This document shows, in pieces, positions 1 to 64,000 of a stretch of 64,000 nt of DNA; position 1 is the first letter of the stretch, and every line of letters begins with the position of its first letter. The position numbers and the translations under genes are program-made. The stretch is taken from contig DASXDM010000013.1 in assembly GCA_036490655.1 (NCBI GenBank), forward strand, positions 67,582-131,581. Reading direction: 5' to 3'. The stretch is from Verrucomicrobiia bacterium (GTDB lineage Bacteria; Verrucomicrobiota; Verrucomicrobiia; Limisphaerales; UBA11358). The notes below the pieces were generated by a model. It was not told the DNA's origin, searched no databases, and saw only the letters and a list, made by a program, of their open reading frames with translations.

Positions 1-70
1 TGAATCCAAGCAGCGCTATGAGCGTCAGCAGGAAGATGATCCAATGCGATTGTTTAGTTGTTTTTAACAT
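1..70 (-). CDS. 5' end of an unidentified gene running off the left edge (MLKTTKQSHWIIFLLTLIALLGF..., signal/TM-like N-terminus)
   Basis: ATG at 70-68 on the minus strand, then an open frame to the window edge. Hydrophobic stretch, but only 23 codons are visible. Confidence 0.3.
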   Translation of the reverse strand, partial: MLKTTKQSHWIIFLLTLIALLGF

Positions 71-223
71 AGGGATTTGGGTTTAGTTTAGTTGAGGAAA
101 ATACAGTTTTCGGGATTGAGCGCGGCGTGGCATATCAAATTAAAGCAGCCAAAGATAATCGTATTATGGCACATTTGTTGAACTGGTATCGTGATAATCT
201 ACCACATTAAATGGCTTTGGTGA

Positions 224-242
224 GTCGTCAAAAATGGTGACA
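224..242 (-). repeat. copy 1 of an exact 19-nt motif GTCGTCAAAAATGGTGACA (TGTCACCATTTTTGACGAC on the gene strand), about 155 nt upstream of the ATG at 70
   Basis: Identical 19-mer at 1696-1714. Both copies lie upstream of minus-strand gene starts. Confidence 0.6.
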
Positions 243-296
243 TGAATTTTGGTCGATATCGCAATTAAGGGGAAAACCTGGCAAAAACGTATAAAA

Positions 297-1289
297 TCAG
301 TCTCCGGGAGCGACAGTCCACATACCTTTTGGGGCGGTAAGTGAGCCGGAGCCAACGGTTTGACTCATCTGGAGCACTTCAACGTGACCATCGTGGAAGG
401 CATAATTGAAGCGGTTATCCTGGGCTTGATATAAAAAATTGCCCTGATTATTGGCTTGCTGGGAAGCGGTGGGGCTGGACGGATTCTGTTGTTGGGGGTT
501 CGGGACTGTCTGGTACAAATCGTTATTAAAGCTACCGCCCAGTGGCCCCAGACAGATACAAGTCCAAATGTTGCCGACACATTGCTGGCCGTGGGTGTTC
601 TCGCACAACAAAATAGTACCAGAGGGATCGCGCACCACGCTGGTACTATAACCGGTGGCATCCCAGTTAGCCGGATCACTTGAATTGGGATCCTGCCAAA
701 AGATGCCGACGTTCATATTTCCGGCCGCAGTCAAGCTGGGCAGTCCTTTTGAAGGAGGACGTTGCCATCCTCCGCTTGCTCCCTGGGTTGTGTTCACGGC
801 GACCATGGAATAGGAGCGCATGGCAAAAATGACGGAAGCATTCAATCCTCCCAGCCAATTTACTTTAGGGAAGGTGTCCAAGGGGCATTGGAGAGTGTTA
901 GGGACTTCGTCGGCTAAAAGCGTGCCTACCTCCAAATCCGCGAGCCGAGTGTTTCCCCCGATGTATTTGTTGATGTAGCTGTCCCAGGAGACCTGCTTTC
1001 CCGGGCTAGTAGTGGAGCCGTTGGCCCAACCTGCGGGTGGATACATCTGGTTATGGTCATCGGCAAACATGGGGAAACCCAGGGCGAGCTGCTTCATATT
1101 ACTCACGCACCGGGTGCATTTGGCCTTGTTCTTGGCGGCGGCCAGCACGGGGAGCAATAGCGCCGCCAGGATGGCAATGATCCCGATGACCACGAGCAGT
1201 TCAATCAAGGTAAAACCGGGTTGCGCGGCCGGTCTCCTGGCATTTTGACGGAGATCGGATTGATTTGAAATTGGAGCGATTTTTTTCAC
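297..1289 (-). CDS. prepilin-type N-terminal cleavage/methylation domain protein, DUF1559 / H-X9-DG family
   Basis: 330 aa. [23 protein letters not shown] pseudopilin N-terminus after a basic leader. C-terminal FHDGHVEVL (H-X9-DG-like) motif. Confidence 0.9.
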   Translation of the reverse strand: MKKIAPISNQSDLRQNARRPAAQPGFTLIELLVVIGIIAILAALLLPVLAAAKNKAKCTRCVSNMKQLALGFPMFADDHNQMYPPAGWANGSTTSPGKQVSWDSYINKYIGGNTRLADLEVGTLLADEVPNTLQCPLDTFPKVNWLGGLNASVIFAMRSYSMVAVNTTQGASGGWQRPPSKGLPSLTAAGNMNVGIFWQDPNSSDPANWDATGYSTSVVRDPSGTILLCENTHGQQCVGNIWTCICLGPLGGSFNNDLYQTVPNPQQQNPSSPTASQQANNQGNFLYQAQDNRFNYAFHDGHVEVLQMSQTVGSGSLTAPKGMWTVAPGD

Positions 1290-1297
1290 GTAAGGGA

Positions 1298-1645
1298 TTA
1301 TTTGCTTACTAATTGAATGTGCATGTTGCTGGTGATGATATATTTCTGGCCGGGCGGTGGCGGCGGAATCTTCACGCCGGCCGTCGCCGCAAAATCCTCA
1401 AAGTTGGCGGGCATACGCCGATTGCCAACAATCCAGCGAATCAGTGATCTTTGAAGCTCGGCCAAATCCGGTTGTCCATTAGACGCAGCCGCCGGATTGG
1501 TCTGTGCCTGGGTGGCAGCCTGCGACGAAAGGGCGGGCGCATTTGATTTACTGCAACCGGCAGCAGCCAACATACCGGCGATGACCATGAGACTGGTAAA
1601 GGCAGTAGATTGACTGAAAGGCATGTGGCCGAAAATTTTCATCAT
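1298..1645 (-). CDS. small putative lipoprotein, unknown function
   Basis: 115 aa. Signal peptide with lipobox-like LAAAGC. Lies 8 nt upstream of the DUF1559 gene on the same strand. Confidence 0.6.
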   Translation of the reverse strand: MMKIFGHMPFSQSTAFTSLMVIAGMLAAAGCSKSNAPALSSQAATQAQTNPAAASNGQPDLAELQRSLIRWIVGNRRMPANFEDFAATAGVKIPPPPPGQKYIITSNMHIQLVSK

Positions 1646-1695
1646 TATGGTGCTATTGAATAATAGAACTTTAACTGTAATTTCTCAAGTCACAT

Positions 1696-1714
1696 GTCGT
1701 CAAAAATGGTGACA
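1696..1714 (-). repeat. copy 2 of the exact 19-nt motif GTCGTCAAAAATGGTGACA, 51-69 nt upstream of the ATG at 1645
   Basis: Identical to 224-242. Confidence 0.6.
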
Positions 1715-1810
1715 AGTGATGGATTTAACTACGGTTTTGCCATTTTTCGGGAATCTTAGTCTTTGGAAAATGCATTGGGCATGGATTCAAAGTGCAGCCA
1801 AAGGCAAAAT

Positions 1811-1836
1811 CCGCCGTTGAAACGGCGGGCTATTTT
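1811..1836. terminator. GC hairpin CCGCCG-TTGAAA-CGGCGG flanked by an A-tract and GCTATTTT; bidirectional-terminator-like, in a divergent intergenic region
   Basis: Perfect 6-bp stem read directly from the sequence. A second hairpin CGCGCC-ctcc-GGCGCG follows at 1841-1856. Confidence 0.3.
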
Positions 1837-1856
1837 CGGCCGCGCCCTCCGGCGCG

Positions 1857-1911
1857 ATTGACAAGCAATTAAAATCCGAGCACGGTCACTCATCAGTTTT
1901 ATTGACAAGAC
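1857..1911 (+). promoter_or_regulatory. two ATTGACAAG words (1857-1865, 1901-1911) upstream of the GH31 gene; candidate -35-containing promoter elements
   Basis: TTGACA cores. ATTGACAAGAC recurs on the minus strand at 39450-39460, upstream of the isomerase operon. TAAAATCCGA at 1870-1879 recurs at 16304-16313. Confidence 0.3.
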
Positions 1912-1941
1912 AAACTCCGGGAAAAGTGATTTGCTAGGCCG

Positions 1942-4344
1942 ATGTCCACGAAAATAAAATTCGGCAAGTGGTGGTCCGGCCTGGCGCTTTTTTGCGCGGC
2001 GTTCCAGGTGTCGGCAGCGGAGCAGGCGCTGCTCAACGAGCCGCTCGATATCAGCGGCGATTTCCGGAACTTCGCGAACACTTATTATCTGGCGGATAAA
2101 CTCGACGGATTTGATCCGGCGACCGGCGAAGGAAAAATTGAATGGCAACGCGCCCAATATTTCACGCGCCAGGCTTTTGATAACATGCTCGCGACCCTGA
2201 AGCCGGTTGATCCGAACGAATTTCCGACCACCGAGTACGCCGCCAATCCATCGCTGCCGTTTTCCATCCAATTCGTATCGCCCCGCACCTTGCGCATCCG
2301 GGTCACGAGCGGGCCGCAATTTCATAAGCCCCAGGAGGAATTGATGCTCGCCGGACCGGTGCCCACCGATAGCTCATGGAAATATGAGGCGGTGCCGGGC
2401 GGTTATAAATATGCGAGCCAATTCGGGTCGGTGACGATCATGGAAAATCCCTGGCACATCGAAATCCGCGACGCGAACGGGAAATTACTGACGCAAACCG
2501 ATCATGCGTCCGATAATAACCTGACTTTTACGCCGATCCTGCCGTTTTCGTTTGTGCGGCGCGCAGCGGATTATTCACGGAGCATGAATGCGGCGTTCAC
2601 TCTTTCTCCGGGCGAACATATCTTTGGCTGCGGGGAATCTTTCACGGCACTGGACAAGCGGGGACAAAAAATCGTGTTGTGGGCGACGGACGCCAATGGC
2701 ATCCAAAACCAAAAGATGTACAAGCCGATCCCGTTTTTCATGAGCAGCCGCGGGTACGGGATGTTCATCCATACGAGTTCGCCGATCACGTGCGATTTTG
2801 GTAATTCTTTTAACGGCGTCAATGCGATGATGGTGGGCGATGACGAATTGGACCTGTTCGTCTTCCTGGGCGAGCCGAAGGACATTCTTGGAGAATATAC
2901 CGCGTTGACGGGGCGCTCGCCGTTGCCGCCGTTGTGGTCGTTCGGTTTGTGGATGAGCCGGTGCACTTACAGCCGCGAAGACCAGGTGCGCGACGTGGCC
3001 GCCAAATTGCGCACCAATGAGATCCCGTGCGATGTGATCCACCTGGACACGGGCTGGTTTGAAACCGATTGGCGCTGCGATTACCAATTTTCCACGAACC
3101 GGTTTCCGACGCCGGCAGCGATGATCTCGGATTTGAAGGGCGAAGGGTTTCATATCTCTTGCTGGCAATTGCCATATTTTGTTCCCAAAAATTCGTTGTT
3201 CCAGGAGTTGGTCGATAAGAATCTCGTGGTCCGCGACGCGAAAGGCAACCTGCCGTCGGAAGACGCGGTGCTGGATCTGTCCAATCCACAAACGGTCGAT
3301 TGGTATCAAGACCATCTGGCGACGCTTTTGAAGATGGGCGTGGGCGCGATCAAAGTGGATTTTGGCGAAGCGGCACCGGCAGATGGCATTTATGCCGACG
3401 GGCGCAGCGGATTTTACGAACACAATCTCTATCCCTTGCGTTACAACAAAGCGGTGGCGGACGTGACCAAACGCATCAGCGGGGACAATATCATCTGGGC
3501 GCGCAGCGCCTGGGCGGGGAGCCAGCGTTATCCCATCCATTGGGGCGGCGACGCGGAGAGCACCGACCAGGGGATGTCGGCAGAATTGCGGGGCGGACTA
3601 TCGTTCGGGCTTTCGGGTTTTTCTTTTTGGAGCCACGACGTGGGCGGTTTCACGGCAAATTCGGTGGAGGCGATGGACAAGAATCTTTACCTGCGCTGGC
3701 TGGCGTTTGGCATGTTGACTTCGCACAGCCGGTGCCACGGCATCGCGCCGAAGGAGCCATGGAATTACGGCGAGGATTTTATGAACAAATTCCGGCAGGT
3801 GGACGACCTGAAATACGTCCTGATGCCCTATGTATATGCGCAGGCGAAGGATTGCTCGGAACGCGGGCTGCCGATGTTGCGCGCGCTGTTCGTCGAATAT
3901 CCAGACGACCCGGGGTCCTGGCAGATCGACGATGAATATCTTTTTGGATCGGACATGCTGGTGGCTCCCCTCATGCATGAAGGCGAGACGGGACGGAATG
4001 TTTATCTGCCCCCGGGCAACTGGATCGATTTCCAGACGGGGAAAAATTATTCCGGCGGGTGGAATGTCATCCAGGCCGGTGAAATTCCGGCCGTCATTCT
4101 CGTGCGTGACGGTTCGGTGATCCCGGAAATTCAACTGGCGCAATCCACGATGCAGATGGATTGGTCAAAGATCAAACTGGCGGTGTTTGCCACGGGCGCA
4201 ACGCCGGCGAAGGGATCCATCTTCCTGCCGGGTGATACTGAACTGCACGAATTGACGTTGAGCAAACATAGCGGGACTTTCCAACTGGACAGCGATCCGT
4301 TTGCCGGCAAGGTGACGTGGGAGATCGGCACGGCCAACGATTGA
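1942..4344 (+). CDS. glycoside hydrolase family 31, YicI-type alpha-xylosidase-like
   Basis: 800 aa with a signal peptide. GH31 motifs IKVDFGE, IHWGGD, WSHDVGGF and IHLDTGWF. Confidence 0.9.
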   Translation: MSTKIKFGKWWSGLALFCAAFQVSAAEQALLNEPLDISGDFRNFANTYYLADKLDGFDPATGEGKIEWQRAQYFTRQAFDNMLATLKPVDPNEFPTTEYAANPSLPFSIQFVSPRTLRIRVTSGPQFHKPQEELMLAGPVPTDSSWKYEAVPGGYKYASQFGSVTIMENPWHIEIRDANGKLLTQTDHASDNNLTFTPILPFSFVRRAADYSRSMNAAFTLSPGEHIFGCGESFTALDKRGQKIVLWATDANGIQNQKMYKPIPFFMSSRGYGMFIHTSSPITCDFGNSFNGVNAMMVGDDELDLFVFLGEPKDILGEYTALTGRSPLPPLWSFGLWMSRCTYSREDQVRDVAAKLRTNEIPCDVIHLDTGWFETDWRCDYQFSTNRFPTPAAMISDLKGEGFHISCWQLPYFVPKNSLFQELVDKNLVVRDAKGNLPSEDAVLDLSNPQTVDWYQDHLATLLKMGVGAIKVDFGEAAPADGIYADGRSGFYEHNLYPLRYNKAVADVTKRISGDNIIWARSAWAGSQRYPIHWGGDAESTDQGMSAELRGGLSFGLSGFSFWSHDVGGFTANSVEAMDKNLYLRWLAFGMLTSHSRCHGIAPKEPWNYGEDFMNKFRQVDDLKYVLMPYVYAQAKDCSERGLPMLRALFVEYPDDPGSWQIDDEYLFGSDMLVAPLMHEGETGRNVYLPPGNWIDFQTGKNYSGGWNVIQAGEIPAVILVRDGSVIPEIQLAQSTMQMDWSKIKLAVFATGATPAKGSIFLPGDTELHELTLSKHSGTFQLDSDPFAGKVTWEIGTAND

Positions 4345-4345
4345 A

Positions 4346-6496
4346 ATGAAGTACTTTGCCGCCATGGCGGTGCTGTGCGGCGGTCTGTTCCTCGCGCGTG
4401 AGACCGTGGCAGATACTTCCTACCAGTGGCGCAACGTGGCCATTGACGGCGGGGGGTTCGTCACGGGCCTGATCATGCATCCGGGGGTGAAAGATTTGCT
4501 TTATGCGCGGACCGATGTGGGAGGCGCGTATCGCTGGGACGCAACGGCGCGATGCTGGATTCCGCTCACTGATTCTTTCGGAGGGATGGATTTCACGGGC
4601 ATCGAAAGCCTGGCGCTGGACCCCAATGACACAAACCGGGTCTATCTGGCGGCAGGAATCTATGAGAGCACCCGCGCGGCAATTTTTCGCTCGGACGACC
4701 AGGGCCGCACCTGGCAGGAGACGGATGTGGCGTTCAAGATGGGCGGCAATGAATCCGGACGGTTCAATGGTGAACGGCTCGCGGTGGATCCGGAGGACGG
4801 CAAAATTCTTTTTTTCGGCTCGCGCCGCGATGGACTATGGAAAAGTTCTGATCGGGGGGTTACGTGGACAAAAGTGCCAGGGTTTCCGCAGGTGGAACAA
4901 GCTCCTGACACATATGGTTTTGGCTTTGGTTCAACGCCAGTCGGAATCGTCTGCATTCTGTTTGATAAGCCGGCCATTTACGCAGCGGTTTCGATGACGG
5001 GTACGAATTTATTCCGCAGTGACGACGGCGGGAACACGTGGCAAGGGGTGCCCGGCCAGCCAATCGGATTGCGCCCAAATCATTTGGTGCGGGCATCTGA
5101 TGGGGAATTGTACTTGAGCTATGGCGATAACGCGGGGCCGTCCGTCATGACGGATGGGGCAGTCTGGAAATTTAATCCAAAGAGCGGGGCATGGGCGGAG
5201 ATCACGCCGCTGAAATCGCCGGATGGCGGCCAGGCTTTCGGATACGGCGCAGTCGCGGTGGACGCTGCGAATCCGCAAGTGATCGTGGCTTCAACGTTTT
5301 GCCGGTGGCATCCGCATGACGAACTTTTTCGGAGCACCAACGGCGGGGCAAGCTGGACGCCGTTGTTAGGCGGGGCGCATTTTGATCATTCGGCAGCCCC
5401 CTATACGGCAAGCCGGATTCCGCACTGGATGGGCAGCGTGGTGATCAATCCCTTTGATTCGAATCAAGCCTGGTTCACCACGGGTTACGGTGTCTGGTGC
5501 GGCACTAATTTGACGATGGCGGATGCAGGCCGGGCAACGGATTGGATTTTTGCGGACAATGGACTGGAAGAAACTGTGCCGCTGGCGCTCATCAGCCCGC
5601 CCGAAGGGGCCCATCTGCTCAGCGGCCTTGGGGACATTGACGGATTCCGGCACGATGACTTGACGGTCCCGCCGCCGACAGGAAGTTATTCAGGACCGCG
5701 ATTCAACTCCACGGAAAGTCTCGTCTTCGCCGGGAATAATTCCCGGGTCATTGCACGGACTGGAATCACGAAGGGCCAGCCGCGCGCCGCGGTTTCTGAA
5801 GATGGAGGGGAAACCTGGAGCCTGTTGCCGCAGTATCCCAACCGCGGCCGGAGCAGCGGAACGATCGCGCTTTCCGCCGATGGGGCGACGCTTGTTTTGG
5901 TTCCGCGCCCCGGCGGTCCTTGTTATATCACCGAAGCGGGAACGAACTGGATCAATTGTTCCGGCCTTTCACCGGGAGTTCGTGTGGCTGCCGATGCGGT
6001 GAATCCCGCGCGTTTTTACGCCTTTGATGCACGGACGGGAAATGTTTTGGCCAGCACAAACGGCGCGAGAAATTTTTTTGAAGCCGGCAAGACCGTGCAA
6101 GTGGAGGATGGTTTTTGGCGTGGCATCACCTTGTCGGCCACGCCGGGCCGGGAAGGAGACCTGTGGCTATCGTTGCAGGAGGGTGGCCTGTATCATTCAA
6201 CCGACGGCGGGATGAGCTTCGTGAAAGTTGAGCCAATACAGGAGGCCGGGGCCATCGGGTTCGGCAAGGCGGCGGACGGGAAAACGTTTCCAGCATTATA
6301 TCTGGCCGGGGCCGTAGGAAAGGTTGAGGGCATTTATCGTTCACTGGACGCAGGCGCAACCTGGACGCAGATCAACGATGAGCAGCATCAATACGGCACG
6401 ATCAGCCACATCACCGGGGACCCGCGCGTTTTTGGCCGGGTTTATCTTGCCACGGGCGGACGCGGCGTTATTTACGGCGACGAAAGGAAAGAATAA
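4346..6496 (+). CDS. glycoside hydrolase family 74 xyloglucanase-like (double beta-propeller, BNR/Asp-box repeats)
   Basis: 716 aa. N-terminus YQWRNVAIDGGGFVTGL...YARTDVGGAYRW is typical of GH74. Asp-boxes SDDQGRTW, SSDRGVTW, SDDGGNTW, STNGGASW, SEDGGETW, SLDAGATW. Starts 1 nt after the GH31 stop. Confidence 0.8.
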   Translation: MKYFAAMAVLCGGLFLARETVADTSYQWRNVAIDGGGFVTGLIMHPGVKDLLYARTDVGGAYRWDATARCWIPLTDSFGGMDFTGIESLALDPNDTNRVYLAAGIYESTRAAIFRSDDQGRTWQETDVAFKMGGNESGRFNGERLAVDPEDGKILFFGSRRDGLWKSSDRGVTWTKVPGFPQVEQAPDTYGFGFGSTPVGIVCILFDKPAIYAAVSMTGTNLFRSDDGGNTWQGVPGQPIGLRPNHLVRASDGELYLSYGDNAGPSVMTDGAVWKFNPKSGAWAEITPLKSPDGGQAFGYGAVAVDAANPQVIVASTFCRWHPHDELFRSTNGGASWTPLLGGAHFDHSAAPYTASRIPHWMGSVVINPFDSNQAWFTTGYGVWCGTNLTMADAGRATDWIFADNGLEETVPLALISPPEGAHLLSGLGDIDGFRHDDLTVPPPTGSYSGPRFNSTESLVFAGNNSRVIARTGITKGQPRAAVSEDGGETWSLLPQYPNRGRSSGTIALSADGATLVLVPRPGGPCYITEAGTNWINCSGLSPGVRVAADAVNPARFYAFDARTGNVLASTNGARNFFEAGKTVQVEDGFWRGITLSATPGREGDLWLSLQEGGLYHSTDGGMSFVKVEPIQEAGAIGFGKAADGKTFPALYLAGAVGKVEGIYRSLDAGATWTQINDEQHQYGTISHITGDPRVFGRVYLATGGRGVIYGDERKE

Positions 6497-6499
6497 TTT

Positions 6500-8377
6500 A
6501 TGAAACGGTTCATCATCAGCCTCGGTCTCCTGCTTGCCCTGCCTTGCGTGGCCGGCAATTACACCAACTTCGACGTGGCGATTTATATCCCGGTGAACGT
6601 CGTGCACAGCTTCGAAAACCCGGAGGTGTTGAGCAACCAATGGAACAACATCAGCCGGCAGTTGAAGGTGGACAAGGTGTATATCGAAGTGCAGCGGGAC
6701 CGGCAGACGAACAGTGATGCGCTGCTCGAAAACGTCAAAAAATTCTTTCTCGACCACGGGGTACGCGTGGCGGGTGGCATGGCGCTCTCTGATGGAAGCA
6801 TCGGCGGCCAGTTCAAATCATTTTGCTATACCGACCCGAATGACCGCGCCTTTATCCAAAGCGCGGCGGAATTGGCGGCCCGGCATTTCGACGAAATCAT
6901 CCAGGACGATTTCTTTTTTGTGACCACGAAAAACGACTCGGACATCGCGGCCAAGGGGGACAAAAGCTGGGAGCAATTCCGGTTGGGACTGATGGATGAT
7001 GCCGCGGAAAACCTGATCATCAAGCCCGCGCGCGCGATCAATCCGCGGGTGAAGCTGATCATCAAATTTCCGAACTGGTATGAGCATTTCCAGGGATTGG
7101 GCTATGACCTTGATCGTGAGCCGAAGCTTTTCGACGGGATCTATACCGGCACAGAAACACGCGACCCGGTCATCACGGACCAGCATTTGCAACAGTACGA
7201 AAGTTATGAAGCTTTCCGGTATTTTGAAAATATCGCCCCGGGCCGCGACGGCGGCGGTTGGGTGGATACTTACAGCATCCGTTACATCGACCGGTACGCC
7301 GAGCAGTTATGGGACACGATGTTCGCCAAGGCGCCGCAAATCATGCTTTTCGAATGGTCGGCGATGAGCCGGCCCATCATGCCGGGCGACCGCGCGGCGT
7401 GGGAAAATCAGGGGACGAGTTTCAACTACGAACAAATGTTGCAGTCCCATCCTGATCCAACCATGGCGACCGTGGTGGGATATTCATTGGAACAGGTGGA
7501 CCCGTTCCTGGGAAAACTTGGGAATCCCATCGGCATCGCCTGCTACAAGCCGTACCAATCCAGCGGCGAGGATTTTTTGCATAATTATTTTGGCATGATG
7601 GGGATCCCGATCGAGATGCACCCGGAATTTCCGACGAATGCCAACATGGTCCTGCTGACCGAATCGGCAAAATTTGACCCGGACATCGTCGCCAGGATCA
7701 AAAGCCAACTATGCGCCGGAAAATCCGTGGTCATCACGTCCGGCCTGTTGCGCGCGCTGCAAAATCGAGGGATCGAAGACATCGCTGAAGTGCGAAGCAC
7801 CGACCGAAAATTTCTCGCGCACGAATTTTCCGGGGGCTTTGGCGCCGGTAATTTTTCGACACTGGGCAACGATAACCAGCCGGACATTTTGTTTCCCGAG
7901 ATCGATTTTCTGACGAACGACGCATGGTCACTGGTCCGGGCCGAGGCCAACGGCAACGCCACGCCGTTGATGCTGATGGACCGCTACTCCAAAGGGGTGC
8001 TCTACGTCTGGGTGATCCCGGACAATTTCAACGACCTGTATTCGCTGCCGCCCCAGGTCACCGGCGCGATCAAAAATTATGTCATGAAGGGGTTCCCGGT
8101 GCGGGTGGACGGCCCGTCGCAGGTGGCGTTATTTGCCTATGACAATGACACGTTCATCGTCGAATCGTTTTTGCCGACGGCGGCCGATGTGAAAATTTCA
8201 GTCACGGGAAGTTTCCCGCATCTGAAAAACCTGGTCACCGGCGAGAGGCTGGAGGGGCAGGCGCATGTCGAATCGCCGTGGGAACGCCGAAACAACCTGG
8301 AGGGCGAAAATGGGGTTTCGTTCAAGATCCATTTGCCGCCGCACAGTTATGAAGTTTTCGCGGCAGAAAATAAATGA
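6500..8377 (+). CDS. secreted protein of unknown function (candidate novel CAZyme)
   Basis: 625 aa. Signal peptide MKRFIISLGLLLALPCVAG. Starts 3 nt after the GH74 stop. No family motif recognised. Confidence 0.75.
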   Translation: MKRFIISLGLLLALPCVAGNYTNFDVAIYIPVNVVHSFENPEVLSNQWNNISRQLKVDKVYIEVQRDRQTNSDALLENVKKFFLDHGVRVAGGMALSDGSIGGQFKSFCYTDPNDRAFIQSAAELAARHFDEIIQDDFFFVTTKNDSDIAAKGDKSWEQFRLGLMDDAAENLIIKPARAINPRVKLIIKFPNWYEHFQGLGYDLDREPKLFDGIYTGTETRDPVITDQHLQQYESYEAFRYFENIAPGRDGGGWVDTYSIRYIDRYAEQLWDTMFAKAPQIMLFEWSAMSRPIMPGDRAAWENQGTSFNYEQMLQSHPDPTMATVVGYSLEQVDPFLGKLGNPIGIACYKPYQSSGEDFLHNYFGMMGIPIEMHPEFPTNANMVLLTESAKFDPDIVARIKSQLCAGKSVVITSGLLRALQNRGIEDIAEVRSTDRKFLAHEFSGGFGAGNFSTLGNDNQPDILFPEIDFLTNDAWSLVRAEANGNATPLMLMDRYSKGVLYVWVIPDNFNDLYSLPPQVTGAIKNYVMKGFPVRVDGPSQVALFAYDNDTFIVESFLPTAADVKISVTGSFPHLKNLVTGERLEGQAHVESPWERRNNLEGENGVSFKIHLPPHSYEVFAAENK

Positions 8378-8401
8378 GGGTCGGGGGGTCGCAGCTTTAA
8401 A

Positions 8402-8428
8402 ATGCGGTTGAAATCCGCCGTGCCGCAT
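8402..8428. terminator. hairpin ATGCGG...CCGCAT (inner GCGG-TTGAAAT-CCGC) between convergent genes
   Basis: Inverted repeat read from the sequence, flanked by TTTAAAA and AAATTTTC. Shares AAATCCGCCGT and a TTGAAA loop with the hairpin at 1806-1828. Confidence 0.3.
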
Positions 8429-9540
8429 CAAATTTTCACTTTGAATTGTTCGCCGGTTTTGAGCGATTGGGCGAAGGCGGCGAGCAGTTCGGGGATTTTT
8501 TCCAAATCTTTCAAGCTCACGACTTCCACGGGCGAGTGCATATAGCGGTTGGGCAGGCTGATGAGCGCGCTGGCAATGCCGCCGCGCGTCCAGAAAATCA
8601 CATCGGTGTCCGTGCCGCTGTTCGAGGACATGGCCTGGCGCTGAAGAGGGATTTTTTTCGTTTTGGCCACGGTTTCGATGCGCGCGACGACGTCGGGATG
8701 GTTGGGGCCGCCGTGCGTGATCGCCGGGCCGCCGCCGATGGTCACATCGCCGTGCTGGGTTTTCGAGACGGTGGGATAATCGGTCGCATGGGTGACGTCA
8801 ACGACGAGGGCCACCGCGGGGTTGAGCGAGTAGGCGATCTGGCGCGCACCGAGCAGGCCGACCTCTTCCTGCACATTGGAAACGGCGCATACTTCAGCGT
8901 GCAGTTTGGTCTTCGATTCTTTCAACAGGCGCAGGGCTTCAGCCACGGCGAACGTGCCGACGCGATTGTCAAAGGCGCGCGCGACGGCCAAATCGTTTCG
9001 CAACAGATCAAATTCATCGGCGAGAGTGATCGGGTCGCCAATCTGCACGAGTTTTTCCGCGTCCCGACGGTTGCGCGCGCCGATATCGATGAACAGGTCG
9101 TGAATCTTCGGCGGGCGGGGATCTTTTTCGTCCCGCATCAAATGCGGCGCGACGTTGCCGACCACGCCCTTGACCGAGCCGTGGCGGGAATGAATGACGA
9201 TCCGTTGCGCCTTGGTGATGGCCGCGTCAATGCCGCCCATTTTGCGCACGTAAATAAAACCGTCCTCGTTGATGTAACTGACCACCATCGCGATTTCGTC
9301 GGCGTGGGCGGCGAGCATCAGCCGGGGCGAACCGCCTTTGTTCAAGACGGCGACGCAGTTGCCATAGGCATCGGAAAAAGTTTCATCGGCGAATTGGCCG
9401 GCGTAATCGAGCCAGACGCGCTGGCCACGGACTTCATGGCCGGTCGGACTGGGGGTGTTGACCAGGGTCCGAAGAAAATCGAGAGATTGTTCACGCATAA
9501 ACGAGACGTTACACATTGGGCGTGAAACTGTCGAGAACAT
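8428..9540 (-). CDS. M42 family metallopeptidase (FrvX / cellulase-M-like aminopeptidase)
   Basis: 370 aa. Motifs AHADEIAMVV, QEEVGLLGA, GGPNH. An alternative start at 9498 (MREQSLDFL) is possible. Confidence 0.85.
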   Translation of the reverse strand: MFSTVSRPMCNVSFMREQSLDFLRTLVNTPSPTGHEVRGQRVWLDYAGQFADETFSDAYGNCVAVLNKGGSPRLMLAAHADEIAMVVSYINEDGFIYVRKMGGIDAAITKAQRIVIHSRHGSVKGVVGNVAPHLMRDEKDPRPPKIHDLFIDIGARNRRDAEKLVQIGDPITLADEFDLLRNDLAVARAFDNRVGTFAVAEALRLLKESKTKLHAEVCAVSNVQEEVGLLGARQIAYSLNPAVALVVDVTHATDYPTVSKTQHGDVTIGGGPAITHGGPNHPDVVARIETVAKTKKIPLQRQAMSSNSGTDTDVIFWTRGGIASALISLPNRYMHSPVEVVSLKDLEKIPELLAAFAQSLKTGEQFKVKI

Positions 9541-9570
9541 GGGGTAGAGGGCATTGGTGCAGTTTGAGGT

Positions 9571-10281
9571 TTAAGCGGGTTCCAGCAAAGAAAGAACAAC
9601 ATCTAGCATTTCTCTATCCGGGTTTATCAAATTAATGTCAATCGCGAACAATGCTCCGGTAACGCTTCGTATTACATTCCCTTCATGGACATCGGAAACG
9701 AGCAAATTATCATTATCCCTATACCAAGCAATCGCACCATTGGATTCAAGGCGACGAAATCCAAGCCCACGAAGCCAAAGGCAGATTTCTCCATATTCAG
9801 CATCCTCTCCAACAATGTGAGGTTGTGATGTTAAGACTCGAAGTTTCTGACCACAATTTACTAACGCCACAAGCTGAATGTCGTCTCCAAAATATTTGTT
9901 TTGGAGGACAAGGCGGTTCAAATATTCACCAGCAGTTGCCGAACCAGAATGGCCCCATGCAACACCAAACCGATTCGCATATGTAGCCTTATACCAACGG
10001 TTGCTTGCTTCATCAAACCAGCCCTCATGTTCGTCGCCATGTCCCGTTGGTTTCTGCTTTAAAAATGGAAACTCTGACTCCTCGCGTATTAGGCTGAACG
10101 CTTCTCCCCAACACATGAGGGCGTGAAACGATGCGGAGAACGTCTTGCCGCCGCCATGATTTTGTCCGTCTGCCGCTGTGCTTGTTGCAACGTAACGCGC
10201 GGCTGATTCAATCGCTGATTCCGCAATTGGTTCATTACCGCTTGAAGTGAGGCTTTGTTCGTCCCGCTGTTCATGTTCCAT
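9571..10281 (-). CDS. orphan protein with atypical kinase-fold-like motifs (resembles the kinase-like domain of polyvalent phage/conjugative-element proteins)
   Basis: 236 aa in an AT-richer region. VSDVHEGNVI (D-x-H-x-x-N catalytic-loop-like), FAIDINLI (metal-Asp-like), EYLNRLVLQNKYFGDDIQLV. The assignment is by eye only. Confidence 0.5.
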   Translation of the reverse strand: MEHEQRDEQSLTSSGNEPIAESAIESAARYVATSTAADGQNHGGGKTFSASFHALMCWGEAFSLIREESEFPFLKQKPTGHGDEHEGWFDEASNRWYKATYANRFGVAWGHSGSATAGEYLNRLVLQNKYFGDDIQLVALVNCGQKLRVLTSQPHIVGEDAEYGEICLWLRGLGFRRLESNGAIAWYRDNDNLLVSDVHEGNVIRSVTGALFAIDINLINPDREMLDVVLSLLEPA

Positions 10282-10357
10282 ATAAACATATCCACTTTAA
10301 GAAAGTTTCCAAATAAATACTAATTAATCTGTTAATGAAGCAACATCACTATTTCTT

Positions 10358-11133
10358 CTAATCCCCAACGTTCTTACTAATACCAGTCGCCATGGCTGGC
10401 GCCACGCGCAATGTCTGATGGATTCTGGCGAAATTGTAATGCATATAGTGCAAGGCAATCGCTGCTTCATGGTTCCCAATCTTCTTTGAAAAAGCGTTGG
10501 TCAACCGCGTGAACCGGCGCATTTGCATTCTCATTGTCATGTTTTGCCGTTCCGTGTGGCTGGTCGAAATGTGCGCTCGTTCCGGCTTTCCAGAAATGAC
10601 CGCCTTACGCGCTCCCATGCATTGAGCAGGACTGTAATGCGCCTCACCAACCCGTTCCGCGCCATAAATCTTTTGGAGCATGGCATAATCAATCTCAGCA
10701 CCGAAGCATCTTCAGCGGCTGTCAGATAGGTCTTATGACCGTCCATTGTCAGTTGAACGCGATGCGCTAACCGTCCAGCCAAATCATGCATGAAGTGATT
10801 CACCGCGCCAGCATCACGCCTGCTTACGAACCAGCACGGAACAAGCTTTGTGTCAGGGGCGAGTGCGACCCATGTCCATACGCTGCTTGCCCTTCAATTC
10901 TTCTGGAATGTTTTTGTCTTTTGCATAACAGAAACTCCAAATTTCATCGCATTGAATCCGCTGGCATTTGAGATTGCGGAAAATCTTTCCTGATATGCGG
11001 AACAGGCCGCGCCAAGTTCTACCAAAAGCTTTTGAATCGCGCCGTGATGCGTTCCGGTCATGCGCGTAGTGGCGCGAAGGCTATTGCCTTCAACCAAACA
11101 GGACACCGCCCGAATCTTTTCTTCGACGCTCAA
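10358..11133 (-). pseudogene. IS1-family-like transposase, inactivated by at least 3 frameshifts
   Basis: The reading frame is spread over three ORFs plus unlisted frames. The HTH N-terminus is at 11133-10894. LKCQRIQCDEIWSFCYAKDKNIPEE and SVWTWVALAPDTKLVPCW are readable only after frame changes. C-terminus: RRFTRLTNAFSKK...HYMHYNFARIHQTLRVAPAMA. Confidence 0.8.
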
Positions 11134-11192
11134 TTTATTTATGCCGCATTATGCTTGAGCTGTCAAGCATAGTTAACAACAAAATTTCTTGT

Positions 11193-12230
11193 ATGAAAAA
11201 ACCACAGCGTTATCGTTTGGAATTTGATGATTGGCTACCCAAACGGCCTCAAAAAATAAAAAGGGAAAGGATACTTGTGACTGTCTGTATAGCTGCAATA
11301 AGTAAAAACATTGTGCCAACTGATCCGGGGTTAATGGTTATCGGTGCAACCGACCGAATGTTAACGGGAGGTGATATAGAATTTGAGCCTAAATTGGCCA
11401 ATAAAATCGTTCATTTTTCAACTGCAATTTCTGGCATGTTTGCTGGAGACTTTGGCCTCCAAACCGAAATCATCCGCAGCGTTCTTCCAATCGTTCAAGA
11501 TCGAATTAAAGCCGAGCCGCTAACTTGGTGGAAGGTCGAAGATGTGGCAAAACTTTATTCGGTTTTCTTAAAAAAAGTTCATTTACAACGTTCGGAAAAC
11601 GCAATTTTAGCTCCCTACGGATTGGATATAAATACTTTTATTTCTAAACAGAAAGACATGCACTGGGAATTAGTTAAACAGTTAGCATCCAAACTGGCGC
11701 AGTTTGAAGCTCCCTCAGTGCAAGCGATTTTTTGCGGACACGATTTAACCGGCGCACACATCTACGTAGTGGACAATTCCGCAAACGTTATCTGCCACGA
11801 CGTTGTTGGATTTGCGGCTATCGGCGCAGGATACTGGCATGCCGATTCTCAGTTCATGTTTGCGGAACACAATCCATTCAAAAGCTTCGCAGAAACGTTA
11901 TTGTTAACTTATTCGGCAAAAAAACATGCTGAGGTCGCACCTGGTGTTGGAGAAGATACTGATATGTTTCTAATCGGCCCCGTGCTAGGAAGTTGTGTTC
12001 CCAATGTAGGTGAACACGTTTTGGAAAAATTAGAGAAGACTTATCAAACAAATCAAAAAAGGAAGCTTCAAATTGATTTAAGGTCTCAAGCTGAATTAGG
12101 AAAATACATTGGAGAAACTATTAAAAAATCTGCCGCACCCAACCAACAAGAGCCTACTTCGCCTTCTTCGACCAACGAGCCACCGCCGCCAGACGAGCAA
12201 TCTCCGCCTTCCGACGAGAAGAGAGATTAG
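11193..12230 (+). CDS. orphan proteasome-beta/HslV-like Ntn-hydrolase-fold protein with a Pro-rich tail
   Basis: Reads RILV|TVCIAAISKN...GATDRMLTGG...NKIVHF...FAGDFG...GFAAIGAGYW...EDTDMFLIG, which follows the T1 / D17 / K33 / AIGSG pattern of proteasome-type hydrolases. The ORF-track start at 11151 lies inside a perfect hairpin, so M15 (11193) is preferred. Confidence 0.5.
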   Translation: MKKPQRYRLEFDDWLPKRPQKIKRERILVTVCIAAISKNIVPTDPGLMVIGATDRMLTGGDIEFEPKLANKIVHFSTAISGMFAGDFGLQTEIIRSVLPIVQDRIKAEPLTWWKVEDVAKLYSVFLKKVHLQRSENAILAPYGLDINTFISKQKDMHWELVKQLASKLAQFEAPSVQAIFCGHDLTGAHIYVVDNSANVICHDVVGFAAIGAGYWHADSQFMFAEHNPFKSFAETLLLTYSAKKHAEVAPGVGEDTDMFLIGPVLGSCVPNVGEHVLEKLEKTYQTNQKRKLQIDLRSQAELGKYIGETIKKSAAPNQQEPTSPSSTNEPPPPDEQSPPSDEKRD

Positions 12231-12390
12231 CCGCCCTTGCTATGCCACCTTTCAATCCACCAAGCCTGCCGAGTGCGACGGCGGCTGGATTCTTAACTGG
12301 TGCAGGGTTGATGACTGGCAATTGTCCCGTCGATTGAGTGACGACGTTGAACGCCGCTTGGTTTAAATCTGTGCTTGACCGTTTAGGCAT
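12154..12390 (-). CDS. small basic protein with a GRLGGLKGG..ARA..LS..RR.EIA..AA.ARW motif (putative DNA-binding, unknown function)
   Basis: 78 aa. This motif recurs in many small bacterial proteins. Its 3' end overlaps the 3' end of the previous gene antisense by 77 nt. Confidence 0.45.
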   Translation of the reverse strand: MPKRSSTDLNQAAFNVVTQSTGQLPVINPAPVKNPAAVALGRLGGLKGGIARAANLSSRRKAEIARLAAVARWSKKAK

Positions 12391-12456
12391 AGGTCGACTT
12401 TGACCATGCCAGCCAAAGTTTCAAGTCCAAAGTGAGATTTCATGATTCAAACTGTA

Positions 12457-12480
12457 CCACTACCGGCTAGAGGGTAGTGG
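12457..12480 (-). terminator. perfect 8-bp hairpin CCACTACC-N8-GGTAGTGG directly after the stop of the 63-aa gene
   Basis: Read from the sequence. The downstream U-tract is weak. Confidence 0.3.
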
Positions 12481-12481
12481 G

Positions 12482-12673
12482 CTACTTTGAATTAAACTTG
12501 GCGACGACCAAAGCTATGACAATCAAAACACCAAGCCCAATGCCACAATATAAAAAGAATCGTGGATATTTTCGCAAGAATCTCTGTGCAAATTCCTCAG
12601 CCTTGGAATCTGAGCCGCTCGCCCCATCGTCATCCGATGGACGCTTCATGTAATCTCTGTCACGCATGCCCAT
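12482..12673 (-). CDS. small single-pass membrane protein, unknown function
   Basis: 63 aa. Acidic N-terminus, then the TM helix FFLYCGIGLGVLIVIALVVA. Confidence 0.45.
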   Translation of the reverse strand: MGMRDRDYMKRPSDDDGASGSDSKAEEFAQRFLRKYPRFFLYCGIGLGVLIVIALVVAKFNSK

Positions 12674-12707
12674 AATGGCTCAAACCTGCTCTTCGTCCGC
12701 CGCAAAA

Positions 12708-12890
12708 TCAAGCCAGCAAATTCACAATTTCTTCCAGACTCCAAACATGGTCTGAAATTCTGGCTTCCATCGCTGGCGTCACGCGCAAAGTCTAGTGAAT
12801 CCGGCAAAAGTTATAGTTCATCGTGTAAATATCCCAGGCAGATTGGTGCAGGGTTGAGAGAAGGATCTTGAAGGAAAATATCGACAAAGC
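12708..12890 (-). pseudogene. 5'-truncated relic of a second IS1-family-like transposase (C-terminal ~60 codons, in-frame TAG)
   Basis: Minus-strand translation is ...FSFKILLSTLHQSAWDIYTMNYNFCRIH*TLRVTPAMEARISDHVWSLEEIVNLLA*. It is homologous to the C-terminus of the 10358-11133 relic. Not in the ORF track. Confidence 0.7.
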
Positions 12891-12948
12891 AGGAAAACTC
12901 GGATAAGGTATGGGCGAGGTTAAAGACAAAAATCAAAATATAAATAAT

Positions 12949-13026
12949 ATGCAATGGACCAAGCCAGAGTTTGAAGAGATTAGCCTTAACATGGAAGTCA
13001 CTGCTTACGTGAACGTCGGCTCGTAA
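12949..13026 (+). CDS. pqqA: PQQ precursor peptide PqqA
   Basis: 25 codons: MQWTKPEFEEISLNMEVTAYVNVGS. Contains the conserved E-x-x-x-Y (EVTAY) cross-link pair and the W-x-K-P start. Immediately upstream of pqqCDEB. Too short for the ORF track. Confidence 0.85.
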   Translation: MQWTKPEFEEISLNMEVTAYVNVGS

Positions 13027-13062
13027 CCGAGGTTGCGGCAATGACCGGTTGGATGGTTTTTT

Positions 13063-13094
13063 AGGAGGATTTGCGCCTCCTCAATTTTTTATTT
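13063..13094 (+). terminator. hairpin AGGAGG-ATTTGCG-CCTCCT followed by CAATTTTTTATTT; candidate attenuator/terminator after pqqA
   Basis: 6-bp stem plus a T6 tract read from the sequence. It lies between pqqA and pqqC. Confidence 0.45.
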
Positions 13095-13170
13095 CCCGGG
13101 TGAGGCACCTTCAATTGTTTCACGAAAGATTCCCCATGAAGTCAGGCCAGGATTCGAATGCGAGTGAGAT

Positions 13171-13887
13171 ATGAAGCCAACGGCACCCCCTCTTTCGCCT
13201 GATGAATTTGTAACGCTTCTTCGCGGGGTGGGAAATCAGTCGTATCACGACAAGCATCCTTTTCATGTCTTGATGAATGAGGGCCGGCTGAATCGCGAGC
13301 AAATCCGGGGATGGGTGGCAAACCGTTTTTATTACCAGACACAAATTCCGATCAAGGATGCGGCGATCCTGTCGAATTGTCCGGAACGCGACATGCGGCG
13401 GATCTGGATCCAGCGCATTTTGGATCATGACGGCACCAAGGGAGAGGTTGGGGGGATCGAAAAATGGCTGCAATTGGCCGACGCGGTCGGTTTGGAACGC
13501 CATGAATTGCTGACATATTCCCGATTGCTGCCGGGGGTGCGCTATGCCGTGGATGCTTACGTAAATTTTTGCCGGACGCAGCCGTGGCTGGTCGCGATGG
13601 CCTCATCGCTCACCGAATTATTCGCGCCGACTTTGATGAACGAACGCATCCTGGCGTTCGAACGCCATTATCCGTGGGTGAAAAAGGAGGGACTGCTCTA
13701 TTTTCGGGGCCGGTTGAGCCTGGCGCCGCGGGACGCCGAACACGTCTTGCAGTTGGTGATCGAGCGCTGTGGCACGCGCGAAGAACAGGAGCAGATCGTC
13801 TCGGCATTAAAATTTAAATGTGAACTGTTGTGGGCCATATTGGACGCGATGTATCTGGCTTATGTCATACCCGGGACGGCCCAATGA
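13171..13887 (+). CDS. pqqC: pyrroloquinoline-quinone synthase PqqC
   Basis: 238 aa. [33 protein letters not shown] is typical of PqqC. Confidence 0.95.
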
Positions 13888-14168
13888 GTGAGGGCACGAT
13901 TCCCGCCGCCGAGAAGCCGCGCCTGGCGCCCAAGGCCCGGTTGAAATGGGATGCGGTGCGGGAAAAACATCTGCTGCTTTTTCCCGAGGGAGTGTTGGTG
14001 CTGAACCCGACGGCCCATGCCGTGCTGGCGCTCTGCGACGGCCAGCGCAACATAACGGAGATCGCAAAGTTGCTACAGGAGCAATATCAGGCCGATAATC
14101 TCGAAACGGATGTGAAAGAAATCTTACTGCGGCTGAAGGAGAAACGATTAGTGGTGCTTGAGCCATGA
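13884..14168 (+). CDS. pqqD: PQQ biosynthesis peptide chaperone PqqD
   Basis: Start chosen at the ATGA overlap with the pqqC stop ([23 protein letters not shown]...). [23 protein letters not shown] is PqqD-like. Confidence 0.9.
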
Positions 14169-15283
14169 AAGCAAAGCACCCGTTTTCCCTGTTGTGCGAA
14201 CTGACTTATCGTTGTCCATTACAATGTCCCTATTGCAGCAACCCGCTGGATTTTGCGCGCTACCGGGAGGAACTCACCACGGATGAATGGAAGCGGGTCC
14301 ATGACGAAGCGGCGGCGCTGGGGGTGGTGCAGGTCCATTACTCGGGTGGCGAACCACTGGTGCGGACCGATATCGGGGCCATCATCCAACATGCGCACAA
14401 ACTGGGACTCTATACCAATCTGAGCACCGGCGGCACGTTGTTGAATGAGAAATTGGCCGGGCAATTGCGCGAGGCCGGCCTGGATAATTTGCAGATCAGC
14501 ATCCAGGACGCGGACGCGGAAAACTCAGACCGCATGGCCGGGGGAGCGCCGTCTTTTGAAAAAAAGATACGCGCAGCCCGACTGGTGAAGGAGCGGGGAT
14601 TTCCGTTGACGCTAAATGTGGTGTTGCACCGCCAGAACATCGGGCGCATTGAAAGCATCGTGGCCTTGGCGGAAGAACTGGGGGCGGAACGATTGGAACT
14701 GGCGAACACGCAATTCAACGGGTGGGCCCTCAAAAATCGCGCCACGTTATTGCCGTTGCGGACACAGGTCGAGTGGGCGGCAGAGATCGTCGGCGCAGCG
14801 CAACGGCGGCTCAAAGGCCGCATGGAAATCCTTTATGTGTTGCCCGATTATTTTGAGCAATATCCCAAGCCCTGCCTCCACGGGTGGGGGAATGTTTTTA
14901 TGACCGTTGCGGCGGACGGGCTGGTGCTGCCCTGTCAAACGGCCCGCGAAATCCGCGGAATGACATTTCCGAATTGCCGGGACCATTCCCTGTCGGAAAT
15001 CTGGTTTGAATCGGAAGCGTTTTGCAAGTTTCGCGGCACGGATTGGCTTCCTGAGCCGTGCCAGAGTTGTTCGCGCAAAGAAAAGGATTTTGGCGGCTGC
15101 CGGTGCCAGGCCTTTTTATTGACCGGCAAGGCGGAGGTCACTGATCCAGTGTGTTCCTTATCGCCACAACACCACCTGGTGAGCGAGGCGCTGGCCGAAG
15201 CGGGTTCAGCGCCTGCGGGTGAATTGATCTATCGGAGCCACGGCGAATCATTGGAGAAATTTTGTTCGGAAGACAGTCCGTAG
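14165..15283 (+). CDS. pqqE: radical SAM/SPASM enzyme PqqE
   Basis: 372 aa. CPLQCPYCSN CxxxCxxC motif and a C-terminal Cys-rich SPASM region. ATGA overlap with pqqD. Confidence 0.95.
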   Translation: MKAKHPFSLLCELTYRCPLQCPYCSNPLDFARYREELTTDEWKRVHDEAAALGVVQVHYSGGEPLVRTDIGAIIQHAHKLGLYTNLSTGGTLLNEKLAGQLREAGLDNLQISIQDADAENSDRMAGGAPSFEKKIRAARLVKERGFPLTLNVVLHRQNIGRIESIVALAEELGAERLELANTQFNGWALKNRATLLPLRTQVEWAAEIVGAAQRRLKGRMEILYVLPDYFEQYPKPCLHGWGNVFMTVAADGLVLPCQTAREIRGMTFPNCRDHSLSEIWFESEAFCKFRGTDWLPEPCQSCSRKEKDFGGCRCQAFLLTGKAEVTDPVCSLSPQHHLVSEALAEAGSAPAGELIYRSHGESLEKFCSEDSP

Positions 15284-15310
15284 GCGGTCAATGGCCAACT
15301 ATTTCAAGGC

Positions 15311-16189
15311 ATGAAAATACGCATTCTCGGTTCGGCGGCAGGCGGAGGGGTTCCCCAATGGAACTGCCAGTGTCCAAATTGCCGCGCTGCCCGAAAATCC
15401 AAAGCGTTTCGCACCCAATCCTCCGCGGCAGTTTCCGATAATGGAAAAGACTGGGTGTTGCTCAACGCCTCGCCCGATCTGCCGGTTCAATTCGCCTCGT
15501 TTCCTCCACTGTCAGCCTGTGGCGGGCAATTGCGCGGGAGCGCCATGGCGGCGGTGGTGCTCACCGATGGGGAGATGGACCACGTTGCCGGCTTGCTCTC
15601 GCTCCGCGAACAAAAATCACTGCGCGTGATTTGCACTCGCGCCGTCAAGCGGTTGCTGACGGCGGATTTTCCATTGTTGCCCTGCCTGGAAAGCTATTGC
15701 CGGATCCGTCATTCGAGTTTTCCCGTTCAAATCGCAGGAATCCGGATTTCTGCGCTGGAGCTAAAGACTGAAAAGTCCCCGCGCTATTCCCCTGGCCGCG
15801 CCCGATCCGGTGAAGTCGCCGGACTACGCCTTGAAAGTGTCCGCACAGGACGCACCTGTATCTATCTTCCCGGACTGCCGGCCATCACAAAAAAATTGAA
15901 CGACTGGTTGGCGGGATGCGATTGCCTGATTGTCGACGGCACATTTTGGTCCGAGCGGGAAATGATCGTGTGCGGTCTTTCCAAACGCACGGCGCGCGAC
16001 ATGGGACATGTTCCCATCCACGGCGCAGGCGGCAGCCTGGAATGGTTGCGGATCGTGAAGGTTCCCCGGAAAATTTATACCCATATCAATAATTCAAACC
16101 CAATCTTACGGAAGGGGCAGCCCGAACGACGGGCGATCGAAAAGGCTGGAATCGAGATCTCTGACGATGGGATGGAGATCTGTTTATGA
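15311..16189 (+). CDS. pqqB: PQQ biosynthesis protein PqqB (metallo-beta-lactamase fold)
   Basis: 292 aa. N-terminus MKIRILGSAAGGGVPQWNCQCPNCRAAR is typical of PqqB. Confidence 0.9.
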   Translation: MKIRILGSAAGGGVPQWNCQCPNCRAARKSKAFRTQSSAAVSDNGKDWVLLNASPDLPVQFASFPPLSACGGQLRGSAMAAVVLTDGEMDHVAGLLSLREQKSLRVICTRAVKRLLTADFPLLPCLESYCRIRHSSFPVQIAGIRISALELKTEKSPRYSPGRARSGEVAGLRLESVRTGRTCIYLPGLPAITKKLNDWLAGCDCLIVDGTFWSEREMIVCGLSKRTARDMGHVPIHGAGGSLEWLRIVKVPRKIYTHINNSNPILRKGQPERRAIEKAGIEISDDGMEICL

Positions 16190-16274
16190 TTGAATCGACG
16201 ATCATTCCAGACGACGGGGCCGGTGAAATTGTACGGGGTAAATCCGGTTGAGGCCGTTGGGTAGTCTAAAATAT

Positions 16275-16319
16275 TTTGGCGGATTTCGCATGGCTCATTC
16301 ACGTAAAATCCGACAAAAT
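16275..16319 (+). promoter_or_regulatory. candidate regulated promoter of the MFS-GH78 operon: TTTGGCGGATTTC-GC-ATGGCT-N17-ACAAAAT
   Basis: The 13-mer TTTGGCGGATTTC is identical to 39473-39485, with near copies at 29942 and 60166. AAATCCG occurs 4 times in 16240-16358, including an inverted pair. Confidence 0.4.
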
Positions 16320-16371
16320 TGAATGAACCTGATGAATCCAAGCCCAGCCAAAATCCGGCCAGCCCTTCCGG

Positions 16372-17679
16372 TTGCCAACGTGTCTCACTATGCCAAATCA
16401 ACTTGAAACCAACGTCCCGCCGGCAGCAGAAGACGGCGCGATCACCGGACTCCAATGGAAATGGACCGCGCTGGCGGGGATGGCGTCCTATTTGGATGCC
16501 GGCTCGATCGTGGCGCTCGGCGCCGGACTGGCTTTATTCCAAAATGAGCTTCACCTGAGCAGCGGAGCCGTCGGGGCGCTGGCGGCGATCGGGCCCAACG
16601 CCATCGGCTGCGCGCTGGGGGCGTTCATCGGCGGCCGATTGGGCGACAAACTGGGACGCAAAACGATTTATCAATATGATCTGCTCATTTATGCGGCCGG
16701 CATCCTGGGCATTGCGCTGGCGGTGAATGCGACGATGCTTTTCATCGGCACATTTGTGGTGGGCGTGGCGGTCGGCGCTGATGTGCCCACTTCGCTGGCG
16801 CTCGTGGGTGAACTGGCGCCGGCGCGGGGGCGGGGCAAGTTACTGGGTTTCACCCAAGTAACCTGGTGCCTGGGGCCGGCCATCGTCTTATGGCTGGCGC
16901 TGTTGCTGGCGCCATTGGGGCTGCTCGGCATACGGATCATTTTTCTGCACTTGTTTGTCGTAGCGCTGGTCACGTGGGCGTTAAGACGAGGACTATCGGA
17001 ATCGGTCCGCTGGACGGCGGCGGCGAGGTCCACCCCGATCCCGAACAAAGTGCGGACGCTCTTTTCAGGGGCCAATCTGCGGGCGCTGGTGTGGACGGCG
17101 ACGATCTATCTCTTTTGGAATCTCGCCGCCGGCACGGCGGGAATTTTCAATCCATACTTCATCAAAACCCTGCACGCCGGCAGCCAGGCGGCCAGCGTGG
17201 GAATGTACAGCTCGGCATTTGTGATCGCGATGATCGTGGCGGTGACCGTGTTCATGCCTTTATCCGATCGCAGTTTCCGAACGAGGAAATGGTTGTGGGG
17301 CATCGGCGCGGTGATGCAGATATTCGCATATGGATTGTTCCTGGTGGCGCCTTTTACCATCCCGACGATCATCACGAACATCGTCATGTTTGCCGCCGGG
17401 GGCGTGCTGGCCGGCGAGGCCTTTTACAAAGTATTCAGCCAGGAATTGTTTCCCACGCTATTGCGGGGAACGGCCCAGGGCATCACTTTTGGGGTGGCGA
17501 GGACATTGTTGGGGATATGGAGTTTCTTTGTGCCGATGCTGGCCAACGCGGGGATCCGTCCAATCGCCGCCCTGCTGACTTTGTTCCTGGTCATCAGCGG
17601 CGGGGTGGGATTTTTTTTCATGCCGGACACTTCGGGCAAGACGCTTGAACAAATTGAAAGCGAGCGCGCCGGTAAATGA
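16372..17679 (+). CDS. MFS transporter (sugar-porter-like)
   Basis: 435 aa with about 12 TM segments. GRLGDKLGRKTIY loop motif. An alternative start at 16390 is possible. Confidence 0.85.
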   Translation: MPTCLTMPNQLETNVPPAAEDGAITGLQWKWTALAGMASYLDAGSIVALGAGLALFQNELHLSSGAVGALAAIGPNAIGCALGAFIGGRLGDKLGRKTIYQYDLLIYAAGILGIALAVNATMLFIGTFVVGVAVGADVPTSLALVGELAPARGRGKLLGFTQVTWCLGPAIVLWLALLLAPLGLLGIRIIFLHLFVVALVTWALRRGLSESVRWTAAARSTPIPNKVRTLFSGANLRALVWTATIYLFWNLAAGTAGIFNPYFIKTLHAGSQAASVGMYSSAFVIAMIVAVTVFMPLSDRSFRTRKWLWGIGAVMQIFAYGLFLVAPFTIPTIITNIVMFAAGGVLAGEAFYKVFSQELFPTLLRGTAQGITFGVARTLLGIWSFFVPMLANAGIRPIAALLTLFLVISGGVGFFFMPDTSGKTLEQIESERAGK

Positions 17680-20426
17680 ATTTTTCCGGCTTGAGCGAAC
17701 CCACCAAAATTTCGCGGCTGCGCTGCGAATATCTTTTTGCCCCACTGGGCATAGATGAGCGCGCGCCGCGTTTAAGTTGGACAATCGAATCCAATCGCCG
17801 CGGGGCGCACCAGACCGCTTATCGCATCCGCGTGGCGAGCACGCCGGAAAAGCTCGCCGCCGGAGAAGGGGACCGGTGGGATTCCGGCCGCATCGAAAGC
17901 GACCAGACTACGCATATTGCCTATGCCGGCAAACTGCTGCGGTCACGCGACGTGGGTCATTGGCTGGTCGAAATTTGGGACGAGACGGGCAAATCGGCAA
18001 CTTCGGAGAGGTCGCATTGGACGATGGGTTTGCTGGATAAATCCGATTGGCCGGCGAAATGGATCGCCGCCGAACCGGAAATCATCAAGCGGGACAAGGA
18101 AGCGACGGCGCCAACGTTAATTGAACCCGGGACACCGGCACTCTTTCGCAAGGAATTCGACGTGCCCGGCCCAATCAAGCGCGCAACAATTTATGCCAGC
18201 GCGCGAGGGGTATTCGAATTGCGCGCGAACGGCGAGCGGATCGGCGAAGATATCTTTGCGCCCGAGTGGACGGATTATGACAAGCGCATTCACTATCGGG
18301 CCTATGAGGTCACGAAGATGCTCACGCAGGGTCGCAACGCGCTGGCGGCCACACTGGGCGACGGCTGGTGGAGCGGCTATGTCGGCTGGCAGGAGACACG
18401 CGCCCGATATGGTTCGCTGGAAAACAGCCTGTTGGTCCAACTGGAAGTTGAACTGGTTGACGGCAAACGGCTGACGCTTGTCACGGACGGCTCATGGAGG
18501 TGCAATACGGGACCGATTCTCGCCTCGGATTTCATGATGGGCGAAACTTACGACGCCCGTCGCGAGCACAAAGGTTGGGATGCCGCCAATTTCCCCGGCC
18601 AGGACTGGTTGCCCGCCCGCGAAGTCGCTGCACCCACGGTGCCATTGGTCGCCCAGCGTTCCGAGCCGGTGAAGGTAGTGGAAAAAATCACGCCGGTTTC
18701 GGTCAATGAAATCCGCCCGGGTGTTTTCATCTATGATCTCTCCCAGAATATCGCCGGTTGGGTTCGTTTGCGCATCAACGCGCCGGCAGGCACGCGCGTG
18801 ACGCTCCGGCATGGCGAACGATTAAATCCTGACGGCACGCTTTATACCGAAAACCTTCGTCGCGCCAGGGCCACCGATGTTTATATCTGCAAAGGCGGCG
18901 GCGCGGAAATCTACGAACCTCATTTTACTTTTCACGGCTTCCAATATATCGAACTCACCGGCCTGCCATCCGCGCCGGGCAAGGAGGCGGTCACCGGCTG
19001 TGTCGTCCGCTCCGCCACGGCGGACGCGGGGAAGTTTGAGTGTTCTCATGCGGGCGTGAACCGGCTTTGGCAGAACGGCCTCTGGTCGCAGCGCGATAAT
19101 TTTCTTTCCGTGCCGACTGATTGCCCGCAGCGCGACGAGCGCCTGGGCTGGATGGGCGATGCGCAGGTTTTCCTCCGCACGGCCAGTTACAACATGGATG
19201 TCGCCGCATTCTTTACCAAATGGATGGTGGACGTGGAAGATGCGCAGACTGCCGACGGCATTTTTCCAGATACGGCGCCGCGCCTGCGTGAAGGGGACAA
19301 TTTTATCGGGCTGGGGGGACTGGGCGGTTCGGCCGGTTGGGCTGATGCGGGCGTCATCATTCCGTGGACTCTTTGGCGTGTTTATGGCGACAAGCGGATC
19401 GTTGAACGTCATTGGAAGGCGATGACCGCCTGGCTTGATTGGATTGAACGCCATAATCCCACCGGCTTGCGCGTGAATCAACTGGGCAACAATTACGGCG
19501 ACTGGCTGTGCATCCCCGGCGATACGACATTCGGCACCCATTCACCGATGAAGAATTTGCTGGCGACCGCCTATTGGGCGGATGACGCCGCAAAGATGTC
19601 CCGCCTGGCGCGCGAACTTGGCCGCGAGGCAGAGGCCGGCCGTTTTCAGGCGATGTTCGAGAAAATTCGCGCCGCCTTCCAGAAGGAATGGTTGCGGGCG
19701 GACGGCAAGCTGGCCGTCGAGACGCAGACCGCCTATCTGCTGGCGCTCGCGTTCAATCTGCTCCCGGATAATGCGCGCGATCGCGCTGCCGATCAACTGG
19801 TCGAAAACATCCGCGCGCTTGACTGGCACTTGAGCACCGGTTTCATCGGCATCAGCCATCTCAATCCCACGCTCACGCTGGCCGGCCACACTGATGTGGC
19901 TTACCGGCTGTTGCTGCGCGAGGATTATCCGTCGTGGCTGTATCCGGTGAAGCATGGCGCGACCACGATCTGGGAGCGCTGGAACGGCTGGACGGAAGCG
20001 GAAGGGTTCTTCGTGCCGCAAATGAATTCGTTCAACCATTATTCGCTTGGCTCGGTCGGGGAATGGTTGTTTCGCCATGTGGCGGGCATCGAACTCGATC
20101 CGGACGCCGCCGGTTTCCAGAAGTTTATTTTACGTCCGTTCATCGGCAACGGCCTTGATTTCGCCCGCGCCAGCTATCGCACCATGCATGGAGAGATCGC
20201 CAGCGAATGGAATCGCTCCGGTGAAAAAATCACCTGGTCGATTCGCATCCCGGCGAACACAACAGCCCGTGTTTATGTACCGAGCAGGCAAGAAACAGCC
20301 GTGACCGAGGGGGGCGTGCCCGTTGAAAAAGCCGCCGGCCTCCGCGTGATCGGGCGTGATGGAAATTTTTTAGTCTGCGAGGCGCAGTCGGGGGCATATG
20401 CCTTTGTCTCGACGTGGCAGAATTGA
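17676..20426 (+). CDS. glycoside hydrolase family 78 alpha-L-rhamnosidase, no signal peptide (likely cytoplasmic)
   Basis: 916 aa. RLRCEYLFAPLGIDERAPRLSW...HQTAYRIRVAS and DCPQRDERLGWMGDAQVF. ATGA overlap with the MFS stop. Confidence 0.9.
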   Translation: MNFSGLSEPTKISRLRCEYLFAPLGIDERAPRLSWTIESNRRGAHQTAYRIRVASTPEKLAAGEGDRWDSGRIESDQTTHIAYAGKLLRSRDVGHWLVEIWDETGKSATSERSHWTMGLLDKSDWPAKWIAAEPEIIKRDKEATAPTLIEPGTPALFRKEFDVPGPIKRATIYASARGVFELRANGERIGEDIFAPEWTDYDKRIHYRAYEVTKMLTQGRNALAATLGDGWWSGYVGWQETRARYGSLENSLLVQLEVELVDGKRLTLVTDGSWRCNTGPILASDFMMGETYDARREHKGWDAANFPGQDWLPAREVAAPTVPLVAQRSEPVKVVEKITPVSVNEIRPGVFIYDLSQNIAGWVRLRINAPAGTRVTLRHGERLNPDGTLYTENLRRARATDVYICKGGGAEIYEPHFTFHGFQYIELTGLPSAPGKEAVTGCVVRSATADAGKFECSHAGVNRLWQNGLWSQRDNFLSVPTDCPQRDERLGWMGDAQVFLRTASYNMDVAAFFTKWMVDVEDAQTADGIFPDTAPRLREGDNFIGLGGLGGSAGWADAGVIIPWTLWRVYGDKRIVERHWKAMTAWLDWIERHNPTGLRVNQLGNNYGDWLCIPGDTTFGTHSPMKNLLATAYWADDAAKMSRLARELGREAEAGRFQAMFEKIRAAFQKEWLRADGKLAVETQTAYLLALAFNLLPDNARDRAADQLVENIRALDWHLSTGFIGISHLNPTLTLAGHTDVAYRLLLREDYPSWLYPVKHGATTIWERWNGWTEAEGFFVPQMNSFNHYSLGSVGEWLFRHVAGIELDPDAAGFQKFILRPFIGNGLDFARASYRTMHGEIASEWNRSGEKITWSIRIPANTTARVYVPSRQETAVTEGGVPVEKAAGLRVIGRDGNFLVCEAQSGAYAFVSTWQN

Positions 20427-20540
20427 ATCGTACGAAAGCTTTCTGCGGTTCCTTTCGTGGCTCAAAGAAAGTCCGGGTAAGATGGCGACGCTTATTTCTG
20501 CTTGTTCGCCGGTTGAAGGCATCTCAAAATCAATCATTCC

Positions 20541-21890
20541 ATGAAACTTCCGATCTGCCTGTTGATACCGCTGTTCATGACGCTGGTCGCGCGCGCGGAA
20601 CCCGACGCCGATATCCAGCATTACATTGGCATCATTCGCCAGCATATCTACCAGGATTATCCGGGAATGTTCAAACCGGCCCAGGGCGCCCTGAAATATC
20701 CCTACATCACTCCCGGCAGCAGCCAATATGAGAACGAGCTTTGGGATTGGGATTCGTGGCTCTCGGACGTCGCCCTGCGGCAGGTTCTGCTCGAGCACGG
20801 CACGCCCGCGGACCGGCAAAATGCGCTCAAATACGAACAGGGTTGTGTCCTCAACTTTCTTCAACTCGGCGGCTGGCAAGGCTGGTTGCCGGTGCGCCTG
20901 ACGCCCGATACGACGCACGCCGAATCCATCATGGGCGAGACGAACCTGTTTGCGCATAACATGCACAAGCCGTGCCTGGCGCAACATGCCGCGTTTCTCA
21001 CGCAGATCAACGGCGGCGATGCCGAGTGGCTGCGCGATGAGTTTTATCCGCTGCAGGCTTTTGTGAATTGTTACTACAACCACTACCGCAACAAAGCCAC
21101 CGGGCTTTATTACTGGCAGACGGACGAGACGATCGGCGTGGACAACGACCCATCGACGTTCTATCGCCCCGATGCGAGTTCCGGCTCAATTCTGCTGAAT
21201 TGCATGATGTACCGGGAGTTGCTGGCGATGGTCTATTTGTCCGGACGGTTGAATGAGAAGGAAATCGGGGACAGCTACCAGAAAATGGCGGACGACCTGC
21301 TCCAGTCCATCCGCGCGCATTGTTGGGACCCGAAAGATGATTTTTATTACAGCGTGGACCTGGATCTGCGGCCATACGAACGGCCCGAAAAGGCCTGGGA
21401 ACTGCACGAAGGCGGACCGCGAAATTGGGATTGCCTGATCCAACGCATCGGCGTCTGGTCCGGTTTCCTGTCGCTTTGGTCCGGCGTGGCGACACCGGAA
21501 CAGGCGCGGCTGATCGTGGAAAAAAATTTCCGCGACACGAATAATTTCAACGCCCCGTACGGCGTGTATACGCTCTCCCCACAGGAGAAGATGTATGACG
21601 TGCGCGCCACGGGGAATCCGAGCTGTTGGCTGGGGCCGGTCTGGATCAATGCGAATTACCTCACCTTTCGCGGGTTGGTGAGGTATGGATACACGAGCGA
21701 TGCCCGGGGGTTGGTGGAAAAAACCATCCGCCTGCTCGGCCGGGATTACGAAAAGAACGGCGCGCTGCACGAATATTATCTGCCCGAAAGCGGCGAACCA
21801 GTGTTGAACAAGGGGTTCCAAAACTGGAATTATCTGGTCCTGAACATGATCGCCTGGTACGAAGGCAAGCCGTACGTCGAGGAGTTTTGA
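20541..21890 (+). CDS. (alpha/alpha)6-barrel glycosidase, GH63/GH37 (trehalase/MGH1)-like
   Basis: 449 aa with a signal peptide. ELWDWDSWL, PSCWLGPVWINANYL, GALHEYY. Confidence 0.7.
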   Translation: MKLPICLLIPLFMTLVARAEPDADIQHYIGIIRQHIYQDYPGMFKPAQGALKYPYITPGSSQYENELWDWDSWLSDVALRQVLLEHGTPADRQNALKYEQGCVLNFLQLGGWQGWLPVRLTPDTTHAESIMGETNLFAHNMHKPCLAQHAAFLTQINGGDAEWLRDEFYPLQAFVNCYYNHYRNKATGLYYWQTDETIGVDNDPSTFYRPDASSGSILLNCMMYRELLAMVYLSGRLNEKEIGDSYQKMADDLLQSIRAHCWDPKDDFYYSVDLDLRPYERPEKAWELHEGGPRNWDCLIQRIGVWSGFLSLWSGVATPEQARLIVEKNFRDTNNFNAPYGVYTLSPQEKMYDVRATGNPSCWLGPVWINANYLTFRGLVRYGYTSDARGLVEKTIRLLGRDYEKNGALHEYYLPESGEPVLNKGFQNWNYLVLNMIAWYEGKPYVEEF

Positions 21891-22040
21891 GCGTGAGGCC
21901 ATTTCCAGTTGGGGCGAGGGAACAGCGAGAGGATGATTTGCGTCAATTGAAGGCCAGAAAAAATACGGCAGGGTCATGGTCCCGAGGCAGGCGAAAAACC
22001 CAGAGAAGGCTCTCCATGTAAAGGGGAATGGTTTCGGGTT

Positions 22041-23237
22041 TCAAGGTTCAGATGTCACGGGGCGTTTTCGCCAGTAGTTGGCCAGCACGGAGCCGCTGAC
22101 GTTCATCCACGGGCTGAAAATCGCCGCGGCAAGCCCCATCGTCCCCAGTTTGCCCGCGGCGCCGGCGATGCCGGACGCCATGCCACCGTTTTGAATCCCG
22201 ACTTCAAAGGCAACCGAGCGCGCGGAATTTTTGTCCAGTCCGGCCGCGCGCGCCAGCCAATAGCCAAGCGTGTAACCGGCGGTGTTGTGCAGCACCGCGA
22301 CCAAAAAAAGGAGCGCGCCGACGTGCAACAGATTGTCACGCCCCGCCGCCGTGGTCACCGCCGTGAAATAAACGATGCCGGCCATGGAAAGCCGGGGAAT
22401 GCGCGCATCCAGTTTTGGGAATCGCAAGGTGAGCTGATGATAAACGACGCCAAATAAGATTGCGCCGAACAGGTAGCCGCTGATGCCGGCGACGGTCAAC
22501 CCGGTGGCGGTCCAGTTGGATTGAATCCATACCCAGCCTCCGAGCGCGAGAAAGGCCAACCAGAGCGCGGCCACCGCCGCCAGGGCGAAGACGATCTTCC
22601 ATCCGCGTTTCCCGGCAAATTTTAGATAATCGTGGAGCATCGCCGCGCCGACCGGCACCAGCACGATTTTGACGATTTCAAGCATCATGGCGACCAGCTT
22701 CACCTCGACGAGGGTGCCGGCGAGCAATTTCATCCAGAGCGGTGTCAGCACCACCGCCAAAACGGTGGTCACCGCGGTGATCGTCACTGAGAGCGCGAGA
22801 TTGGATTTGGCGAGATACGCCATGACGTTCGAGGCCAGGCCGCTGGAGCATGAGCCGATGAGGATGACGCCGGCGGCGATCTCCGGCTCGAAATGGAAAA
22901 TTTTTATCAGCGCCCAGCCAACGAGCGGCATCACCGTGAACCGGCACAGCACGCCGACGAAGACGCCGCGCGGCGATTTGATGACGCCTGCGAAATCGCG
23001 CAGGCTCATCTGCGTGCCCATGCCGAACATCACCAACTGGACCACGGTGAGGATGAGCCATGGGCTGCGCAGATCGAAGTTGCCGACGTGCAGGAATTGA
23101 GCCGGATAAAGCATGGCCGCTGTGACCGCGACGACGATCCAGGTGGTGAACTGGTAGCCGCGAAAGTTTCTCGTGAAACGCAGGGCGAGCGCGAGCGCGA
23201 CCGTCAAAAGAACCAGGGCTGGTTGCCAAAGATTCAT
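22041..23237 (-). CDS. bile acid:Na+ symporter (BASS/SBF) family organic-anion transporter
   Basis: 398 aa polytopic protein. GVILIGSCSSGLASNVMAYLAKSNLALSVTITAVTT matches the BASS signature region. Confidence 0.75.
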   Translation of the reverse strand: MNLWQPALVLLTVALALALRFTRNFRGYQFTTWIVVAVTAAMLYPAQFLHVGNFDLRSPWLILTVVQLVMFGMGTQMSLRDFAGVIKSPRGVFVGVLCRFTVMPLVGWALIKIFHFEPEIAAGVILIGSCSSGLASNVMAYLAKSNLALSVTITAVTTVLAVVLTPLWMKLLAGTLVEVKLVAMMLEIVKIVLVPVGAAMLHDYLKFAGKRGWKIVFALAAVAALWLAFLALGGWVWIQSNWTATGLTVAGISGYLFGAILFGVVYHQLTLRFPKLDARIPRLSMAGIVYFTAVTTAAGRDNLLHVGALLFLVAVLHNTAGYTLGYWLARAAGLDKNSARSVAFEVGIQNGGMASGIAGAAGKLGTMGLAAAIFSPWMNVSGSVLANYWRKRPVTSEP

Positions 23238-23896
23238 TTCAAAACTGTCGCCAGGTAATCCACCGCGATGCCGGGACTGGCAAAAATCGGAACACGCCGG
23301 TCTTCCGGCGCGAGGGCGTCCACGACGCGCGCCATCGAGGCCTGGGCCAGCACGATAACTTCCACCTGCTTCGATAATTCTCTCAACGCGGCGGCGACCC
23401 TGGCGTCATGCGTCGCGCCGTCGCCACTCATCAAGGCTTCAAACGCGCCTTCGCAAAGCTTCGAGGTGAGTTCAATTTTCTTTCCCGCTTTGGCCGCGCG
23501 GCGCGAAATCAAATCCGCCGTGGGTTCGAGCGTGGTTGAGAGCGTGGCGAGGACGCCGATTTTTTTGCCGGTGGCCACGGCTTTATCCGCCATCGGTTGG
23601 TCGACGCGCAGGACCGGCACGCCGATGGACTTTGCCCCCGCCTCGACCGCCGGGCCGACGGAGGAGCAGGTGACCAGGATGTAATCCGCGCCCGCGAGTT
23701 CGGCGGATTTCAGGTAGCTTTCCACGCGGCCCGAGATCTGCGGCGTCAAACTGCCTGCTTCGCGGATGCCTTTCACGAGCGAATCATCGGCGATGTTGAA
23801 CACTTCCACATCCGGCAGCTTGTCTTTGCAAAGCTGCGCGAACACCGGGACCAATGTCGCGGAGGTGTGAACCAATCCGAGTCGTTTCTTTTTCAT
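23234..23896 (-). CDS. Asp/Glu/hydantoin racemase superfamily protein (single-Cys variant)
   Basis: 220 aa. First catalytic-site motif YILVTCSSVG (Cys77). At the position of the second Cys motif it reads VIVLAQASMA. 4-nt overlaps with both neighbouring genes. Confidence 0.7.
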   Translation of the reverse strand: MKKKRLGLVHTSATLVPVFAQLCKDKLPDVEVFNIADDSLVKGIREAGSLTPQISGRVESYLKSAELAGADYILVTCSSVGPAVEAGAKSIGVPVLRVDQPMADKAVATGKKIGVLATLSTTLEPTADLISRRAAKAGKKIELTSKLCEGAFEALMSGDGATHDARVAAALRELSKQVEVIVLAQASMARVVDALAPEDRRVPIFASPGIAVDYLATVLK

Positions 23897-25248
23897 AATT
23901 TTCCTCTCAAGGCAGTTTCAAAATAATTTTTCGCGCCGACCTGGCCGCCTTTGAAAACCACTTCCGATCCATCCGCGGGGGAGCCGGGTGCGAAAACCCG
24001 GCACAGCGGCGCGCCCGGCGTCAGGGGCGCAATCATTTCCAGCGCCTCAATGCCCAACGCCCGCGCGGCATAACTTGATGTGTCACCCCCGGCGAGACAG
24101 ACACGACGAACCGGATGCAGTTCGATCGCCCGACGCAGCACTTTGCCGAGCGCGGAGCCCAGCACTTCTGCGGTGCGACCTTTATATTTGGCGGTGATGC
24201 GATGATCCGGGCCGCTTCGGGTCGTATGGATGATGACGTTACGATTCATCCGCAGAAGTTTTGCGGCTTCGGCGGCGGCGCGTTGGATTTCGCGGACGGC
24301 CATGGTCTTGTTCATCAAACGCGCCGCATTCAAAGGCACTTCCGCAAACCCATGTTTCAACGCCCAGGCGATCTGCCCGCTGGTGACCGGTGAACAACTG
24401 CCTGAACCCACAAGAATCTGTTTGGAGCGAGTGGAGAAGTTTGGCAGGTTCCAATTTTTTTGGAGGGGGATCCGACTCATCGATCTCCAATGCGTGGCCA
24501 GGGCCGCTTCAATCCCCGAGGACCCGACCGAGAAAAGCGTTCGTTGTTTGCCTGCGATTTCTTCAAGCAATCCGCCGATGCGCGCGAGGTGTTCGGTCGT
24601 CAGCGCATCGAATAAAACGACCTGCGGTTTATCGGCCAATAATTGCTGGAAAGCGACCCGGGCTTGTTGGGGGGGTAACGTTAACTTGAGAAGATCAAAC
24701 AATGCGGCGCGCTTCTTTGTTTGTTTAGCGAGATGTGCGAGGAGATCCGCTTCGGTCATCGGCGTCACCGGATGCCGGCTGATGGAGGGATGCCGATCCA
24801 GCCGATGGATGGCGCCGGTGCTGCCGATGCCATAGCGCGCAAAGTGCTGGCCAAAGATCGTGTAACGGCCCAGCGCCGGGGCGGCGGCCAGCAGCGGTAT
24901 GAACGGCGCGGGAAAAATTTTCGCCGCCACCTCCATCACGCGGCCGATGCTGCCGATCGCGGGCGAGGAATCGAAGGTGGAACAGATTTTGTAGTGAACA
25001 TGGCGCGCGCCGAGTTTTTTCAAAGCCCGCAACGCCGGTTTAAGCTCACGCTCCATCGCCTGCGGAGCGAGTGAGCGGGTTTTGCCGGCAACACCAAGGG
25101 CTTGCAGGCCGGGGATTTTTTTTAACTGCGCAGGCGTCGGCGGCCGGATGAACAACCTCGTGCGGAGACCGGCCAGGGTCAGTTGTTCCAGCGCATCCGT
25201 CGAGCCGGTGAAGTCATCGCCGTAGAAGGTGAGGAGAAGCTTGTTCAT
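23893..25248 (-). CDS. four-carbon acid-sugar kinase family protein (DUF1537)
   Basis: 451 aa. N-terminal YGDDFTGSTDALEQL and C-terminal GGDTSSYAARALG nucleotide-binding region. Confidence 0.85.
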   Translation of the reverse strand: MNKLLLTFYGDDFTGSTDALEQLTLAGLRTRLFIRPPTPAQLKKIPGLQALGVAGKTRSLAPQAMERELKPALRALKKLGARHVHYKICSTFDSSPAIGSIGRVMEVAAKIFPAPFIPLLAAAPALGRYTIFGQHFARYGIGSTGAIHRLDRHPSISRHPVTPMTEADLLAHLAKQTKKRAALFDLLKLTLPPQQARVAFQQLLADKPQVVLFDALTTEHLARIGGLLEEIAGKQRTLFSVGSSGIEAALATHWRSMSRIPLQKNWNLPNFSTRSKQILVGSGSCSPVTSGQIAWALKHGFAEVPLNAARLMNKTMAVREIQRAAAEAAKLLRMNRNVIIHTTRSGPDHRITAKYKGRTAEVLGSALGKVLRRAIELHPVRRVCLAGGDTSSYAARALGIEALEMIAPLTPGAPLCRVFAPGSPADGSEVVFKGGQVGAKNYFETALRGKL

Positions 25249-26495
25249 CCGCCTTGGTTGCCGAATTTCTCCAGCGACTTTTTGAGTTCAGGATATTTCG
25301 CCACGGCTTGTTCCAGGGCCAACCCTTCGGTGGCGGCTTCCCACCATTTTTGCAGGGAGCGTACCCCGGCGGACGGGCCGTCCGGATGCGCCATGATGCC
25401 GCCGCCCGCCATGTAAAGCAGGTCAACGGTTTTCGTGCGCCGATAGGTTTCACAGGCCTGCCCACCCCATTGGCCGGAAGAAACGACGGGCAAGACCGAC
25501 ATCCCGCCCAGCAGCGGGCGGGCACAGGCTTCGATGGAACGGACCACGGAATCATCGCTTTCCCAAAATTTGTTAGCGATGCCATTGACGTGGATCTGGT
25601 CAACACCCGCCAGCCGCCAAAGTTTTTGATAGGCCGGAAATTCGATGCCGAGGAGCGGATGCCGGTTCAACATGCCCCAGCCGTTGCGATGACCATGGAT
25701 CGCCAGCGCGCCGGGATCGCAAATTTTCTTCGCACCGCCCAGGCCGACGCTGTTCAACGAGATCATCGCGCAGGTGCCACCGGATTTCACAACCTTCTCG
25801 TAATGCCGTTGCATCGCGTCAAGTTCGTCGCTGACGTTGAAGGCATACATGACTTTTTTGCCGGTGCGTTCGGCATGAGCATTGATGACGCGCATGATGG
25901 CGTCCACACGTTCGTCAAAGGGCGAGTGGGGTGGGTTCGCCATCAATTCGTCATCCTTGATAAAATCGATGCCCGCTTCGGCGAGGGTCTTGACCAGTGC
26001 CGCGGTCTGTTCGGGAGACAGGCCGATGCTTGGTTTGATGATGGTGCCGATGAGGGGACGATTTTGCGCGCCAGTCAACTTGCGGCAGCCGGCGACCCCG
26101 AATTTCGGCCCGCGGAAATGGCTGGCATATGACAGAGGAAATTCCAAGTCCATCAATTTCAGGCCGGAAAACTGGGAAAGCTCATAAAGATTTCCCTGCA
26201 CCGTGGAGACCAGTGCGGGAAGGTTGGACCCGAAATTTTCCACCGACCACGAAACGACTATTTCCGCGCGCTGAAATTTGCTGCCGGCCTGGCGGACGCC
26301 GGGCAAAGACGGTTCGCTCACGACTTCGAGCGGCGTGATCTTTTCGACGCGCGCGGCGAAGCGTTGTTTAAGCTCGGCTGTTTCGCCGGGAACCTCCACG
26401 AAGGTCCCGGAAGATTGCTCACCCGCCAAAACGGCGGCGGCTTTTTCCACCGCCATCGGTGTTTCGATCCGGTATGTGGCGAACAGGCGTTCCAT
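25245..26495 (-). CDS. RuBisCO large-subunit-like protein (form IV RLP)
   Basis: 416 aa. GTIIKPSIGLSPEQ (KPS instead of KPK), GIDFIKDDE (KDDE carbamate/metal motif), LAIHGHRNG, GGGIMAHPDG. No small subunit or PRK nearby. Confidence 0.85.
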   Translation of the reverse strand: MERLFATYRIETPMAVEKAAAVLAGEQSSGTFVEVPGETAELKQRFAARVEKITPLEVVSEPSLPGVRQAGSKFQRAEIVVSWSVENFGSNLPALVSTVQGNLYELSQFSGLKLMDLEFPLSYASHFRGPKFGVAGCRKLTGAQNRPLIGTIIKPSIGLSPEQTAALVKTLAEAGIDFIKDDELMANPPHSPFDERVDAIMRVINAHAERTGKKVMYAFNVSDELDAMQRHYEKVVKSGGTCAMISLNSVGLGGAKKICDPGALAIHGHRNGWGMLNRHPLLGIEFPAYQKLWRLAGVDQIHVNGIANKFWESDDSVVRSIEACARPLLGGMSVLPVVSSGQWGGQACETYRRTKTVDLLYMAGGGIMAHPDGPSAGVRSLQKWWEAATEGLALEQAVAKYPELKKSLEKFGNQGG

Positions 26496-26526
26496 ATTTG
26501 ATCGGCTTCAGTCTAACGATTTACCA

Positions 26527-29988
<3,462 letters not shown>

Positions 29989-30001
29989 CTATTGAACCTG
30001 A

Positions 30002-30859
30002 ATGAGCCCGTTAATCACCAAACGTCTGCCGATGCTGCTCTTCGTTTTATCCATCGCGGCAGGCGCACAGGGCCAAAATCAGATGCTTTCTCCCGGTCCG
30101 GGCCGTTGGACCAACAGCCTGGGCATGATTTTTGTACCGGTACCCGGCACGCAGGCACGGTTTTCCATCTACGAAACGCGGGTGAAGGATTTTGAAGTAT
30201 TTGCGGCGTCCAAACCGAAGTTGGACGGCACAAATTGGGACCACGCGTTCTATCACGGAACCACTCCGGTCTCAACCGCAGGCGATGATCCGGTCATCGA
30301 TGTCAGTTGGAACGATGCCACAAATTTTTGTGATTGGCTGACCGGGATGGAACAGAAGTCCGGGAAAATCTCCACCAATGAATCCTATCGCCTGCCGACC
30401 GATGACGAGTGGAGCGATGCGGTGGGGATCGGCGGCCGGGAGACGGGCGCAACGCCAAAGGAAAAGAGCGCCAAACTCAAAGAGGTTTATCCGTGGGGAA
30501 CCCAATTTCCACCGCCGCCCCATGCGGGAAATTTTGCCGACCAGGCGGCACTGGATTATTTCACCAATTGGCCGCACATCACGAATTACGACGATGGTTA
30601 CGTGACGACTGCGCCGGCCGGCAGTTTTAACGCGAATCAATCCGGCATCTACGATCTCTCCGGCAACGCGATGGAATGGTGCGGGGATTTTTATGATGCT
30701 TCGCACAAGCAGCGGGTGTTGCGCGGCGGCGCATGGATCAATTGCGGGCCCAAGACGCTCCTGTCATCTTATCGCGAACACGTTTCCCCGGAACGGTCCA
30801 GTGTGGCGACCGGATTTCGCTGCGTCCTGGACGGGCAAACGGCGCCGGTGGAGAAATAA
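30002..30859 (+). CDS. formylglycine-generating-enzyme (SUMF1/FGE-sulfatase) domain protein
   Basis: 285 aa with a signal peptide. RLPTDDEWSDA, GNAMEWCGDFYD, RVLRGGAW, GFRCV. Confidence 0.85.
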   Translation: MSPLITKRLPMLLFVLSIAAGAQGQNQMLSPGPGRWTNSLGMIFVPVPGTQARFSIYETRVKDFEVFAASKPKLDGTNWDHAFYHGTTPVSTAGDDPVIDVSWNDATNFCDWLTGMEQKSGKISTNESYRLPTDDEWSDAVGIGGRETGATPKEKSAKLKEVYPWGTQFPPPPHAGNFADQAALDYFTNWPHITNYDDGYVTTAPAGSFNANQSGIYDLSGNAMEWCGDFYDASHKQRVLRGGAWINCGPKTLLSSYREHVSPERSSVATGFRCVLDGQTAPVEK

Positions 30860-30869
30860 AAAAATCTTT

Positions 30870-32018
30870 ATGAACAAAATCACGAAAAATTTTCTGAATC
30901 ATTGCGCCATCCTTTTGGGCGCAGTGGCCGCGCTGACGCACCCGTCCAATATGTATGCCGAGACGAACATGGTGAGCGATTCCAGGATCATTGATACGAA
31001 TACGCTCGCGCAATGGTCCGCGCCATTTCGCAACTGGCATTATTGGCCGACCCACGTCATTCCCGCAGTCCCGCCGTTGCCGGGCGCGACGAACATCCTG
31101 GGTACGGACATCGCCACCGTGTTCCAAATCCCCGGCGATGACAAATGGTACATGAGTTTTGTCGGCTACGATGGCAGCGGGTACCAAACGTACATCGCGG
31201 AAAGCACGAACCTGGTCGATTGGGGAAATTATCAACTGGCGATGGGTTACGGCCCGACGAATGAATTCGACCAGGGCGGCGTCACGCTCGGCGGGTTTTT
31301 GTTGCAATCGTACGACCTGAAAGCGCCGCGTCTGTTGCAGCGGCGTGATGGGAAATATTGGTCGATGTACGGGTCCTATTCGAAGCGGGGCGGCTATGAA
31401 CAGCATCCCATCGGGGAAGGTTTGGCGATGAGCGACGACGGTTTGCATTGGCAACCGGCGCTCACCAATCCGGTGGTGTCACTCGCCGACCCGGATACCG
31501 CCCAATGGGAAAGCAACCGCATCTATCAGCCCTGGCTTCTGGAATATCGCGGACGCTTTTTTGATTTTTACAATGCCGCATATAAGAGCCATGAGCAAAG
31601 CGGGGTCGCCTTTTCAACCGATCTGACCAACTGGATCCGTTATCCAGGCAACCCGATCATCCATAATCGTCCGGGCGGTTACGATGCCGGCTTTTGTTCC
31701 GATCCCAAGGTGTATCGCGATGGCGATCACTGGACGATGTTCTATTTTGGCGTGGGCCACGGCGGCGCGCACATCATGATCGCTTTTTCCCGCGACCTGG
31801 TAAATTGGACGCCGGATCCCGCTCCGCTTTACAAGTCAGGGGGAAATCCGAGCGGTTTGGACAAGCAGTATGCGCATAAGACCACGCTGGTGTATAATCC
31901 GAAGAACGACACGTTTTATATGTTCTACTGCGCGACGCCCGGCAAAAAAGGCTCCATCACCGGCGGGCGCGGCATCGGGTTGATCACGAGCAAACCATTG
32001 GATCCGCATCAGGAATAA
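30870..32018 (+). CDS. five-bladed beta-propeller glycoside-hydrolase-like protein (GH43/GH130-type)
   Basis: Start taken at MNKITKNF (signal peptide), because the 30693 extension overlaps the previous gene. Repeated blade motifs: DKWYMSFVGYDG, DGKYWSMYGSY, GLAMSDDGLHW, RGRFFDFYNA, GDHWTMFYFG, AFSRDLVNW. Confidence 0.65.
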   Translation: MNKITKNFLNHCAILLGAVAALTHPSNMYAETNMVSDSRIIDTNTLAQWSAPFRNWHYWPTHVIPAVPPLPGATNILGTDIATVFQIPGDDKWYMSFVGYDGSGYQTYIAESTNLVDWGNYQLAMGYGPTNEFDQGGVTLGGFLLQSYDLKAPRLLQRRDGKYWSMYGSYSKRGGYEQHPIGEGLAMSDDGLHWQPALTNPVVSLADPDTAQWESNRIYQPWLLEYRGRFFDFYNAAYKSHEQSGVAFSTDLTNWIRYPGNPIIHNRPGGYDAGFCSDPKVYRDGDHWTMFYFGVGHGGAHIMIAFSRDLVNWTPDPAPLYKSGGNPSGLDKQYAHKTTLVYNPKNDTFYMFYCATPGKKGSITGGRGIGLITSKPLDPHQE

Positions 32019-32983
32019 CTTTGCCGGCGCGTGCCGAATTTGTCGGCGGCGACCGCGGCAAGGATCACGAAGCCCTTGATGACCTGTTGCCAGAACGGCG
32101 AGATGTCGAGCAGGAACAGGCCGTTGTTCAAAACGCCGATGATGAGGCAGCCGAGCACGGTGCCCAAGATCGAACCCTCCCCGCCGCTCAACGAGGTTCC
32201 GCCGATGACGACGGCGGCGATGGAATCGAGTTCATATCCCTCACCGGCTTTGGGGTCGGCGGCGTCAAGCCGCGCAGTCACGATCAATCCGCCGATGGCC
32301 GCGAGCGCGCCGGTCAACGCATAGACCCAAAGCTTGATGCGATCGACGTTGATGCCGGAGAACGCCGCGGCCTTTTCACTGCCGCCCACGGCATAGATGT
32401 AGCGGCCAAGAATGGTGCGGCGGGTGACGAGATAAAAGAAGGCGACCAGCGCCGCTGAAATCCATACGGCCATGGGAATGCCCAGGAAAAATCCCGCGCC
32501 CATGAAATCGAATTTTGTTCCCAGATCGGTCACGGGAAATCCTCCGGTCCACAGCATGGTCAAACCGCGCGCGATGCTCAACATTCCGAGGGTGGCGACA
32601 AACGGAGGCAGGCGAAATTTGGTGATGACCAACCCGTTGAACCAGCCGAGCACAAAGCCGGCAAGGATTCCCGCAAGGACCGCCCCGAAGACGGTGAATT
32701 GCACGGCCAGCCCGAACCGGCCCAGGATGATCCCATTTTTGAGCAGGCCCGCGGCAAATGCGCCCGCAAAGGCAAGGATGGCGCCGACGGATAGATCGAT
32801 GCCGCCGGTGAGGATCACCAGCGTCATGCCGAGGGACAGGCAAAGGTTCACGGAGATCTGCAGGAGGATGTTACGCCCGTTGGCGAACGTCAGGAATTTG
32901 TCCGACATCAGGCTCAACACGAGGACCATGACCACGAGCGCGACGAGCGGCTGAAGTTTTTTGATGATTTCCTTTTTGTTCAT
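32009..32983 (-). CDS. sugar ABC transporter permease (RbsC/AraH family)
   Basis: 324 aa with about 10 TM segments. LTGGIDLSVGAILAFAG motif. Confidence 0.9.
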   Translation of the reverse strand: MNKKEIIKKLQPLVALVVMVLVLSLMSDKFLTFANGRNILLQISVNLCLSLGMTLVILTGGIDLSVGAILAFAGAFAAGLLKNGIILGRFGLAVQFTVFGAVLAGILAGFVLGWFNGLVITKFRLPPFVATLGMLSIARGLTMLWTGGFPVTDLGTKFDFMGAGFFLGIPMAVWISAALVAFFYLVTRRTILGRYIYAVGGSEKAAAFSGINVDRIKLWVYALTGALAAIGGLIVTARLDAADPKAGEGYELDSIAAVVIGGTSLSGGEGSILGTVLGCLIIGVLNNGLFLLDISPFWQQVIKGFVILAAVAADKFGTRRQSYS

Positions 32984-33612
32984 GGGGTGAGCGTTTGGAT
33001 CGGGATCACCTTCAATGGTTTCAGGTCGGTGGACTCATCATCCACCTCGGCGCAGCCGGCGAAGGAAATGGTTTCGCCGGGCTTTGCCTGGCCGCGCAGT
33101 TGGGGAATCACATTCGTCTCAACGATCCGGTCGAGGGCGGCTGAGAGATCGTTGAAATCCTGGGAATTGGGATAATCGTTCACGTTCAACAAACCTGTGC
33201 CGTCGCGGAGCGCGTCGCCGAAGACCAGGCCGGTTTCCAGGGCAACTTCCGCGTTGGTCGAATCTTTTGAGATCGCCAGGGAAATCTCATCGTCCGAAAT
33301 GGAGACAACTTTTCCATCGCCCCGCAGAAAATAATAATAATTTTCATCCAGCCCGAGGCTCCGGGAATATTTCTTCTTCGCCGCCGGGGGATCGTTTTGG
33401 ATCGCGGACAAAAGTTCCCGGGCGGGGACGGCTTTATCGAGCGATGGCAACAAACGGTTCGTCCAGAAAGTTCCGGCGAATCGCGTGGTGTCAAAAGCTT
33501 TCGCTTTTTGTTCCGCCGCAGCGGTCTTGAGCGGCACGAGATGAAACGGCGGGAAAAGACCGCAAACGGCGGCAGCGACTGCGATCGCGATGATCCAGGT
33601 GACGGCGCGCAT
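32980..33612 (-). CDS. DUF2291-type periplasmic lipoprotein associated with sugar ABC systems
   Basis: 210 aa. N-terminal anchor. FDTTRFAGTFWTNRLLPSL and VNDYPNSQDFNDLSAAL resemble DUF2291. 4-nt overlap with the permease start. Confidence 0.65.
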   Translation of the reverse strand: MRAVTWIIAIAVAAAVCGLFPPFHLVPLKTAAAEQKAKAFDTTRFAGTFWTNRLLPSLDKAVPARELLSAIQNDPPAAKKKYSRSLGLDENYYYFLRGDGKVVSISDDEISLAISKDSTNAEVALETGLVFGDALRDGTGLLNVNDYPNSQDFNDLSAALDRIVETNVIPQLRGQAKPGETISFAGCAEVDDESTDLKPLKVIPIQTLTP

Positions 33613-33618
33613 CAGAAA

Positions 33619-34572
33619 TTATTTCTTCCCGTAATCGGAATATTTGGCCACGTTGGCCTGGGTCACCAGCTCGACGGGCACGGGAATTTTTTGCGGGAAA
33701 TCACGCTTGCCCTTGAGGTAGGCATCGGCGAATTCAGCGGACTTGCGCGCCATGACTTTGGGAAACTGCATCCCCGTCGCCTCGATTTTTCCCTGGGCGA
33801 TCAATTTCACAACATCGTCCGCACCGTCGAACCCGAAGACCTTCACCTGCCGGTCTTTGCCGGTGGCGACCAGGGCCTGATACGCACCCATCGCCATCGC
33901 ATCGTTGCCGCAAAAAACGGCTTTGATGTCCGGATGCGCCTGCAAGATCGAGGTCATGACATCGAGTCCTTTGGCGCGGTCAAAATCCGCGCTTTGCTGC
34001 GCAACCATTTTCAAACCGGGAAAGCGGTCCACCACGCTGTGAAAGCCTTTCGAACGGTTCCAGGTATTGTTGTCACCGACGATGCCGAGCAGTTCGGCAT
34101 ATTCGCCCTGCTGACCGACGGTCTTGATGAAATATTCGCCGATCTTTACCGAGCCGGAATAACTGTCCGACAGCATCTGCGAGGTGGCGGCGTTCGTGGA
34201 ATTGATCTCTCGATCGATGCAGAAAACAGGAATGCCCGCGGCTTTGGCCTTCAAAACATTCGCCACCGACCCGTTGGCATCCGTGGGGTTGAACAGGATC
34301 GCCTGGTAACCGGCGGCGATGAGGTCGTCAAAATTGGCGGCTTCCTTCGCCGTATCATTCTGCGAATCAAAAATCGTGGCGTCATAGCCCAGTTCGTCCG
34401 CGCGATCTTTGGCGGTTTGCGCCAGCACGACAAACCACGGATTATTGAGAGTGGAGATGACCACGGCGATTTTTTGTTTTGGCGCGGATTGCGCGTTCAC
34501 GGTCCGGGTGAACAGCAAGGCGACCGTCGCGATCAGAACGGCGCCGGCCAATTTGAGCCAATGGGTTTTCAT
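33619..34572 (-). CDS. sugar ABC transporter substrate-binding protein (RbsB-like, PBP type I)
   Basis: 317 aa with a signal peptide. [31 protein letters not shown]. Confidence 0.9.
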
Positions 34573-34595
34573 ATGTTTTCTTAGTTTGATTTGAC

Positions 34596-36074
34596 CTATA
34601 AAACTCGTTTTACCGCCCGTTTCCAGCCGGCGTGATTGGTTTCAACCAGCTTCAAATCCATCCGGGGACGGAAAATTTTGTGCCGGTGCGGCAATTTCGA
34701 CAACTCATCGACAGATTTGCATATTTTCAGGGCAAGCAAACCTTTCATCGCCGCGCCCCAGGCGGAACTTTCGGCGACCTCGGCAACTTTCAATGCCGCG
34801 CCAGTCATATCGGAGGTGAATTGCATGAGGAATTTATCGCGCGTGGGTCCGCCATCGGCATGAAGCGTTTGCAATTTGATCTTCGCCTCGGCGCGCATCA
34901 TATCCAGCGCGTCGCGGACCTGATAGGCGATGGATTCTTCAGCCGCCCGGGCAATTTGCGCTTTGCTGGTATGGGCCGTCATGCCCAGGATCGCCGCGCG
35001 GGCATCCGGCGACCAATACGGCGCGCTCAATCCCGCGAACGCAGGCACGAGGTAGACGCCGCCATTATTGTCCAGGCTGGCAGCCAATTTTTCGATTTCG
35101 GCAGAGTTTTTAATGAATCCCAGTTGATTCTTCAGCCATTCAATCGTCGCGGCGGAAAAATTGATGATGCCTTCATAGGCATAGACGGGTTTTCCCCGAT
35201 GGACCCAGGCCAGCGCGGTGACCGCCCCGCCTTTTGACGGGCGATATTTCCCGCCGATGTTCAACAGGATGGAGGTGCCGGTGCCAAAGGTTGCCTTGGC
35301 TGTGCCCGGCAAAAAACATCGTTGCGCGAACAGGGAAGCCTGGGAATCGCCCATGACCCCGGCGATAGGAATTTTTCCAGGCAAAATCCCGTGTGCATCC
35401 GTGAGGCCAAAACGCGTCGCGCTCTCGCGAACTTCTGGCAGCGCGCGCGGTGGCACCTTGAACATCTTGCAGAGATCTGAATCCCAGCGGAGTTTGCCGA
35501 TATCGAACAGGAGAGTCCGGCTGGCATTGGTGGAATCTGTCGCAAAAACTTCCCCGCCGGTCAGCCGATGGATCAAATAGACATCCATAGTGCCGATGAC
35601 AGCGCGGCCGGTCTTCAATTTCGCCGCGAGCGCGGGTTTATTTTCGACGAGCCAGCGGATTTTTGACGCGGAGAAATAGGCATCGATCTTCAAACCGGTT
35701 TTCGCCCGGACAAAACCTTCGCGCCCTTGCGCCCGAAGTTTCCCGCAGATCGCATCTCCGCGCCGATCCTGCCAAACGATAGCGTTATGCGCGGGCTTGC
35801 CGGTCTTGCGATCAAAGATCACGACGGTCTCGCGCTGGTTCGCGATGCTCAAGCCGGCGAGTTTTGAAATCCGCTTTGGATTGCGCCGGACGATCTGGCG
35901 AATGACCGAGAGGACGTTTTGCCAGATCTCTTCCGCGTCATGTTCGAGCCAGCCGGGCTGCGGATAAATTTGACGGTGGGCGCGCGAAGTTTTATCGAGG
36001 ATGTTGCCGCGCGCATCGAAAAGAACCGCTTTGGTCGCGGAGGTGCTCTGGTCGATGGCGAGGATCAAACTCAT
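34596..36074 (-). CDS. FGGY-family carbohydrate kinase (glycerol-kinase/xylulokinase-like)
   Basis: 492 aa. [40 protein letters not shown]. Confidence 0.9.
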
Positions 36075-37069
36075 TTCAAAAGGTCCAAAGCAGTTTTAGC
36101 CAACCCTTCCATGGAAATCCCGTAATGGCGAAAAATATCGGCCTGGGCACCGGTGACCGTATCTTCATCAGGAATGCCGACAATTTTGAAGGGCAAAGGC
36201 ACACCGGCTTGCATCAGGATTGAAGCGCAGGCTTCGCCAAGTCCTCCATGGACGCTGTGTTCCTCGACGGTGACGAGCGCACGACATTCGCGCCCCGCCT
36301 TCAAAACGGTGTCCGCATCCAAAGGCTTCACGGTATGCATGGAAATCACGCGGCAATTCAAACCGCGCCCGGCGAGGTGGGCGGCGGCGAGCATCGCATG
36401 GGCCACGGTTTCGCCAGTCGCAATGAAGGCAACATCGTTGCCATCCCGCAATCGAATAGCTTTACCGATCTCAAATGGCGCATCAGGCTTGTGCAGATGG
36501 AGCATCGCGGCTTTGCCGAAGCGGACATAGACCGGCCTGGTTGATTTCGCGGCGGCGCGAATGGCTTCGCGCGTTTCAAAATTATCCGCCGGGACGACGA
36601 TGGAAATATTATGGATCGCGCGCAGCACCGCGAAGTCATGAAGTGAATGATGGGTCGTGCCGAGCGCACCGTAACTCACGCCGGCGCTGATGGCGATGAG
36701 GGTGGCGGGAACATCGGAATAACAGAGGTCATTCTTGATCTGTTCAAGCGAACGCGCGGAGAGAAAGCACGCCGGGGAAACACCAAAAGATTTTTTCCCG
36801 CAGGCGGCCAGGCCGGCGGTGATGCCGACGAGATTTTGCTCGGCGATCCCGACCTCAACGAGCTGTTTGGGCAACGCTTTCGCGAAGGGGGCGAGCTTGC
36901 CGGAGCCGCGCGAGTCGCTCGTGACGGCGATGATGTGGGGATTCGCTTTCGCAAGCTCTTCGAGGGTCGCGGCGAATTCATCGAGATTGGCGCGGCCGAT
37001 CTTCAGGCCAAGTTTTTCCGCCATCGCTTTTGCGGCAGGCGTGAACAAAGATGGGGCAGGGGCGCTCAT
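36071..37069 (-). CDS. transketolase, C-terminal (Pyr/TKC) subunit of a split enzyme
   Basis: 332 aa. VEVGIAEQNLVGITAGLA and VEEHSVHGGLG. 4-nt overlaps on both sides. Confidence 0.9.
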   Translation of the reverse strand: MSAPAPSLFTPAAKAMAEKLGLKIGRANLDEFAATLEELAKANPHIIAVTSDSRGSGKLAPFAKALPKQLVEVGIAEQNLVGITAGLAACGKKSFGVSPACFLSARSLEQIKNDLCYSDVPATLIAISAGVSYGALGTTHHSLHDFAVLRAIHNISIVVPADNFETREAIRAAAKSTRPVYVRFGKAAMLHLHKPDAPFEIGKAIRLRDGNDVAFIATGETVAHAMLAAAHLAGRGLNCRVISMHTVKPLDADTVLKAGRECRALVTVEEHSVHGGLGEACASILMQAGVPLPFKIVGIPDEDTVTGAQADIFRHYGISMEGLAKTALDLLK

Positions 37070-37899
37070 TTGCCCTCCTTCATTTTGGCTTCCAGAGCAT
37101 CGAGCTCGGCGAGGGCCTGTTTCAATTCAGCGTCCGCAGGGACACCGTGATGCCATTTGGCCACATCCTCCATAAAACTTACGCCCCGGCCTTTGATCGT
37201 ATTCGCAATGATACATGTTGGTTTTCCGGTTTCCAATGGCTGGCTCAATGCCGCGGTCAATTCAGCAAAATCATGGCCGTTCACGGCTTTCACGGCCCAG
37301 CCGAATGCCCGGAATTTTTCATCGATCGGCTCGCTGCTCATCACATCGCGGGTGCGGCCGGAGATCTGGAGCGTATTGTGGTCGATGATCGCGGTGAGAT
37401 TATCCAGTTTATAATGCGCCGCGGCCATGGCGGCTTCCCAGTTCGAACCTTCGGCGAGTTCACCGTCTCCGAGCAGGGTGAAAACGCGATATGCCGCGGA
37501 ATCCATTTTCCCGGCGATCGCCATGCCGACGCAGATCGGCAGGCCATGTCCAAGGGCGCCGGTATTCATCTCAATTCCCGGGACGTGCCGCGTAGGATGG
37601 CCGATAAAATGCGACTGGTAGTGGCAGATCGTTTTCAATTCCGCTTCCGGAAAAAATCCGCGGTCGGCCAGCACCGTGTAGAGCGCCTCGACGGAATGTC
37701 CCTTGCTCTGGACATAACGGTCGCGCGCGGGGCTGGAAAAATTCTGGGGCGAGACGTTGAGGATGCGATTATAGAGGACGTTGAGAATGTCGAGGCAGGA
37801 GAGGCCGCCGCCGGTATGGCCGGCGCCGGCGTCCACGATGGCTTCGAGCAATCGTTTGCGCAGGCGGACGGATTTAAGCTGGAGGTCGCGGTCGGTCAT
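37066..37899 (-). CDS. transketolase, N-terminal (TPP-binding) subunit of a split enzyme
   Basis: Start taken at MTDRDLQLKS, leaving a 17-nt gap to the upstream gene. GAGHTGGGLSCLDIL and LLGDGELAEGSNWEAA. Confidence 0.9.
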   Translation of the reverse strand: MTDRDLQLKSVRLRKRLLEAIVDAGAGHTGGGLSCLDILNVLYNRILNVSPQNFSSPARDRYVQSKGHSVEALYTVLADRGFFPEAELKTICHYQSHFIGHPTRHVPGIEMNTGALGHGLPICVGMAIAGKMDSAAYRVFTLLGDGELAEGSNWEAAMAAAHYKLDNLTAIIDHNTLQISGRTRDVMSSEPIDEKFRAFGWAVKAVNGHDFAELTAALSQPLETGKPTCIIANTIKGRGVSFMEDVAKWHHGVPADAELKQALAELDALEAKMKEGK

Positions 37900-37916
37900 G
37901 GATGATCCAAAGGGAA

Positions 37917-39368
37917 TCAACTTTTGCTGGAGGAGCCGCCATGGTGGCAGTGTCCATGATAGTGAGTTTCCCAACCGAAATAATTTCCGAACGCTTCGGC
38001 CAGGATTTCCGCCGAGTGCGATTGGGTCATGACGACATGATGTTCAAATCCTTTTTTGCAGACGTGGTGCATGAGTTTTTGGAGATTGGGGATTTTGGCG
38101 ACGGCGCGATTGCCGAACGTGGCCAGGGTGTCATTGGTCAATTCACCTTCTCCCACGTAAGTGCGGATCCTGCCATCGGTATCGGCGGTGGTGATGCGGC
38201 CAAACGTCAACGGCCCGGCCGGCGTGCGGCCTTCGAGCGCGCCATAGGTGTTTTCCACGCCCAGGATGCTGCCAAGAATCGGCGCGGTGGCGATCTTGAT
38301 GTCGGGCAGAAAGCTTTTTGCCCAATTGCCGCAATGGAACAACACGCATTTATCATCGTCCTCCGCGTAGTTATTATTCCAATCGACGAGCGCGGCGGGC
38401 GTGCCGCCGGCGAGTTGCATGGCGTACATCGTGAGGACGCCCGTCACATCCACTTCGCAGGCGCTGGGCAGGAACTTTTCGCTCATCATGCTCATCAACG
38501 TGCAAACGTTGCAGCCGAAATTTTGTTGGACGGACGTCCAGCACTGGATGGCGGTGGCGTCGATCGCGTTCGCGTCCATCCACTCCGTCAAGATCACCCC
38601 GAGTTTTGCCATTTGCAGGAGTTTTTCCGGCGGGACGCCGGGGGCGGGGGCATAGCTTTTGATCTCCGCCAATTTGGCTTTTACCGACGCAGCGCCGGCG
38701 TCCATTTTTTCCGCCTTAGCCAGAAATTCCGAAAGGTCCACGGTGGTGACGCTGATGCCGTGCCGTTCCAAAATTTTTTCCGAATACCGGACCGTGTTAA
38801 AAGCGCCGGGCCGGGCGCCGACCGCCCCGAGTCGCACGCCGCGCACGCCATTCACCACGCGGCAGACCCCGAGAAAGTTTTGCAGGTCGCGCGCAAAAGT
38901 TTCCGAACCGGGATGCGAAACGTGCTTGCCGGTCAGGGAGAACTTGATCCCGGCCTGGACCAGGTTATTGCATACGGAGATCTTGCCGCAGTAAGCATCG
39001 CGGCGTCGCGCCGGGGAGAGCTGTTTTAAATCGTCAGGATAGGCCTGGACCAGGACCGGCACATTAAGTTTCGACAGCTTGAGCGTGTCCGCCACGCCTT
39101 TCTCATCCCCGAAATTTGGCAGGCAGACGAGGATGCCGTCGAGTTCATCGGCGTGTTTGCGAAAGAGCGCGGCGCACTTGCGCGCATCCGCGTGGGTCTC
39201 CACCCCACCCAGCTTGGAATCCGTTTCGCCGAGTTGGACGGCCTGAATGCCGTATTTTTGAAGGGTTTTTGCGAGATCGGCCCGCGCTTCCGTGATGAGC
39301 GCGTCCGGAAAGAAATCGCGGTTGCCGTAGATGACCCCGAGGCTCGGTTTGGCATTGGCATTATTCAT
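37917..39368 (-). CDS. L-fucose isomerase-like sugar isomerase (FucI/AraA superfamily)
   Basis: 483 aa. SLGVIYGNRDFFPDALITEAR, ILVCLPNFGDEKG, HHVVMTQ. Confidence 0.8.
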   Translation of the reverse strand: MNNANAKPSLGVIYGNRDFFPDALITEARADLAKTLQKYGIQAVQLGETDSKLGGVETHADARKCAALFRKHADELDGILVCLPNFGDEKGVADTLKLSKLNVPVLVQAYPDDLKQLSPARRRDAYCGKISVCNNLVQAGIKFSLTGKHVSHPGSETFARDLQNFLGVCRVVNGVRGVRLGAVGARPGAFNTVRYSEKILERHGISVTTVDLSEFLAKAEKMDAGAASVKAKLAEIKSYAPAPGVPPEKLLQMAKLGVILTEWMDANAIDATAIQCWTSVQQNFGCNVCTLMSMMSEKFLPSACEVDVTGVLTMYAMQLAGGTPAALVDWNNNYAEDDDKCVLFHCGNWAKSFLPDIKIATAPILGSILGVENTYGALEGRTPAGPLTFGRITTADTDGRIRTYVGEGELTNDTLATFGNRAVAKIPNLQKLMHHVCKKGFEHHVVMTQSHSAEILAEAFGNYFGWETHYHGHCHHGGSSSKS

Positions 39369-39449
39369 AATTCTGGCGAAACGGGTATTAACGAAACAAG
39401 AATCGGTTTGCCGCGCCTGGAAGCAAGCAGTTTTTTCGACCTGTTGGCC

Positions 39450-39460
39450 GTCTTGTCAAT
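39450..39460 (-). promoter_or_regulatory. ATTGACAAGAC word upstream of the isomerase-transketolase operon (candidate -35 region)
   Basis: Same 11-mer as 1901-1911, upstream of GH31. Confidence 0.3.
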
Positions 39461-39472
39461 TTACGCAAGTTA

Positions 39473-39518
39473 TTTGGCGGATTTCAGATGACACTTTTAG
39501 CCCCGCCGGTTATAGAAT
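39473..39518 (+). promoter_or_regulatory. candidate regulated promoter of the BNR...GH95 array: TTTGGCGGATTTC-AG-ATGACA-N17-TATAGAAT
   Basis: Sigma70-like -35/-10 with a 17-nt spacer, 20 nt before the ATG at 39538. The upstream 13-mer is identical to 16275-16287. Confidence 0.45.
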
Positions 39519-39537
39519 AATTGATTCCGATAAACCC

Positions 39538-41322
39538 ATGGATCGAGCCGAAATCGCATTTTGGACGGCACGAATCGCAATTATTTTTGCGATCCCGGCC
39601 GGGTTATGCCCGGCGGCAATCGCCCAAACCGATTCGCCGATCGGGACAATTCATGTCGCGGCGGCTCATTTCACTACCGTTGGGACTAATTTGATTTGTG
39701 ACGGCGCGGACAATCCCTTGCCGTTCACCCAATCAGCGGTGAAGCAAAGCACTGCGCCGGCGTTGCCTGGGCCCAATCCGCGCGTCCCTTATTTCACGGT
39801 GCGGTTCGCGATGCCCATCCCGCCCGAGAATGAAACGAACACATTTGCGTCATTGACGGGCCTCAGCCCATCTGTTTTTACCCACAATCATTCACCGGGT
39901 TTCGCGATCCTTCCGAATGGCGATGCGTTGGCGATCTATTTCAGCACGCCGCCCGGCCAGAGTGAAGACTCGACGAACACCACTTTCATCCAGACCCGTT
40001 TGCGTTACGGCTCTGAAGATTGGGACATGCCGGACTTGTTTCTCGATTTCAAGGGGCTCAACGATCAATCCGGCCTGCTCTGGCAGGACGGAGATAAAAC
40101 CCGGTTCTTTGGCGGCGGACGCGGCGCTTCGGCGATGATGCCGTTTAAAATGGCGACGTCGGGAGACAACGGCGCGACGTGGACGCTGTCGCTGCCGCAA
40201 GTGGACCAGCCCGCGAAGAATTATGAGGCGCAGCCGATCACCAGCGCGTTTCGCGCGCCGGACGGCTCGTGGTATTTTGCGATGGATGGCAGCGGGGCAC
40301 ATAGTTTTTTGTGGCACAGCACGAATGAAGGGGTTCAATGGCACCAGATGGAGGGGCGAACGGGCGGGCGGCATTCGACGATTGTGCCGCTGGACGACCG
40401 GGGAGACCTGCTTTCGATCGGCGGAAAAAACGCGAGCGTGAACGGATGGTCGCCGGAGAATTTTTCGACAAACTGGGGGGCGAGCTGGAGCGAGAGCATT
40501 GAATCGCCGTTTCCGCCGCTCAGCAGCGGGCAACGGCCCAGCATGATCCGGCTGGCGGATGGGAATCTGTTTTTTGTAAGTGACGCATACCTGCATAAGG
40601 CCCATCGCCCGCCGCCGGCCGGCTGGAAATATGGCAACGGCTGTTTTGTCGCAATCTCGACGAACAACGGTGTTTCGTGGCGCGTCAAGCCGCTGCCGGT
40701 ACAGTTGCCGGGCCACGACCGTCCCGGCGACGGCACGCTGGGCTATGTCACTGCGCGACAGGCGCCCAACGGGGTCATCTATGTTTTGACGAGCGAGACG
40801 CAACCCTGCCTGCAGTATGAAATGAACGAGGCATGGATCTTCTCGGACGCCGGGGACATCGCCCCGGAAAATTCCGGCGGGGTCGTCAAACAATTTTCCG
40901 AAGCGTATCCGGATGGGAAACCGCGATCGACCTGGAGTGCGCGGATCTGCCCGAACGGGCGCTATCTGCTCGATGGAAGAGAAACGGATTATTACGACGG
41001 CAAGGTAAAACAACATGAGGTCGTTTACGTGAACGGGCGGAAGACCGGACAGGAGATCTATTGGTCGCCGGACGGGAAACTGATTTGGCGGTGGGACTAT
41101 GACCTGGCGGTCCATCATGCGATCTGGTCGCAATTCTGGCCGAACGGGAAAAAGAAATCGGAATCCAACTGGAATATCCAATCCCGGGCGCGGGATCTGG
41201 CGCGAAGTTTCTTTGGTTATGTGGCCGAGGGCCCGGCTTTCCGGTGGGATGAAGACGGCAAATTGGTTTCGGCCGGGAATTTCACGAACGGAATTTTTGT
41301 CGGCAAAGTGGGGGAAGAATGA
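39538..41322 (+). CDS. secreted BNR/sialidase-fold glycosidase-like protein with C-terminal MORN/YwqK-type repeats
   Basis: Start at MDRAEIAFW (signal peptide), because the 39331 extension crosses the promoter region. Asp-boxes SGDNGATW, STNEGVQW, STNWGASW, STNNGVSW. C-terminal repeats: YVNGRKTGQEIYWSPDGKLIW, FWPNGKKKSE. Confidence 0.8.
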   Translation: MDRAEIAFWTARIAIIFAIPAGLCPAAIAQTDSPIGTIHVAAAHFTTVGTNLICDGADNPLPFTQSAVKQSTAPALPGPNPRVPYFTVRFAMPIPPENETNTFASLTGLSPSVFTHNHSPGFAILPNGDALAIYFSTPPGQSEDSTNTTFIQTRLRYGSEDWDMPDLFLDFKGLNDQSGLLWQDGDKTRFFGGGRGASAMMPFKMATSGDNGATWTLSLPQVDQPAKNYEAQPITSAFRAPDGSWYFAMDGSGAHSFLWHSTNEGVQWHQMEGRTGGRHSTIVPLDDRGDLLSIGGKNASVNGWSPENFSTNWGASWSESIESPFPPLSSGQRPSMIRLADGNLFFVSDAYLHKAHRPPPAGWKYGNGCFVAISTNNGVSWRVKPLPVQLPGHDRPGDGTLGYVTARQAPNGVIYVLTSETQPCLQYEMNEAWIFSDAGDIAPENSGGVVKQFSEAYPDGKPRSTWSARICPNGRYLLDGRETDYYDGKVKQHEVVYVNGRKTGQEIYWSPDGKLIWRWDYDLAVHHAIWSQFWPNGKKKSESNWNIQSRARDLARSFFGYVAEGPAFRWDEDGKLVSAGNFTNGIFVGKVGEE

Positions 41323-42923
41323 ACTCGTTGCGAACACCGGACCTGATCGTCATCGCGATTTATTTTATCGCGGTGGCGCTCATCGGCTTTAGGTTTGCGC
41401 GCCGGCAAAAATCCACGGAAACCTATTTCGTTGCGGAGCGAAAAATCCCGTGGTGGGCAATGGGGCTTTCCGTCTTCGCGACCATCATCAGCAGCATCAC
41501 GTTCATCGCGTATCCGGGTGCTGCTTTCAAGGGCAATTGGAATCAACTGGTCCCGGGGTTCATGGCCATCGGCGTTTTATTGCTCGGCGGCTGGGTGTTT
41601 ATCTCGTTTTTCCGCCACGCCGTCGGGATGAGCGCGTATGAATATTTTGAAAAACGCTTTGGTTATGGCGCGCGGGCATACAGCGCGCTGGCATTTTCAG
41701 CGGGACATTTTTCAAAGATGGGTTTCGTCCTGTTCACGGCCGCGGTGGCGGTCTACGGCATGACCGGCTGGGACAAATTTCACGTCATTCTCGGCGCGGG
41801 AATTTTGACGGTTCTCTACACCTTGTTCGGCGGGCTTGAAGCCGTGATCTGGACGGAGGTATTGCAGGGCATCGTCAAACTGACGGGCGTGATGGTCATC
41901 ATCGGCGTCCTGGTCTCGATCATGCCCGGCGGCGCGAGCGCGGCGTTTCACCTGGCGGCACAGAACAATAAGATGAGCCTGGGCCATTTCGATTTCAATC
42001 TGGCCGACAATAAAAATTTCTGGGTCATGCTGATCTACGGCACCTTTTGGTACCTGCAAAAATACGCCGCGGACCAAACGCTGGTGCAACGTTACCTGGT
42101 GGCAAAATCAGACCGCAGCGCGCTGCGGGGAGTGGCGTTGGGCGCGATTTTATGCGTGCCGGCGTGGACGGCGTTTATGCTGATCGGCACGCTGCTGTGG
42201 GCGTATTACCAGCTTTCCCCGGAGGCTCTTCCGGCCAGCCTCCATGATTCAAGCGGACAGATCCTTTCCGACGAGGTCTTTCCGTACTTTTTAACGACGA
42301 AAATTCCCGTCGGGCTCGCGGGAATAATCATGGCCGCGATTTATTCCGCCGCGATGTCCACGATGTCATCGGACTTGAACTGCCTCTCCGCGGTGGGCGT
42401 CGAGGATTATTACCGCAGATTACGGCCAAATGCGACCGACCGCCAGCGGCTGGTCGCAGGCAAGATCATCGTGGCGGTTTGCGGCGCAATCGCTGTCGGG
42501 ATCGCCCTGTTCATCGCGGGAAAAGGCGACAGCGCGCTGAATCTTTATTACGCGGCCACGGCCATCGTCGCGGGCGGATTGGCGGGAATGTTTCTGCTCG
42601 CGTTCTTGAGCCGCCGCGCCAACCGGCAGGGACTTTGGATCGGGATCAGCGCGATGCTTGTGTTCACCGCGTGGGCGGTCTGCACGGGTGGTGATAAAAA
42701 AGTCCTGGATCTTGGCGGTTACAATTACGCATGGCCCAGTGTCATGATCGGCGTGGTCGGCCACGTGATCGTGGTGGTGGTGGGCTGGGTGGCAAGCCTG
42801 TTTTTCCCCGCCGATCCGAAGGTGAAACTGGAATGGACACTGTGGGGCTGGCTGGCGAAACGAAAACTGTCCCGGGTCGAAAAGACGATGATTTCCCCCG
42901 GTTTGGCCGGGCAGAAAATATGA
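41319..42923 (+). CDS. sodium:solute symporter (SSS/SLC5) family transporter
   Basis: 534 aa with about 13 TM segments. ATGA overlap with the upstream stop. Confidence 0.9.
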   Translation: MNSLRTPDLIVIAIYFIAVALIGFRFARRQKSTETYFVAERKIPWWAMGLSVFATIISSITFIAYPGAAFKGNWNQLVPGFMAIGVLLLGGWVFISFFRHAVGMSAYEYFEKRFGYGARAYSALAFSAGHFSKMGFVLFTAAVAVYGMTGWDKFHVILGAGILTVLYTLFGGLEAVIWTEVLQGIVKLTGVMVIIGVLVSIMPGGASAAFHLAAQNNKMSLGHFDFNLADNKNFWVMLIYGTFWYLQKYAADQTLVQRYLVAKSDRSALRGVALGAILCVPAWTAFMLIGTLLWAYYQLSPEALPASLHDSSGQILSDEVFPYFLTTKIPVGLAGIIMAAIYSAAMSTMSSDLNCLSAVGVEDYYRRLRPNATDRQRLVAGKIIVAVCGAIAVGIALFIAGKGDSALNLYYAATAIVAGGLAGMFLLAFLSRRANRQGLWIGISAMLVFTAWAVCTGGDKKVLDLGGYNYAWPSVMIGVVGHVIVVVVGWVASLFFPADPKVKLEWTLWGWLAKRKLSRVEKTMISPGLAGQKI

Positions 42924-44065
42924 ATCCGATCACTTTGCATCAACCCGCGCGCGTTGTTTTTGGGAACGGTTGCGCGAAAGATGGCGTTGAACTTTTGGTC
43001 CAGCGCGGCGTGAAGCGGATTTTACTCGTCACCAGTAAATCCGTCCGTCCGCAAATCGAATTTCTCATAGACGGGATAAAGAAGGGCGGCGTGGACGTCA
43101 TCGAGAGCAGCTTTGTTCCGCCGGAGCCGGCCGTAAAGTTTTTTGAAACGATTTTGCGTGAGGCCCGCGCGGAAAAGATCGATTCCGTCCTGGGAATCGG
43201 CGGAGGCAGTGTCATGGATGTCGCCAAGCTCATCGCGGCGCTGGTGAATTCGGGGCAAAACATCTCCGAAATATTTGGCGTCAACCTGCTGCGCGCGCGG
43301 GATCTATTTTTGGCCTGTTTGCCGACCACCGCCGGGACCGGCAGCGAAGTATCGCCGATCGCAGTCCTGCTGGATGAGGCCGGCGAATTGAAAAAAAGCA
43401 TCGTCAGCCCGCATCTGGTTCCCGATGCGGCGATCATCGATCCGTTGCTGACTCTTTCAGTCCCGCGGGAGGTCACGGCGGCGACGGGTCTTGATGCGCT
43501 GGTCCATTGCATCGAGGCCTACGCGAATAAATTCGCGCATCCGATCACGGACAATTTCGCGCTGCGCGGCATCAAGTTGATCTGCGACAACCTTGGCCGC
43601 GCTGTTCGCGACGGGAAAAATACGGAAGCGCGCGCCGCGGTCATGCTCGGGAGCTTCTATGGCGGGCTATGCCTCGGGCCGGTCGGCACGGCGGGGGTCC
43701 ACGCTCTTTCGTATCCGCTGGGCGGCAAGTTTCGCATCGCCCACGGGGTTTCAAACGCGGTCCTGTTGCCGGAAGTGTTGAGATTCAATTTGTCGTCTGG
43801 GGCTGAACGGTATGCGCAGATCGCAGTCGCCGCGGGCGTTGAAAGGGAGGGGTATGCCCTCGGGACGGCCCAAACCGGCATTGATCGTTTCGTGAAATTA
43901 TCGCGCGAATGCGGCGCGCCGCAAACGCTGTCTGAATTAAAAATACCCCGCGAGGCGATCCCCGGAATGGCCAAAGCCGCCCTGCAAGTGCGGCGCTTGA
44001 TGAACAACAATCTTCGCCCCATGACAGAATTGGACGTGATCGGAATTTATGAAGCAACTTTTTGA
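42920..44065 (+). CDS. iron-containing (group III) alcohol dehydrogenase
   Basis: Start at MNPITLHQPARVVFG (ATGA overlap). VLGIGGGSVMDVAKLIA and the His cluster ALVHCIEAY. Confidence 0.9.
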   Translation: MNPITLHQPARVVFGNGCAKDGVELLVQRGVKRILLVTSKSVRPQIEFLIDGIKKGGVDVIESSFVPPEPAVKFFETILREARAEKIDSVLGIGGGSVMDVAKLIAALVNSGQNISEIFGVNLLRARDLFLACLPTTAGTGSEVSPIAVLLDEAGELKKSIVSPHLVPDAAIIDPLLTLSVPREVTAATGLDALVHCIEAYANKFAHPITDNFALRGIKLICDNLGRAVRDGKNTEARAAVMLGSFYGGLCLGPVGTAGVHALSYPLGGKFRIAHGVSNAVLLPEVLRFNLSSGAERYAQIAVAAGVEREGYALGTAQTGIDRFVKLSRECGAPQTLSELKIPREAIPGMAKAALQVRRLMNNNLRPMTELDVIGIYEATF

Positions 44066-44984
44066 GATGAATGCGAAACTTAAAAATGGGAAACAGACCG
44101 GCGTGATCGTGCCGATGATCACCCCGATCACCGCCGACAACCACCTGGATGAGCCATCCATTGACCGCCTGGTGGATTCGCTCCTGGCCGGCGGCGTGGA
44201 TGGGATCTTCAGCATGGGCACGACAGGCGAGGGCACATCCATTCCCCGCGATTACCGGCTGCGACTGATCAAACAAGTTTTCGCGCGGGTCAATGGACGG
44301 ACCCGCCTCTTTGCGGGCATCAGCGACTCGCATCCTGATGAAATCATTGCGGGCAACGAGTATCTCAAAGCCGGCGCTGACGCGGTCGTGTCACGTCCCC
44401 CGACGGGCATCTCCCCGGAGGAGATGCTGCCCTGGTTTCGGGCGCTTTTGGACGGCTTGAATGGGCCTTTGTTGCTTTATAATATGCCGATGACGACCCA
44501 GGTTTCCATTCCCCTGGACCTGATCGAAAAGTTGTTCCACCATCCCAGGCTCGCCGGCATCAAGGATTCGGAGAACAACCCGGCAAGACATGAAGAACTG
44601 TTGAAACGTTTTGGCGGCCATGAACATTTTTCAATCTTCATCGGGGTGGGCGCCCTCATGGAGCAGGGGCTGCGGCTGGGCGCGGATGGGATCGTCCCCA
44701 GTGTCGGGAACCTGATCCCCGATACCTGCGGGAAAATGTTTGCCACGGCGCGCCGGGGCGATTGGGCGGAGGCGAAGAATCATTTCTTACGCATGAATTC
44801 AGTCGCTGCTCTTTATCAAAAAGGCCGGACGTTGAACGAATCCCTCTCGGTTTTGAAAGCCGCCCTGCACGTCCGGGGTCTTTGTACGCCACAAGTGTTT
44901 CCACCGCTCAAACCGTTGACCGAACTCCAGTTGCGGAAACTTCGCGACGAGATGGAGCGCATGGAGTTGTTGAACGGAATATGA
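44049..44984 (+). CDS. DHDPS / N-acetylneuraminate lyase family class I aldolase
   Basis: 311 aa. GIFSMGTTGEG, YNMP, LAGIKDSENN (Schiff-base Lys region). An alternative start at 44067 is possible. Confidence 0.85.
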   Translation: MKQLFEMNAKLKNGKQTGVIVPMITPITADNHLDEPSIDRLVDSLLAGGVDGIFSMGTTGEGTSIPRDYRLRLIKQVFARVNGRTRLFAGISDSHPDEIIAGNEYLKAGADAVVSRPPTGISPEEMLPWFRALLDGLNGPLLLYNMPMTTQVSIPLDLIEKLFHHPRLAGIKDSENNPARHEELLKRFGGHEHFSIFIGVGALMEQGLRLGADGIVPSVGNLIPDTCGKMFATARRGDWAEAKNHFLRMNSVAALYQKGRTLNESLSVLKAALHVRGLCTPQVFPPLKPLTELQLRKLRDEMERMELLNGI

Positions 44985-45991
44985 GCAAGGCCCGACCCAT
45001 TCTCGGTTTGACCCTCGGCGATCCGGCCGGCATCGGCCCGGAAATCTGCCTGCGCGCATTGAGATCGGCACACTCCCTTAAAGAGTGTGTTCCGGTCTTG
45101 TTTGGCAGCGTCGAGGTGTTGAAACGGGTTTCGAAGCGCGCAAAAATTTCGACGGCAAATTGCCGGGCGGTTTCTTTTTCAGAGTTCACGCGCCCTTCAG
45201 CGATCTCAGGTCCGCTCATCGTTGATTGTCCGGGGATTGATGCGGGCAGAATCAAACCGGGGGCCATTTCCGCCGCCTGCGGACGCGCGGGCTACCAATA
45301 CATCGAGCGCGCGATCGCGGCGGCGCTGGCGGGGAAAATCGATGGGGTGGTGACTGCGCCAATCCATAAGGAATCGCTGCATCTGGCGGGTGTAAAATTT
45401 CCCGGGCATACCGAAATCTTCACCGCGCTCACGAAGGCCAGGCGCAGTTGTATGATGCTTTATTCGGATAAACTGACGGTGAGCATGGTCACGACCCATA
45501 TCGGATTTGCCGATGTCCCCAAAAAGATTTCCGCCCGGCGCATCCTGAATGTGATCGAGCTGACGGCTGAGGCGATGCGCGGGATCCTGCGCCGCGCTCC
45601 GAAGCTGGCCATCTGCGGATTGAATCCCCATGCGGGCGAACACGGTCTTTTTGGGAACCATGAAGAGGAAAGATTCATCGAACCGGCAGTTGCCAAAGCC
45701 CGCCAAAAGAAAATCCAAATCGACGGCCCGTTGCCGCCGGATGCCGCTTTTACCACGGCCCAGCGGAAGAAATACGATGCGATCATCTGTATCTACCACG
45801 ACCAGGGGCATATCCCTTTCAAGATGCTCGCCTTTGATACGGGGGTGAATGTCACGCTGGGCTTGCCGATCATCCGCACCTCCGTTGATCACGGCACGGC
45901 CTTTGACATTGCCTGGCAGGGGAAAGCGGATCCCACGAGTTTATACTCCGCGATCAAGGTCGCGGCCAACATGGCGAGGTCAAAATTATGA
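44981..45991 (+). CDS. PdxA-family NAD-dependent dehydrogenase (PdxA2-like 4-phospho-tetronate dehydrogenase candidate)
   Basis: Start at MSKARPILGLTLGDPAGIGPEI (ATGA overlap). GLNPHAGEHG, YHDQGHIPFK, RTSVDHGTAFDIA. Confidence 0.9.
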   Translation: MSKARPILGLTLGDPAGIGPEICLRALRSAHSLKECVPVLFGSVEVLKRVSKRAKISTANCRAVSFSEFTRPSAISGPLIVDCPGIDAGRIKPGAISAACGRAGYQYIERAIAAALAGKIDGVVTAPIHKESLHLAGVKFPGHTEIFTALTKARRSCMMLYSDKLTVSMVTTHIGFADVPKKISARRILNVIELTAEAMRGILRRAPKLAICGLNPHAGEHGLFGNHEEERFIEPAVAKARQKKIQIDGPLPPDAAFTTAQRKKYDAIICIYHDQGHIPFKMLAFDTGVNVTLGLPIIRTSVDHGTAFDIAWQGKADPTSLYSAIKVAANMARSKL

Positions 45992-47148
45992 TCGGCGTGA
46001 TCGCGGATGATTTGACCGGCGCGGCGGAGATCGGCGCAATCGGTTTGCGCCATGGCTTGCTCGCGGAAATAATCTTTGGGCACAAGCCCAGCAGCTGTGC
46101 CGACCTGGTATGCGTGGATACCGATTCGCGTTCGCAAACGGAGGCGGAAGCCGTGAAGCGGACGATTGCCGCCGCCAGGCTTTTAAAAAAATCAGGCGCA
46201 AAATGGATCTATAAAAAGGTGGATTCGGTTTTACGCGGCCATGTCACGATGGAGATCGACGCGGCGATGAAGCAATTGGGTTTTGGACGCTCCCTCCTGG
46301 CGCCGGCCAATCCCTCCCTGCGCCGGACGATCTCGAGTGGAAATTATTTTGTTCGCGGCAAATTGATCCACAAAACGGAATTTGCCCGCGACCCCCATTT
46401 TCCGCGACACTCGTCCCGCGTGGTTGAACTGATCAAATTGTCCCCCGATTTTTCGGTTTCCGTTTGCCAAACCGGCGACACTCTGCCGGAGAACGGGATC
46501 GCCGTGGCCGAGGCGACGACCCCGGACGATGTCGCCCGATGGGCGAGGCGCCACGACGAAAATATTTTTCCGGCGGGCGGCGCGGAGTTTTTTGACGCGC
46601 TGTTGACTTCGAGAGATTTGAAAGGCGACAGCATCCGGCCAGAGATCCCCGCCGCCAACGGCACGGGGCGCGAGTTTTTTGTCAGCGGCGCGGCAACCGT
46701 TTTAGCGCGAAAATTCGCCATGGGCGCCAGGTCAAAAAAAGACCCGGTATTTTCACTCCCCAAGGAGCTTGGCTGGGGCAACGCCCTGCTGCCTGAGGCG
46801 GCGGAGGCGGTCGCCCTGCGCATCGTGGACGCGTTTAGCAGCCACCGTCGCATTCTGTTGACCGTCGGGCTGCCGATGGTGGCTAATCAAAAAATATCGG
46901 AAAAATTATCCGATCATGTGGCGCAAATCGCGGTTTTAGTGTTGCGTCACACCGAGATCGACCATGTATTCTCTGAGGGCGGCGCCACCTCGGCGGCTTT
47001 GGTGCGGGGAATGGGGTGGAAGCGGCTGACCGTATTGCGCGAAGATGCGCCAGGAGTCGCGACATTACTGGCTGATGGCGGGAAAAACAGTTTGCTGACC
47101 ATCAAACCCGGCAGTTATTCCTGGCCGGCCGAAATTACCGGATTGTAA
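45988..47148 (+). CDS. four-carbon acid-sugar kinase family protein (DUF1537), second copy
   Basis: 386 aa. MIGVIADDLTGAAEIG N-terminus, SEGGATSAALV. ATGA overlap with the PdxA-like stop. Confidence 0.85.
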   Translation: MIGVIADDLTGAAEIGAIGLRHGLLAEIIFGHKPSSCADLVCVDTDSRSQTEAEAVKRTIAAARLLKKSGAKWIYKKVDSVLRGHVTMEIDAAMKQLGFGRSLLAPANPSLRRTISSGNYFVRGKLIHKTEFARDPHFPRHSSRVVELIKLSPDFSVSVCQTGDTLPENGIAVAEATTPDDVARWARRHDENIFPAGGAEFFDALLTSRDLKGDSIRPEIPAANGTGREFFVSGAATVLARKFAMGARSKKDPVFSLPKELGWGNALLPEAAEAVALRIVDAFSSHRRILLTVGLPMVANQKISEKLSDHVAQIAVLVLRHTEIDHVFSEGGATSAALVRGMGWKRLTVLREDAPGVATLLADGGKNSLLTIKPGSYSWPAEITGL

Positions 47149-47994
47149 ATGCCCAACGCTTTTCCCAACAAACTGTTATTCGTGGATCCGTCGCCGATCG
47201 CCCGGCGGTTATTGTGGCATTTATTTTCGATCGGCTCCCGGCGAATGACGGAGCCCGATCATCATGAAAGCTTCGAGAAACCCGGCGCGCATCTGTTCTG
47301 GGTGCAATCGGGGGTGGGCGACCTGGAGCACAAGTCGGGACGGATCGCTTTGCGCCATGGGAAGAAGATTTGGCTGGCGGACATGAGCAAGCCGCGCAAA
47401 TACATTCCGGCGCCGAACCGGCATTTGACGATCACCGGTTTTCGTTTTGGCGGTCCCGGCCTGGAATTTTGGCATGATGAATTCCACGTTGGCGAAAATG
47501 CCGAGTTCCCGGTGGACGATCTGAATTTTGTCACCCGCAGTTATAGCGAATTGCTCCGGCTGGTGCGCCGCCGGCCGACAGGGTGGGAATGGCAGATTCA
47601 CCTGGCCATCACCCAGATCATGGGGGAGTTGCTGGTGTCGCGGAAACTTTTGGATTCACCGCATGCGGAATTGCCCGAACCCGTCGTGCGTGTGCTCAAT
47701 GCCATTTCGGCCAACCCGCTGCGCGACTGGAAGGCGAAGGAACTTACGACCATCGGCAAGGTCAGTTATTCCGGGTTGCGCGCGATGTTTCAAACTTCCG
47801 GCCAGGGGACGATCCATGCCCATATTCAACGGGCACGGCTGGACCAGGCGCGCCTGCTGCTGGCCGACAAGCGGCTCTCGATAAAAAACGTTTCCGGCCA
47901 GTTGAATTTTTCCAGCGAATTTTATTTCAGCCATTTTTTCCGGCATCACACCGGGATGACGCCGACGGAATTCCGGCAGCATTTGAAAGGTTAA
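47149..47994 (+). CDS. AraC/XylS-family transcriptional regulator
   Basis: 281 aa. C-terminal HTH: SIKNVSGQLNFSSEFYFSHFFRHHTGMTPTEFR. The ATG follows the kinase stop directly. Confidence 0.85.
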   Translation: MPNAFPNKLLFVDPSPIARRLLWHLFSIGSRRMTEPDHHESFEKPGAHLFWVQSGVGDLEHKSGRIALRHGKKIWLADMSKPRKYIPAPNRHLTITGFRFGGPGLEFWHDEFHVGENAEFPVDDLNFVTRSYSELLRLVRRRPTGWEWQIHLAITQIMGELLVSRKLLDSPHAELPEPVVRVLNAISANPLRDWKAKELTTIGKVSYSGLRAMFQTSGQGTIHAHIQRARLDQARLLLADKRLSIKNVSGQLNFSSEFYFSHFFRHHTGMTPTEFRQHLKG

Positions 47995-50814
47995 ATGGAG
48001 AGATATCCCAGGCTCGTCGACCCCCCATCCGGCTTTTCACCAGTTCCGGGCCGGGAGACTTTTAAATGGCCGGGGCTGATGCCGGTATGCCTTTTCCTTT
48101 TGTTGGTTTTCCCCGCTTCGATGGATGGCCAGCAGACCGGGATCCAATTTCTTTCCGGTCATGGCAAGGATGATGCCGTCCCCTGGAATTTCTTTTGCAC
48201 CAGCGGGGCCCAATCCGGTCACTGGACCCATTTACCCGTGCCCTCTAATTGGGAATTACACGGTTTCGGCACGCTCAGCTATCACCGCGACCTGACGAAC
48301 CACTATGACGAACGCGGGCTATATGAACACGAATTTTCCGTTCCCGATGGCTGGCGCGGAAAAAGGATTTTCCTCGTGTTCGATGGCGCGATGACCGATA
48401 CGAGCGCAAAATTAAACGGCCAATCCGTTGGCCCGACGCATCAGGGCGGTTACTATCAATTCAAATATGAGATCACGCCGCTGGTGAAGTTTCATGCCGA
48501 AAATAAACTCGAGGTCACGGTCGCCAAGCATTCGGCGAATAATTCAGTCAACGGGGCGGAGCGGACCGGCGATTATTGGATGTACGGGGGGATCTTTCGC
48601 CCGGTTTATCTCGAAGCGGTCCCATCGCAATTCATTGATCGCGTCGCGATCGATGCTGAAGCCGATGGAAATTTTTCCCTGGACGTTTTCCTGGATGGCA
48701 TCGCGGAGGGCGATGAGGTTGAGGCGCAGATCCAGACGCTTCGCGGAAAAAATATCGGCCAGTCTTTTGCGGGGAAAGTTTCCGGCGAAAAAATTTCGCT
48801 TCAATCAAAAGTCCTTTCGCCGGAACTTTGGAGCGCGGAAACCCCAAATCTTTACCAGGTGGTGGTCCGCCTCAAGCAGAACGGCAAAACCGTTCACCAG
48901 GTCGTCCAGCGCTTCGGCTTCCGCACTTTTGAAGTCCGCGATGGCGACGGACTTTATCTCAATGGCCAGCGAGTGGTCTTGAAGGGTTGCAACCGGCACT
49001 CGTTCTGGCCGGACTCCGGACGCTGCCTGAGCGACGCCGTGCAGCGCCTGGACATCGAGACTCTCAAAGATATGAACATGAATGCAGTCCGCATGTCGCA
49101 TTATCCTCCCGATGCGGAATTTCTCGATCTGTGCGATGAGCTTGGCATTTACGTTTTGGATGAACTGGGAGGCTGGCATCATTATTATGACAATACGGTG
49201 GGTCCAAAACTGGTGAACGAGATGGTCACCCGCGATGTCAATCATCCGTCGATTTTATTTTGGGACAATGGGAACGAAGGCGGCTTCAACACGAACCTCG
49301 ATAAAATTTTTGACCAGCTTGATCCCCAGAACCGCCGGGTGCTGCATCCGTGGGCGCCGTTCAGCGGGTTGAACACCATCCATTATCTTCCTTATGATTT
49401 GGCGAAGCTTGCCTGCGCGGGAGTGCCGATCATCTTCCACAAAGACCGTTATATCGCTGACACCAATTCGCCGGACAAGTTTATTTACATGCCGACAGAA
49501 TTCATGCACGGACTCTTCGACGGCGGCGCCGGCGCCGGTTTTGTTGAAACCTGGGATTTGATGTCGCAGAGCAAATTTCTGGGCGGCGGATTTTTCTGGG
49601 CGTTTTTAGATGAAGGCGTGAAGCAACCCCTCACCGGCATGATCGACGTCTGCTCAAACCAGGCGCCGGATGGGATTGTCGGCCCCTATCGCCAGCGCGA
49701 AGCCAGTTTTTATGCAATCAAGGAGGTTTGGTCGCCGATCCAGATCATGGAAACAAACCTGGCGGAGGGGTTTGATGGAACGTTGACCGTTGAAAACCAT
49801 TATAGTTTTACCGACGCGAGCCAGTGTAAATTTCATTGGGAATTGCGCCGGTATATTTTCTCGCCAGGCGCAACTTCTCCGAAGCTAAAGATCAGCGCAG
49901 CGGGCACGGCGGAATCACCGGAAATTCCACCCGGCGGGAGCGGTCAGCTTCACCTGGAGTTGCCGGAAAAGCTGTCGGACGCGCCGGGCCGGGCGGAAGA
50001 TGATTTTCTTGCCGTGCGCATCACCGATCCCAACGGACGCGAACTTTGGACATATGTATGGCCGCTTCGCCAACGCGGGGCATTGACGGCGTCTGCCCGC
50101 GTTATCGCCCGCGCACATTTTGACGGCACCAGTCCGGAGACGAACGAACTCAAAGGCGCCGGGATCATTGCGCGAATCGAGAACGGCGAGATGGTCTCCG
50201 TTGAAAAGGACGGCAAAACATTTTCATTGGTTAACGGTCCCCGGATCGCGGCGACCAATTCAATTCTCAAAAACGTCTCCTGGCAATTGCGCGACGACGG
50301 CTGGCTCCAATGCGATTACACGTATTCCGCCGGGGGGACCAATGACTTCTTCGGCGTGGCCTTTGATTATCCGGAGAATTTTGTCAGATCCAAACGCTGG
50401 CTCGGAGATGGTCCGTACCGGGTTTGGAAAAATCGCCTCGAAGGGGTGACCCCCGGCCTCTGGCAAAACAATTACAATGACACCATCACCGGCTGGCATG
50501 ATTGGATTTACCCTGAATTCAAAGGCATCTTTGCCAATGTCCGCTGGCTCCAACTGGAAACGACCGAAGGCCGGATCACCGTCGTGCCCGGTACTGAAAT
50601 TCCCTACGTCCAGGTCTTGACGCCCAAATCTCCTCCAAAAGAGATCGCATTAAATACCTATGTCCAGGTTCCGGCCTGTGGTTTGGCCTTTTTGAACGGA
50701 ATTCCGCCGATTGGAAGCAGCACCCACACATCGCAGAGCGTGAGCCCTTCAGGTGAAAAACCCTGCGCCCATGGCGAGTATCACGGCACGGTAAGTTTTT
50801 ATTTTAATAAATGA
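47995..50814 (+). CDS. glycoside hydrolase family 2 (beta-galactosidase/glucuronidase-type)
   Basis: 939 aa. GCNRHSFWPDSG, NAVRMSHYPPDAEF, FWDNGNEGG. The signal-peptide-like MPVCLFLLLVFPA suggests a possible true start at 48079. Confidence 0.85.
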   Translation: MERYPRLVDPPSGFSPVPGRETFKWPGLMPVCLFLLLVFPASMDGQQTGIQFLSGHGKDDAVPWNFFCTSGAQSGHWTHLPVPSNWELHGFGTLSYHRDLTNHYDERGLYEHEFSVPDGWRGKRIFLVFDGAMTDTSAKLNGQSVGPTHQGGYYQFKYEITPLVKFHAENKLEVTVAKHSANNSVNGAERTGDYWMYGGIFRPVYLEAVPSQFIDRVAIDAEADGNFSLDVFLDGIAEGDEVEAQIQTLRGKNIGQSFAGKVSGEKISLQSKVLSPELWSAETPNLYQVVVRLKQNGKTVHQVVQRFGFRTFEVRDGDGLYLNGQRVVLKGCNRHSFWPDSGRCLSDAVQRLDIETLKDMNMNAVRMSHYPPDAEFLDLCDELGIYVLDELGGWHHYYDNTVGPKLVNEMVTRDVNHPSILFWDNGNEGGFNTNLDKIFDQLDPQNRRVLHPWAPFSGLNTIHYLPYDLAKLACAGVPIIFHKDRYIADTNSPDKFIYMPTEFMHGLFDGGAGAGFVETWDLMSQSKFLGGGFFWAFLDEGVKQPLTGMIDVCSNQAPDGIVGPYRQREASFYAIKEVWSPIQIMETNLAEGFDGTLTVENHYSFTDASQCKFHWELRRYIFSPGATSPKLKISAAGTAESPEIPPGGSGQLHLELPEKLSDAPGRAEDDFLAVRITDPNGRELWTYVWPLRQRGALTASARVIARAHFDGTSPETNELKGAGIIARIENGEMVSVEKDGKTFSLVNGPRIAATNSILKNVSWQLRDDGWLQCDYTYSAGGTNDFFGVAFDYPENFVRSKRWLGDGPYRVWKNRLEGVTPGLWQNNYNDTITGWHDWIYPEFKGIFANVRWLQLETTEGRITVVPGTEIPYVQVLTPKSPPKEIALNTYVQVPACGLAFLNGIPPIGSSTHTSQSVSPSGEKPCAHGEYHGTVSFYFNK

Positions 50815-53147
50815 TCATGAACACACGACGACTGTTTTTCTCACTTATCGCAACAACGGGAATGCTGTTTTCGGCGCATGCCGCGGATCAGGCGCCACTG
50901 CAGATTTGGTTCGCTCAACCGGCGGCGCAGTGGACGGATGCGCTACCGATCGGCAACGGCAGCATGGGCGCGATGGTTTTCGGTGGAATTTCCGATGAAC
51001 GGATCCAATTCAACGAAGACACCTTGTGGACCGGCAAGCCACACGATTATGTCCGCGCCGGCGCGCGCGAACAATTGCCGGTGCTCCGCCAACTGGTGTT
51101 CGACGGACAGGCCAAGGAAGCCGAGCGGCTGGCAAAGACAAATTTTTTAAGCGATCCAATCCGGCAAAAAGCCTACCAGCCATTCGGTGATTTGCATTTC
51201 CATTTCGCCGGCCAGACCAATGTGAGCGACTATCGGCGGGAATTGGACCTGAATGCGGGAATCGCGCGCGTGAAATATAGCGCAAGCGGTGTGAGGTTCA
51301 CCCGCGAGGCGTTTGCCAGTTATCCGGATGATGTGATCGTCCTGCATTTCACCGCAGACAAACCCGGCAAAATCAGTTTTACGCTGTCAATGGACAGTCC
51401 GCACCCGAATTCGGAGACCACGGCGGTCGGGACCAACACGCTGGCGCTGACCGGACTGGTTGAAGTCGGCGGTCTAAGATTCCAATCGCGAGTACGAGTG
51501 ATTTGCCAGGGAGGAACGATGACAACGCAGAGAGATTCCATTGAGGTCGCGAATGCTGATTCCGCGACGATGTATTTGGTCGCGGCGACGAGCTTCAAAA
51601 ACTTTCAGGACATCAGCGGCGACCCGGACCAGCGCTGCGAACAAATGATGGCCCACGCGGAGAAATCGAGTTTTGAAGATTTGTTGTCGCGGCATCTCGC
51701 GGATTATCAAAATCTTTTTGGCCGCGTATCGTTGGATTTGGGCAACACGGAGCGCGCACAATTGCCAACGGACCAGCGTTTAGCGACGGTCAAGGCATCC
51801 GGCCTGGACGATGACCCGGCGCTTGCCGCGTTGTATTTTCAGTATGGCCGCTATCTATTGATCTCAAGCAGTCGTCCGGGCGGGCAGCCGGCAAATCTCC
51901 AGGGGCTATGGAATGACCAGCTCAATCCGCCGTGGGAAAGCAAGTGGACGCTCAACATCAATTGCGAGATGAATTATTGGCCGGCAGAAGTCGCGAACCT
52001 GAGCGAATGCACGGGGCCGCTGTTCAGCATGATCAATGATCTGGCGATCAGCGGTCATCGCACGGCAGAGGAGCAGTACGGATGCGATGGCTGGGTGGTC
52101 AACCACAACACCGATATTTGGCGCGGGAGCGCGCCCATCAATGGCTTTGACGGCGTCTGGCCGACCGGGGGCGCATGGCTTTGTTATCATTTGTGGGAAC
52201 ATTATCTTTTCACCGGCGACAAACAATTTCTCGCCAGCGCTTATCCGGACATGAAATCGGCTTCGCAGTTTTTTGTGGATTATCTGATCAAAGATCCGAA
52301 GACCGGCTGGCTGGTCACCTCTCCATCTTTCTCGCCTGAGGAAGGGGAAATGTGCGCTGGCCCGACGATGGATAACCAACTCATCCGCGCACTGATGGAT
52401 AACACCATTGCGGCCGCAAAAATCCTGGACACGGACAAAACATTTTCCGAAAAACTGGCGAAAGTGCGGGACCAACTTCCGCCGAATCAAGTCGGCAAAT
52501 ATGGCCAGCTTCAGGAGTGGATCGATGATCTCGACAAGCCGAACAACAACCATCGCCATATGTCTCCGCTTTGGGCATTGTTTCCCGGCGCTGACATTTC
52601 GCCAGCGGATCCGAAGATCTGGGCCGCGGCAAATGTACTGCTCAAGTGGCGCGGCGATGGCAGCACCGGCTGGAGCTATGCCTGGCGCATCCCGCTTTGG
52701 GCGCGGGCGGGGGACGGTGAATACGCCTATCGGCAACTCAATCTCCTTTTACAAAAAAGGACACTGCCAAATCTGTTTGATCTTTGCGGGCCCTTCCAGA
52801 TCGACGGCAATTTTGGCGCGCCCGCGGGGATCGCCGAAATGCTTTTGCAAAGCCAGTGGACGGAAAAGGCCGAAAGCGGGAAGACCGATGCGGGAGCCAG
52901 GATGCTGGATCTGTTGCCGGCTCTCCCCAAAGAATGGCCGAACGGTTCGATCAGCGGTTTATGCGCGCGCGATGGATTTGAAGTTGATTTGAAATGGAGC
53001 CACGGCGCACTGACGCAGGCGGTGATCCGTTCGAAACTTGGCGAGCCATGCGTTATCCGTTATGCCGGGCATGATGTGAAATTGAATACGGAAAGCGGCC
53101 ACGCATATGTCTTTGACGGCCAATTGAAAGCTTCCGCAGGAAATTGA
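50811..53147 (+). CDS. glycoside hydrolase family 95 (alpha-L-fucosidase/alpha-L-galactosidase type)
   Basis: 778 aa with a signal peptide. LQIWFAQPAAQWTDALPIGNGSMGAMVFGG...IQFNEDTLW is the typical GH95 N-terminus. Confidence 0.9.
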   Translation: MIMNTRRLFFSLIATTGMLFSAHAADQAPLQIWFAQPAAQWTDALPIGNGSMGAMVFGGISDERIQFNEDTLWTGKPHDYVRAGAREQLPVLRQLVFDGQAKEAERLAKTNFLSDPIRQKAYQPFGDLHFHFAGQTNVSDYRRELDLNAGIARVKYSASGVRFTREAFASYPDDVIVLHFTADKPGKISFTLSMDSPHPNSETTAVGTNTLALTGLVEVGGLRFQSRVRVICQGGTMTTQRDSIEVANADSATMYLVAATSFKNFQDISGDPDQRCEQMMAHAEKSSFEDLLSRHLADYQNLFGRVSLDLGNTERAQLPTDQRLATVKASGLDDDPALAALYFQYGRYLLISSSRPGGQPANLQGLWNDQLNPPWESKWTLNINCEMNYWPAEVANLSECTGPLFSMINDLAISGHRTAEEQYGCDGWVVNHNTDIWRGSAPINGFDGVWPTGGAWLCYHLWEHYLFTGDKQFLASAYPDMKSASQFFVDYLIKDPKTGWLVTSPSFSPEEGEMCAGPTMDNQLIRALMDNTIAAAKILDTDKTFSEKLAKVRDQLPPNQVGKYGQLQEWIDDLDKPNNNHRHMSPLWALFPGADISPADPKIWAAANVLLKWRGDGSTGWSYAWRIPLWARAGDGEYAYRQLNLLLQKRTLPNLFDLCGPFQIDGNFGAPAGIAEMLLQSQWTEKAESGKTDAGARMLDLLPALPKEWPNGSISGLCARDGFEVDLKWSHGALTQAVIRSKLGEPCVIRYAGHDVKLNTESGHAYVFDGQLKASAGN

Positions 53148-53235
53148 ACACCCGGTCAGTTCGTTTCGGGATTATATACTTGAACTTTCTGGTTTATCGT
53201 ACGCAAGATGCTCGCACCGCCACCGAGCTCTAAAT

Positions 53236-53736
53236 TTGTCAAGAAAGCCGCCAAGAAGTCGCGTGGGAAGAAGTGTTGACAATATTGAAAACGCACTGCA
53301 AGTTTTAAGCATGGTAAACGCGCCGACAATGGAATTTCCGCGATCAACGCTGCCAGTTGACAGGTTGCAACAGGAATTGAAATGGATGGAAACTTCACAA
53401 GAAGTGACTCCCCTGGTAAAAATTACCACTGCGGCGGTAATATGGTTCTTGCAAGTGGACATCTTAAGATGCCAAGAGGCAGATGGAATGATTGACGGTG
53501 GGTATGAAAATTCTTTGAGCGAGCACAGATATGCCCTTTCTCAATTAGCAACAAACGGTGAGAAAATCTATCTGGCAGCCCAACAAAATAAAATTTCAGT
53601 ATTCTTAAATAATTTCACAATCGAAGATATTCGGGCAACCCTCGAAACATTACACACTACCTTTATATGCCAGCATGGAGAGAAAAACTCATCTCGCGTA
53701 AATGCTGCCATCGAGGGATTGTTCGATGCCGCGTAA
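53236..53736 (+). CDS. hypothetical protein in an AT-rich insert
   Basis: 166-aa ORF. An alternative start at 53311 (MVNAPTMEF) is possible. No family recognised; one R-x6-H string (RATLETLH) is noted only. Confidence 0.4.
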   Translation: MSRKPPRSRVGRSVDNIENALQVLSMVNAPTMEFPRSTLPVDRLQQELKWMETSQEVTPLVKITTAAVIWFLQVDILRCQEADGMIDGGYENSLSEHRYALSQLATNGEKIYLAAQQNKISVFLNNFTIEDIRATLETLHTTFICQHGEKNSSRVNAAIEGLFDAA

Positions 53737-53965
53737 CCCTAAAATTGAAGCGATTTTAGAAGCGTGGATTGAATCGGAAATTTGCCAACCTCCACATAGA
53801 AACGAGGCTCTCAAAAAGTTGAATGGGCTTATTGACGGAGTGATTGGAGAAACAAACTTCTCAAGAACTCAAATTTTAGATTTTTTGTATCCCAGATTCA
53901 AAGAGCTAAAAGCCAAAAAAAGAAAAGAACTTAAAATTGCTGTTGCTCAATCTGCCGGACTATAA
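53726..53965 (+). CDS. hypothetical small protein in an AT-rich insert
   Basis: Start taken at MPRNPKIEAIL, overlapping the upstream stop by 11 nt. 79 aa with a Lys-rich C-terminus. Confidence 0.4.
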   Translation: MPRNPKIEAILEAWIESEICQPPHRNEALKKLNGLIDGVIGETNFSRTQILDFLYPRFKELKAKKRKELKIAVAQSAGL

Positions 53966-54006
53966 AAAATAAAACTTTCCAGCAGTTTTCATCACCCAGT
54001 TCCAGC

Positions 54007-56793
54007 CTAATAATTGCGTTTGGGAAGCATATCATCCCGATTCGCTTCAAATAGGTACCGGCCGGATCCGATTTGAAAGACGGCGCAGTTGTTTTCCATG
54101 CGCAGATAGCGGACGTCTTTGTTTTGATCCGCAGGTTGGCCACTCTCGGTGACCGTGGAAGCGGATTTTGCAGGGACAAAAACTTCAGCGGTTGTGCCGG
54201 GGGGAATCGTGACGTGTAATTGTAATTTTCCGCCGGCGCGTTTCCAATCGCTGGCAATCCATCCATGAATGGAATTGTAACTTGCGCGCGCCCAATCCAC
54301 GCCGGAGACGGTTTGCGGCGCGATCACGATCTTTTCAAAACCCGCGCTGTCCGGGGCGTTTTGGACCCCCGCAAGGTCGTGAAAAAACCATTCCTGGATC
54401 TGGCCGAGCATGAAATGGTCCTGCGATGAGCCGCCATCCCACGCTTCCGTCAAACTCGTTTTTCCCTTCGCAACCTGCATTCCATAGCCGGGTTTATCAG
54501 TCTGGTTGTTCATTTCAAGGATCACGTCACTGCGTCCGCCATCGGCCAGCGCGCGCAGCAGGTATCGATAGCCGACGTCACCCGCGGTCCACGCGTTTCC
54601 ACGGTCCTGGATATCGCGAACGATCGCGTCTAAAACGCCCGCGCGATTTGACGCATCACAAATGCCAAAAACGAGGGGCATGGCGTTGGCGCACTGTGAA
54701 TCGGTCGCATAAAAATGATTTGTGGGGTCGTAAAATTTTTGGTTGAAGGCGATGCGAATATTTTCGGCCAGCGCGGACATTTCCTTGGCATCCTCTTCCT
54801 GGCCCAGCAATTCGGCGGCACGCGAGAGGATTTTCGCGTCCTCAAAATAGAAGGCGGTGCCGGTGAGCGCAATGGGGGTGAGTTGCGAGAGGCCCGGCTT
54901 TTTCGGGCCGAGGTCGTACCAATCGCCCATGCCGTAATCAACGATGTAGTTGGTGGCGCGGCTGCCAAGGTAGGCGAGATAATTGGTCATGCCTTCATAA
55001 TGTTTGCGGATCAGTTCGAGGTCGGCGTCAAACTCGTATTGCTGCCAGGGGATGAGGATGAAGCTGCTGCTCCATTCCGGAGAATCGCCATAAAGATTCC
55101 GGGCGTGGAGCAAATTATTTTTGTCGCGAAAAACATCGTATTCGGGCGCGGTGGTGGGGACGAGGCCGTCAGGAAGTTGCGAATCGCCGATGTCGTTAAG
55201 GGTTTTTGTAAAAAGTTGCGCGAGGTCGAAATCATAACGCAAGGCGGGGCCGTTTAAATGGTCCTGCTCGAGCCAGCCGAGGCGTTCCCGGTGCGGGCAA
55301 TCGGTCAAGATGCTCATCATATTGTTTTGCTGTGCCCAGCGGACGAGGCTGAAAGTGCGATTGAAGAGGTCGTTGGAGCATTCAAAGCGGCCGACTGGTT
55401 CTGAGTCGGAATGGACAACGATGCCCGCGATGGAACGCAAATGGGGCACTGAGCCGCCGGCGGTCGCGGGCAGGAAATGGACTTGAAGGTAGCGACAGCC
55501 CACGTAAAAAAAGGCCGGCGACCAGGTTTCCACGCCATCGGTGCCTTTCGTGTATTGACACCAAATTTGGCCGCGATGTCCTCCGCCCATCGAGCCTTGG
55601 TTGATCGAGCCATCGGAATTGGTGAGTTCGGAAGGGAACAAGGTAACGCCGCTGGCTGCGGGGCCGAGCAGGGAAATTTCCGGCACATGCGCGGCGTTTT
55701 GGCCAAGGTCAAAAACCATGTCGCCGTTGGTCAGGGTCCAACTGGCAACGGGGATGTGGGTCTCGAACCGATGGATCGGCGGGGCAGCGCAGGAAAGTCC
55801 GCACAGTTTGCCACCGGGGCCATCGACCTCTTTTGCCAACGTCCATTTTGAATCATCGAAACCAGACTGATCCCATCCTTTTTGGACCAGGCGCGCATCA
55901 AAATCCTCGCCGCCGTAGATGGTGGAGAAGGTTATGGGACTTTGCGCGACGCGCCAGTTCCCGTCGGTGCCGATAAATTCGACTGAACCGTCGTTGTATT
56001 CCAGGCGAATCTGGGCGATGACTTTTTGCGGGCCGAAGGAGGCTTTGAATTTGGTGAACCGGCCGCCGCCGATGACGTTATACATGCCGTTACCCAGGGA
56101 AATACCCGCGGCATTTTTTCCGCGTCGCAAATCTTTTGTGATGTCGAACGTGTCATAAAGACAGGTCTTGTCATATTTCGACCAACCGGGGTCGAGGAAA
56201 TCACCACTGATCTTTTGTCCATCGAGGAAGAGTTCGTATTGGCCAAGTCCACAGAGATTGACGAGGGCGCGCTTCAAACCCGGTTTAACGACAAAATCGT
56301 GCCGGAGAATGATTGCAGGGAAGTTGGTATCGGGAAGAGAAATCCATTCTGCATGCCAATCAGAATTGTCCAGGACTCCCATCGTCCATTTGGCGGGTAC
56401 GCCTGGTGATGCATGGCCGTGAAGATCCCAGGCCCGGGCTTTCCAAAATACCTGCTGGAATGAATCCAACTTTTTGCCGGCGTATTTGATTTGAACTGTT
56501 TCACCAGACTCAACCTTGCCGCTGTCCCACAAATCCCCATTATCCTTATCGAGCAAAGCAAGCGATGATGAGACAAAAATTTCGTAAGCAGTCTGGGTTT
56601 GGCCGCGTTCGGCGCTTTGTAATTTCCAGGACAGGCGGGGGCTTTCCGAATCCACGCCTAAAGGATCGGCGGCATAATCACAGCGAAGATTGAAGGGGGT
56701 AAGGCCTGACGCGAGTGAGGACACGGCGAGGGCTGCAAAAATGAACAGCGAAAAAATGGTTCGGTATCGTTGGGGGTAATTGTGGGGGTTCAT
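54007..56793 (-). CDS. glycoside hydrolase family 78 alpha-L-rhamnosidase, secreted paralog
   Basis: Start taken at MNPHNYPQRYRTIFSLFIFAALAVSSLASG (signal peptide; 10 nt after the upstream stop). FNLRCDYAADPLGVDSESPRLSW and DCPHRERLGWLEQD. Confidence 0.9.
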   Translation of the reverse strand: MNPHNYPQRYRTIFSLFIFAALAVSSLASGLTPFNLRCDYAADPLGVDSESPRLSWKLQSAERGQTQTAYEIFVSSSLALLDKDNGDLWDSGKVESGETVQIKYAGKKLDSFQQVFWKARAWDLHGHASPGVPAKWTMGVLDNSDWHAEWISLPDTNFPAIILRHDFVVKPGLKRALVNLCGLGQYELFLDGQKISGDFLDPGWSKYDKTCLYDTFDITKDLRRGKNAAGISLGNGMYNVIGGGRFTKFKASFGPQKVIAQIRLEYNDGSVEFIGTDGNWRVAQSPITFSTIYGGEDFDARLVQKGWDQSGFDDSKWTLAKEVDGPGGKLCGLSCAAPPIHRFETHIPVASWTLTNGDMVFDLGQNAAHVPEISLLGPAASGVTLFPSELTNSDGSINQGSMGGGHRGQIWCQYTKGTDGVETWSPAFFYVGCRYLQVHFLPATAGGSVPHLRSIAGIVVHSDSEPVGRFECSNDLFNRTFSLVRWAQQNNMMSILTDCPHRERLGWLEQDHLNGPALRYDFDLAQLFTKTLNDIGDSQLPDGLVPTTAPEYDVFRDKNNLLHARNLYGDSPEWSSSFILIPWQQYEFDADLELIRKHYEGMTNYLAYLGSRATNYIVDYGMGDWYDLGPKKPGLSQLTPIALTGTAFYFEDAKILSRAAELLGQEEDAKEMSALAENIRIAFNQKFYDPTNHFYATDSQCANAMPLVFGICDASNRAGVLDAIVRDIQDRGNAWTAGDVGYRYLLRALADGGRSDVILEMNNQTDKPGYGMQVAKGKTSLTEAWDGGSSQDHFMLGQIQEWFFHDLAGVQNAPDSAGFEKIVIAPQTVSGVDWARASYNSIHGWIASDWKRAGGKLQLHVTIPPGTTAEVFVPAKSASTVTESGQPADQNKDVRYLRMENNCAVFQIGSGRYLFEANRDDMLPKRNY

Positions 56794-56803
56794 ATTCTTT
56801 GTC

Positions 56804-58243
56804 TTAACACACGCGAGCCGTCTCCATCCGCAAGAGCTTGCCAAGTTTTTCAATTTTTTGCGCGATGTGGCCGACTCCCACAGCGCAATGATGCGCCGGC
56901 CCGTGCGCGTTCCAATCATTCACAAATTTTCGTGCGCTCAGGGGAAACTTATAGCGGCTGTTCGTATTGCCGATTTCCAAAATTGGTCCGGCAACTGATT
57001 CGCCTTCCGCGACGAGGAATTTAAGCCTGCCCTCGGGAGTCTCAACGATTGAAAGCAAAGTCACCGGGCCATGTTTGACGGACATTTCCACCGACAATCC
57101 CTGTCCCACTTTGCCGTGATACACTTTCAGGGGGCGCACCCGGATCTTCCCTTCGGCGATCTTGAGATGACCGGGTCCATCATGGCCCATCAACACGATG
57201 TCGTCGTTGAAATCAATCGCGTAAAATTCAGTGAAAGAGCCGCCCGCGCCGAAGACGTCCATGATCTTCATCGCGTTGGCGTTTTTGACTTCGTATTCAC
57301 CGGCGACAGGAATTCCCCGCGCCGTAAGCAGGGAGTTGCCTAGAATGATCGAGCTGATGGCGTTTTTGTTTTCAGCATTCCCGCTGCCCATGTAATAGTA
57401 CGCCAGCGAACCGAGATCGTGCCGGGCCACAAGTTTATCAAGGGCGACGGACGTCCTCGCCGCCCGCTCTAACCCGGTCCGCGAACAATCTTCCTGCACA
57501 TCGAAGATTTTTTTAAATTCCGTGATGCGCGAACGGATCTGCTTCACGGAAATTTCACGGCGCAACGCGGCCAGTTCGTCCACCTCGAGGATCTCGAGGT
57601 GACCCCCGAACGTGATGCTTTGCAGGGTTGTATCGGTGGAGATATCCAGCATTCCCCCGTAGTAATGCCCCATCAAGCCAAGGCGATTATGAGCCATGAC
57701 GTTCGCCACGCGCGCGGCTTCAACCCATGCTTCCACCTCGCTCCAACAAACCGGGTCGTCGTCCAAAGTCCCTGTGACCTGGTGAAAATCAATTTTCGCG
57801 CGCTGGAAAACATTCGCGATCTCGGGAACAGGACAGGCGCCGCAATGGGCCAGCCATTCGCCGGTCATCGCCTGGCGGTCGGGCATCCGGTTGAAACGGG
57901 CGTAGTCAATGGCCGCCGCGGGTTGCAGGTTCAAAATAATGACCGGAACTTTGGCGCGCTGCACCACCGGCAATACCGTGGAAGAGAGCGCGTAAGTCGT
58001 CACATAAAGAAAGATCAGGTCCACATCCGCCTCACGAAATTTGTGTCCGGCCTCAAAAGCTTTTGGCACGGAATCCACCAAACCGAGGCTCACGATCTCC
58101 ACCCCCGGACGCTTCAGCTTTTTTTCCACGACCCGGACATAATTCTCAAGCCGTGATTTCAAGCCTTTGAATTGCGGCCAGTATGCGTCGAGACCAATGC
58201 CGAACAGTCCGGCGCGGAGAGGATATTTGGTTTTGTTGGGCAT
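56804..58243 (-). CDS. L-arabinose isomerase-like sugar isomerase (AraA/FucI superfamily)
   Basis: 479 aa. LRAGLFGIGLDAYWPQF, VDLIFLYVTTYALSS, and MGHDGPGH near the C-terminus. Confidence 0.75.
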   Translation of the reverse strand: MPNKTKYPLRAGLFGIGLDAYWPQFKGLKSRLENYVRVVEKKLKRPGVEIVSLGLVDSVPKAFEAGHKFREADVDLIFLYVTTYALSSTVLPVVQRAKVPVIILNLQPAAAIDYARFNRMPDRQAMTGEWLAHCGACPVPEIANVFQRAKIDFHQVTGTLDDDPVCWSEVEAWVEAARVANVMAHNRLGLMGHYYGGMLDISTDTTLQSITFGGHLEILEVDELAALRREISVKQIRSRITEFKKIFDVQEDCSRTGLERAARTSVALDKLVARHDLGSLAYYYMGSGNAENKNAISSIILGNSLLTARGIPVAGEYEVKNANAMKIMDVFGAGGSFTEFYAIDFNDDIVLMGHDGPGHLKIAEGKIRVRPLKVYHGKVGQGLSVEMSVKHGPVTLLSIVETPEGRLKFLVAEGESVAGPILEIGNTNSRYKFPLSARKFVNDWNAHGPAHHCAVGVGHIAQKIEKLGKLLRMETARVC

Positions 58244-58251
58244 TCAATTAT

Positions 58252-60108
58252 TCAGGGAACGCGCCTGGGTCCGGCGGCGGTTTTGATTTTTTCGGAAACT
58301 TGGGGGCCGTTATTGGTCCAGATGTTTCCCGGACCATTTGCATTTCGCAAAAATTTGTCTGAGGGGCACCAGTTGTCGCGGAAAGTCATCTCGGAAGAAC
58401 CTTCGTCCGCATAAAGATAATACCAATGTTGCGGGTCGGGAACAAACCGGCTGGGCTGGATGCCTGAAAGGGAATTTTCCGCGACGACAGTTCCGGGTTG
58501 TGCCGACAACAAGTAGATGCCGCCGAGGTCGCCCAGCCGTTGCCCGATATCGTGAACACGGTTTGCGAGGATCAGATTGTCCGCCAGCGCATTCGTATTC
58601 TTCGTCCATCCCCAGCCCACACTAATCCCGGTATAAGGAAGATCGAACACTTCGTTGTGTTCGATCCTTACGTCGCGCGCATAGCCGACACAGATGCCGA
58701 CACAGCCCCAGTCTTCCGCGCCGCAGTCGGAAACAATATTATTCGAAATGGTTTCGCGCGCGCAGATCTCGCGCGCATCTTGAGGGTTATAGGGAACATG
58801 GGTTTCAACGTTCGTGTCGGAAAATTTTCCAAGCTGGATTCCATTGCCGCCGATGTCATGGAAAACACACCCTTCAACGAGGTCATCATGCGTGCCGCTT
58901 TGGAAGTCCAAGCCTGCCGAGGCGGTATGTTCAAAACTGCAATGCTCAAACATAACATTATTGGCATTTTCGACGGAGACTGCCGCCGGTGGCCGTCCCA
59001 CCCACGCCACGTTGTCTAATTTTGGGTGGTAACTTGTACCGTGGGGTGAAAGTTTATGGGCTTCAAGCATATACATCCCGGCTTGCAGCGGAACATGACC
59101 GCACTCAGAAGGACGTTGCCACGCCGTGTTGGCAAACGTGATCCCCTGGAATCGGATTTGGGACGCCGGTTGGTTCAAAGTTCCCGACACTTGAACGACC
59201 GTCTCCAGGACGGGCGCGATGACTTTTTCATCCGCGAGATTTTCACCATCGCGCGGCCAGTAATATATTTTACCCGCGCGCACATCTTCAAACCATTCGC
59301 CGGGCGAATCGAGGAATTGGATCGCGTTGGCGAGATAAAAAGGGGCGGCATAGTTTGAGTTGACGGTCACCGGCGGCCACGGATGCTGGAATTCGATCTG
59401 CCTTTCGGGTTGTTCAAAGGTGACACGCGCCACATTCTTCCGAATCTGAATGTGTTTGATCCGCAGATCGGCGATCTCCCAGACCTGATCGACGACCATC
59501 TCAAGCCCATCCGCTTTTTTAACTCCGGCCAGCAACGTTGCGGGAATCATCGCGACCTGGTTCGTTTTATCCCAACCGATGAGCCGGGAAAGATCTTCTC
59601 CGTTCGGCTGGCGTGCTAGCACAGCTTTTTTTTCGCCGATCCAAAGTTGGTGGAATTCGATCGTTTTTCCATTCACCGCCGGCGCATCAGCAACCCAGAT
59701 TTTCCCACGCGCCACCCCGGGCAGCCCGCGGATTTTTCCCCGCGATTTTTCCCAGCCGGAAACTTCGACGCCGCCGCTAAGGATGGGATTTTGGCCGGGG
59801 GCGGATTCAAGGGAGATTGGATTTGCGGCGCTGCCGGAATTAGCGGGGCTGAAGAGGAGGGGGGCAGGGAGCGGATAAACTCCGCCGTCTAAAATAAATT
59901 TTATCTGTTCGCCCGGGGGGATGTCGCCACGTTGGCACAAACCACACGCCTCCTGCCGGGCCCGCGAAATAGTGAGGAAAGGTTTTGTTTGCGTTCCGGG
60001 ATTCGCATCATTGCCATTGGGGGAGACCCAGAGCACAGCGGCATCGGCAGAAAGTACTATTTCTGCTGACACGATGATTTGCCAGAGAATTTTTTTTGCC
60101 GCGTGCAT
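58252..60108 (-). CDS. secreted right-handed parallel beta-helix protein (pectate-lyase-fold glycosidase/lyase; GH141-like possibility)
   Basis: 618 aa with a signal peptide. LWVSPNGNDANPGTQTKPFLTISRAR N-terminal motif. Repeated GxxI/N beta-helix turns: HDIGGNGIQLG, SDCGAEDWGCVGI. Confidence 0.75.
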   Translation of the reverse strand: MHAAKKILWQIIVSAEIVLSADAAVLWVSPNGNDANPGTQTKPFLTISRARQEACGLCQRGDIPPGEQIKFILDGGVYPLPAPLLFSPANSGSAANPISLESAPGQNPILSGGVEVSGWEKSRGKIRGLPGVARGKIWVADAPAVNGKTIEFHQLWIGEKKAVLARQPNGEDLSRLIGWDKTNQVAMIPATLLAGVKKADGLEMVVDQVWEIADLRIKHIQIRKNVARVTFEQPERQIEFQHPWPPVTVNSNYAAPFYLANAIQFLDSPGEWFEDVRAGKIYYWPRDGENLADEKVIAPVLETVVQVSGTLNQPASQIRFQGITFANTAWQRPSECGHVPLQAGMYMLEAHKLSPHGTSYHPKLDNVAWVGRPPAAVSVENANNVMFEHCSFEHTASAGLDFQSGTHDDLVEGCVFHDIGGNGIQLGKFSDTNVETHVPYNPQDAREICARETISNNIVSDCGAEDWGCVGICVGYARDVRIEHNEVFDLPYTGISVGWGWTKNTNALADNLILANRVHDIGQRLGDLGGIYLLSAQPGTVVAENSLSGIQPSRFVPDPQHWYYLYADEGSSEMTFRDNWCPSDKFLRNANGPGNIWTNNGPQVSEKIKTAAGPRRVP

Positions 60109-60165
60109 ATTGGATAAAGTTGAAGTTTGAACCGATGGCTTTCGGGAGGCAATGACAATTGCCCT

Positions 60166-60190
60166 TTTGCGCGGATTATCACTTTTAGCA
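60166..60190 (+). promoter_or_regulatory. TTTTGCGCGGATTATCACTTTTAGC, a degenerate relative of the 39473 element, upstream of the second DUF1559 gene
   Basis: Shares GCGGATT and the 10-mer CACTTTTAGC with 39476-39503. Confidence 0.3.
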
Positions 60191-60263
60191 AATGATTTGC
60201 CACTTTTCGTATTTCATGTTTTCAGGAAAATGTTATTGTTAAATACGATTCCAACAGACTCTT

Positions 60264-61232
60264 ATGCGCAGGTCCATTAGCAAGCCGATGGCAGTGCCTT
60301 CGGCGCAAACCTTCGACGGCATCAGAAATAGCCGCCGGAATGGCAATTTTCCAGTTTTGGGTTTTACCCTGATCGAACTTCTGGTGGTGATCGCGATCAT
60401 TGCGATCCTGGCGGCGATGCTTTTGCCGGCCCTGGCCAAAGCGAAGGAACGCGCCCGCGCCATCCAGTGTTTGGGCAATACGAGGCAATTGATGATCGGA
60501 TGGTTGATGTATCCCAGCGACAATAATGAAAGGCTCATGAATAATGGGGGCAGCGGCATCAGTTGGGTGGGGGATAATACTTTGAATTGGTCTTCAAGCA
60601 GCGATAACACCAACACCCAGATTTTGCTGGATCCCAAGCAATCTTTGATGGCGAATTATTGCCCGCAGGTGGGGATTTATAAATGCCCCAGCGATGTCAT
60701 TCCTTCCGCAAATGGGCAGCGTGTCCGGAGTGTATCCATGAATGGCGCGTTGGGGAACCATACCCCGGCGGTGCAGGGAACATTCCCGAATCCACCCGGA
60801 AGATATTACTATGGTGGTGGCTCGGGGGGTGGCGCCCTGTTAGCGGGGGGGGCTCTCAAAACGACGGATTTAACTTTTCCCGGGCCGGTTAACATCTTTG
60901 TCACCCTGGATGAGCAGGCTGATAGCTTGTGTATCGGCGGTGATTCGACGTTTGCCTTTGATCCCGGGGCTTCCCCTGCGGGCGGTGAATATTGGCGCGA
61001 CCTGCCCGCCAGTTATCATGATGGAGCCTGCTGTTTATCTTTTGCGGACGGCCACTCTGAGCTTCACAAGTGGTTGAACAGAAATCATCCGCCCGGGCCG
61101 TCAAGCATTCCGGCACTCACCGTTTACCCGATCATCGTCAATGAGACTGCCAAGCCGTGGCAAACGGCAAAAATGTTCGATTCCATCGATTATGAATGGA
61201 TGCAGGATTGTATGCCATATAAACCGATCTGA
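60264..61232 (+). CDS. prepilin-type N-terminal cleavage/methylation domain protein, DUF1559 / H-X9-DG family (second copy)
   Basis: 322 aa. [23 protein letters not shown] and C-terminal [12 protein letters not shown]. Confidence 0.9.
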
Positions 61233-61300
61233 CGGATTAGACCGAGATTAACGAAAACCTTTAACCCAGTTAAAAGTGTTGGAGCAATTTGGAGAAGTGG

Positions 61301-64000
61301 ATGGAGAACCAAACAACTGAAACAGCAAGCCAAATAAAGTCCATGAAAACCCGGCAACCTACCAAAACAAACAACCAACCTGTCAACAATGCAATTGGCG
61401 GGGTCGTAAAACGAAACACGCCAGGAATTTTCTTCCTGTGCCTCCTCGCCCTGATGGCGTTTTGTGCCACGGCCAGTGCGCAAACAGCCGCTGCGGTGCG
61501 GTTCACGTTTGTGCAAGACCGAATCACCGTGCCGCTCAATTCGTCAAACGTGACGTCGATCACCAATACGCTGCAACTGGTCAGTGCCGCGTCCAATGCT
61601 AATTTTACGGTGACAGGCCTGCCGGCGGGCGCCACCGCGGTGCTGACGGACACCAACGGCAATGCGTTGATTTCAACAACTGATAACACCAATCTGGTAT
61701 TGACGCTCGACACGACGAACATCGCTGAGGGCGTATATAACTTTGCCATCAACGTGTCGGGGACGGACACGAACGGGGTGGCATACTCGGAGAGTGTGCC
61801 GTATGTCCTGCAGGTGGCCTATGAATGGAATGGGACCTTGAACAACACGCTCAACTGGTCGAGCGCGGCCAGTTGGCTGGGCGGCGGCGTGCCGACGAAC
61901 GTGGATGATGTGGTCTTCACCGATACGGGCGCCCAGACGAATGGTTTTGCCGGGACGACGGGCATTGCTTTCACGAACAGCATCGTGGACACCAATTTCA
62001 CGATCGCCTCATTGCGGTTTGCGCAGACCGGCGTGACGAATTCATTTGTGACCAATCCGCCGCCGGTTTTTCATCATGTGCATATCGCGGCGGGCCAGAC
62101 ATTGACGATCACCGGAACAAACGGTCTGAGCCTGATGCGGGACATATTTGACGATGCGACCGCTCTCTTGAACGCGCCGATCGTCGACATTTCCGGTGAC
62201 GCCGGGGCGAAGCTGGTCATGAGCAATCTAAATGCAAATGCGACGATATTTGTCGGTGGCGGCCTGATTCCCACGCTGAACGTATCCAATCTGCCGAGTT
62301 TGAGCATCACCGCCAATCGCATCGGCATTGGTGATTACCTGTTGTATCCCAACTACCGCGGCATCAATACGGCAATGAATGAAGGGCGTGACACAAACAC
62401 GTATTCGGCGCGTCCCCGTCAATTGAGTGGAAATGTTTATCTGGCGGTGACGAATGTGTTCACTTCACCTTACGTGGACCCGAATAATTACACGAATGTA
62501 TATACCCGGAGTTATCCATTCATGTTGTATAACAACGAGCAGAACGGCGTAGGGAGCAGCACATCGCAACAGTTCTTATTGGGCCAGACCAACCGGTTTT
62601 TGATGGACGCCGTGTGTTTCTACGGAGCGAGTGGCAACGGCACGACATCCTTTGGCATGACCAACGGCGGCGCGCTGTTCCGCAATACCAACGGCACCAG
62701 CGTCATGTCTGTCTTTACGGTGGCAGACGATGGCGGCACCAACGAAGCGGCCAGCAACATCAAAGGCAATGTGGACTTTTCCGCAAACAATGGGTTGGTG
62801 GACGCGCAGGTGGACCGGTTGTATGTGGCCCGGGACCGGGTGCAGATCGCCACCAACCAGACGCCCAACGTCCAGGGGAGCCTGACGATTGGCCGCGGCA
62901 ATTTCATCGCCAACACAGCCATCCTGGGATACCAGGAGCACACCAAGCCGGATTGGACTTTGATCGGTGGCGGACAGGCCTATCTGAATTATTGCCGGGG
63001 CAGCCTGGTAGTCACCAATGGCGGCACATTCAAAGTGAATGGCACATTGACGTTGGGGTATACGGCGGACACCAATAGTTCGGGAGACGCGCAGCAATAT
63101 AACACTTACGGCCAGGTCACTGTTTACAGCAACAGCATAGTAGCCGTGAACAACGTGGTCGTGGACGGCAACTTGAATTATTATGATGGTTCAAACATTC
63201 GACAGAACAATATTGGGATCAACCAGGGCGGCAATTTTATCGTTACCAATACCCTGGGCGGGAATAATTATGCCGGAAGCTCATCACCGAACTTTGCCAA
63301 CCAGGGATTGCCCGGCCTGCCTTTGGATAATTTGACGATGAGTCCTGGATCCGTACTGACTTTATTTGTCAGCCCGGCCAGGACGAATGTTTATGTGAGG
63401 AATTTCACCAGTACTGGCACGACTCCGGGCACGATCCGGATCGCTTCGCTTGCCGGCGTGACCAGCTATCCGGCCACGATTCCCTTGATCGCTTTTTCGT
63501 CAGCGACACCCTTTTTAGCGGCGGACATGTCGCCGGTCGCCGGGAGTAATCCGGGAGTGCAAGGTTATATCCTGACCGACGGAAACGGCAAGACGATCAA
63601 CCTGTTCCTGACGACCAATGCGCCGAACACTCTGGTCTGGCGCGGAACTGTCAACAATAACTGGGACCTGACTACGGCCAACTGGATAACGTCGCCAGGC
63701 GGGGTTCAGACGAACTTCTCAATGGGTGACATCGTTACCTTCGATGACAGTTCCACCGTCACGAATATCAACGTTGCCACGGTAGTGGTTCCGAACCAGG
63801 GGACCAATAGCGGGATGACGATCAGCAACTCGGTCAACCTTTACACTTTTGGGGGCAGTGGCGCCATCGCGGGAACAGCCAAGCTGTTGAAGCAAGGCAC
63901 CAACGATGTGATCTTCCAAACTTCAGAGGCGGGTCCGTTCTCGGTCACGGCTGGACGGCTGGACGTGAACAACAATGGCGCGTTGGGCAACACGACCTTG
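61301..64000 (+). CDS. giant secreted surface protein with autotransporter-associated beta-strand (PATR) repeats, 3'-truncated by the window edge
   Basis: Not in the ORF track because no stop is reached. I translated the frame from ATG 61301 (alternative start 61343) and spot-checked it stop-free to 64000, which is 900 codons. Signal peptide IFFLCLLALMAFCATASA. PATR signature: NTLVWRGTVNNNWDLTTANW...FSMGDIVTFDD...YTFGGSGAIAG...LKQGTN...LDVNNNGALGNTTL. Confidence 0.8.
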   Translation, partial: MENQTTETASQIKSMKTRQPTKTNNQPVNNAIGGVVKRNTPGIFFLCLLALMAFCATASAQTAAAVRFTFVQDRITVPLNSSNVTSITNTLQLVSAASNANFTVTGLPAGATAVLTDTNGNALISTTDNTNLVLTLDTTNIAEGVYNFAINVSGTDTNGVAYSESVPYVLQVAYEWNGTLNNTLNWSSAASWLGGGVPTNVDDVVFTDTGAQTNGFAGTTGIAFTNSIVDTNFTIASLRFAQTGVTNSFVTNPPPVFHHVHIAAGQTLTITGTNGLSLMRDIFDDATALLNAPIVDISGDAGAKLVMSNLNANATIFVGGGLIPTLNVSNLPSLSITANRIGIGDYLLYPNYRGINTAMNEGRDTNTYSARPRQLSGNVYLAVTNVFTSPYVDPNNYTNVYTRSYPFMLYNNEQNGVGSSTSQQFLLGQTNRFLMDAVCFYGASGNGTTSFGMTNGGALFRNTNGTSVMSVFTVADDGGTNEAASNIKGNVDFSANNGLVDAQVDRLYVARDRVQIATNQTPNVQGSLTIGRGNFIANTAILGYQEHTKPDWTLIGGGQAYLNYCRGSLVVTNGGTFKVNGTLTLGYTADTNSSGDAQQYNTYGQVTVYSNSIVAVNNVVVDGNLNYYDGSNIRQNNIGINQGGNFIVTNTLGGNNYAGSSSPNFANQGLPGLPLDNLTMSPGSVLTLFVSPARTNVYVRNFTSTGTTPGTIRIASLAGVTSYPATIPLIAFSSATPFLAADMSPVAGSNPGVQGYILTDGNGKTINLFLTTNAPNTLVWRGTVNNNWDLTTANWITSPGGVQTNFSMGDIVTFDDSSTVTNINVATVVVPNQGTNSGMTISNSVNLYTFGGSGAIAGTAKLLKQGTNDVIFQTSEAGPFSVTAGRLDVNNNGALGNTTL

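Follow-up and report, generated by a model that had tools for sequence, protein, structure and literature searches.

A conserved RuBisCO-like protein cassette beside RG-II side-chain-B enzymes as a candidate route for L-aceric acid

Gene content and order of the locus

The window (the whole 64-kb stretch of Verrucomicrobiia DNA that was analysed) carries a cassette of four minus-strand genes encoding a RuBisCO-like protein (RLP), a DUF1537 kinase, an Asp/Glu-racemase-fold protein and a BASS carrier, with a GH2 gene upstream on the same strand. These genes and the other carbohydrate-active enzymes to which we refer are as follows.

17676..20426, plus strand: GH78 alpha-L-rhamnosidase (Pfam Bac_rhamnosid6H and partner domains)
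22041..23237, minus strand: BASS-family (SBF) Na+-coupled organic-anion carrier, 398 aa (Pfam SBF, 115 bits)
23234..23896, minus strand: Asp/Glu-racemase-fold protein, 220 aa (Pfam PF01177, Asp_Glu_race, 74 bits)
23893..25248, minus strand: DUF1537 (four-carbon acid sugar) kinase, 451 aa (Pfam SBD_N and NBD_C)
25245..26495, minus strand: RLP, 416 aa (Pfam RuBisCO_large_N and RuBisCO_large)
26527..29868, minus strand: LacZ-type GH2 beta-galactosidase (Pfam GH2 domains; start at 29754 in the JGI gene call)
30870..32018, plus strand: GH137-like five-bladed propeller (NCBIfam NF049877 positions 43-351, 114 bits; start per the JGI gene call)
50811..53147, plus strand: GH95, a family used on RG-II (Pfam Glyco_hydro_95_cat, 568 bits)
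58252..60108, minus strand: GH141-like beta-helix protein (Pfam GH141_M, 181 bits)

The ORF coordinates of the cassette were confirmed. All three junctions are ATGA stop/start overlaps (25245-25248, 23893-23896 and 23234-23237) and a gap of 31 nt separates the GH2 gene from the RLP gene, exactly as a first-pass annotation of this DNA had described. Pfam likewise agrees with the families that it had given to the four cassette genes and the GH2 enzyme, and, as it had also claimed, neither a RuBisCO small subunit nor a phosphoribulokinase is present among those ORFs of the window that were annotated. Scans for promoters and terminators produced no signal above shuffled expectation. The CAZymes of the window comprise GH2 and GH78 (two copies each), GH137-like, GH95 and GH141, the last being a family that was founded on an RG-II fucosidase; no GH127 lies within the 64 kb.

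Recurrence of the cassette

Related loci found through the racemase gene numbered 80 at species level, counted as 53 on the Bacteroidota side and 27 in Verrucomicrobiota (the "long" loci among them being 40 and 20, respectively). The order RLP-kinase-racemase-BASS, on one strand and within 5.5 kb, is present in 66 of the 80, and nearly all of the remainder are interrupted by contig ends. The kinase directly follows the RLP in 66 of the 80 loci, and the carrier is the terminal cassette gene in all but one (79/80). Among metagenome loci retrieved through the RLP, 33 of the 35 informative ones hold the complete cassette; a few RLPs of the clade described below (L115 and L120) occur without the other three genes. 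The persistence of this gene order across different species and in metagenome loci indicates an arrangement that is more than chance, and the pairing of racemase-fold protein with BASS carrier, whose recurrence the first-pass annotation had left as a check, turns out to be a near-obligate part of the cassette. The hosts are soil and freshwater Bacteroidota and Verrucomicrobiota, and the isolates that have the cassette include Niastella populi, Niabella spp., Pedobacter aquatilis and Runella zeae.

The RLP belongs to a separate clade

The window RLP contains the motifs IIKPSIGLS, GIDFIKDDE and GGGIMAHPDG, so that KDDE and GGGIMAHPDG are kept and KPS stands at the KPK position, as originally read. 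Among NCBIfam models it scores highest against NF042437, with 518 bits and thus under the cut-off of 700, while matches to the form III RuBisCO and MtnW models are weak and far under their cut-offs. The closest solved structure, PDB 3NWR (428 bits), is an uncharacterised RLP from Burkholderia fungorum that shares the KP[S/N], KDDE, HxHRNG and GGGI motifs but falls outside the cassette clade, at 42-50% identity in a multiple alignment.

The cassette clade is monophyletic and comprises 59 sequences with a mutual identity of at least 63% (the Bacteroidota members are 63-75% identical to the window RLP), against 45-53% identity to RLPs in ApnO contexts. Rather than falling inside a characterised isofunctional cluster, the possibility on which the first-pass annotation had made its novelty depend, the RLP lies in a clade of its own and under the NCBIfam equivalog cut-off. 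Judged by sequence, it is a new clade beside the 3-oxo-isoapionate-4-phosphate RLPs. All 59 members keep E60, T65, N123, K175, K201, D203, E204, H294, R295, H327, K334 and S379, with the full RuBisCO residue set for carboxylation and hydrolysis retained, and all 59 carry K177S and H298W. The Rhizobium-type RLP, which is named a decarboxylase, has E60D, N123G, H327Q and S379G.

Kinase, racemase-fold protein and carrier

The kinase best matches the NCBIfam model for OiaK (NF042436) at 425 bits, under the cut-off of 700, scores 181 bits against OtnK, and is 39% identical to the kinase adjoining the Rhizobium RLP. For the racemase-fold protein, an AlphaFold2 model (pLDDT 84.6) gave Asp/Glu racemases as the best Foldseek matches in the PDB, with TM 0.6-0.75 and sequence identities of no more than 21%. 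Fold and ligand-binding loops match those of the Asp/Glu racemase superfamily (aspartate, glutamate, hydantoin and allantoin racemases, arylmalonate decarboxylase and maleate isomerase), and here too the helix after strand 3 has the first catalytic Cys at its N-terminus. In contrast to that superfamily, an invariant Gln takes the place of the second catalytic Cys, identity to solved members does not exceed 21%, and the genomic partners are sugar-acid kinases instead of amino-acid enzymes. The protein has three cysteines, of which only the invariant Cys77 occupies a catalytic position, with Gln185 at the second, in keeping with its earlier description as a single-Cys racemase-fold protein. The full set of invariant residues is H10, T11, D37, S39, C77, S78, D99, T118, T121, T122, H163, D164, Q185 and S187. 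In Deinococcus and Rhodococcus, genes of the subfamily immediately precede those of DUF1537 kinases and class II aldolases, and other homologues (44-47% identical) occur in amino-acid or opine-like contexts.

The BASS carrier scored 202 bits against the NCBIfam bass subfamily model and 201 bits against that of the pantoate/ketopantoate transporter PanS, both under the cut-offs. PanS, its nearest named relative, transports two small branched hydroxy-acids, pantoate and ketopantoate.

Enzymes of RG-II side chain B surround the cassette

A GH127 aceric acid hydrolase (neighbour cluster c5) is present in 34 of the 40 long Bacteroidota loci, and in 23 of 37 loci its gene lies on the strand of the RLP gene and ends no more than 400 bp upstream of it. 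All 37 members of the cluster match NCBIfam NF049879 at E <= 1e-50, with 5MQO as the top PDB match. Eight members were scored individually against the equivalog cut-off of 950; five from Bacteroidota, one from Fodinibius (Balneolota) and one from Opitutaceae exceeded it (964-1185 bits). Two Verrucomicrobiota ORFs reached only 357 and 460 bits over a partial profile. Only 3 of the 20 long Verrucomicrobiota loci have a GH127 within 10 kb. Because the window has none and few Verrucomicrobiota loci have one, the strongest GH127 link comes from the Bacteroidota relatives.

A GH139 2-O-methyl-fucosidase also recurs near the cassette (PDB 9HYQ, 844 bits), as do proteins corresponding to the GH137 region of BT0996, GH106, GH78-like and GH2 enzymes and an SASA esterase. 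In Bacteroidota, GH139, GH137, GH106, GH78 and GH2 are frequent alongside GH127 and complete a set of enzymes for RG-II side chain B. Among the 27 Verrucomicrobiota loci, GH78 is found near the cassette in nine, GH95 in six (and also in L097) and GH140-like apiosidases in five. The GH137-like protein of the window clusters with the c9 proteins (527 bits for c9 against NF049877) and resembles the beta-L-arabinofuranosidase region at the N-terminus of BT0996. The window GH2 best matches NCBIfam beta_gal_Bga2A (954 bits, under the cut-off of 999), and its orthologues flank the cassette in other Verrucomicrobiota (62-68% identical) and in Bacteroidota (35%). The GH2 enzyme BT_0993 cuts Gal-beta-1,2-aceric acid (PMC11739564), and the window GH2 is a candidate that could remove the galactose capping aceric acid in RG-II chain B.

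The glycosidase families flanking the cassette are the same as those acting on side chain B in the RG-II degradome of Bacteroides thetaiotaomicron, which includes BT1003 (GH127 aceric acid hydrolase), BT0993 (GH2), BT0984 (GH139), BT0996 (GH137/GH2) and BT0986 (GH106). Those accounts of B. thetaiotaomicron do not describe a cytoplasmic route for the released aceric acid (PMC13501991, PMC11739564, PMC12282258).

Relation to the D-apionate and tetronate pathways

The nearest known system is the D-apionate pathway (Carter et al. 2018, as cited in PMC6302742). As in the cassette, translational coupling joins the RLP gene of that pathway to the gene of a DUF1537 kinase, and the sugar is a branched-chain plant sugar from RG-II, as we propose for the cassette, whose putative substrate would be 3-oxo-isoapionate plus one methyl group. 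RLPs paired with DUF1537 kinases reportedly act on 3-oxo-isoapionate-4-phosphate in D-apionate catabolism. The cassette differs in its RLP and kinase (the latter about 40% identical), in host phyla and in CAZyme context, and it has the racemase-fold enzyme and BASS carrier in place of an ABC system with a DUF2291 protein. ApnO oxidoisomerase, which the first-pass annotation had reported missing, has no homologue in the window (by tblastn) or in 160 related loci, and the conserved core of the cassette includes no dehydrogenase; in 17 of the 53 Bacteroidota loci there is a Gfo/Idh/MocA oxidoreductase, only 20-26% identical to an enzyme of the rhizobial apiose cluster. An adjacent operon is built like the apiose transketolase pathway, with ABC, FGGY kinase and transketolase genes, and by it apiose appears to be provided for separately.

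The tetronate pathway has four steps, catalysed by Ltn2D/Den2D, OtnI, 3OtnK and 3OtnC (Zhang et al. 2016, as outlined in PMC12994016). It follows the logic that we propose for the cassette, i.e., an enediol-type isomerase yields a 3-oxo-acid with a free CH2OH group, a DUF1537 kinase phosphorylates it, and a C-C bond adjacent to the ketone is then broken. However, the cassette isomerase would have a racemase fold where OtnI has a hydroxypyruvate-isomerase-like one, and the final enzyme is an RLP and not a class II aldolase-fold decarboxylase.

A proposed aceric acid pathway and its alternatives

L-Aceric acid (3-C-carboxy-5-deoxy-L-xylose) is a branched acidic sugar of RG-II side chain B that has no primary OH and no alpha-proton at its carboxyl-bearing carbon. 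Because of this structure, an aldose-ketose shift is the sole proton transfer that would give a DUF1537-type substrate, and the cassette contains just one unassigned enzyme. From context and chemistry, we lean somewhat toward the cassette being a self-contained cytoplasmic L-aceric acid pathway, with aceric acid favoured because GH127 and other side-chain-B enzymes flank it. Of the substrates put forward in the first-pass annotation, aceric acid has thus gained ground, while the evidence goes against apionate; its order of steps (import of the anion, isomerisation, phosphorylation, RLP reaction) still seems the most economical.

The exo-glycosidases around the cassette (GH137, GH78/GH106, GH139, GH2 and GH127), together with an acetylesterase, would strip chain B to free aceric acid, whose anion the BASS carrier would import. 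The racemase-fold enzyme, a proposed aldose-ketose isomerase for aceric acid, would abstract the C2 proton beside the aldehyde to give 2,4-dihydroxy-2-(1-hydroxyethyl)-3-oxobutanoate, the C-methyl homologue of 3-oxo-isoapionate (CH(OH)CH3 replacing CH2OH); we know of no member of this fold that acts as a sugar aldose-ketose isomerase. The shift would create the molecule's only primary hydroxyl, which the OiaK-like kinase would phosphorylate, and no dehydrogenase would be needed, since the proposed substrate is already an aldehyde. The RLP would then process the resulting beta-keto-acid phosphate, preferably in analogy to the 3-oxo-isoapionate-4-phosphate transcarboxylase/hydrolase: decarboxylation to a 2,3-enediolate, re-carboxylation at C2, hydration and C2-C3 cleavage, probably yielding 3-phosphoglycerate and L-lactate. 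A kinase and an RLP that are nearest to the D-apionate enzymes and yet score under the cut-offs, with the RLP in a separate clade, fit enzymes for a close homologue of 3-oxo-isoapionate.

The RLP might instead be an OiaC-like beta-keto-acid decarboxylase only, again acting on the aceric acid derivative, with a fuculose- or rhamnulose-phosphate-type aldolase encoded elsewhere splitting the 5-deoxypentulose 1-phosphate to DHAP and acetaldehyde. The preference for the transcarboxylase/hydrolase route is drawn from residue patterns and from the lack of an aldolase. In favour of a plain decarboxylase, this is how the closest NCBIfam model is described, beta-keto acids lose CO2 readily, and hosts that degrade rhamnose and fucose probably have class II aldolases; against it, the clade retains E60, N123, H327 and S379, all four of which are substituted in the Rhizobium type named a decarboxylase, and no aldolase recurs among the neighbour clusters within 10 kb in the 80 loci. 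We regard this second-choice route as unlikely. Still less probable is a variant D-apionate pathway, with 3-oxo-isoapionate itself as the substrate of kinase and RLP and the racemase-fold protein in the role of ApnO. OiaK and the 3-oxo-isoapionate-4-phosphate RLP are the top NCBIfam models, and apiose occurs in the same polysaccharide, with the apiosidases noted above near the cassette. However, both scores are far under the equivalog cut-offs, the clade stands apart from ApnO-context RLPs, the 160 loci hold no ApnO homologue, the conserved core has no apiose dehydrogenase or lactonase, and an apiose-type operon already adjoins. Moreover, ApnO's NAD-dependent oxidation and hydroxymethyl migration are implausible for a small cofactor-less racemase-fold protein.

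We consider it unlikely, too, that the substrate is another acidic sugar, an unbranched aldehydo-acid or 2-oxo-acid such as a tetruronate from Dha breakdown or 2-oxo-tetronate. Isomerisation would turn it into a 3-oxo-acid and, once this was phosphorylated, the RLP would remove CO2 from it to leave a triose or ketose phosphate. Racemase-fold homologues do occur together with DUF1537 kinases and class II aldolases where operons lack both an RLP and RG-II enzymes, the kinase matches 3-oxo-tetronate kinase, and most Verrucomicrobiota loci have no adjacent GH127. Nevertheless, this reading leaves the tight GH127 adjacency in Bacteroidota unexplained, the conserved core lacks a dehydrogenase or aldolase to make such a substrate, and the annotated neighbour clusters included no recognisable GH143 Dha-hydrolase or Kdo-ase. 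A CO2-fixing RuBisCO or methionine-salvage RLP placed by chance among carbohydrate genes would account for the retention of nearly all RuBisCO catalytic residues and the weak form III and MtnW matches, but it is highly improbable: K177 is Ser in every clade member, the scores are far under the respective cut-offs, no phosphoribulokinase, small subunit or mtn genes are among the annotated ORFs nearby, and in essentially all loci translational coupling links the RLP gene to that of an acid-sugar kinase.

We found no catabolic pathway for aceric acid in the published literature. If the proposed aceric acid pathway is correct, the cassette would supply the missing step of aceric acid use after the breakdown of RG-II chain B.

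A conserved four-gene cassette

The first-pass annotation described four coupled minus-strand genes lying downstream of a LacZ-type GH2 gene, and the overlaps, the gap and the protein families all held when checked by ORF calling and Pfam. The ORFs of the RLP (RuBisCO-like protein), the DUF1537 kinase, the racemase-fold protein and the BASS carrier are joined by ATGA stop/start overlaps, and 31 nt separate the GH2 gene from the RLP gene.

Cassette genes and the adjoining GH2 gene (window positions; ORF and Pfam analysis)
26527-29868, minus strand, LacZ-type GH2
25245-26495, minus strand, RLP
23893-25248, minus strand, DUF1537 kinase
23234-23896, minus strand, Asp/Glu-racemase-fold protein
22041-23237, minus strand, BASS carrier

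Promoter and terminator scans of the window gave match counts equal to the shuffled expectation. The BASS carrier has an SBF domain (PF01758, 115 bits in Pfam) and lies below the NCBIfam cut-offs for TIGR00841 (202 vs. 326) and PanS (201 vs. 400). The DUF1537 kinase exceeds the Pfam cut-offs for both SBD_N (195 bits) and NBD_C (116 bits) and has the PDB relatives 5DMH, 3DQQ and 1YZY. Its best NCBIfam model is that of the 3-oxo-isoapionate kinase OiaK (NF042436, 425 bits, under the curated cut-off of 700), with the 3-oxo-tetronate kinase model far behind at 181 bits. None of the four cassette proteins has an equivalog model in NCBIfam (June 2026), and their PGAP names are generic only.

With the racemase-fold protein as query and one genome per species, 80 loci were returned. 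The hosts are Verrucomicrobiota (Limisphaerales, Opitutaceae) and Bacteroidota (Niastella, Niabella, Ferruginibacter, Lacibacter, Pedobacter, Mucilaginibacter, Runella, Spirosoma, Pontibacter, Arcicella and Echinicola), and Fodinibius (Balneolota) also carries such a locus. Because the greedy ORF caller used for neighbouring genes lost some genes of high-GC loci to spurious opposite-strand ORFs, the cassette was counted by tblastn. The order RLP-kinase-racemase-BASS on one strand within 5.5 kb was found in 66 of the 80 loci. Of the others, three contain the whole gene set, eight run into a contig end, and a true gap is seen in only three. An independent retrieval via the RLP gave the full cassette in 33 of 35 metagenome loci with sufficient downstream sequence, so the pairing of the racemase-fold and BASS genes does recur.

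Rare exceptions are RLPs that carry low-complexity insertions of about 40-75 residues and sit beside a glycosidase, with the kinase, racemase and BASS genes absent. Loci L115 (627-1988) and L120 (2345-3823) hold RLPs of the cassette clade without the other cassette genes; in L120, the DUF2291 and permease genes of an apiose-like ABC system directly follow the RLP, an arrangement that points to either a deletion or an assembly artefact. Near-identical cassettes (83-87% identity) are found on three contigs (L011, P0025 and P0101) whose MAG labels are Bifidobacterium, Acidoferrales or Sulfotelmatobacter; these labels are probably binning errors and not the true hosts.

Placement and active site of the RLP

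The RLP exceeds the Pfam cut-offs for PF02788 and PF00016 and contains the motifs IIKPSIGLS, GIDFIKDDE and GGGIMAHPDG, in line with the first-pass annotation. Its K180, D182 and E183 align with the carbamate/metal residues K201, D203 and E204, and by these sequence features it is a form IV member of the RuBisCO superfamily. The best NCBIfam model is that of the 3-oxo-isoapionate-4-phosphate RLP (NF042437), at 518 bits under an equivalog cut-off of 700, and the closest solved structure is the uncharacterised 3NWR. The RLP is 45-51% identical to Rhizobium proteins that PGAP names by NF042437, and 47-53% identical to Labrenzia and Haloterrigena RLPs that adjoin genes resembling ApnO (D-apionate oxidoisomerase) and apiose-type ABC systems. 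A context of ApnO (PGDH_C-like) and apiose ABC genes is present around the RLPs of Rhizobium, Labrenzia and Haloterrigena alike. In a neighbour-joining tree, all 59 full-length RLPs whose loci also have the racemase-fold gene fall into a single tight clade (minimum pairwise identity 63%, median 74%). Given these identities and the separate clade, the RLP is placed within the apionate-type superclade but outside both groups seen in ApnO contexts.

No ApnO homologue was found in the window or in any of 160 related loci, and neither a phosphoribulokinase nor a RuBisCO small subunit occurs among the annotated RLP neighbours; the absence of all three had been claimed from the sequence. The cassette is genuine and conserved, and it differs from the characterised apionate systems. 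A Bradyrhizobium elkanii plasmid (L088, 7968-15976) offers a further uncharacterised setting for apionate-type RLPs: an RLP-kinase pair there is accompanied by a TRAP transporter, an SDR and a pyruvate kinase, and both ApnO and the racemase-fold gene are missing.

Active-site residues were numbered by aligning the clade to spinach RbcL, with which the motif register agrees. All 59 clade RLPs keep E60, T65, N123, K175, K201, D203, E204, H294, R295, H327, K334, S379 and G403/G404, and all 59 carry K177S and H298W. The reading as a CO2-fixing RuBisCO of forms I-III is rejected on the Ser at position 177 and on a form III model score of 231 bits against an NCBIfam cut-off of 497. A methionine-salvage RLP was likewise rejected on NCBIfam model scores and active-site residues.

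The Rhizobium-type RLP, a decarboxylase per its NCBIfam description, has E60D, N123G, H327Q and S379G. The Labrenzia and Haloterrigena RLPs, which make up the second ApnO-context group, retain the RuBisCO residues as the clade does; database matches to the Labrenzia RLP bore generic names only, with no OiaC or OiaX label. The gene symbols for the two characterised apionate RLPs, those of A. radiobacter K84 and X. autotrophicus, are oiaC and oiaX, respectively. The former RLP is reported to be a decarboxylase and the latter a transcarboxylase/hydrolase (PMC6302742), and by elimination the residue-retaining group is probably of the transcarboxylase/hydrolase type. The NCBIfam/PGAP name "decarboxylase OiaX" (NF042437; for instance at L085, 8947-10242) is at odds with these assignments, and annotations bearing it need cautious reading.

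A single-cysteine branch of the racemase fold

The racemase-fold protein scores 74 bits against PF01177 (Pfam cut-off 31). The AlphaFold2 model built for it has a pLDDT of 84.6; its structural matches are arylmalonate decarboxylase and the Asp/Glu, hydantoin and allantoin racemases (probability 1.00 for the Asp/Glu racemases), with TM scores of only 0.6-0.75 and identities of at most 21%. In an alignment with hydantoin racemase 2EQ5, Cys77 occupies the first catalytic position and Gln185 replaces the second cysteine. Two-base amino-acid racemases have a catalytic cysteine in both domains; here Cys77 stands alone, Gln185 being invariant, and the amino-acid racemase model TIGR00035 scores 24 bits, with its cut-off at 93. 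H10-T11, D37, S39, C77-S78, D99, T118, T121-T122, H163-D164 and Q185-x-S187 do not vary among the 73 orthologues and more distant homologues compared, and these residues define a single-Cys subfamily.

On plasmids of Deinococcus taeanensis and Rhodococcus antarcticus, genes for subfamily members (40-45% identity) directly precede those for a DUF1537 kinase and a class II fructose-bisphosphate-type aldolase. A member in Croceibacterium adjoins an MFS carrier and a GH140-like gene, and a racemase-aldolase pair in Deinococcus sp. QL22 is next to GH38 and GH2. Cys77 and Gln185 are also invariant in the subfamily loci outside the cassette, whose pathways are uncharacterised (L091, 6081-10052; L096, 3584-7859; L095, 6004-7574; L092, 6992-8919). 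The Deinococcus and Rhodococcus operons were considered as canonical tetronate pathways and rejected, their kinases and oxidoreductases not matching the OtnK and LtnD models; they support only the general pairing of the racemase-fold subfamily with DUF1537 kinases. Such recurrent pairing is consistent with an enzyme that readies a HOCH2-CO- terminus for the kinase. Some homologues lie in amino-acid or opine-like contexts, which shows that the subfamily is not uniform; the role of aldose-ketose isomerase for the cassette protein is one that we infer.

Association with rhamnogalacturonan-II degradation

Neighbouring ORFs of the cassette loci were clustered, and recurrent clusters were then annotated. 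The commonest neighbour is a GH127, whose top PDB match is 5MQO, which we take to be BT1003. The GH127 proteins of five Bacteroidota, Fodinibius (Balneolota) and one Opitutaceae member reach 964-1185 bits, above the cut-off of 950 for the aceric acid hydrolase equivalog (eight scored individually); two Verrucomicrobiota ORFs that cover part of the profile stop at 357 and 460 bits. Long Bacteroidota loci contain the GH127 gene in 34 of 40 cases, and long Verrucomicrobiota loci have it within 10 kb in only three of 20. In 23 of 37 loci this gene is co-directional with the RLP gene and ends upstream of it at a distance of no more than 400 bp. No GH127 was found by tblastn in the window (64 kb of a 366-kb contig).

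Further recurrent neighbours are a GH139 2-O-methyl-fucosidase (PDB 9HYQ, PMC12282258), the GH137 beta-L-arabinofuranosidase region of BT0996, GH106 and GH78-type rhamnosidases, LacZ-type GH2, GH88/105 and an SASA acetylesterase. The literature describes these activities as dismantling side chain B of rhamnogalacturonan-II (RG-II), part of which is Gal-beta-1,2-AceA-alpha-1,3-Rha-Api with 2-O-Me-Fuc, Araf, Rha and acetyl decorations (AceA, aceric acid; PMC13501991, PMC11739564, bioRxiv 10.64898/2026.03.13.711244). Aceric acid can be obtained from chain-B oligosaccharides using BT1003 (bioRxiv 10.64898/2026.03.13.711244). On a plasmid of Rufibacter tibetensis, the cassette adjoins a GH28, a pectinesterase and a polysaccharide lyase. 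GH2, GH78, GH95 and GH140-like genes are common in the Verrucomicrobiota loci, where the link to chain B is looser than in Bacteroidota. The window itself encodes GH2 and GH78 (two copies each), GH137-like, GH95 and GH141 glycosidases.

Other loci in the window
14165-16189, plus strand, PQQ biosynthesis genes (pqqE 512 bits vs. cut-off 381, pqqB 348 vs. 245)
30002-30859, plus strand, small FGE-sulfatase-domain protein, between GH2 and the GH137-like gene
32009-39368, minus strand, apiose-type operon: ABC permease, DUF2291 protein, RbsB-like binding protein, FGGY kinase, split transketolase, Fucose_iso_C isomerase
41319-47994, plus strand, second acid-sugar set: SSF symporter, Fe-dependent alcohol dehydrogenase, DapA-like aldolase, PdxA-like dehydrogenase, DUF1537 kinase (45988-47148), AraC regulator
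56804-58243, minus strand, second arabinose/fucose-isomerase-like protein, adjoining a GH141-like gene and GH78

Directly beyond the GH137-like gene, the apiose-type operon has the same architecture as the D-apiose cluster aplK/aptA/aptB of E. coli SE15, with 35% identity to the SE15 protein for its FGGY kinase and likewise for its binding protein. Such an operon is also beside the cassette in three other loci (L022, L023 and L120). Apiose is the sugar at the base of RG-II chain B, and it seems to have a route of its own, separate from the cassette, which argues against the cassette being an apionate pathway. In the second acid-sugar set, which is followed by a GH2 and a GH95, the PdxA-like dehydrogenase scores 303 bits to the D-threonate-4-phosphate dehydrogenase model. 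An MFS transporter and a GH78 follow closely downstream of the pqqE and pqqB genes. A protein with the same Pfam domain as the FGE-sulfatase-domain protein is encoded directly upstream of the RLP in L099 (9269-9988) and L100 (7211-8128).

We hold with high confidence that the cassette degrades an acidic sugar derived from RG-II, and consider it moderately likely that this sugar is aceric acid.

A candidate route for aceric acid

Aceric acid is CHO-CHOH-C(OH)(COOH)-CHOH-CH3. It has no primary hydroxyl, and therefore offers nothing for a DUF1537 kinase to phosphorylate; its carboxylate-bearing carbon has no proton, so racemisation there is impossible. Abstraction of the C2 proton would permit an aldose-ketose shift to HOCH2-CO-C(OH)(COOH)-CH(OH)CH3, a ketose that differs from the 3-oxo-isoapionate of the apionate pathway by one extra methyl group. 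This would account together for the resemblance of the kinase and the RLP to diverged OiaK and 3-oxo-isoapionate-4-phosphate enzymes, for a pathway that needs neither a dehydrogenase nor an oxidoisomerase, and for the exactly one extra enzyme of the cassette. The exact detail of this isomerase chemistry is uncertain.

Once phosphorylated, the 2-carboxy-3-keto product would be analogous to RuBisCO's own six-carbon intermediate. Its decarboxylation by the RLP would yield a 5-deoxy, 5-dephospho analogue of the RuBP enediolate, and re-carboxylation at C2 followed by hydrolysis would give 3-phosphoglycerate and lactate, with a carbon balance of 6 = 3 + 3; the lactate would be L-lactate if the C4 configuration is retained. 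A serious rival is that the RLP stops at simple decarboxylation, the activity for which the Rhizobium-type protein is named. However, the clade keeps the very residues that are changed in that protein, and no aldolase recurs among the cassette neighbours. For both reasons we prefer the route to 3-phosphoglycerate and lactate, while regarding the exact chemistry of the RLP as uncertain.

Implications

Pathways that combine an RLP with a DUF1537 kinase to process an acid sugar are already known as a type, and what is new here is probably the substrate and the isomerase. Taking the parts jointly, we tentatively put forward a reading that we regard as possible rather than probable: that the cassette is the first pathway to be described for the catabolism of L-aceric acid, with a third RLP chemistry for a plant branched-chain sugar (carboxyl migration and hydrolysis to 3-phosphoglycerate and L-lactate) and the first sugar aldose-ketose isomerase of the Asp/Glu-racemase fold, and that it is widespread in RG-II-degrading Verrucomicrobiota and Bacteroidota of soil and freshwater. 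Among plant polysaccharides RG-II is the most complex. The depolymerisation of RG-II has been mapped enzyme by enzyme, yet we found no account of the fate of aceric acid after release, and full-text literature searches returned neither an aceric acid catabolic pathway nor a link between RLPs and RG-II. With a defined set of four genes as the candidate, that fate can be put to a direct test, and cultured isolates of Niastella, Niabella, Pedobacter, Runella and Echinicola carry the set.

In soil metagenomes, these genes bear the name "ribulose-bisphosphate carboxylase large chain", which could wrongly suggest autotrophy. If the proposal is true, a single-Cys branch of the racemase superfamily, one seen repeatedly alongside DUF1537 kinases, would gain its first assigned function, and the short list of RLP functions would gain a new reaction; the near-complete RuBisCO active site of the RLP would inform the evolution of carboxylation chemistry.

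Follow-up and report, generated by a model that had tools for sequence, protein, structure and literature searches.

We found that seven genes in the 64-kb stretch of DNA analyzed here (the window) form an operon that probably (about 70%, by our estimate) serves the uptake and non-oxidative catabolism of D-apiose by the known transketolase pathway; the substrate and every catalytic step are what we infer from sequence. The direct basis for this reading is the gene structure, the protein families, orthology with the enterobacterial apt genes, gene linkage that is conserved between phyla, and active-site signatures held in common. D-apiose is a branched pentose of rhamnogalacturonan-II and apiogalacturonan in the plant cell wall. 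The transketolase pathway is said to have been described in Pectobacterium by Carter et al. in 2018 (Nat Chem Biol 14:696), and reportedly consists of ApsI, AplK, AptA/AptB and a CUT2 ABC importer. In MetaCyc, this route of D-apiose degradation is PWY-8089.

The original prediction had called a single seven-gene unit on the minus strand. An ORF check of the window confirmed the gene order and the position of every ORF, in an operon that spans 39368-32009:

37917..39368, minus strand: FucI/AraA-fold aldose-ketose isomerase, 483 aa, probable ApsI-like D-apiose isomerase (Pfam Fucose_iso_C, 101 bits)
37066..37899, minus strand: transketolase (TK) N-terminal (ThDP/PP-domain) subunit, 277 aa, AptA-like (Pfam Transketolase_N, 156 bits)
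36071..37069, minus strand: TK C-terminal (Pyr + C domain) subunit, 332 aa, AptB-like, non-canonical (Pfam Transket_pyr + Transketolase_C)
34596..36074, minus strand: GlpK-like FGGY kinase, 492 aa, probable apulose kinase (AplK-like) (Pfam FGGY_N + FGGY_C)
33619..34572, minus strand: CUT2-family periplasmic sugar-binding protein (SBP), 317 aa, Thermotoga RBP type (Pfam Peripla_BP_4)
32980..33612, minus strand: DUF2291 predicted periplasmic lipoprotein, 210 aa (Pfam DUF2291, 157 bits)
32009..32983, minus strand: CUT2 ABC permease (RbsC-like), 324 aa (Pfam BPD_transp_2)

The Pfam matches of all seven products were far above the gathering cut-offs. The three 4-nt overlaps that had been claimed (37066-37069, 36071-36074 and 32980-32983) are all present, and each reads ATGA. 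The most likely start of the TK N-subunit is the ATG at 37899 (277 aa), the start used in the gene call of an identical public contig. A TTG at 37974 was rejected as the start; it would overlap the isomerase gene.

In the proposed pathway, the SBP and permease would import D-apiose, with DUF2291 as a conserved accessory protein and the ATPase encoded elsewhere. The isomerase would convert D-apiose to apulose, and the GlpK-like kinase would convert apulose to apulose 4-phosphate. The two-subunit ThDP transketolase would then move C1-C2 to glyceraldehyde 3-phosphate, yielding xylulose 5-phosphate and DHAP.

The known transketolase pathway for D-apiose has the same four enzyme families, encoded in a single operon with an SBP, DUF2291 and a permease. 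The order in the window is isomerase-TK-TK-kinase-SBP-DUF2291-permease, and the products are 49-51% (TK N-subunit), 40-43% (TK C-subunit) and 40-41% (permease) identical to their E. coli and Rahnella counterparts. The E. coli ST131/ST1193 cluster supports growth on D-apiose, and use of D-apiose as the only carbon source is correlated with presence of the ST131 cluster (PMC13001218). In contrast to the enterobacterial clusters, the window operon has neither an ATPase gene nor a SorC-type regulator, its SBP is of the Thermotoga RBP type and not the R. etli/Rahnella type, and its TK and kinase fall in separate clades and differ in phosphate-site residues.

The isomerase, which had been thought unusual, looks like the normal entry enzyme of the apiose pathway. 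The suggestion that a FucI-like isomerase would be a non-canonical solution did not hold up: in the Rahnella plasmid cluster (aptA, aptB, 'fucose isomerase', kinase), the gene between aptB and the kinase encodes an isomerase that is 51% identical to that of the window over 471 aa, the full length. AptA of this cluster is 79% identical to AptA of E. coli ST131. The E. coli cluster differs from that of Pectobacterium in lacking apsI, with two oxidoreductases in its place (PMC13001218). Because E. coli lacks the apsI found in Pectobacterium and the Rahnella cluster carries the FucI-like isomerase, we identify the FucI-like gene, by elimination, as ApsI, the canonical entry enzyme.

An AlphaFold model of the window isomerase (pLDDT 88.8) has the same fold as L-arabinose and L-fucose isomerase structures (PDB 1FUI, 4R1O and 2AJT; Foldseek TM 0.71-0.78). 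However, it is only 12-14% identical to the FucI and AraA structures and is approximately 100 residues shorter than FucI, and a PDB sequence search found no solved structure that matches it by sequence. Its gene is associated with those for a TK and a GlpK-like kinase, and not with fucK/fucA or araB/araD. Alignments revealed a family-invariant acidic pair, E305/D329, 24 residues apart, the same spacing as in E337/D361 of FucI. In a neighbor-joining (NJ) tree, the isomerases formed a single family with conserved linkage to TK and kinase. A few homologs at 60-63% identity sit in clusters without a TK, so membership in the family does not by itself fix function.

The predicted resemblance to the transketolase-type D-apiose pathway extends beyond gene content, as the TK C-subunit and the kinase share the active-site departures of AptB and AplK. 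The TK N-subunit (49% identical to AptA of E. coli ST131) keeps all of the ThDP/Mg-binding and catalytic His residues of canonical TKs (H26, H66, H100, D155, N185 and H261). In the C-subunit (40% identical to AptB of E. coli ST131), the motif ISAGVSYGALGTTHH stands where canonical TKs have THAGLTVGEDGASHQ. In the numbering of E. coli TktA, the changes are H461→S, L466→Y, E468→A and D469→L, which AptB shows too. H461→S/N, L466→Y and D469→L were found in every TK C-subunit of the module, including that of the window and AptB of E. coli, Rahnella and Erwinia.

Canonical TKs (E. coli TktA and the generic split TK of Carboxydothermus hydrogenoformans, PDB 6YAK/6YAJ) have the same fold as the window TK, and the C. 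hydrogenoformans enzyme has the split architecture as well. In contrast to the window protein, TktA and the C. hydrogenoformans TK (PDB 6YAJ) retain H461, E468 and D469; the window subunits do not behave like a housekeeping split TK. The substrate-channel residues R358 and R520 of canonical TKs are also replaced in the window, by L and K, respectively; position 520 varies by clade (K in the window, G in AptB, R in Acidobacteria). From established TK enzymology, we take D469 to bind a hydroxyl that is absent from apulose 4-phosphate, and H461 to bind the more distant phosphate. In NJ trees with AptA/AptB, a comparison proposed with the original prediction, the window subunits form a clade of their own outside the enterobacterial AptAB; this and the variation at position 520 weigh against the apiose reading.

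Identity between the window kinase and the AplK proteins of E. coli and Rahnella is 35-36%. Relative to E. coli GlpK, both the window kinase and AplK carry Q246→S and F270→S, as does every other kinase of the module. R83, E84, W103 and D245 are retained. Against the NCBIfam GlpK 'subfamily' model it scores 565 bits, above the cut-off of 498, and in an NJ tree it lies nearer to GlpK than to AplK, a point against the apiose reading. We considered and rejected its assignment as GlpK: it scored 570.5 bits against the GlpK equivalog TIGR01311, below the cut-off of 590.35, and the glycerol pocket (Q246/F270) is not intact.

The SBP is the uncertain part of the apiose reading. Its best PDB match was the T. 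maritima ribose-binding protein (2FN8, 386 bits, vs 203 bits for the R. etli SBP, 5IBQ). It is approximately 58-65% identical to ribose-binding proteins of Thermotoga and Pseudothermotoga, and 35-39% identical to SBPs of the R. etli and Rahnella type. At the 11 positions where E. coli RbsB contacts ribose, the SBP is conserved apart from F15→W, exactly as the T. maritima protein (tmRBP) is. The contact pattern is NWFNDRRFNDQ (tmRBP type) vs NFFDDRRWNDQ in R. etli and Rahnella, a difference at 3 of the 11 positions (F15W, D64N and W164F). Apiose clusters that are proven or annotated as such have an SBP of another type (R. etli 5IBQ, Rahnella), a mismatch that concerns the transporter and not the enzymes. 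The SBP of the R. etli apiose cluster was reportedly crystallized both with D-ribose and with D-apiose (PDB 4RY0 and 5IBQ), so binding of ribose by the window SBP would not exclude apiose.

DUF2291 follows the SBP in the clusters of E. coli ST131, Rahnella, R. etli, Caballeronia and Pseudothermotoga, and the window permease is 40% identical to that of the E. coli apiose cluster. In most relatives there is an ATPase between DUF2291 and the permease. Using tblastn, we found no ABC ATPase gene at that position or elsewhere in the 64-kb window, so transport competence is unproven; the window holds the SBP and permease of an RbsABC-like CUT2 importer and not the fused double-NBD ATPase that would complete it.

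The module is found across about seven phyla. Among 80 related genome loci (isomerases at least 58% identical), a split TK was present near the isomerase, within the flanking DNA, in 56, and a GlpK-like kinase was additionally present in 48. These loci are from Verrucomicrobia, Planctomycetes, Bacteroidota, Chloroflexi, Acidobacteria, Alphaproteobacteria and one spirochete. In Chloroflexi loci L046-48, L059, L076 and L078, TK and kinase motifs of the window type occur together with R. etli-type SBPs, which are the same as the R. etli SBP at 11/11 contact positions. The R. etli SBP gene sits in the R. etli oiaX (apiose) cluster.

As context for the apiose reading, glycoside hydrolases of families that are used on pectin and RG-II abound in the window: two GH78, GH95, two GH2, and a homolog of a beta-glucuronidase/beta-L-arabinofuranosidase N-terminal module, directly adjoining the operon. 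An RLP operon, noted earlier as a neighbor, is indeed present 5.5 kb away (26495-22041). The idea that it represents an alternative branched-sugar route stands in part. Its RLP and DUF1537 kinase best match OiaX and OiaK and are 48% and 40% identical to R. etli proteins. However, they score 518 and 425 bits, below the equivalog cut-offs of 700, and the upstream enzymes were not seen: there were no homologs of ApsD, ApnL or ApnO among the annotated ORFs of the window.

A comparable operon has been linked to ribose. The T. maritima 'ribose operon' (TM0949-TM0960) and an operon of Pseudothermotoga hypogea (CP007141) are identical to it in gene content, except that they retain an ATPase and a LacI regulator, and T. 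maritima also has rbsD and rbsK. The Fucose_iso_C isomerases of P. hypogea and the window are 48% identical, and the P. hypogea TK C-subunit carries the Apt-like motif SGGVSYGPLG. TM0951-TM0954 are annotated as darA ('predicted D-arabinose isomerase'), drlK ('predicted D-ribulose kinase') and transketolase (Rodionov et al. 2013, PMC3750489). The window operon could likewise encode D-ribose/D-arabinose utilization, in which the SBP would import ribose or arabinose, the isomerase would produce D-ribulose, the kinase ribulose 5-phosphate, and the TK would feed the pentose-phosphate pathway. We consider this quite unlikely. It is consistent with the ribose-bound T. maritima protein as nearest structure of the SBP and with its conserved ribose contacts save F15→W, with the 14-92-fold induction of the whole T. 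maritima operon on ribose (PMC3750489), and with a module that is overall closer to Pseudothermotoga (TK N-subunit 55%, TK C-subunit 45%, kinase 45%, SBP 58%) than to Rahnella. However, the names darA and drlK are predictions, and glycerol is the only activity on record for TM0952. Canonical TKs rely on H461 and D469 for pentose and hexose phosphates; both residues are missing from the TK C-subunits of the window and of Pseudothermotoga, and therefore a generic role in the pentose-phosphate pathway is unlikely. The kinase has the AplK-type pocket changes, the Pseudothermotoga operon keeps the whole isomerase-kinase-TK module although it has no ribokinase, and the same module is paired with R. 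etli-type SBPs in Chloroflexi. Judging from these comparisons, we do not favor the published D-arabinose isomerase, D-ribulokinase and generic TK annotation of the Thermotogae operons.

It is also unlikely that the Verrucomicrobia/Thermotoga-type module applies the same isomerase-kinase-TK logic to another aldose, for example a branched one or a tetrose giving erythrulose phosphate. In favor of this, the TK, kinase and SBP of the window type do stand apart from their enterobacterial counterparts in clades and motif sets (TSDSRGSGKL, ISAGVSYGALG and RFGK in the TK vs VADSTSTAKI, LNAGASYGPLA and RLDG; Y135 kept in the kinase vs L/M), and loss of D469 would suit any ketose phosphate without a C4 hydroxyl. 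On chemical grounds, however, the product left from erythrulose 4-phosphate would be glycolaldehyde phosphate, for which no metabolic use is evident; apulose 4-phosphate would instead yield DHAP. Free tetroses are rare, the surrounding hydrolases point to apiose-containing pectic glycans, and window-type enzymes co-occur with SBPs of the apiose-cluster type in Chloroflexi. Highly improbable is a housekeeping transketolase that lies in a sugar operon by chance, next to an ordinary glycerol kinase. The kinase does exceed the GlpK 'subfamily' cut-off and nearly reaches that of the equivalog, and the TK N-subunit is about equally similar to the C. hydrogenoformans split TK (256 bits) and AptA (262 bits). 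Nevertheless, the C-subunit has lost the three residues that the generic split TK retains, the glycerol-pocket residues Q246 and F270 are missing from the kinase, and linkage to the isomerase is tight across phyla.

Most likely, the operon is an unexceptional form, conserved in many lineages, of the known D-apiose pathway. There is a small chance that the version in Verrucomicrobia, Planctomycetes, Bacteroidota and Thermotogae, with its tmRBP-type SBP and TK and kinase clades of its own, is a functionally distinct pathway, in which the non-canonical TK would cleave a ketose phosphate other than apulose 4-phosphate, for example a ribose-derived one, since the SBP of this version is built to bind ribose. 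If this were true, it would also overturn the present view of the Thermotoga 'ribose operon'.

We found that seven open reading frames fill positions 39368-32009 of the minus strand. The genes are listed from the 39368 end, with their Pfam domains.

39368-32009, minus strand, seven-gene operon: isomerase (Fucose_iso_C); transketolase N-terminal subunit, TK-N (Transketolase_N); transketolase C-terminal subunit, TK-C (Transket_pyr and Transketolase_C); FGGY kinase (FGGY_N and FGGY_C); periplasmic sugar-binding protein, SBP (Peripla_BP_4); DUF2291 protein (DUF2291); permease (BPD_transp_2)

The original prediction had reported three ATGA start/stop overlaps between these genes, and all three are present in the window sequence. 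The start of TK-N is most likely the ATG at 37899, giving a protein of 277 amino acids, as in the gene call on an identical contig. Scans for a promoter and a terminator gave no signal above chance. We suggest, with a probability of about 0.7, that the operon is a further member of the known D-apiose transketolase pathway; we infer the substrate and all of the catalytic steps from sequence.

NCBIfam gave only generic names for the operon proteins. The transketolase subunits matched transketolase and DXS models, and the SBP and permease matched RbsB and RbsC models, in each case below cut-off. The isomerase had only a weak match, to the sulfoquinovose isomerase SftI. The kinase scored 570 bits against the GlpK model (equivalog cut-off 590). 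NCBIfam has no models for the two-subunit apulose-4-phosphate transketolase (AptA and AptB), apulose kinase (AplK) or D-apiose isomerase (ApsI), and the E. coli proteins match the generic transketolase and GlpK models only.

The genes aplK, aptA and aptB were named in E. coli SE15 (ST131); strains with the cluster grow on D-apiose and K-12 does not (PMC13001218, 2026). Compared with the cluster of Pectobacterium carotovorum (Carter et al. 2018), the Escherichia cluster lacks apsI and has two oxidoreductases in its place (PMC13001218). The SE15 locus encodes two SDRs, a permease, an ATPase, a DUF2291 protein, an SBP, an FGGY kinase, a SorC regulator, AptA and AptB. The window proteins are 49% (TK-N and AptA), 40% (TK-C and AptB), 35% (kinase and AplK), 35% (SBP), 40% (permease) and 24% (DUF2291) identical to their SE15 counterparts. 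In contrast to the enterobacterial apiose clusters, the window operon has a Thermotoga-type SBP, transketolase and kinase from separate clades, and no ATPase gene.

A tblastn search of plasmids with AptA identified a cluster that includes a FucI-like isomerase. AptA from a Rahnella aquatilis plasmid is 79% identical to that of E. coli, and its cluster is arranged SBP-DUF2291-ATPase-permease / regulator / aptA-aptB-'fucose isomerase'-kinase. The isomerases of the window and the Rahnella cluster are 51% identical over 471 residues. A match on an Erwinia plasmid consisted of aptAB without the remaining cluster genes. By elimination, the FucI-like gene would be the apsI that is missing from E. coli. 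This link rests on the comparison of clusters, since full-text literature searches on apulose and apiose isomerase found nothing on the protein family of ApsI. Homologues of the isomerase in the protein collection all have generic names ('L-fucose/L-arabinose isomerase family protein'); none is named D-apiose isomerase. The FucI-like isomerase had been proposed as a novel entry enzyme, a proposal that we abandon given the Rahnella cluster. It is best read as the usual entry enzyme of the D-apiose transketolase pathway.

The isomerase had no PDB match at the sequence level. Its AlphaFold model (pLDDT 88.8) superposes on L-arabinose and L-fucose/D-arabinose isomerases with TM scores of 0.71-0.78 at 12-14% identity. 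Because of this combination, the isomerase is a distant member of the FucI/AraA fold, and we rejected a standard FucI or AraA.

Overall similarity did not distinguish AptA from other split transketolases. TK-N scored 256 bits against the generic split transketolase of Carboxydothermus hydrogenoformans (6YAK) and 262 bits against AptA, and unrelated split transketolases from Rhizobium plasmids scored about the same as the AptA match. The 49% identity of TK-N to AptA is uninformative, and active-site residues were needed because TK-N is equally similar to both groups.

We found a common set of replacements in the active site. In all module-linked TK-C proteins (the window, 50-odd relatives, Pseudothermotoga, and AptB of E. 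coli, Rahnella and Erwinia), H461 is replaced by S or N, L466 by Y and D469 by L (E. coli TktA numbering). H461, E468 and D469 are kept in TktA and the C. hydrogenoformans enzyme. The ThDP/Mg-binding residues and catalytic histidines of TK-N are all kept, and because of this the transketolase should be active. In established transketolase enzymology, D469 (yeast D477) forms a hydrogen bond to the donor's C4 hydroxyl, and the distal phosphate is bound by H461 together with R358 and R520. In apulose 4-phosphate the C4 hydroxyl is absent and the phosphate is one carbon closer, and the common replacements would suit this substrate. A housekeeping transketolase was rejected, as TK-C lacks the canonical H461 and D469. 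The D469L/H461S-N signature is also present in split transketolases of two clusters without an isomerase, on plasmids of Rhizobium sp. CCGE532 (L090) and Caballeronia (L091). These encode two SDR dehydrogenases, an FGGY kinase and a CUT2 transporter, plus triose-phosphate isomerase in Rhizobium and DUF2291 in Caballeronia, and their gene content resembles the SDR variant of the apiose cluster in E. coli ST131.

The kinase has a corresponding signature. Its score against E. coli GlpK is ~432 bits and its identity to AplK 35-36%. Of the GlpK residues, R83, E84, W103 and D245 (E. coli numbering) are kept. The window kinase, AplK and all module kinases share the replacements Q246 to S and F270 to S, which strip one aromatic wall from the glycerol pocket. 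On account of these pocket replacements we rejected a glycerol kinase. The signature speaks for a function like that of AplK. In a rough neighbor-joining tree the kinase grouped on the GlpK side and not on the AplK side, a position with which independent recruitment would also be compatible.

The SBP is the weak point of the apiose assignment. Its best solved relative is the T. maritima ribose-binding protein, tmRBP (2FN8, 386 bits), followed by the R. etli SBP (5IBQ/4RY0, 203 bits). Aligned to the 11 residues with which E. coli RbsB contacts ribose, the window SBP has NWFNDRRFNDQ, identical to tmRBP, and because of this identity it is of a ribose-binding type. All of the Verrucomicrobia, Planctomycete and Bacteroidota relatives have this pattern. 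The SBPs of Rahnella, Acidobacteria and Chloroflexi read NFFDDRRWNDQ, as in R. etli, where the SBP is encoded in an apiose cluster (annotated oiaX, DUF1537 kinase, DUF2291 and Gfo/Idh/MocA oxidoreductase). The objection is softened by six Chloroflexi loci (L046-48, L059, L076 and L078), in which window-type enzymes are paired with the SBP of apiose clusters: an R. etli-type SBP occurs with window-type transketolase motifs (TSDSRGSGKL / ISAGVSYGALG / RFGK) and window-type kinase residues. It is softened further by the R. etli SBP itself, for which crystal structures are reported with D-ribose (4RY0) as well as with D-apiose (5IBQ). Searches for papers on 5IBQ did not find ligand information.

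The operon also lacks an ABC ATPase gene. A tblastn search with an RbsA-type ATPase found none in the operon or in the whole 64 kb. The DUF2291 stop overlaps the permease start at 32980-32983, the junction at which most relatives have the ATPase. It is missing there from the window and from two relatives (L008 and L024), which suggests repeated loss and dependence on an ATPase encoded elsewhere.

The main rival reading is that the operon serves the use of D-arabinose and D-ribulose, as published for T. maritima. There, TM0951 is darA ('predicted D-arabinose isomerase'), TM0952 is drlK ('predicted D-ribulose kinase', with experimental activity on glycerol), TM0953/4 is transketolase, TM0955/6 is rbsCA, TM0957 is hypothetical and TM0958 is rbsB, and all of these genes are induced on ribose (Rodionov et al. 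2013, PMC3750489). The induction and the published names, including a generic transketolase, favor this reading. However, the non-canonical transketolase and kinase pockets count against it.

Using the tmRBP sequence, we found a comparable operon in Pseudothermotoga hypogea (CP007141, locus L095, 10001-18935), arranged LacI-SBP-DUF2291-ATPase-permease-TKN-TKC-FGGY-Fucose_iso_C. It contains no ribokinase. Identity between its proteins and those of the window is 45-58%, and its TK-C has an Apt-like SGGVSYGPLG motif. The names darA and drlK may need revision, and TM0957 ('hypothetical, no COGs') is, by position, probably the DUF2291 protein. The Klebsiella aerogenes orthologue of AplK (LR134125, locus L096, 7808-9329) is annotated 'Uncharacterised pentose kinase TM0952'; by this label, the kinase of the apiose cluster had already been placed with the Thermotoga gene in an older subsystem annotation.

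We scanned genomes, one per species, with a five-sequence isomerase alignment and compared the 80 closest loci; Pectobacterium and Thermotoga fell outside this set. The isomerases are 58-93% identical to that of the window and come from Verrucomicrobia, Planctomycetes, Bacteroidota, Chloroflexi, Acidobacteria, Alphaproteobacteria, one spirochaete and others. A split transketolase was present in the retrieved flanks of 56/80 loci, and both a split transketolase and a GlpK-like kinase were near the isomerase in 48/80, the remainder being mostly short contigs. Because this linkage recurs across phyla, the four-enzyme module is ancient and tightly linked. Cultured bacteria with a window-type cluster include Horticoccus sp. 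(L016), Pelagicoccus sp. (L017), Dyadobacter spp. (L037 and L041) and P. hypogea (L095). In a neighbor-joining tree, linkage to transketolase and kinase was the rule in the clade of the window isomerase. Approximately six Chloroflexi and Planctomycete homologues (L036 5965-21028, L042, L058, L062, L052 and L053; 60-63% identical) lie in a cluster without transketolase that encodes a SorC regulator, an SIS protein, a Zn-ADH, a DRL-family oxidoreductase, an FGGY kinase of another type, an M24-like protein and an ABC transporter. The cluster probably serves another sugar pathway that draws on the same isomerase family, and because such clusters exist, membership of the family does not by itself set function. 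In the closest genome relative (L007, isomerase 93% identical), an insert of ~4.4 kb (11420-15830) separates the isomerase and TK-N genes, and no SBP or permease followed the kinase within the retrieved sequence.

The operon lies in a glycan-degradation island, with the following features.

1942-8377, 17676-21890, 26527-29868 and 47995-56919, glycoside hydrolases
22041-26495, minus strand, RuBisCO-like protein (RLP) operon of four genes, 5.5 kb from the seven-gene operon
30693-32018, plus strand, gene converging on the permease gene, 3' ends overlapping by 10 nt
~39538-41322, MORN-repeat protein of 594 aa, preceding the divergent operon
41319-47994, plus strand, divergent operon: sodium:solute symporter, Fe-alcohol dehydrogenase, DHDPS-family lyase, PdxA-family dehydrogenase, DUF1537 kinase and AraC regulator

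The island encodes a GH31 enzyme (alpha-xylosidase-like), a BNR protein, two GH78 alpha-L-rhamnosidases, a GH95 enzyme, two GH2 enzymes (one LacZ-type, one like exo-beta-1,4-galactosidase BT4156) and a GH63-like protein. The gene at 30693-32018 matches the N-terminal module of NF049877, 'beta-D-glucuronidase/beta-L-arabinofuranosidase' (E 5e-33), with weak GH32/GH130 Pfam matches; its true start is probably near 30870 (public gene call, 382 aa). The window looks like an island for the use of plant cell walls (pectin/rhamnogalacturonan). These hydrolase families feature in the breakdown of rhamnogalacturonan-II, the main natural source of apiose, and the surroundings are circumstantial support for the apiose assignment.

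The suggestion that the genome carries two branched-sugar routes stood in part. The RLP operon does contain OiaX/OiaK-like genes: the best model for the RLP is OiaX (518 bits, cut-off 700; 48% identical to R. etli OiaX) and that for its DUF1537 kinase is OiaK (425, cut-off 700; 40% identical to the R. etli kinase). It also encodes an Asp/Glu-racemase-family protein and an SBF-family transporter. However, both scores are below cut-off, the first enzymes of the oxidative apiose route (ApsD, ApnL and ApnO) were not seen among the annotated ORFs of the window, and a second complete apiose route is not established. The RLP operon looks like an acid-sugar route akin to, yet distinct from, the oxidative apiose pathway. 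The divergent operon resembles four-carbon acid-sugar (threonate/erythronate) pathways; its DUF1537 kinase is short, with a partial match to D-threonate kinase.

Should the assignment be right, Verrucomicrobia that abound in soil and fresh water would catabolise D-apiose from rhamnogalacturonan-II or apiogalacturonan, sharing this chemistry with plant-associated Enterobacterales. The pathway would be far wider than the annotation 'fucose isomerase / transketolase / glycerol kinase / ribose ABC transporter' implies. With the signatures D469L/H461S in TK-C and F270S/Q246S in the kinase, these enzymes can be told from glycerol kinase and housekeeping transketolase, and many automatic annotations could be corrected in this way. 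The homologues in the T. maritima 'ribose operon' are probably in the same pathway, and if so, the much-used tmRBP may bind apiose too.
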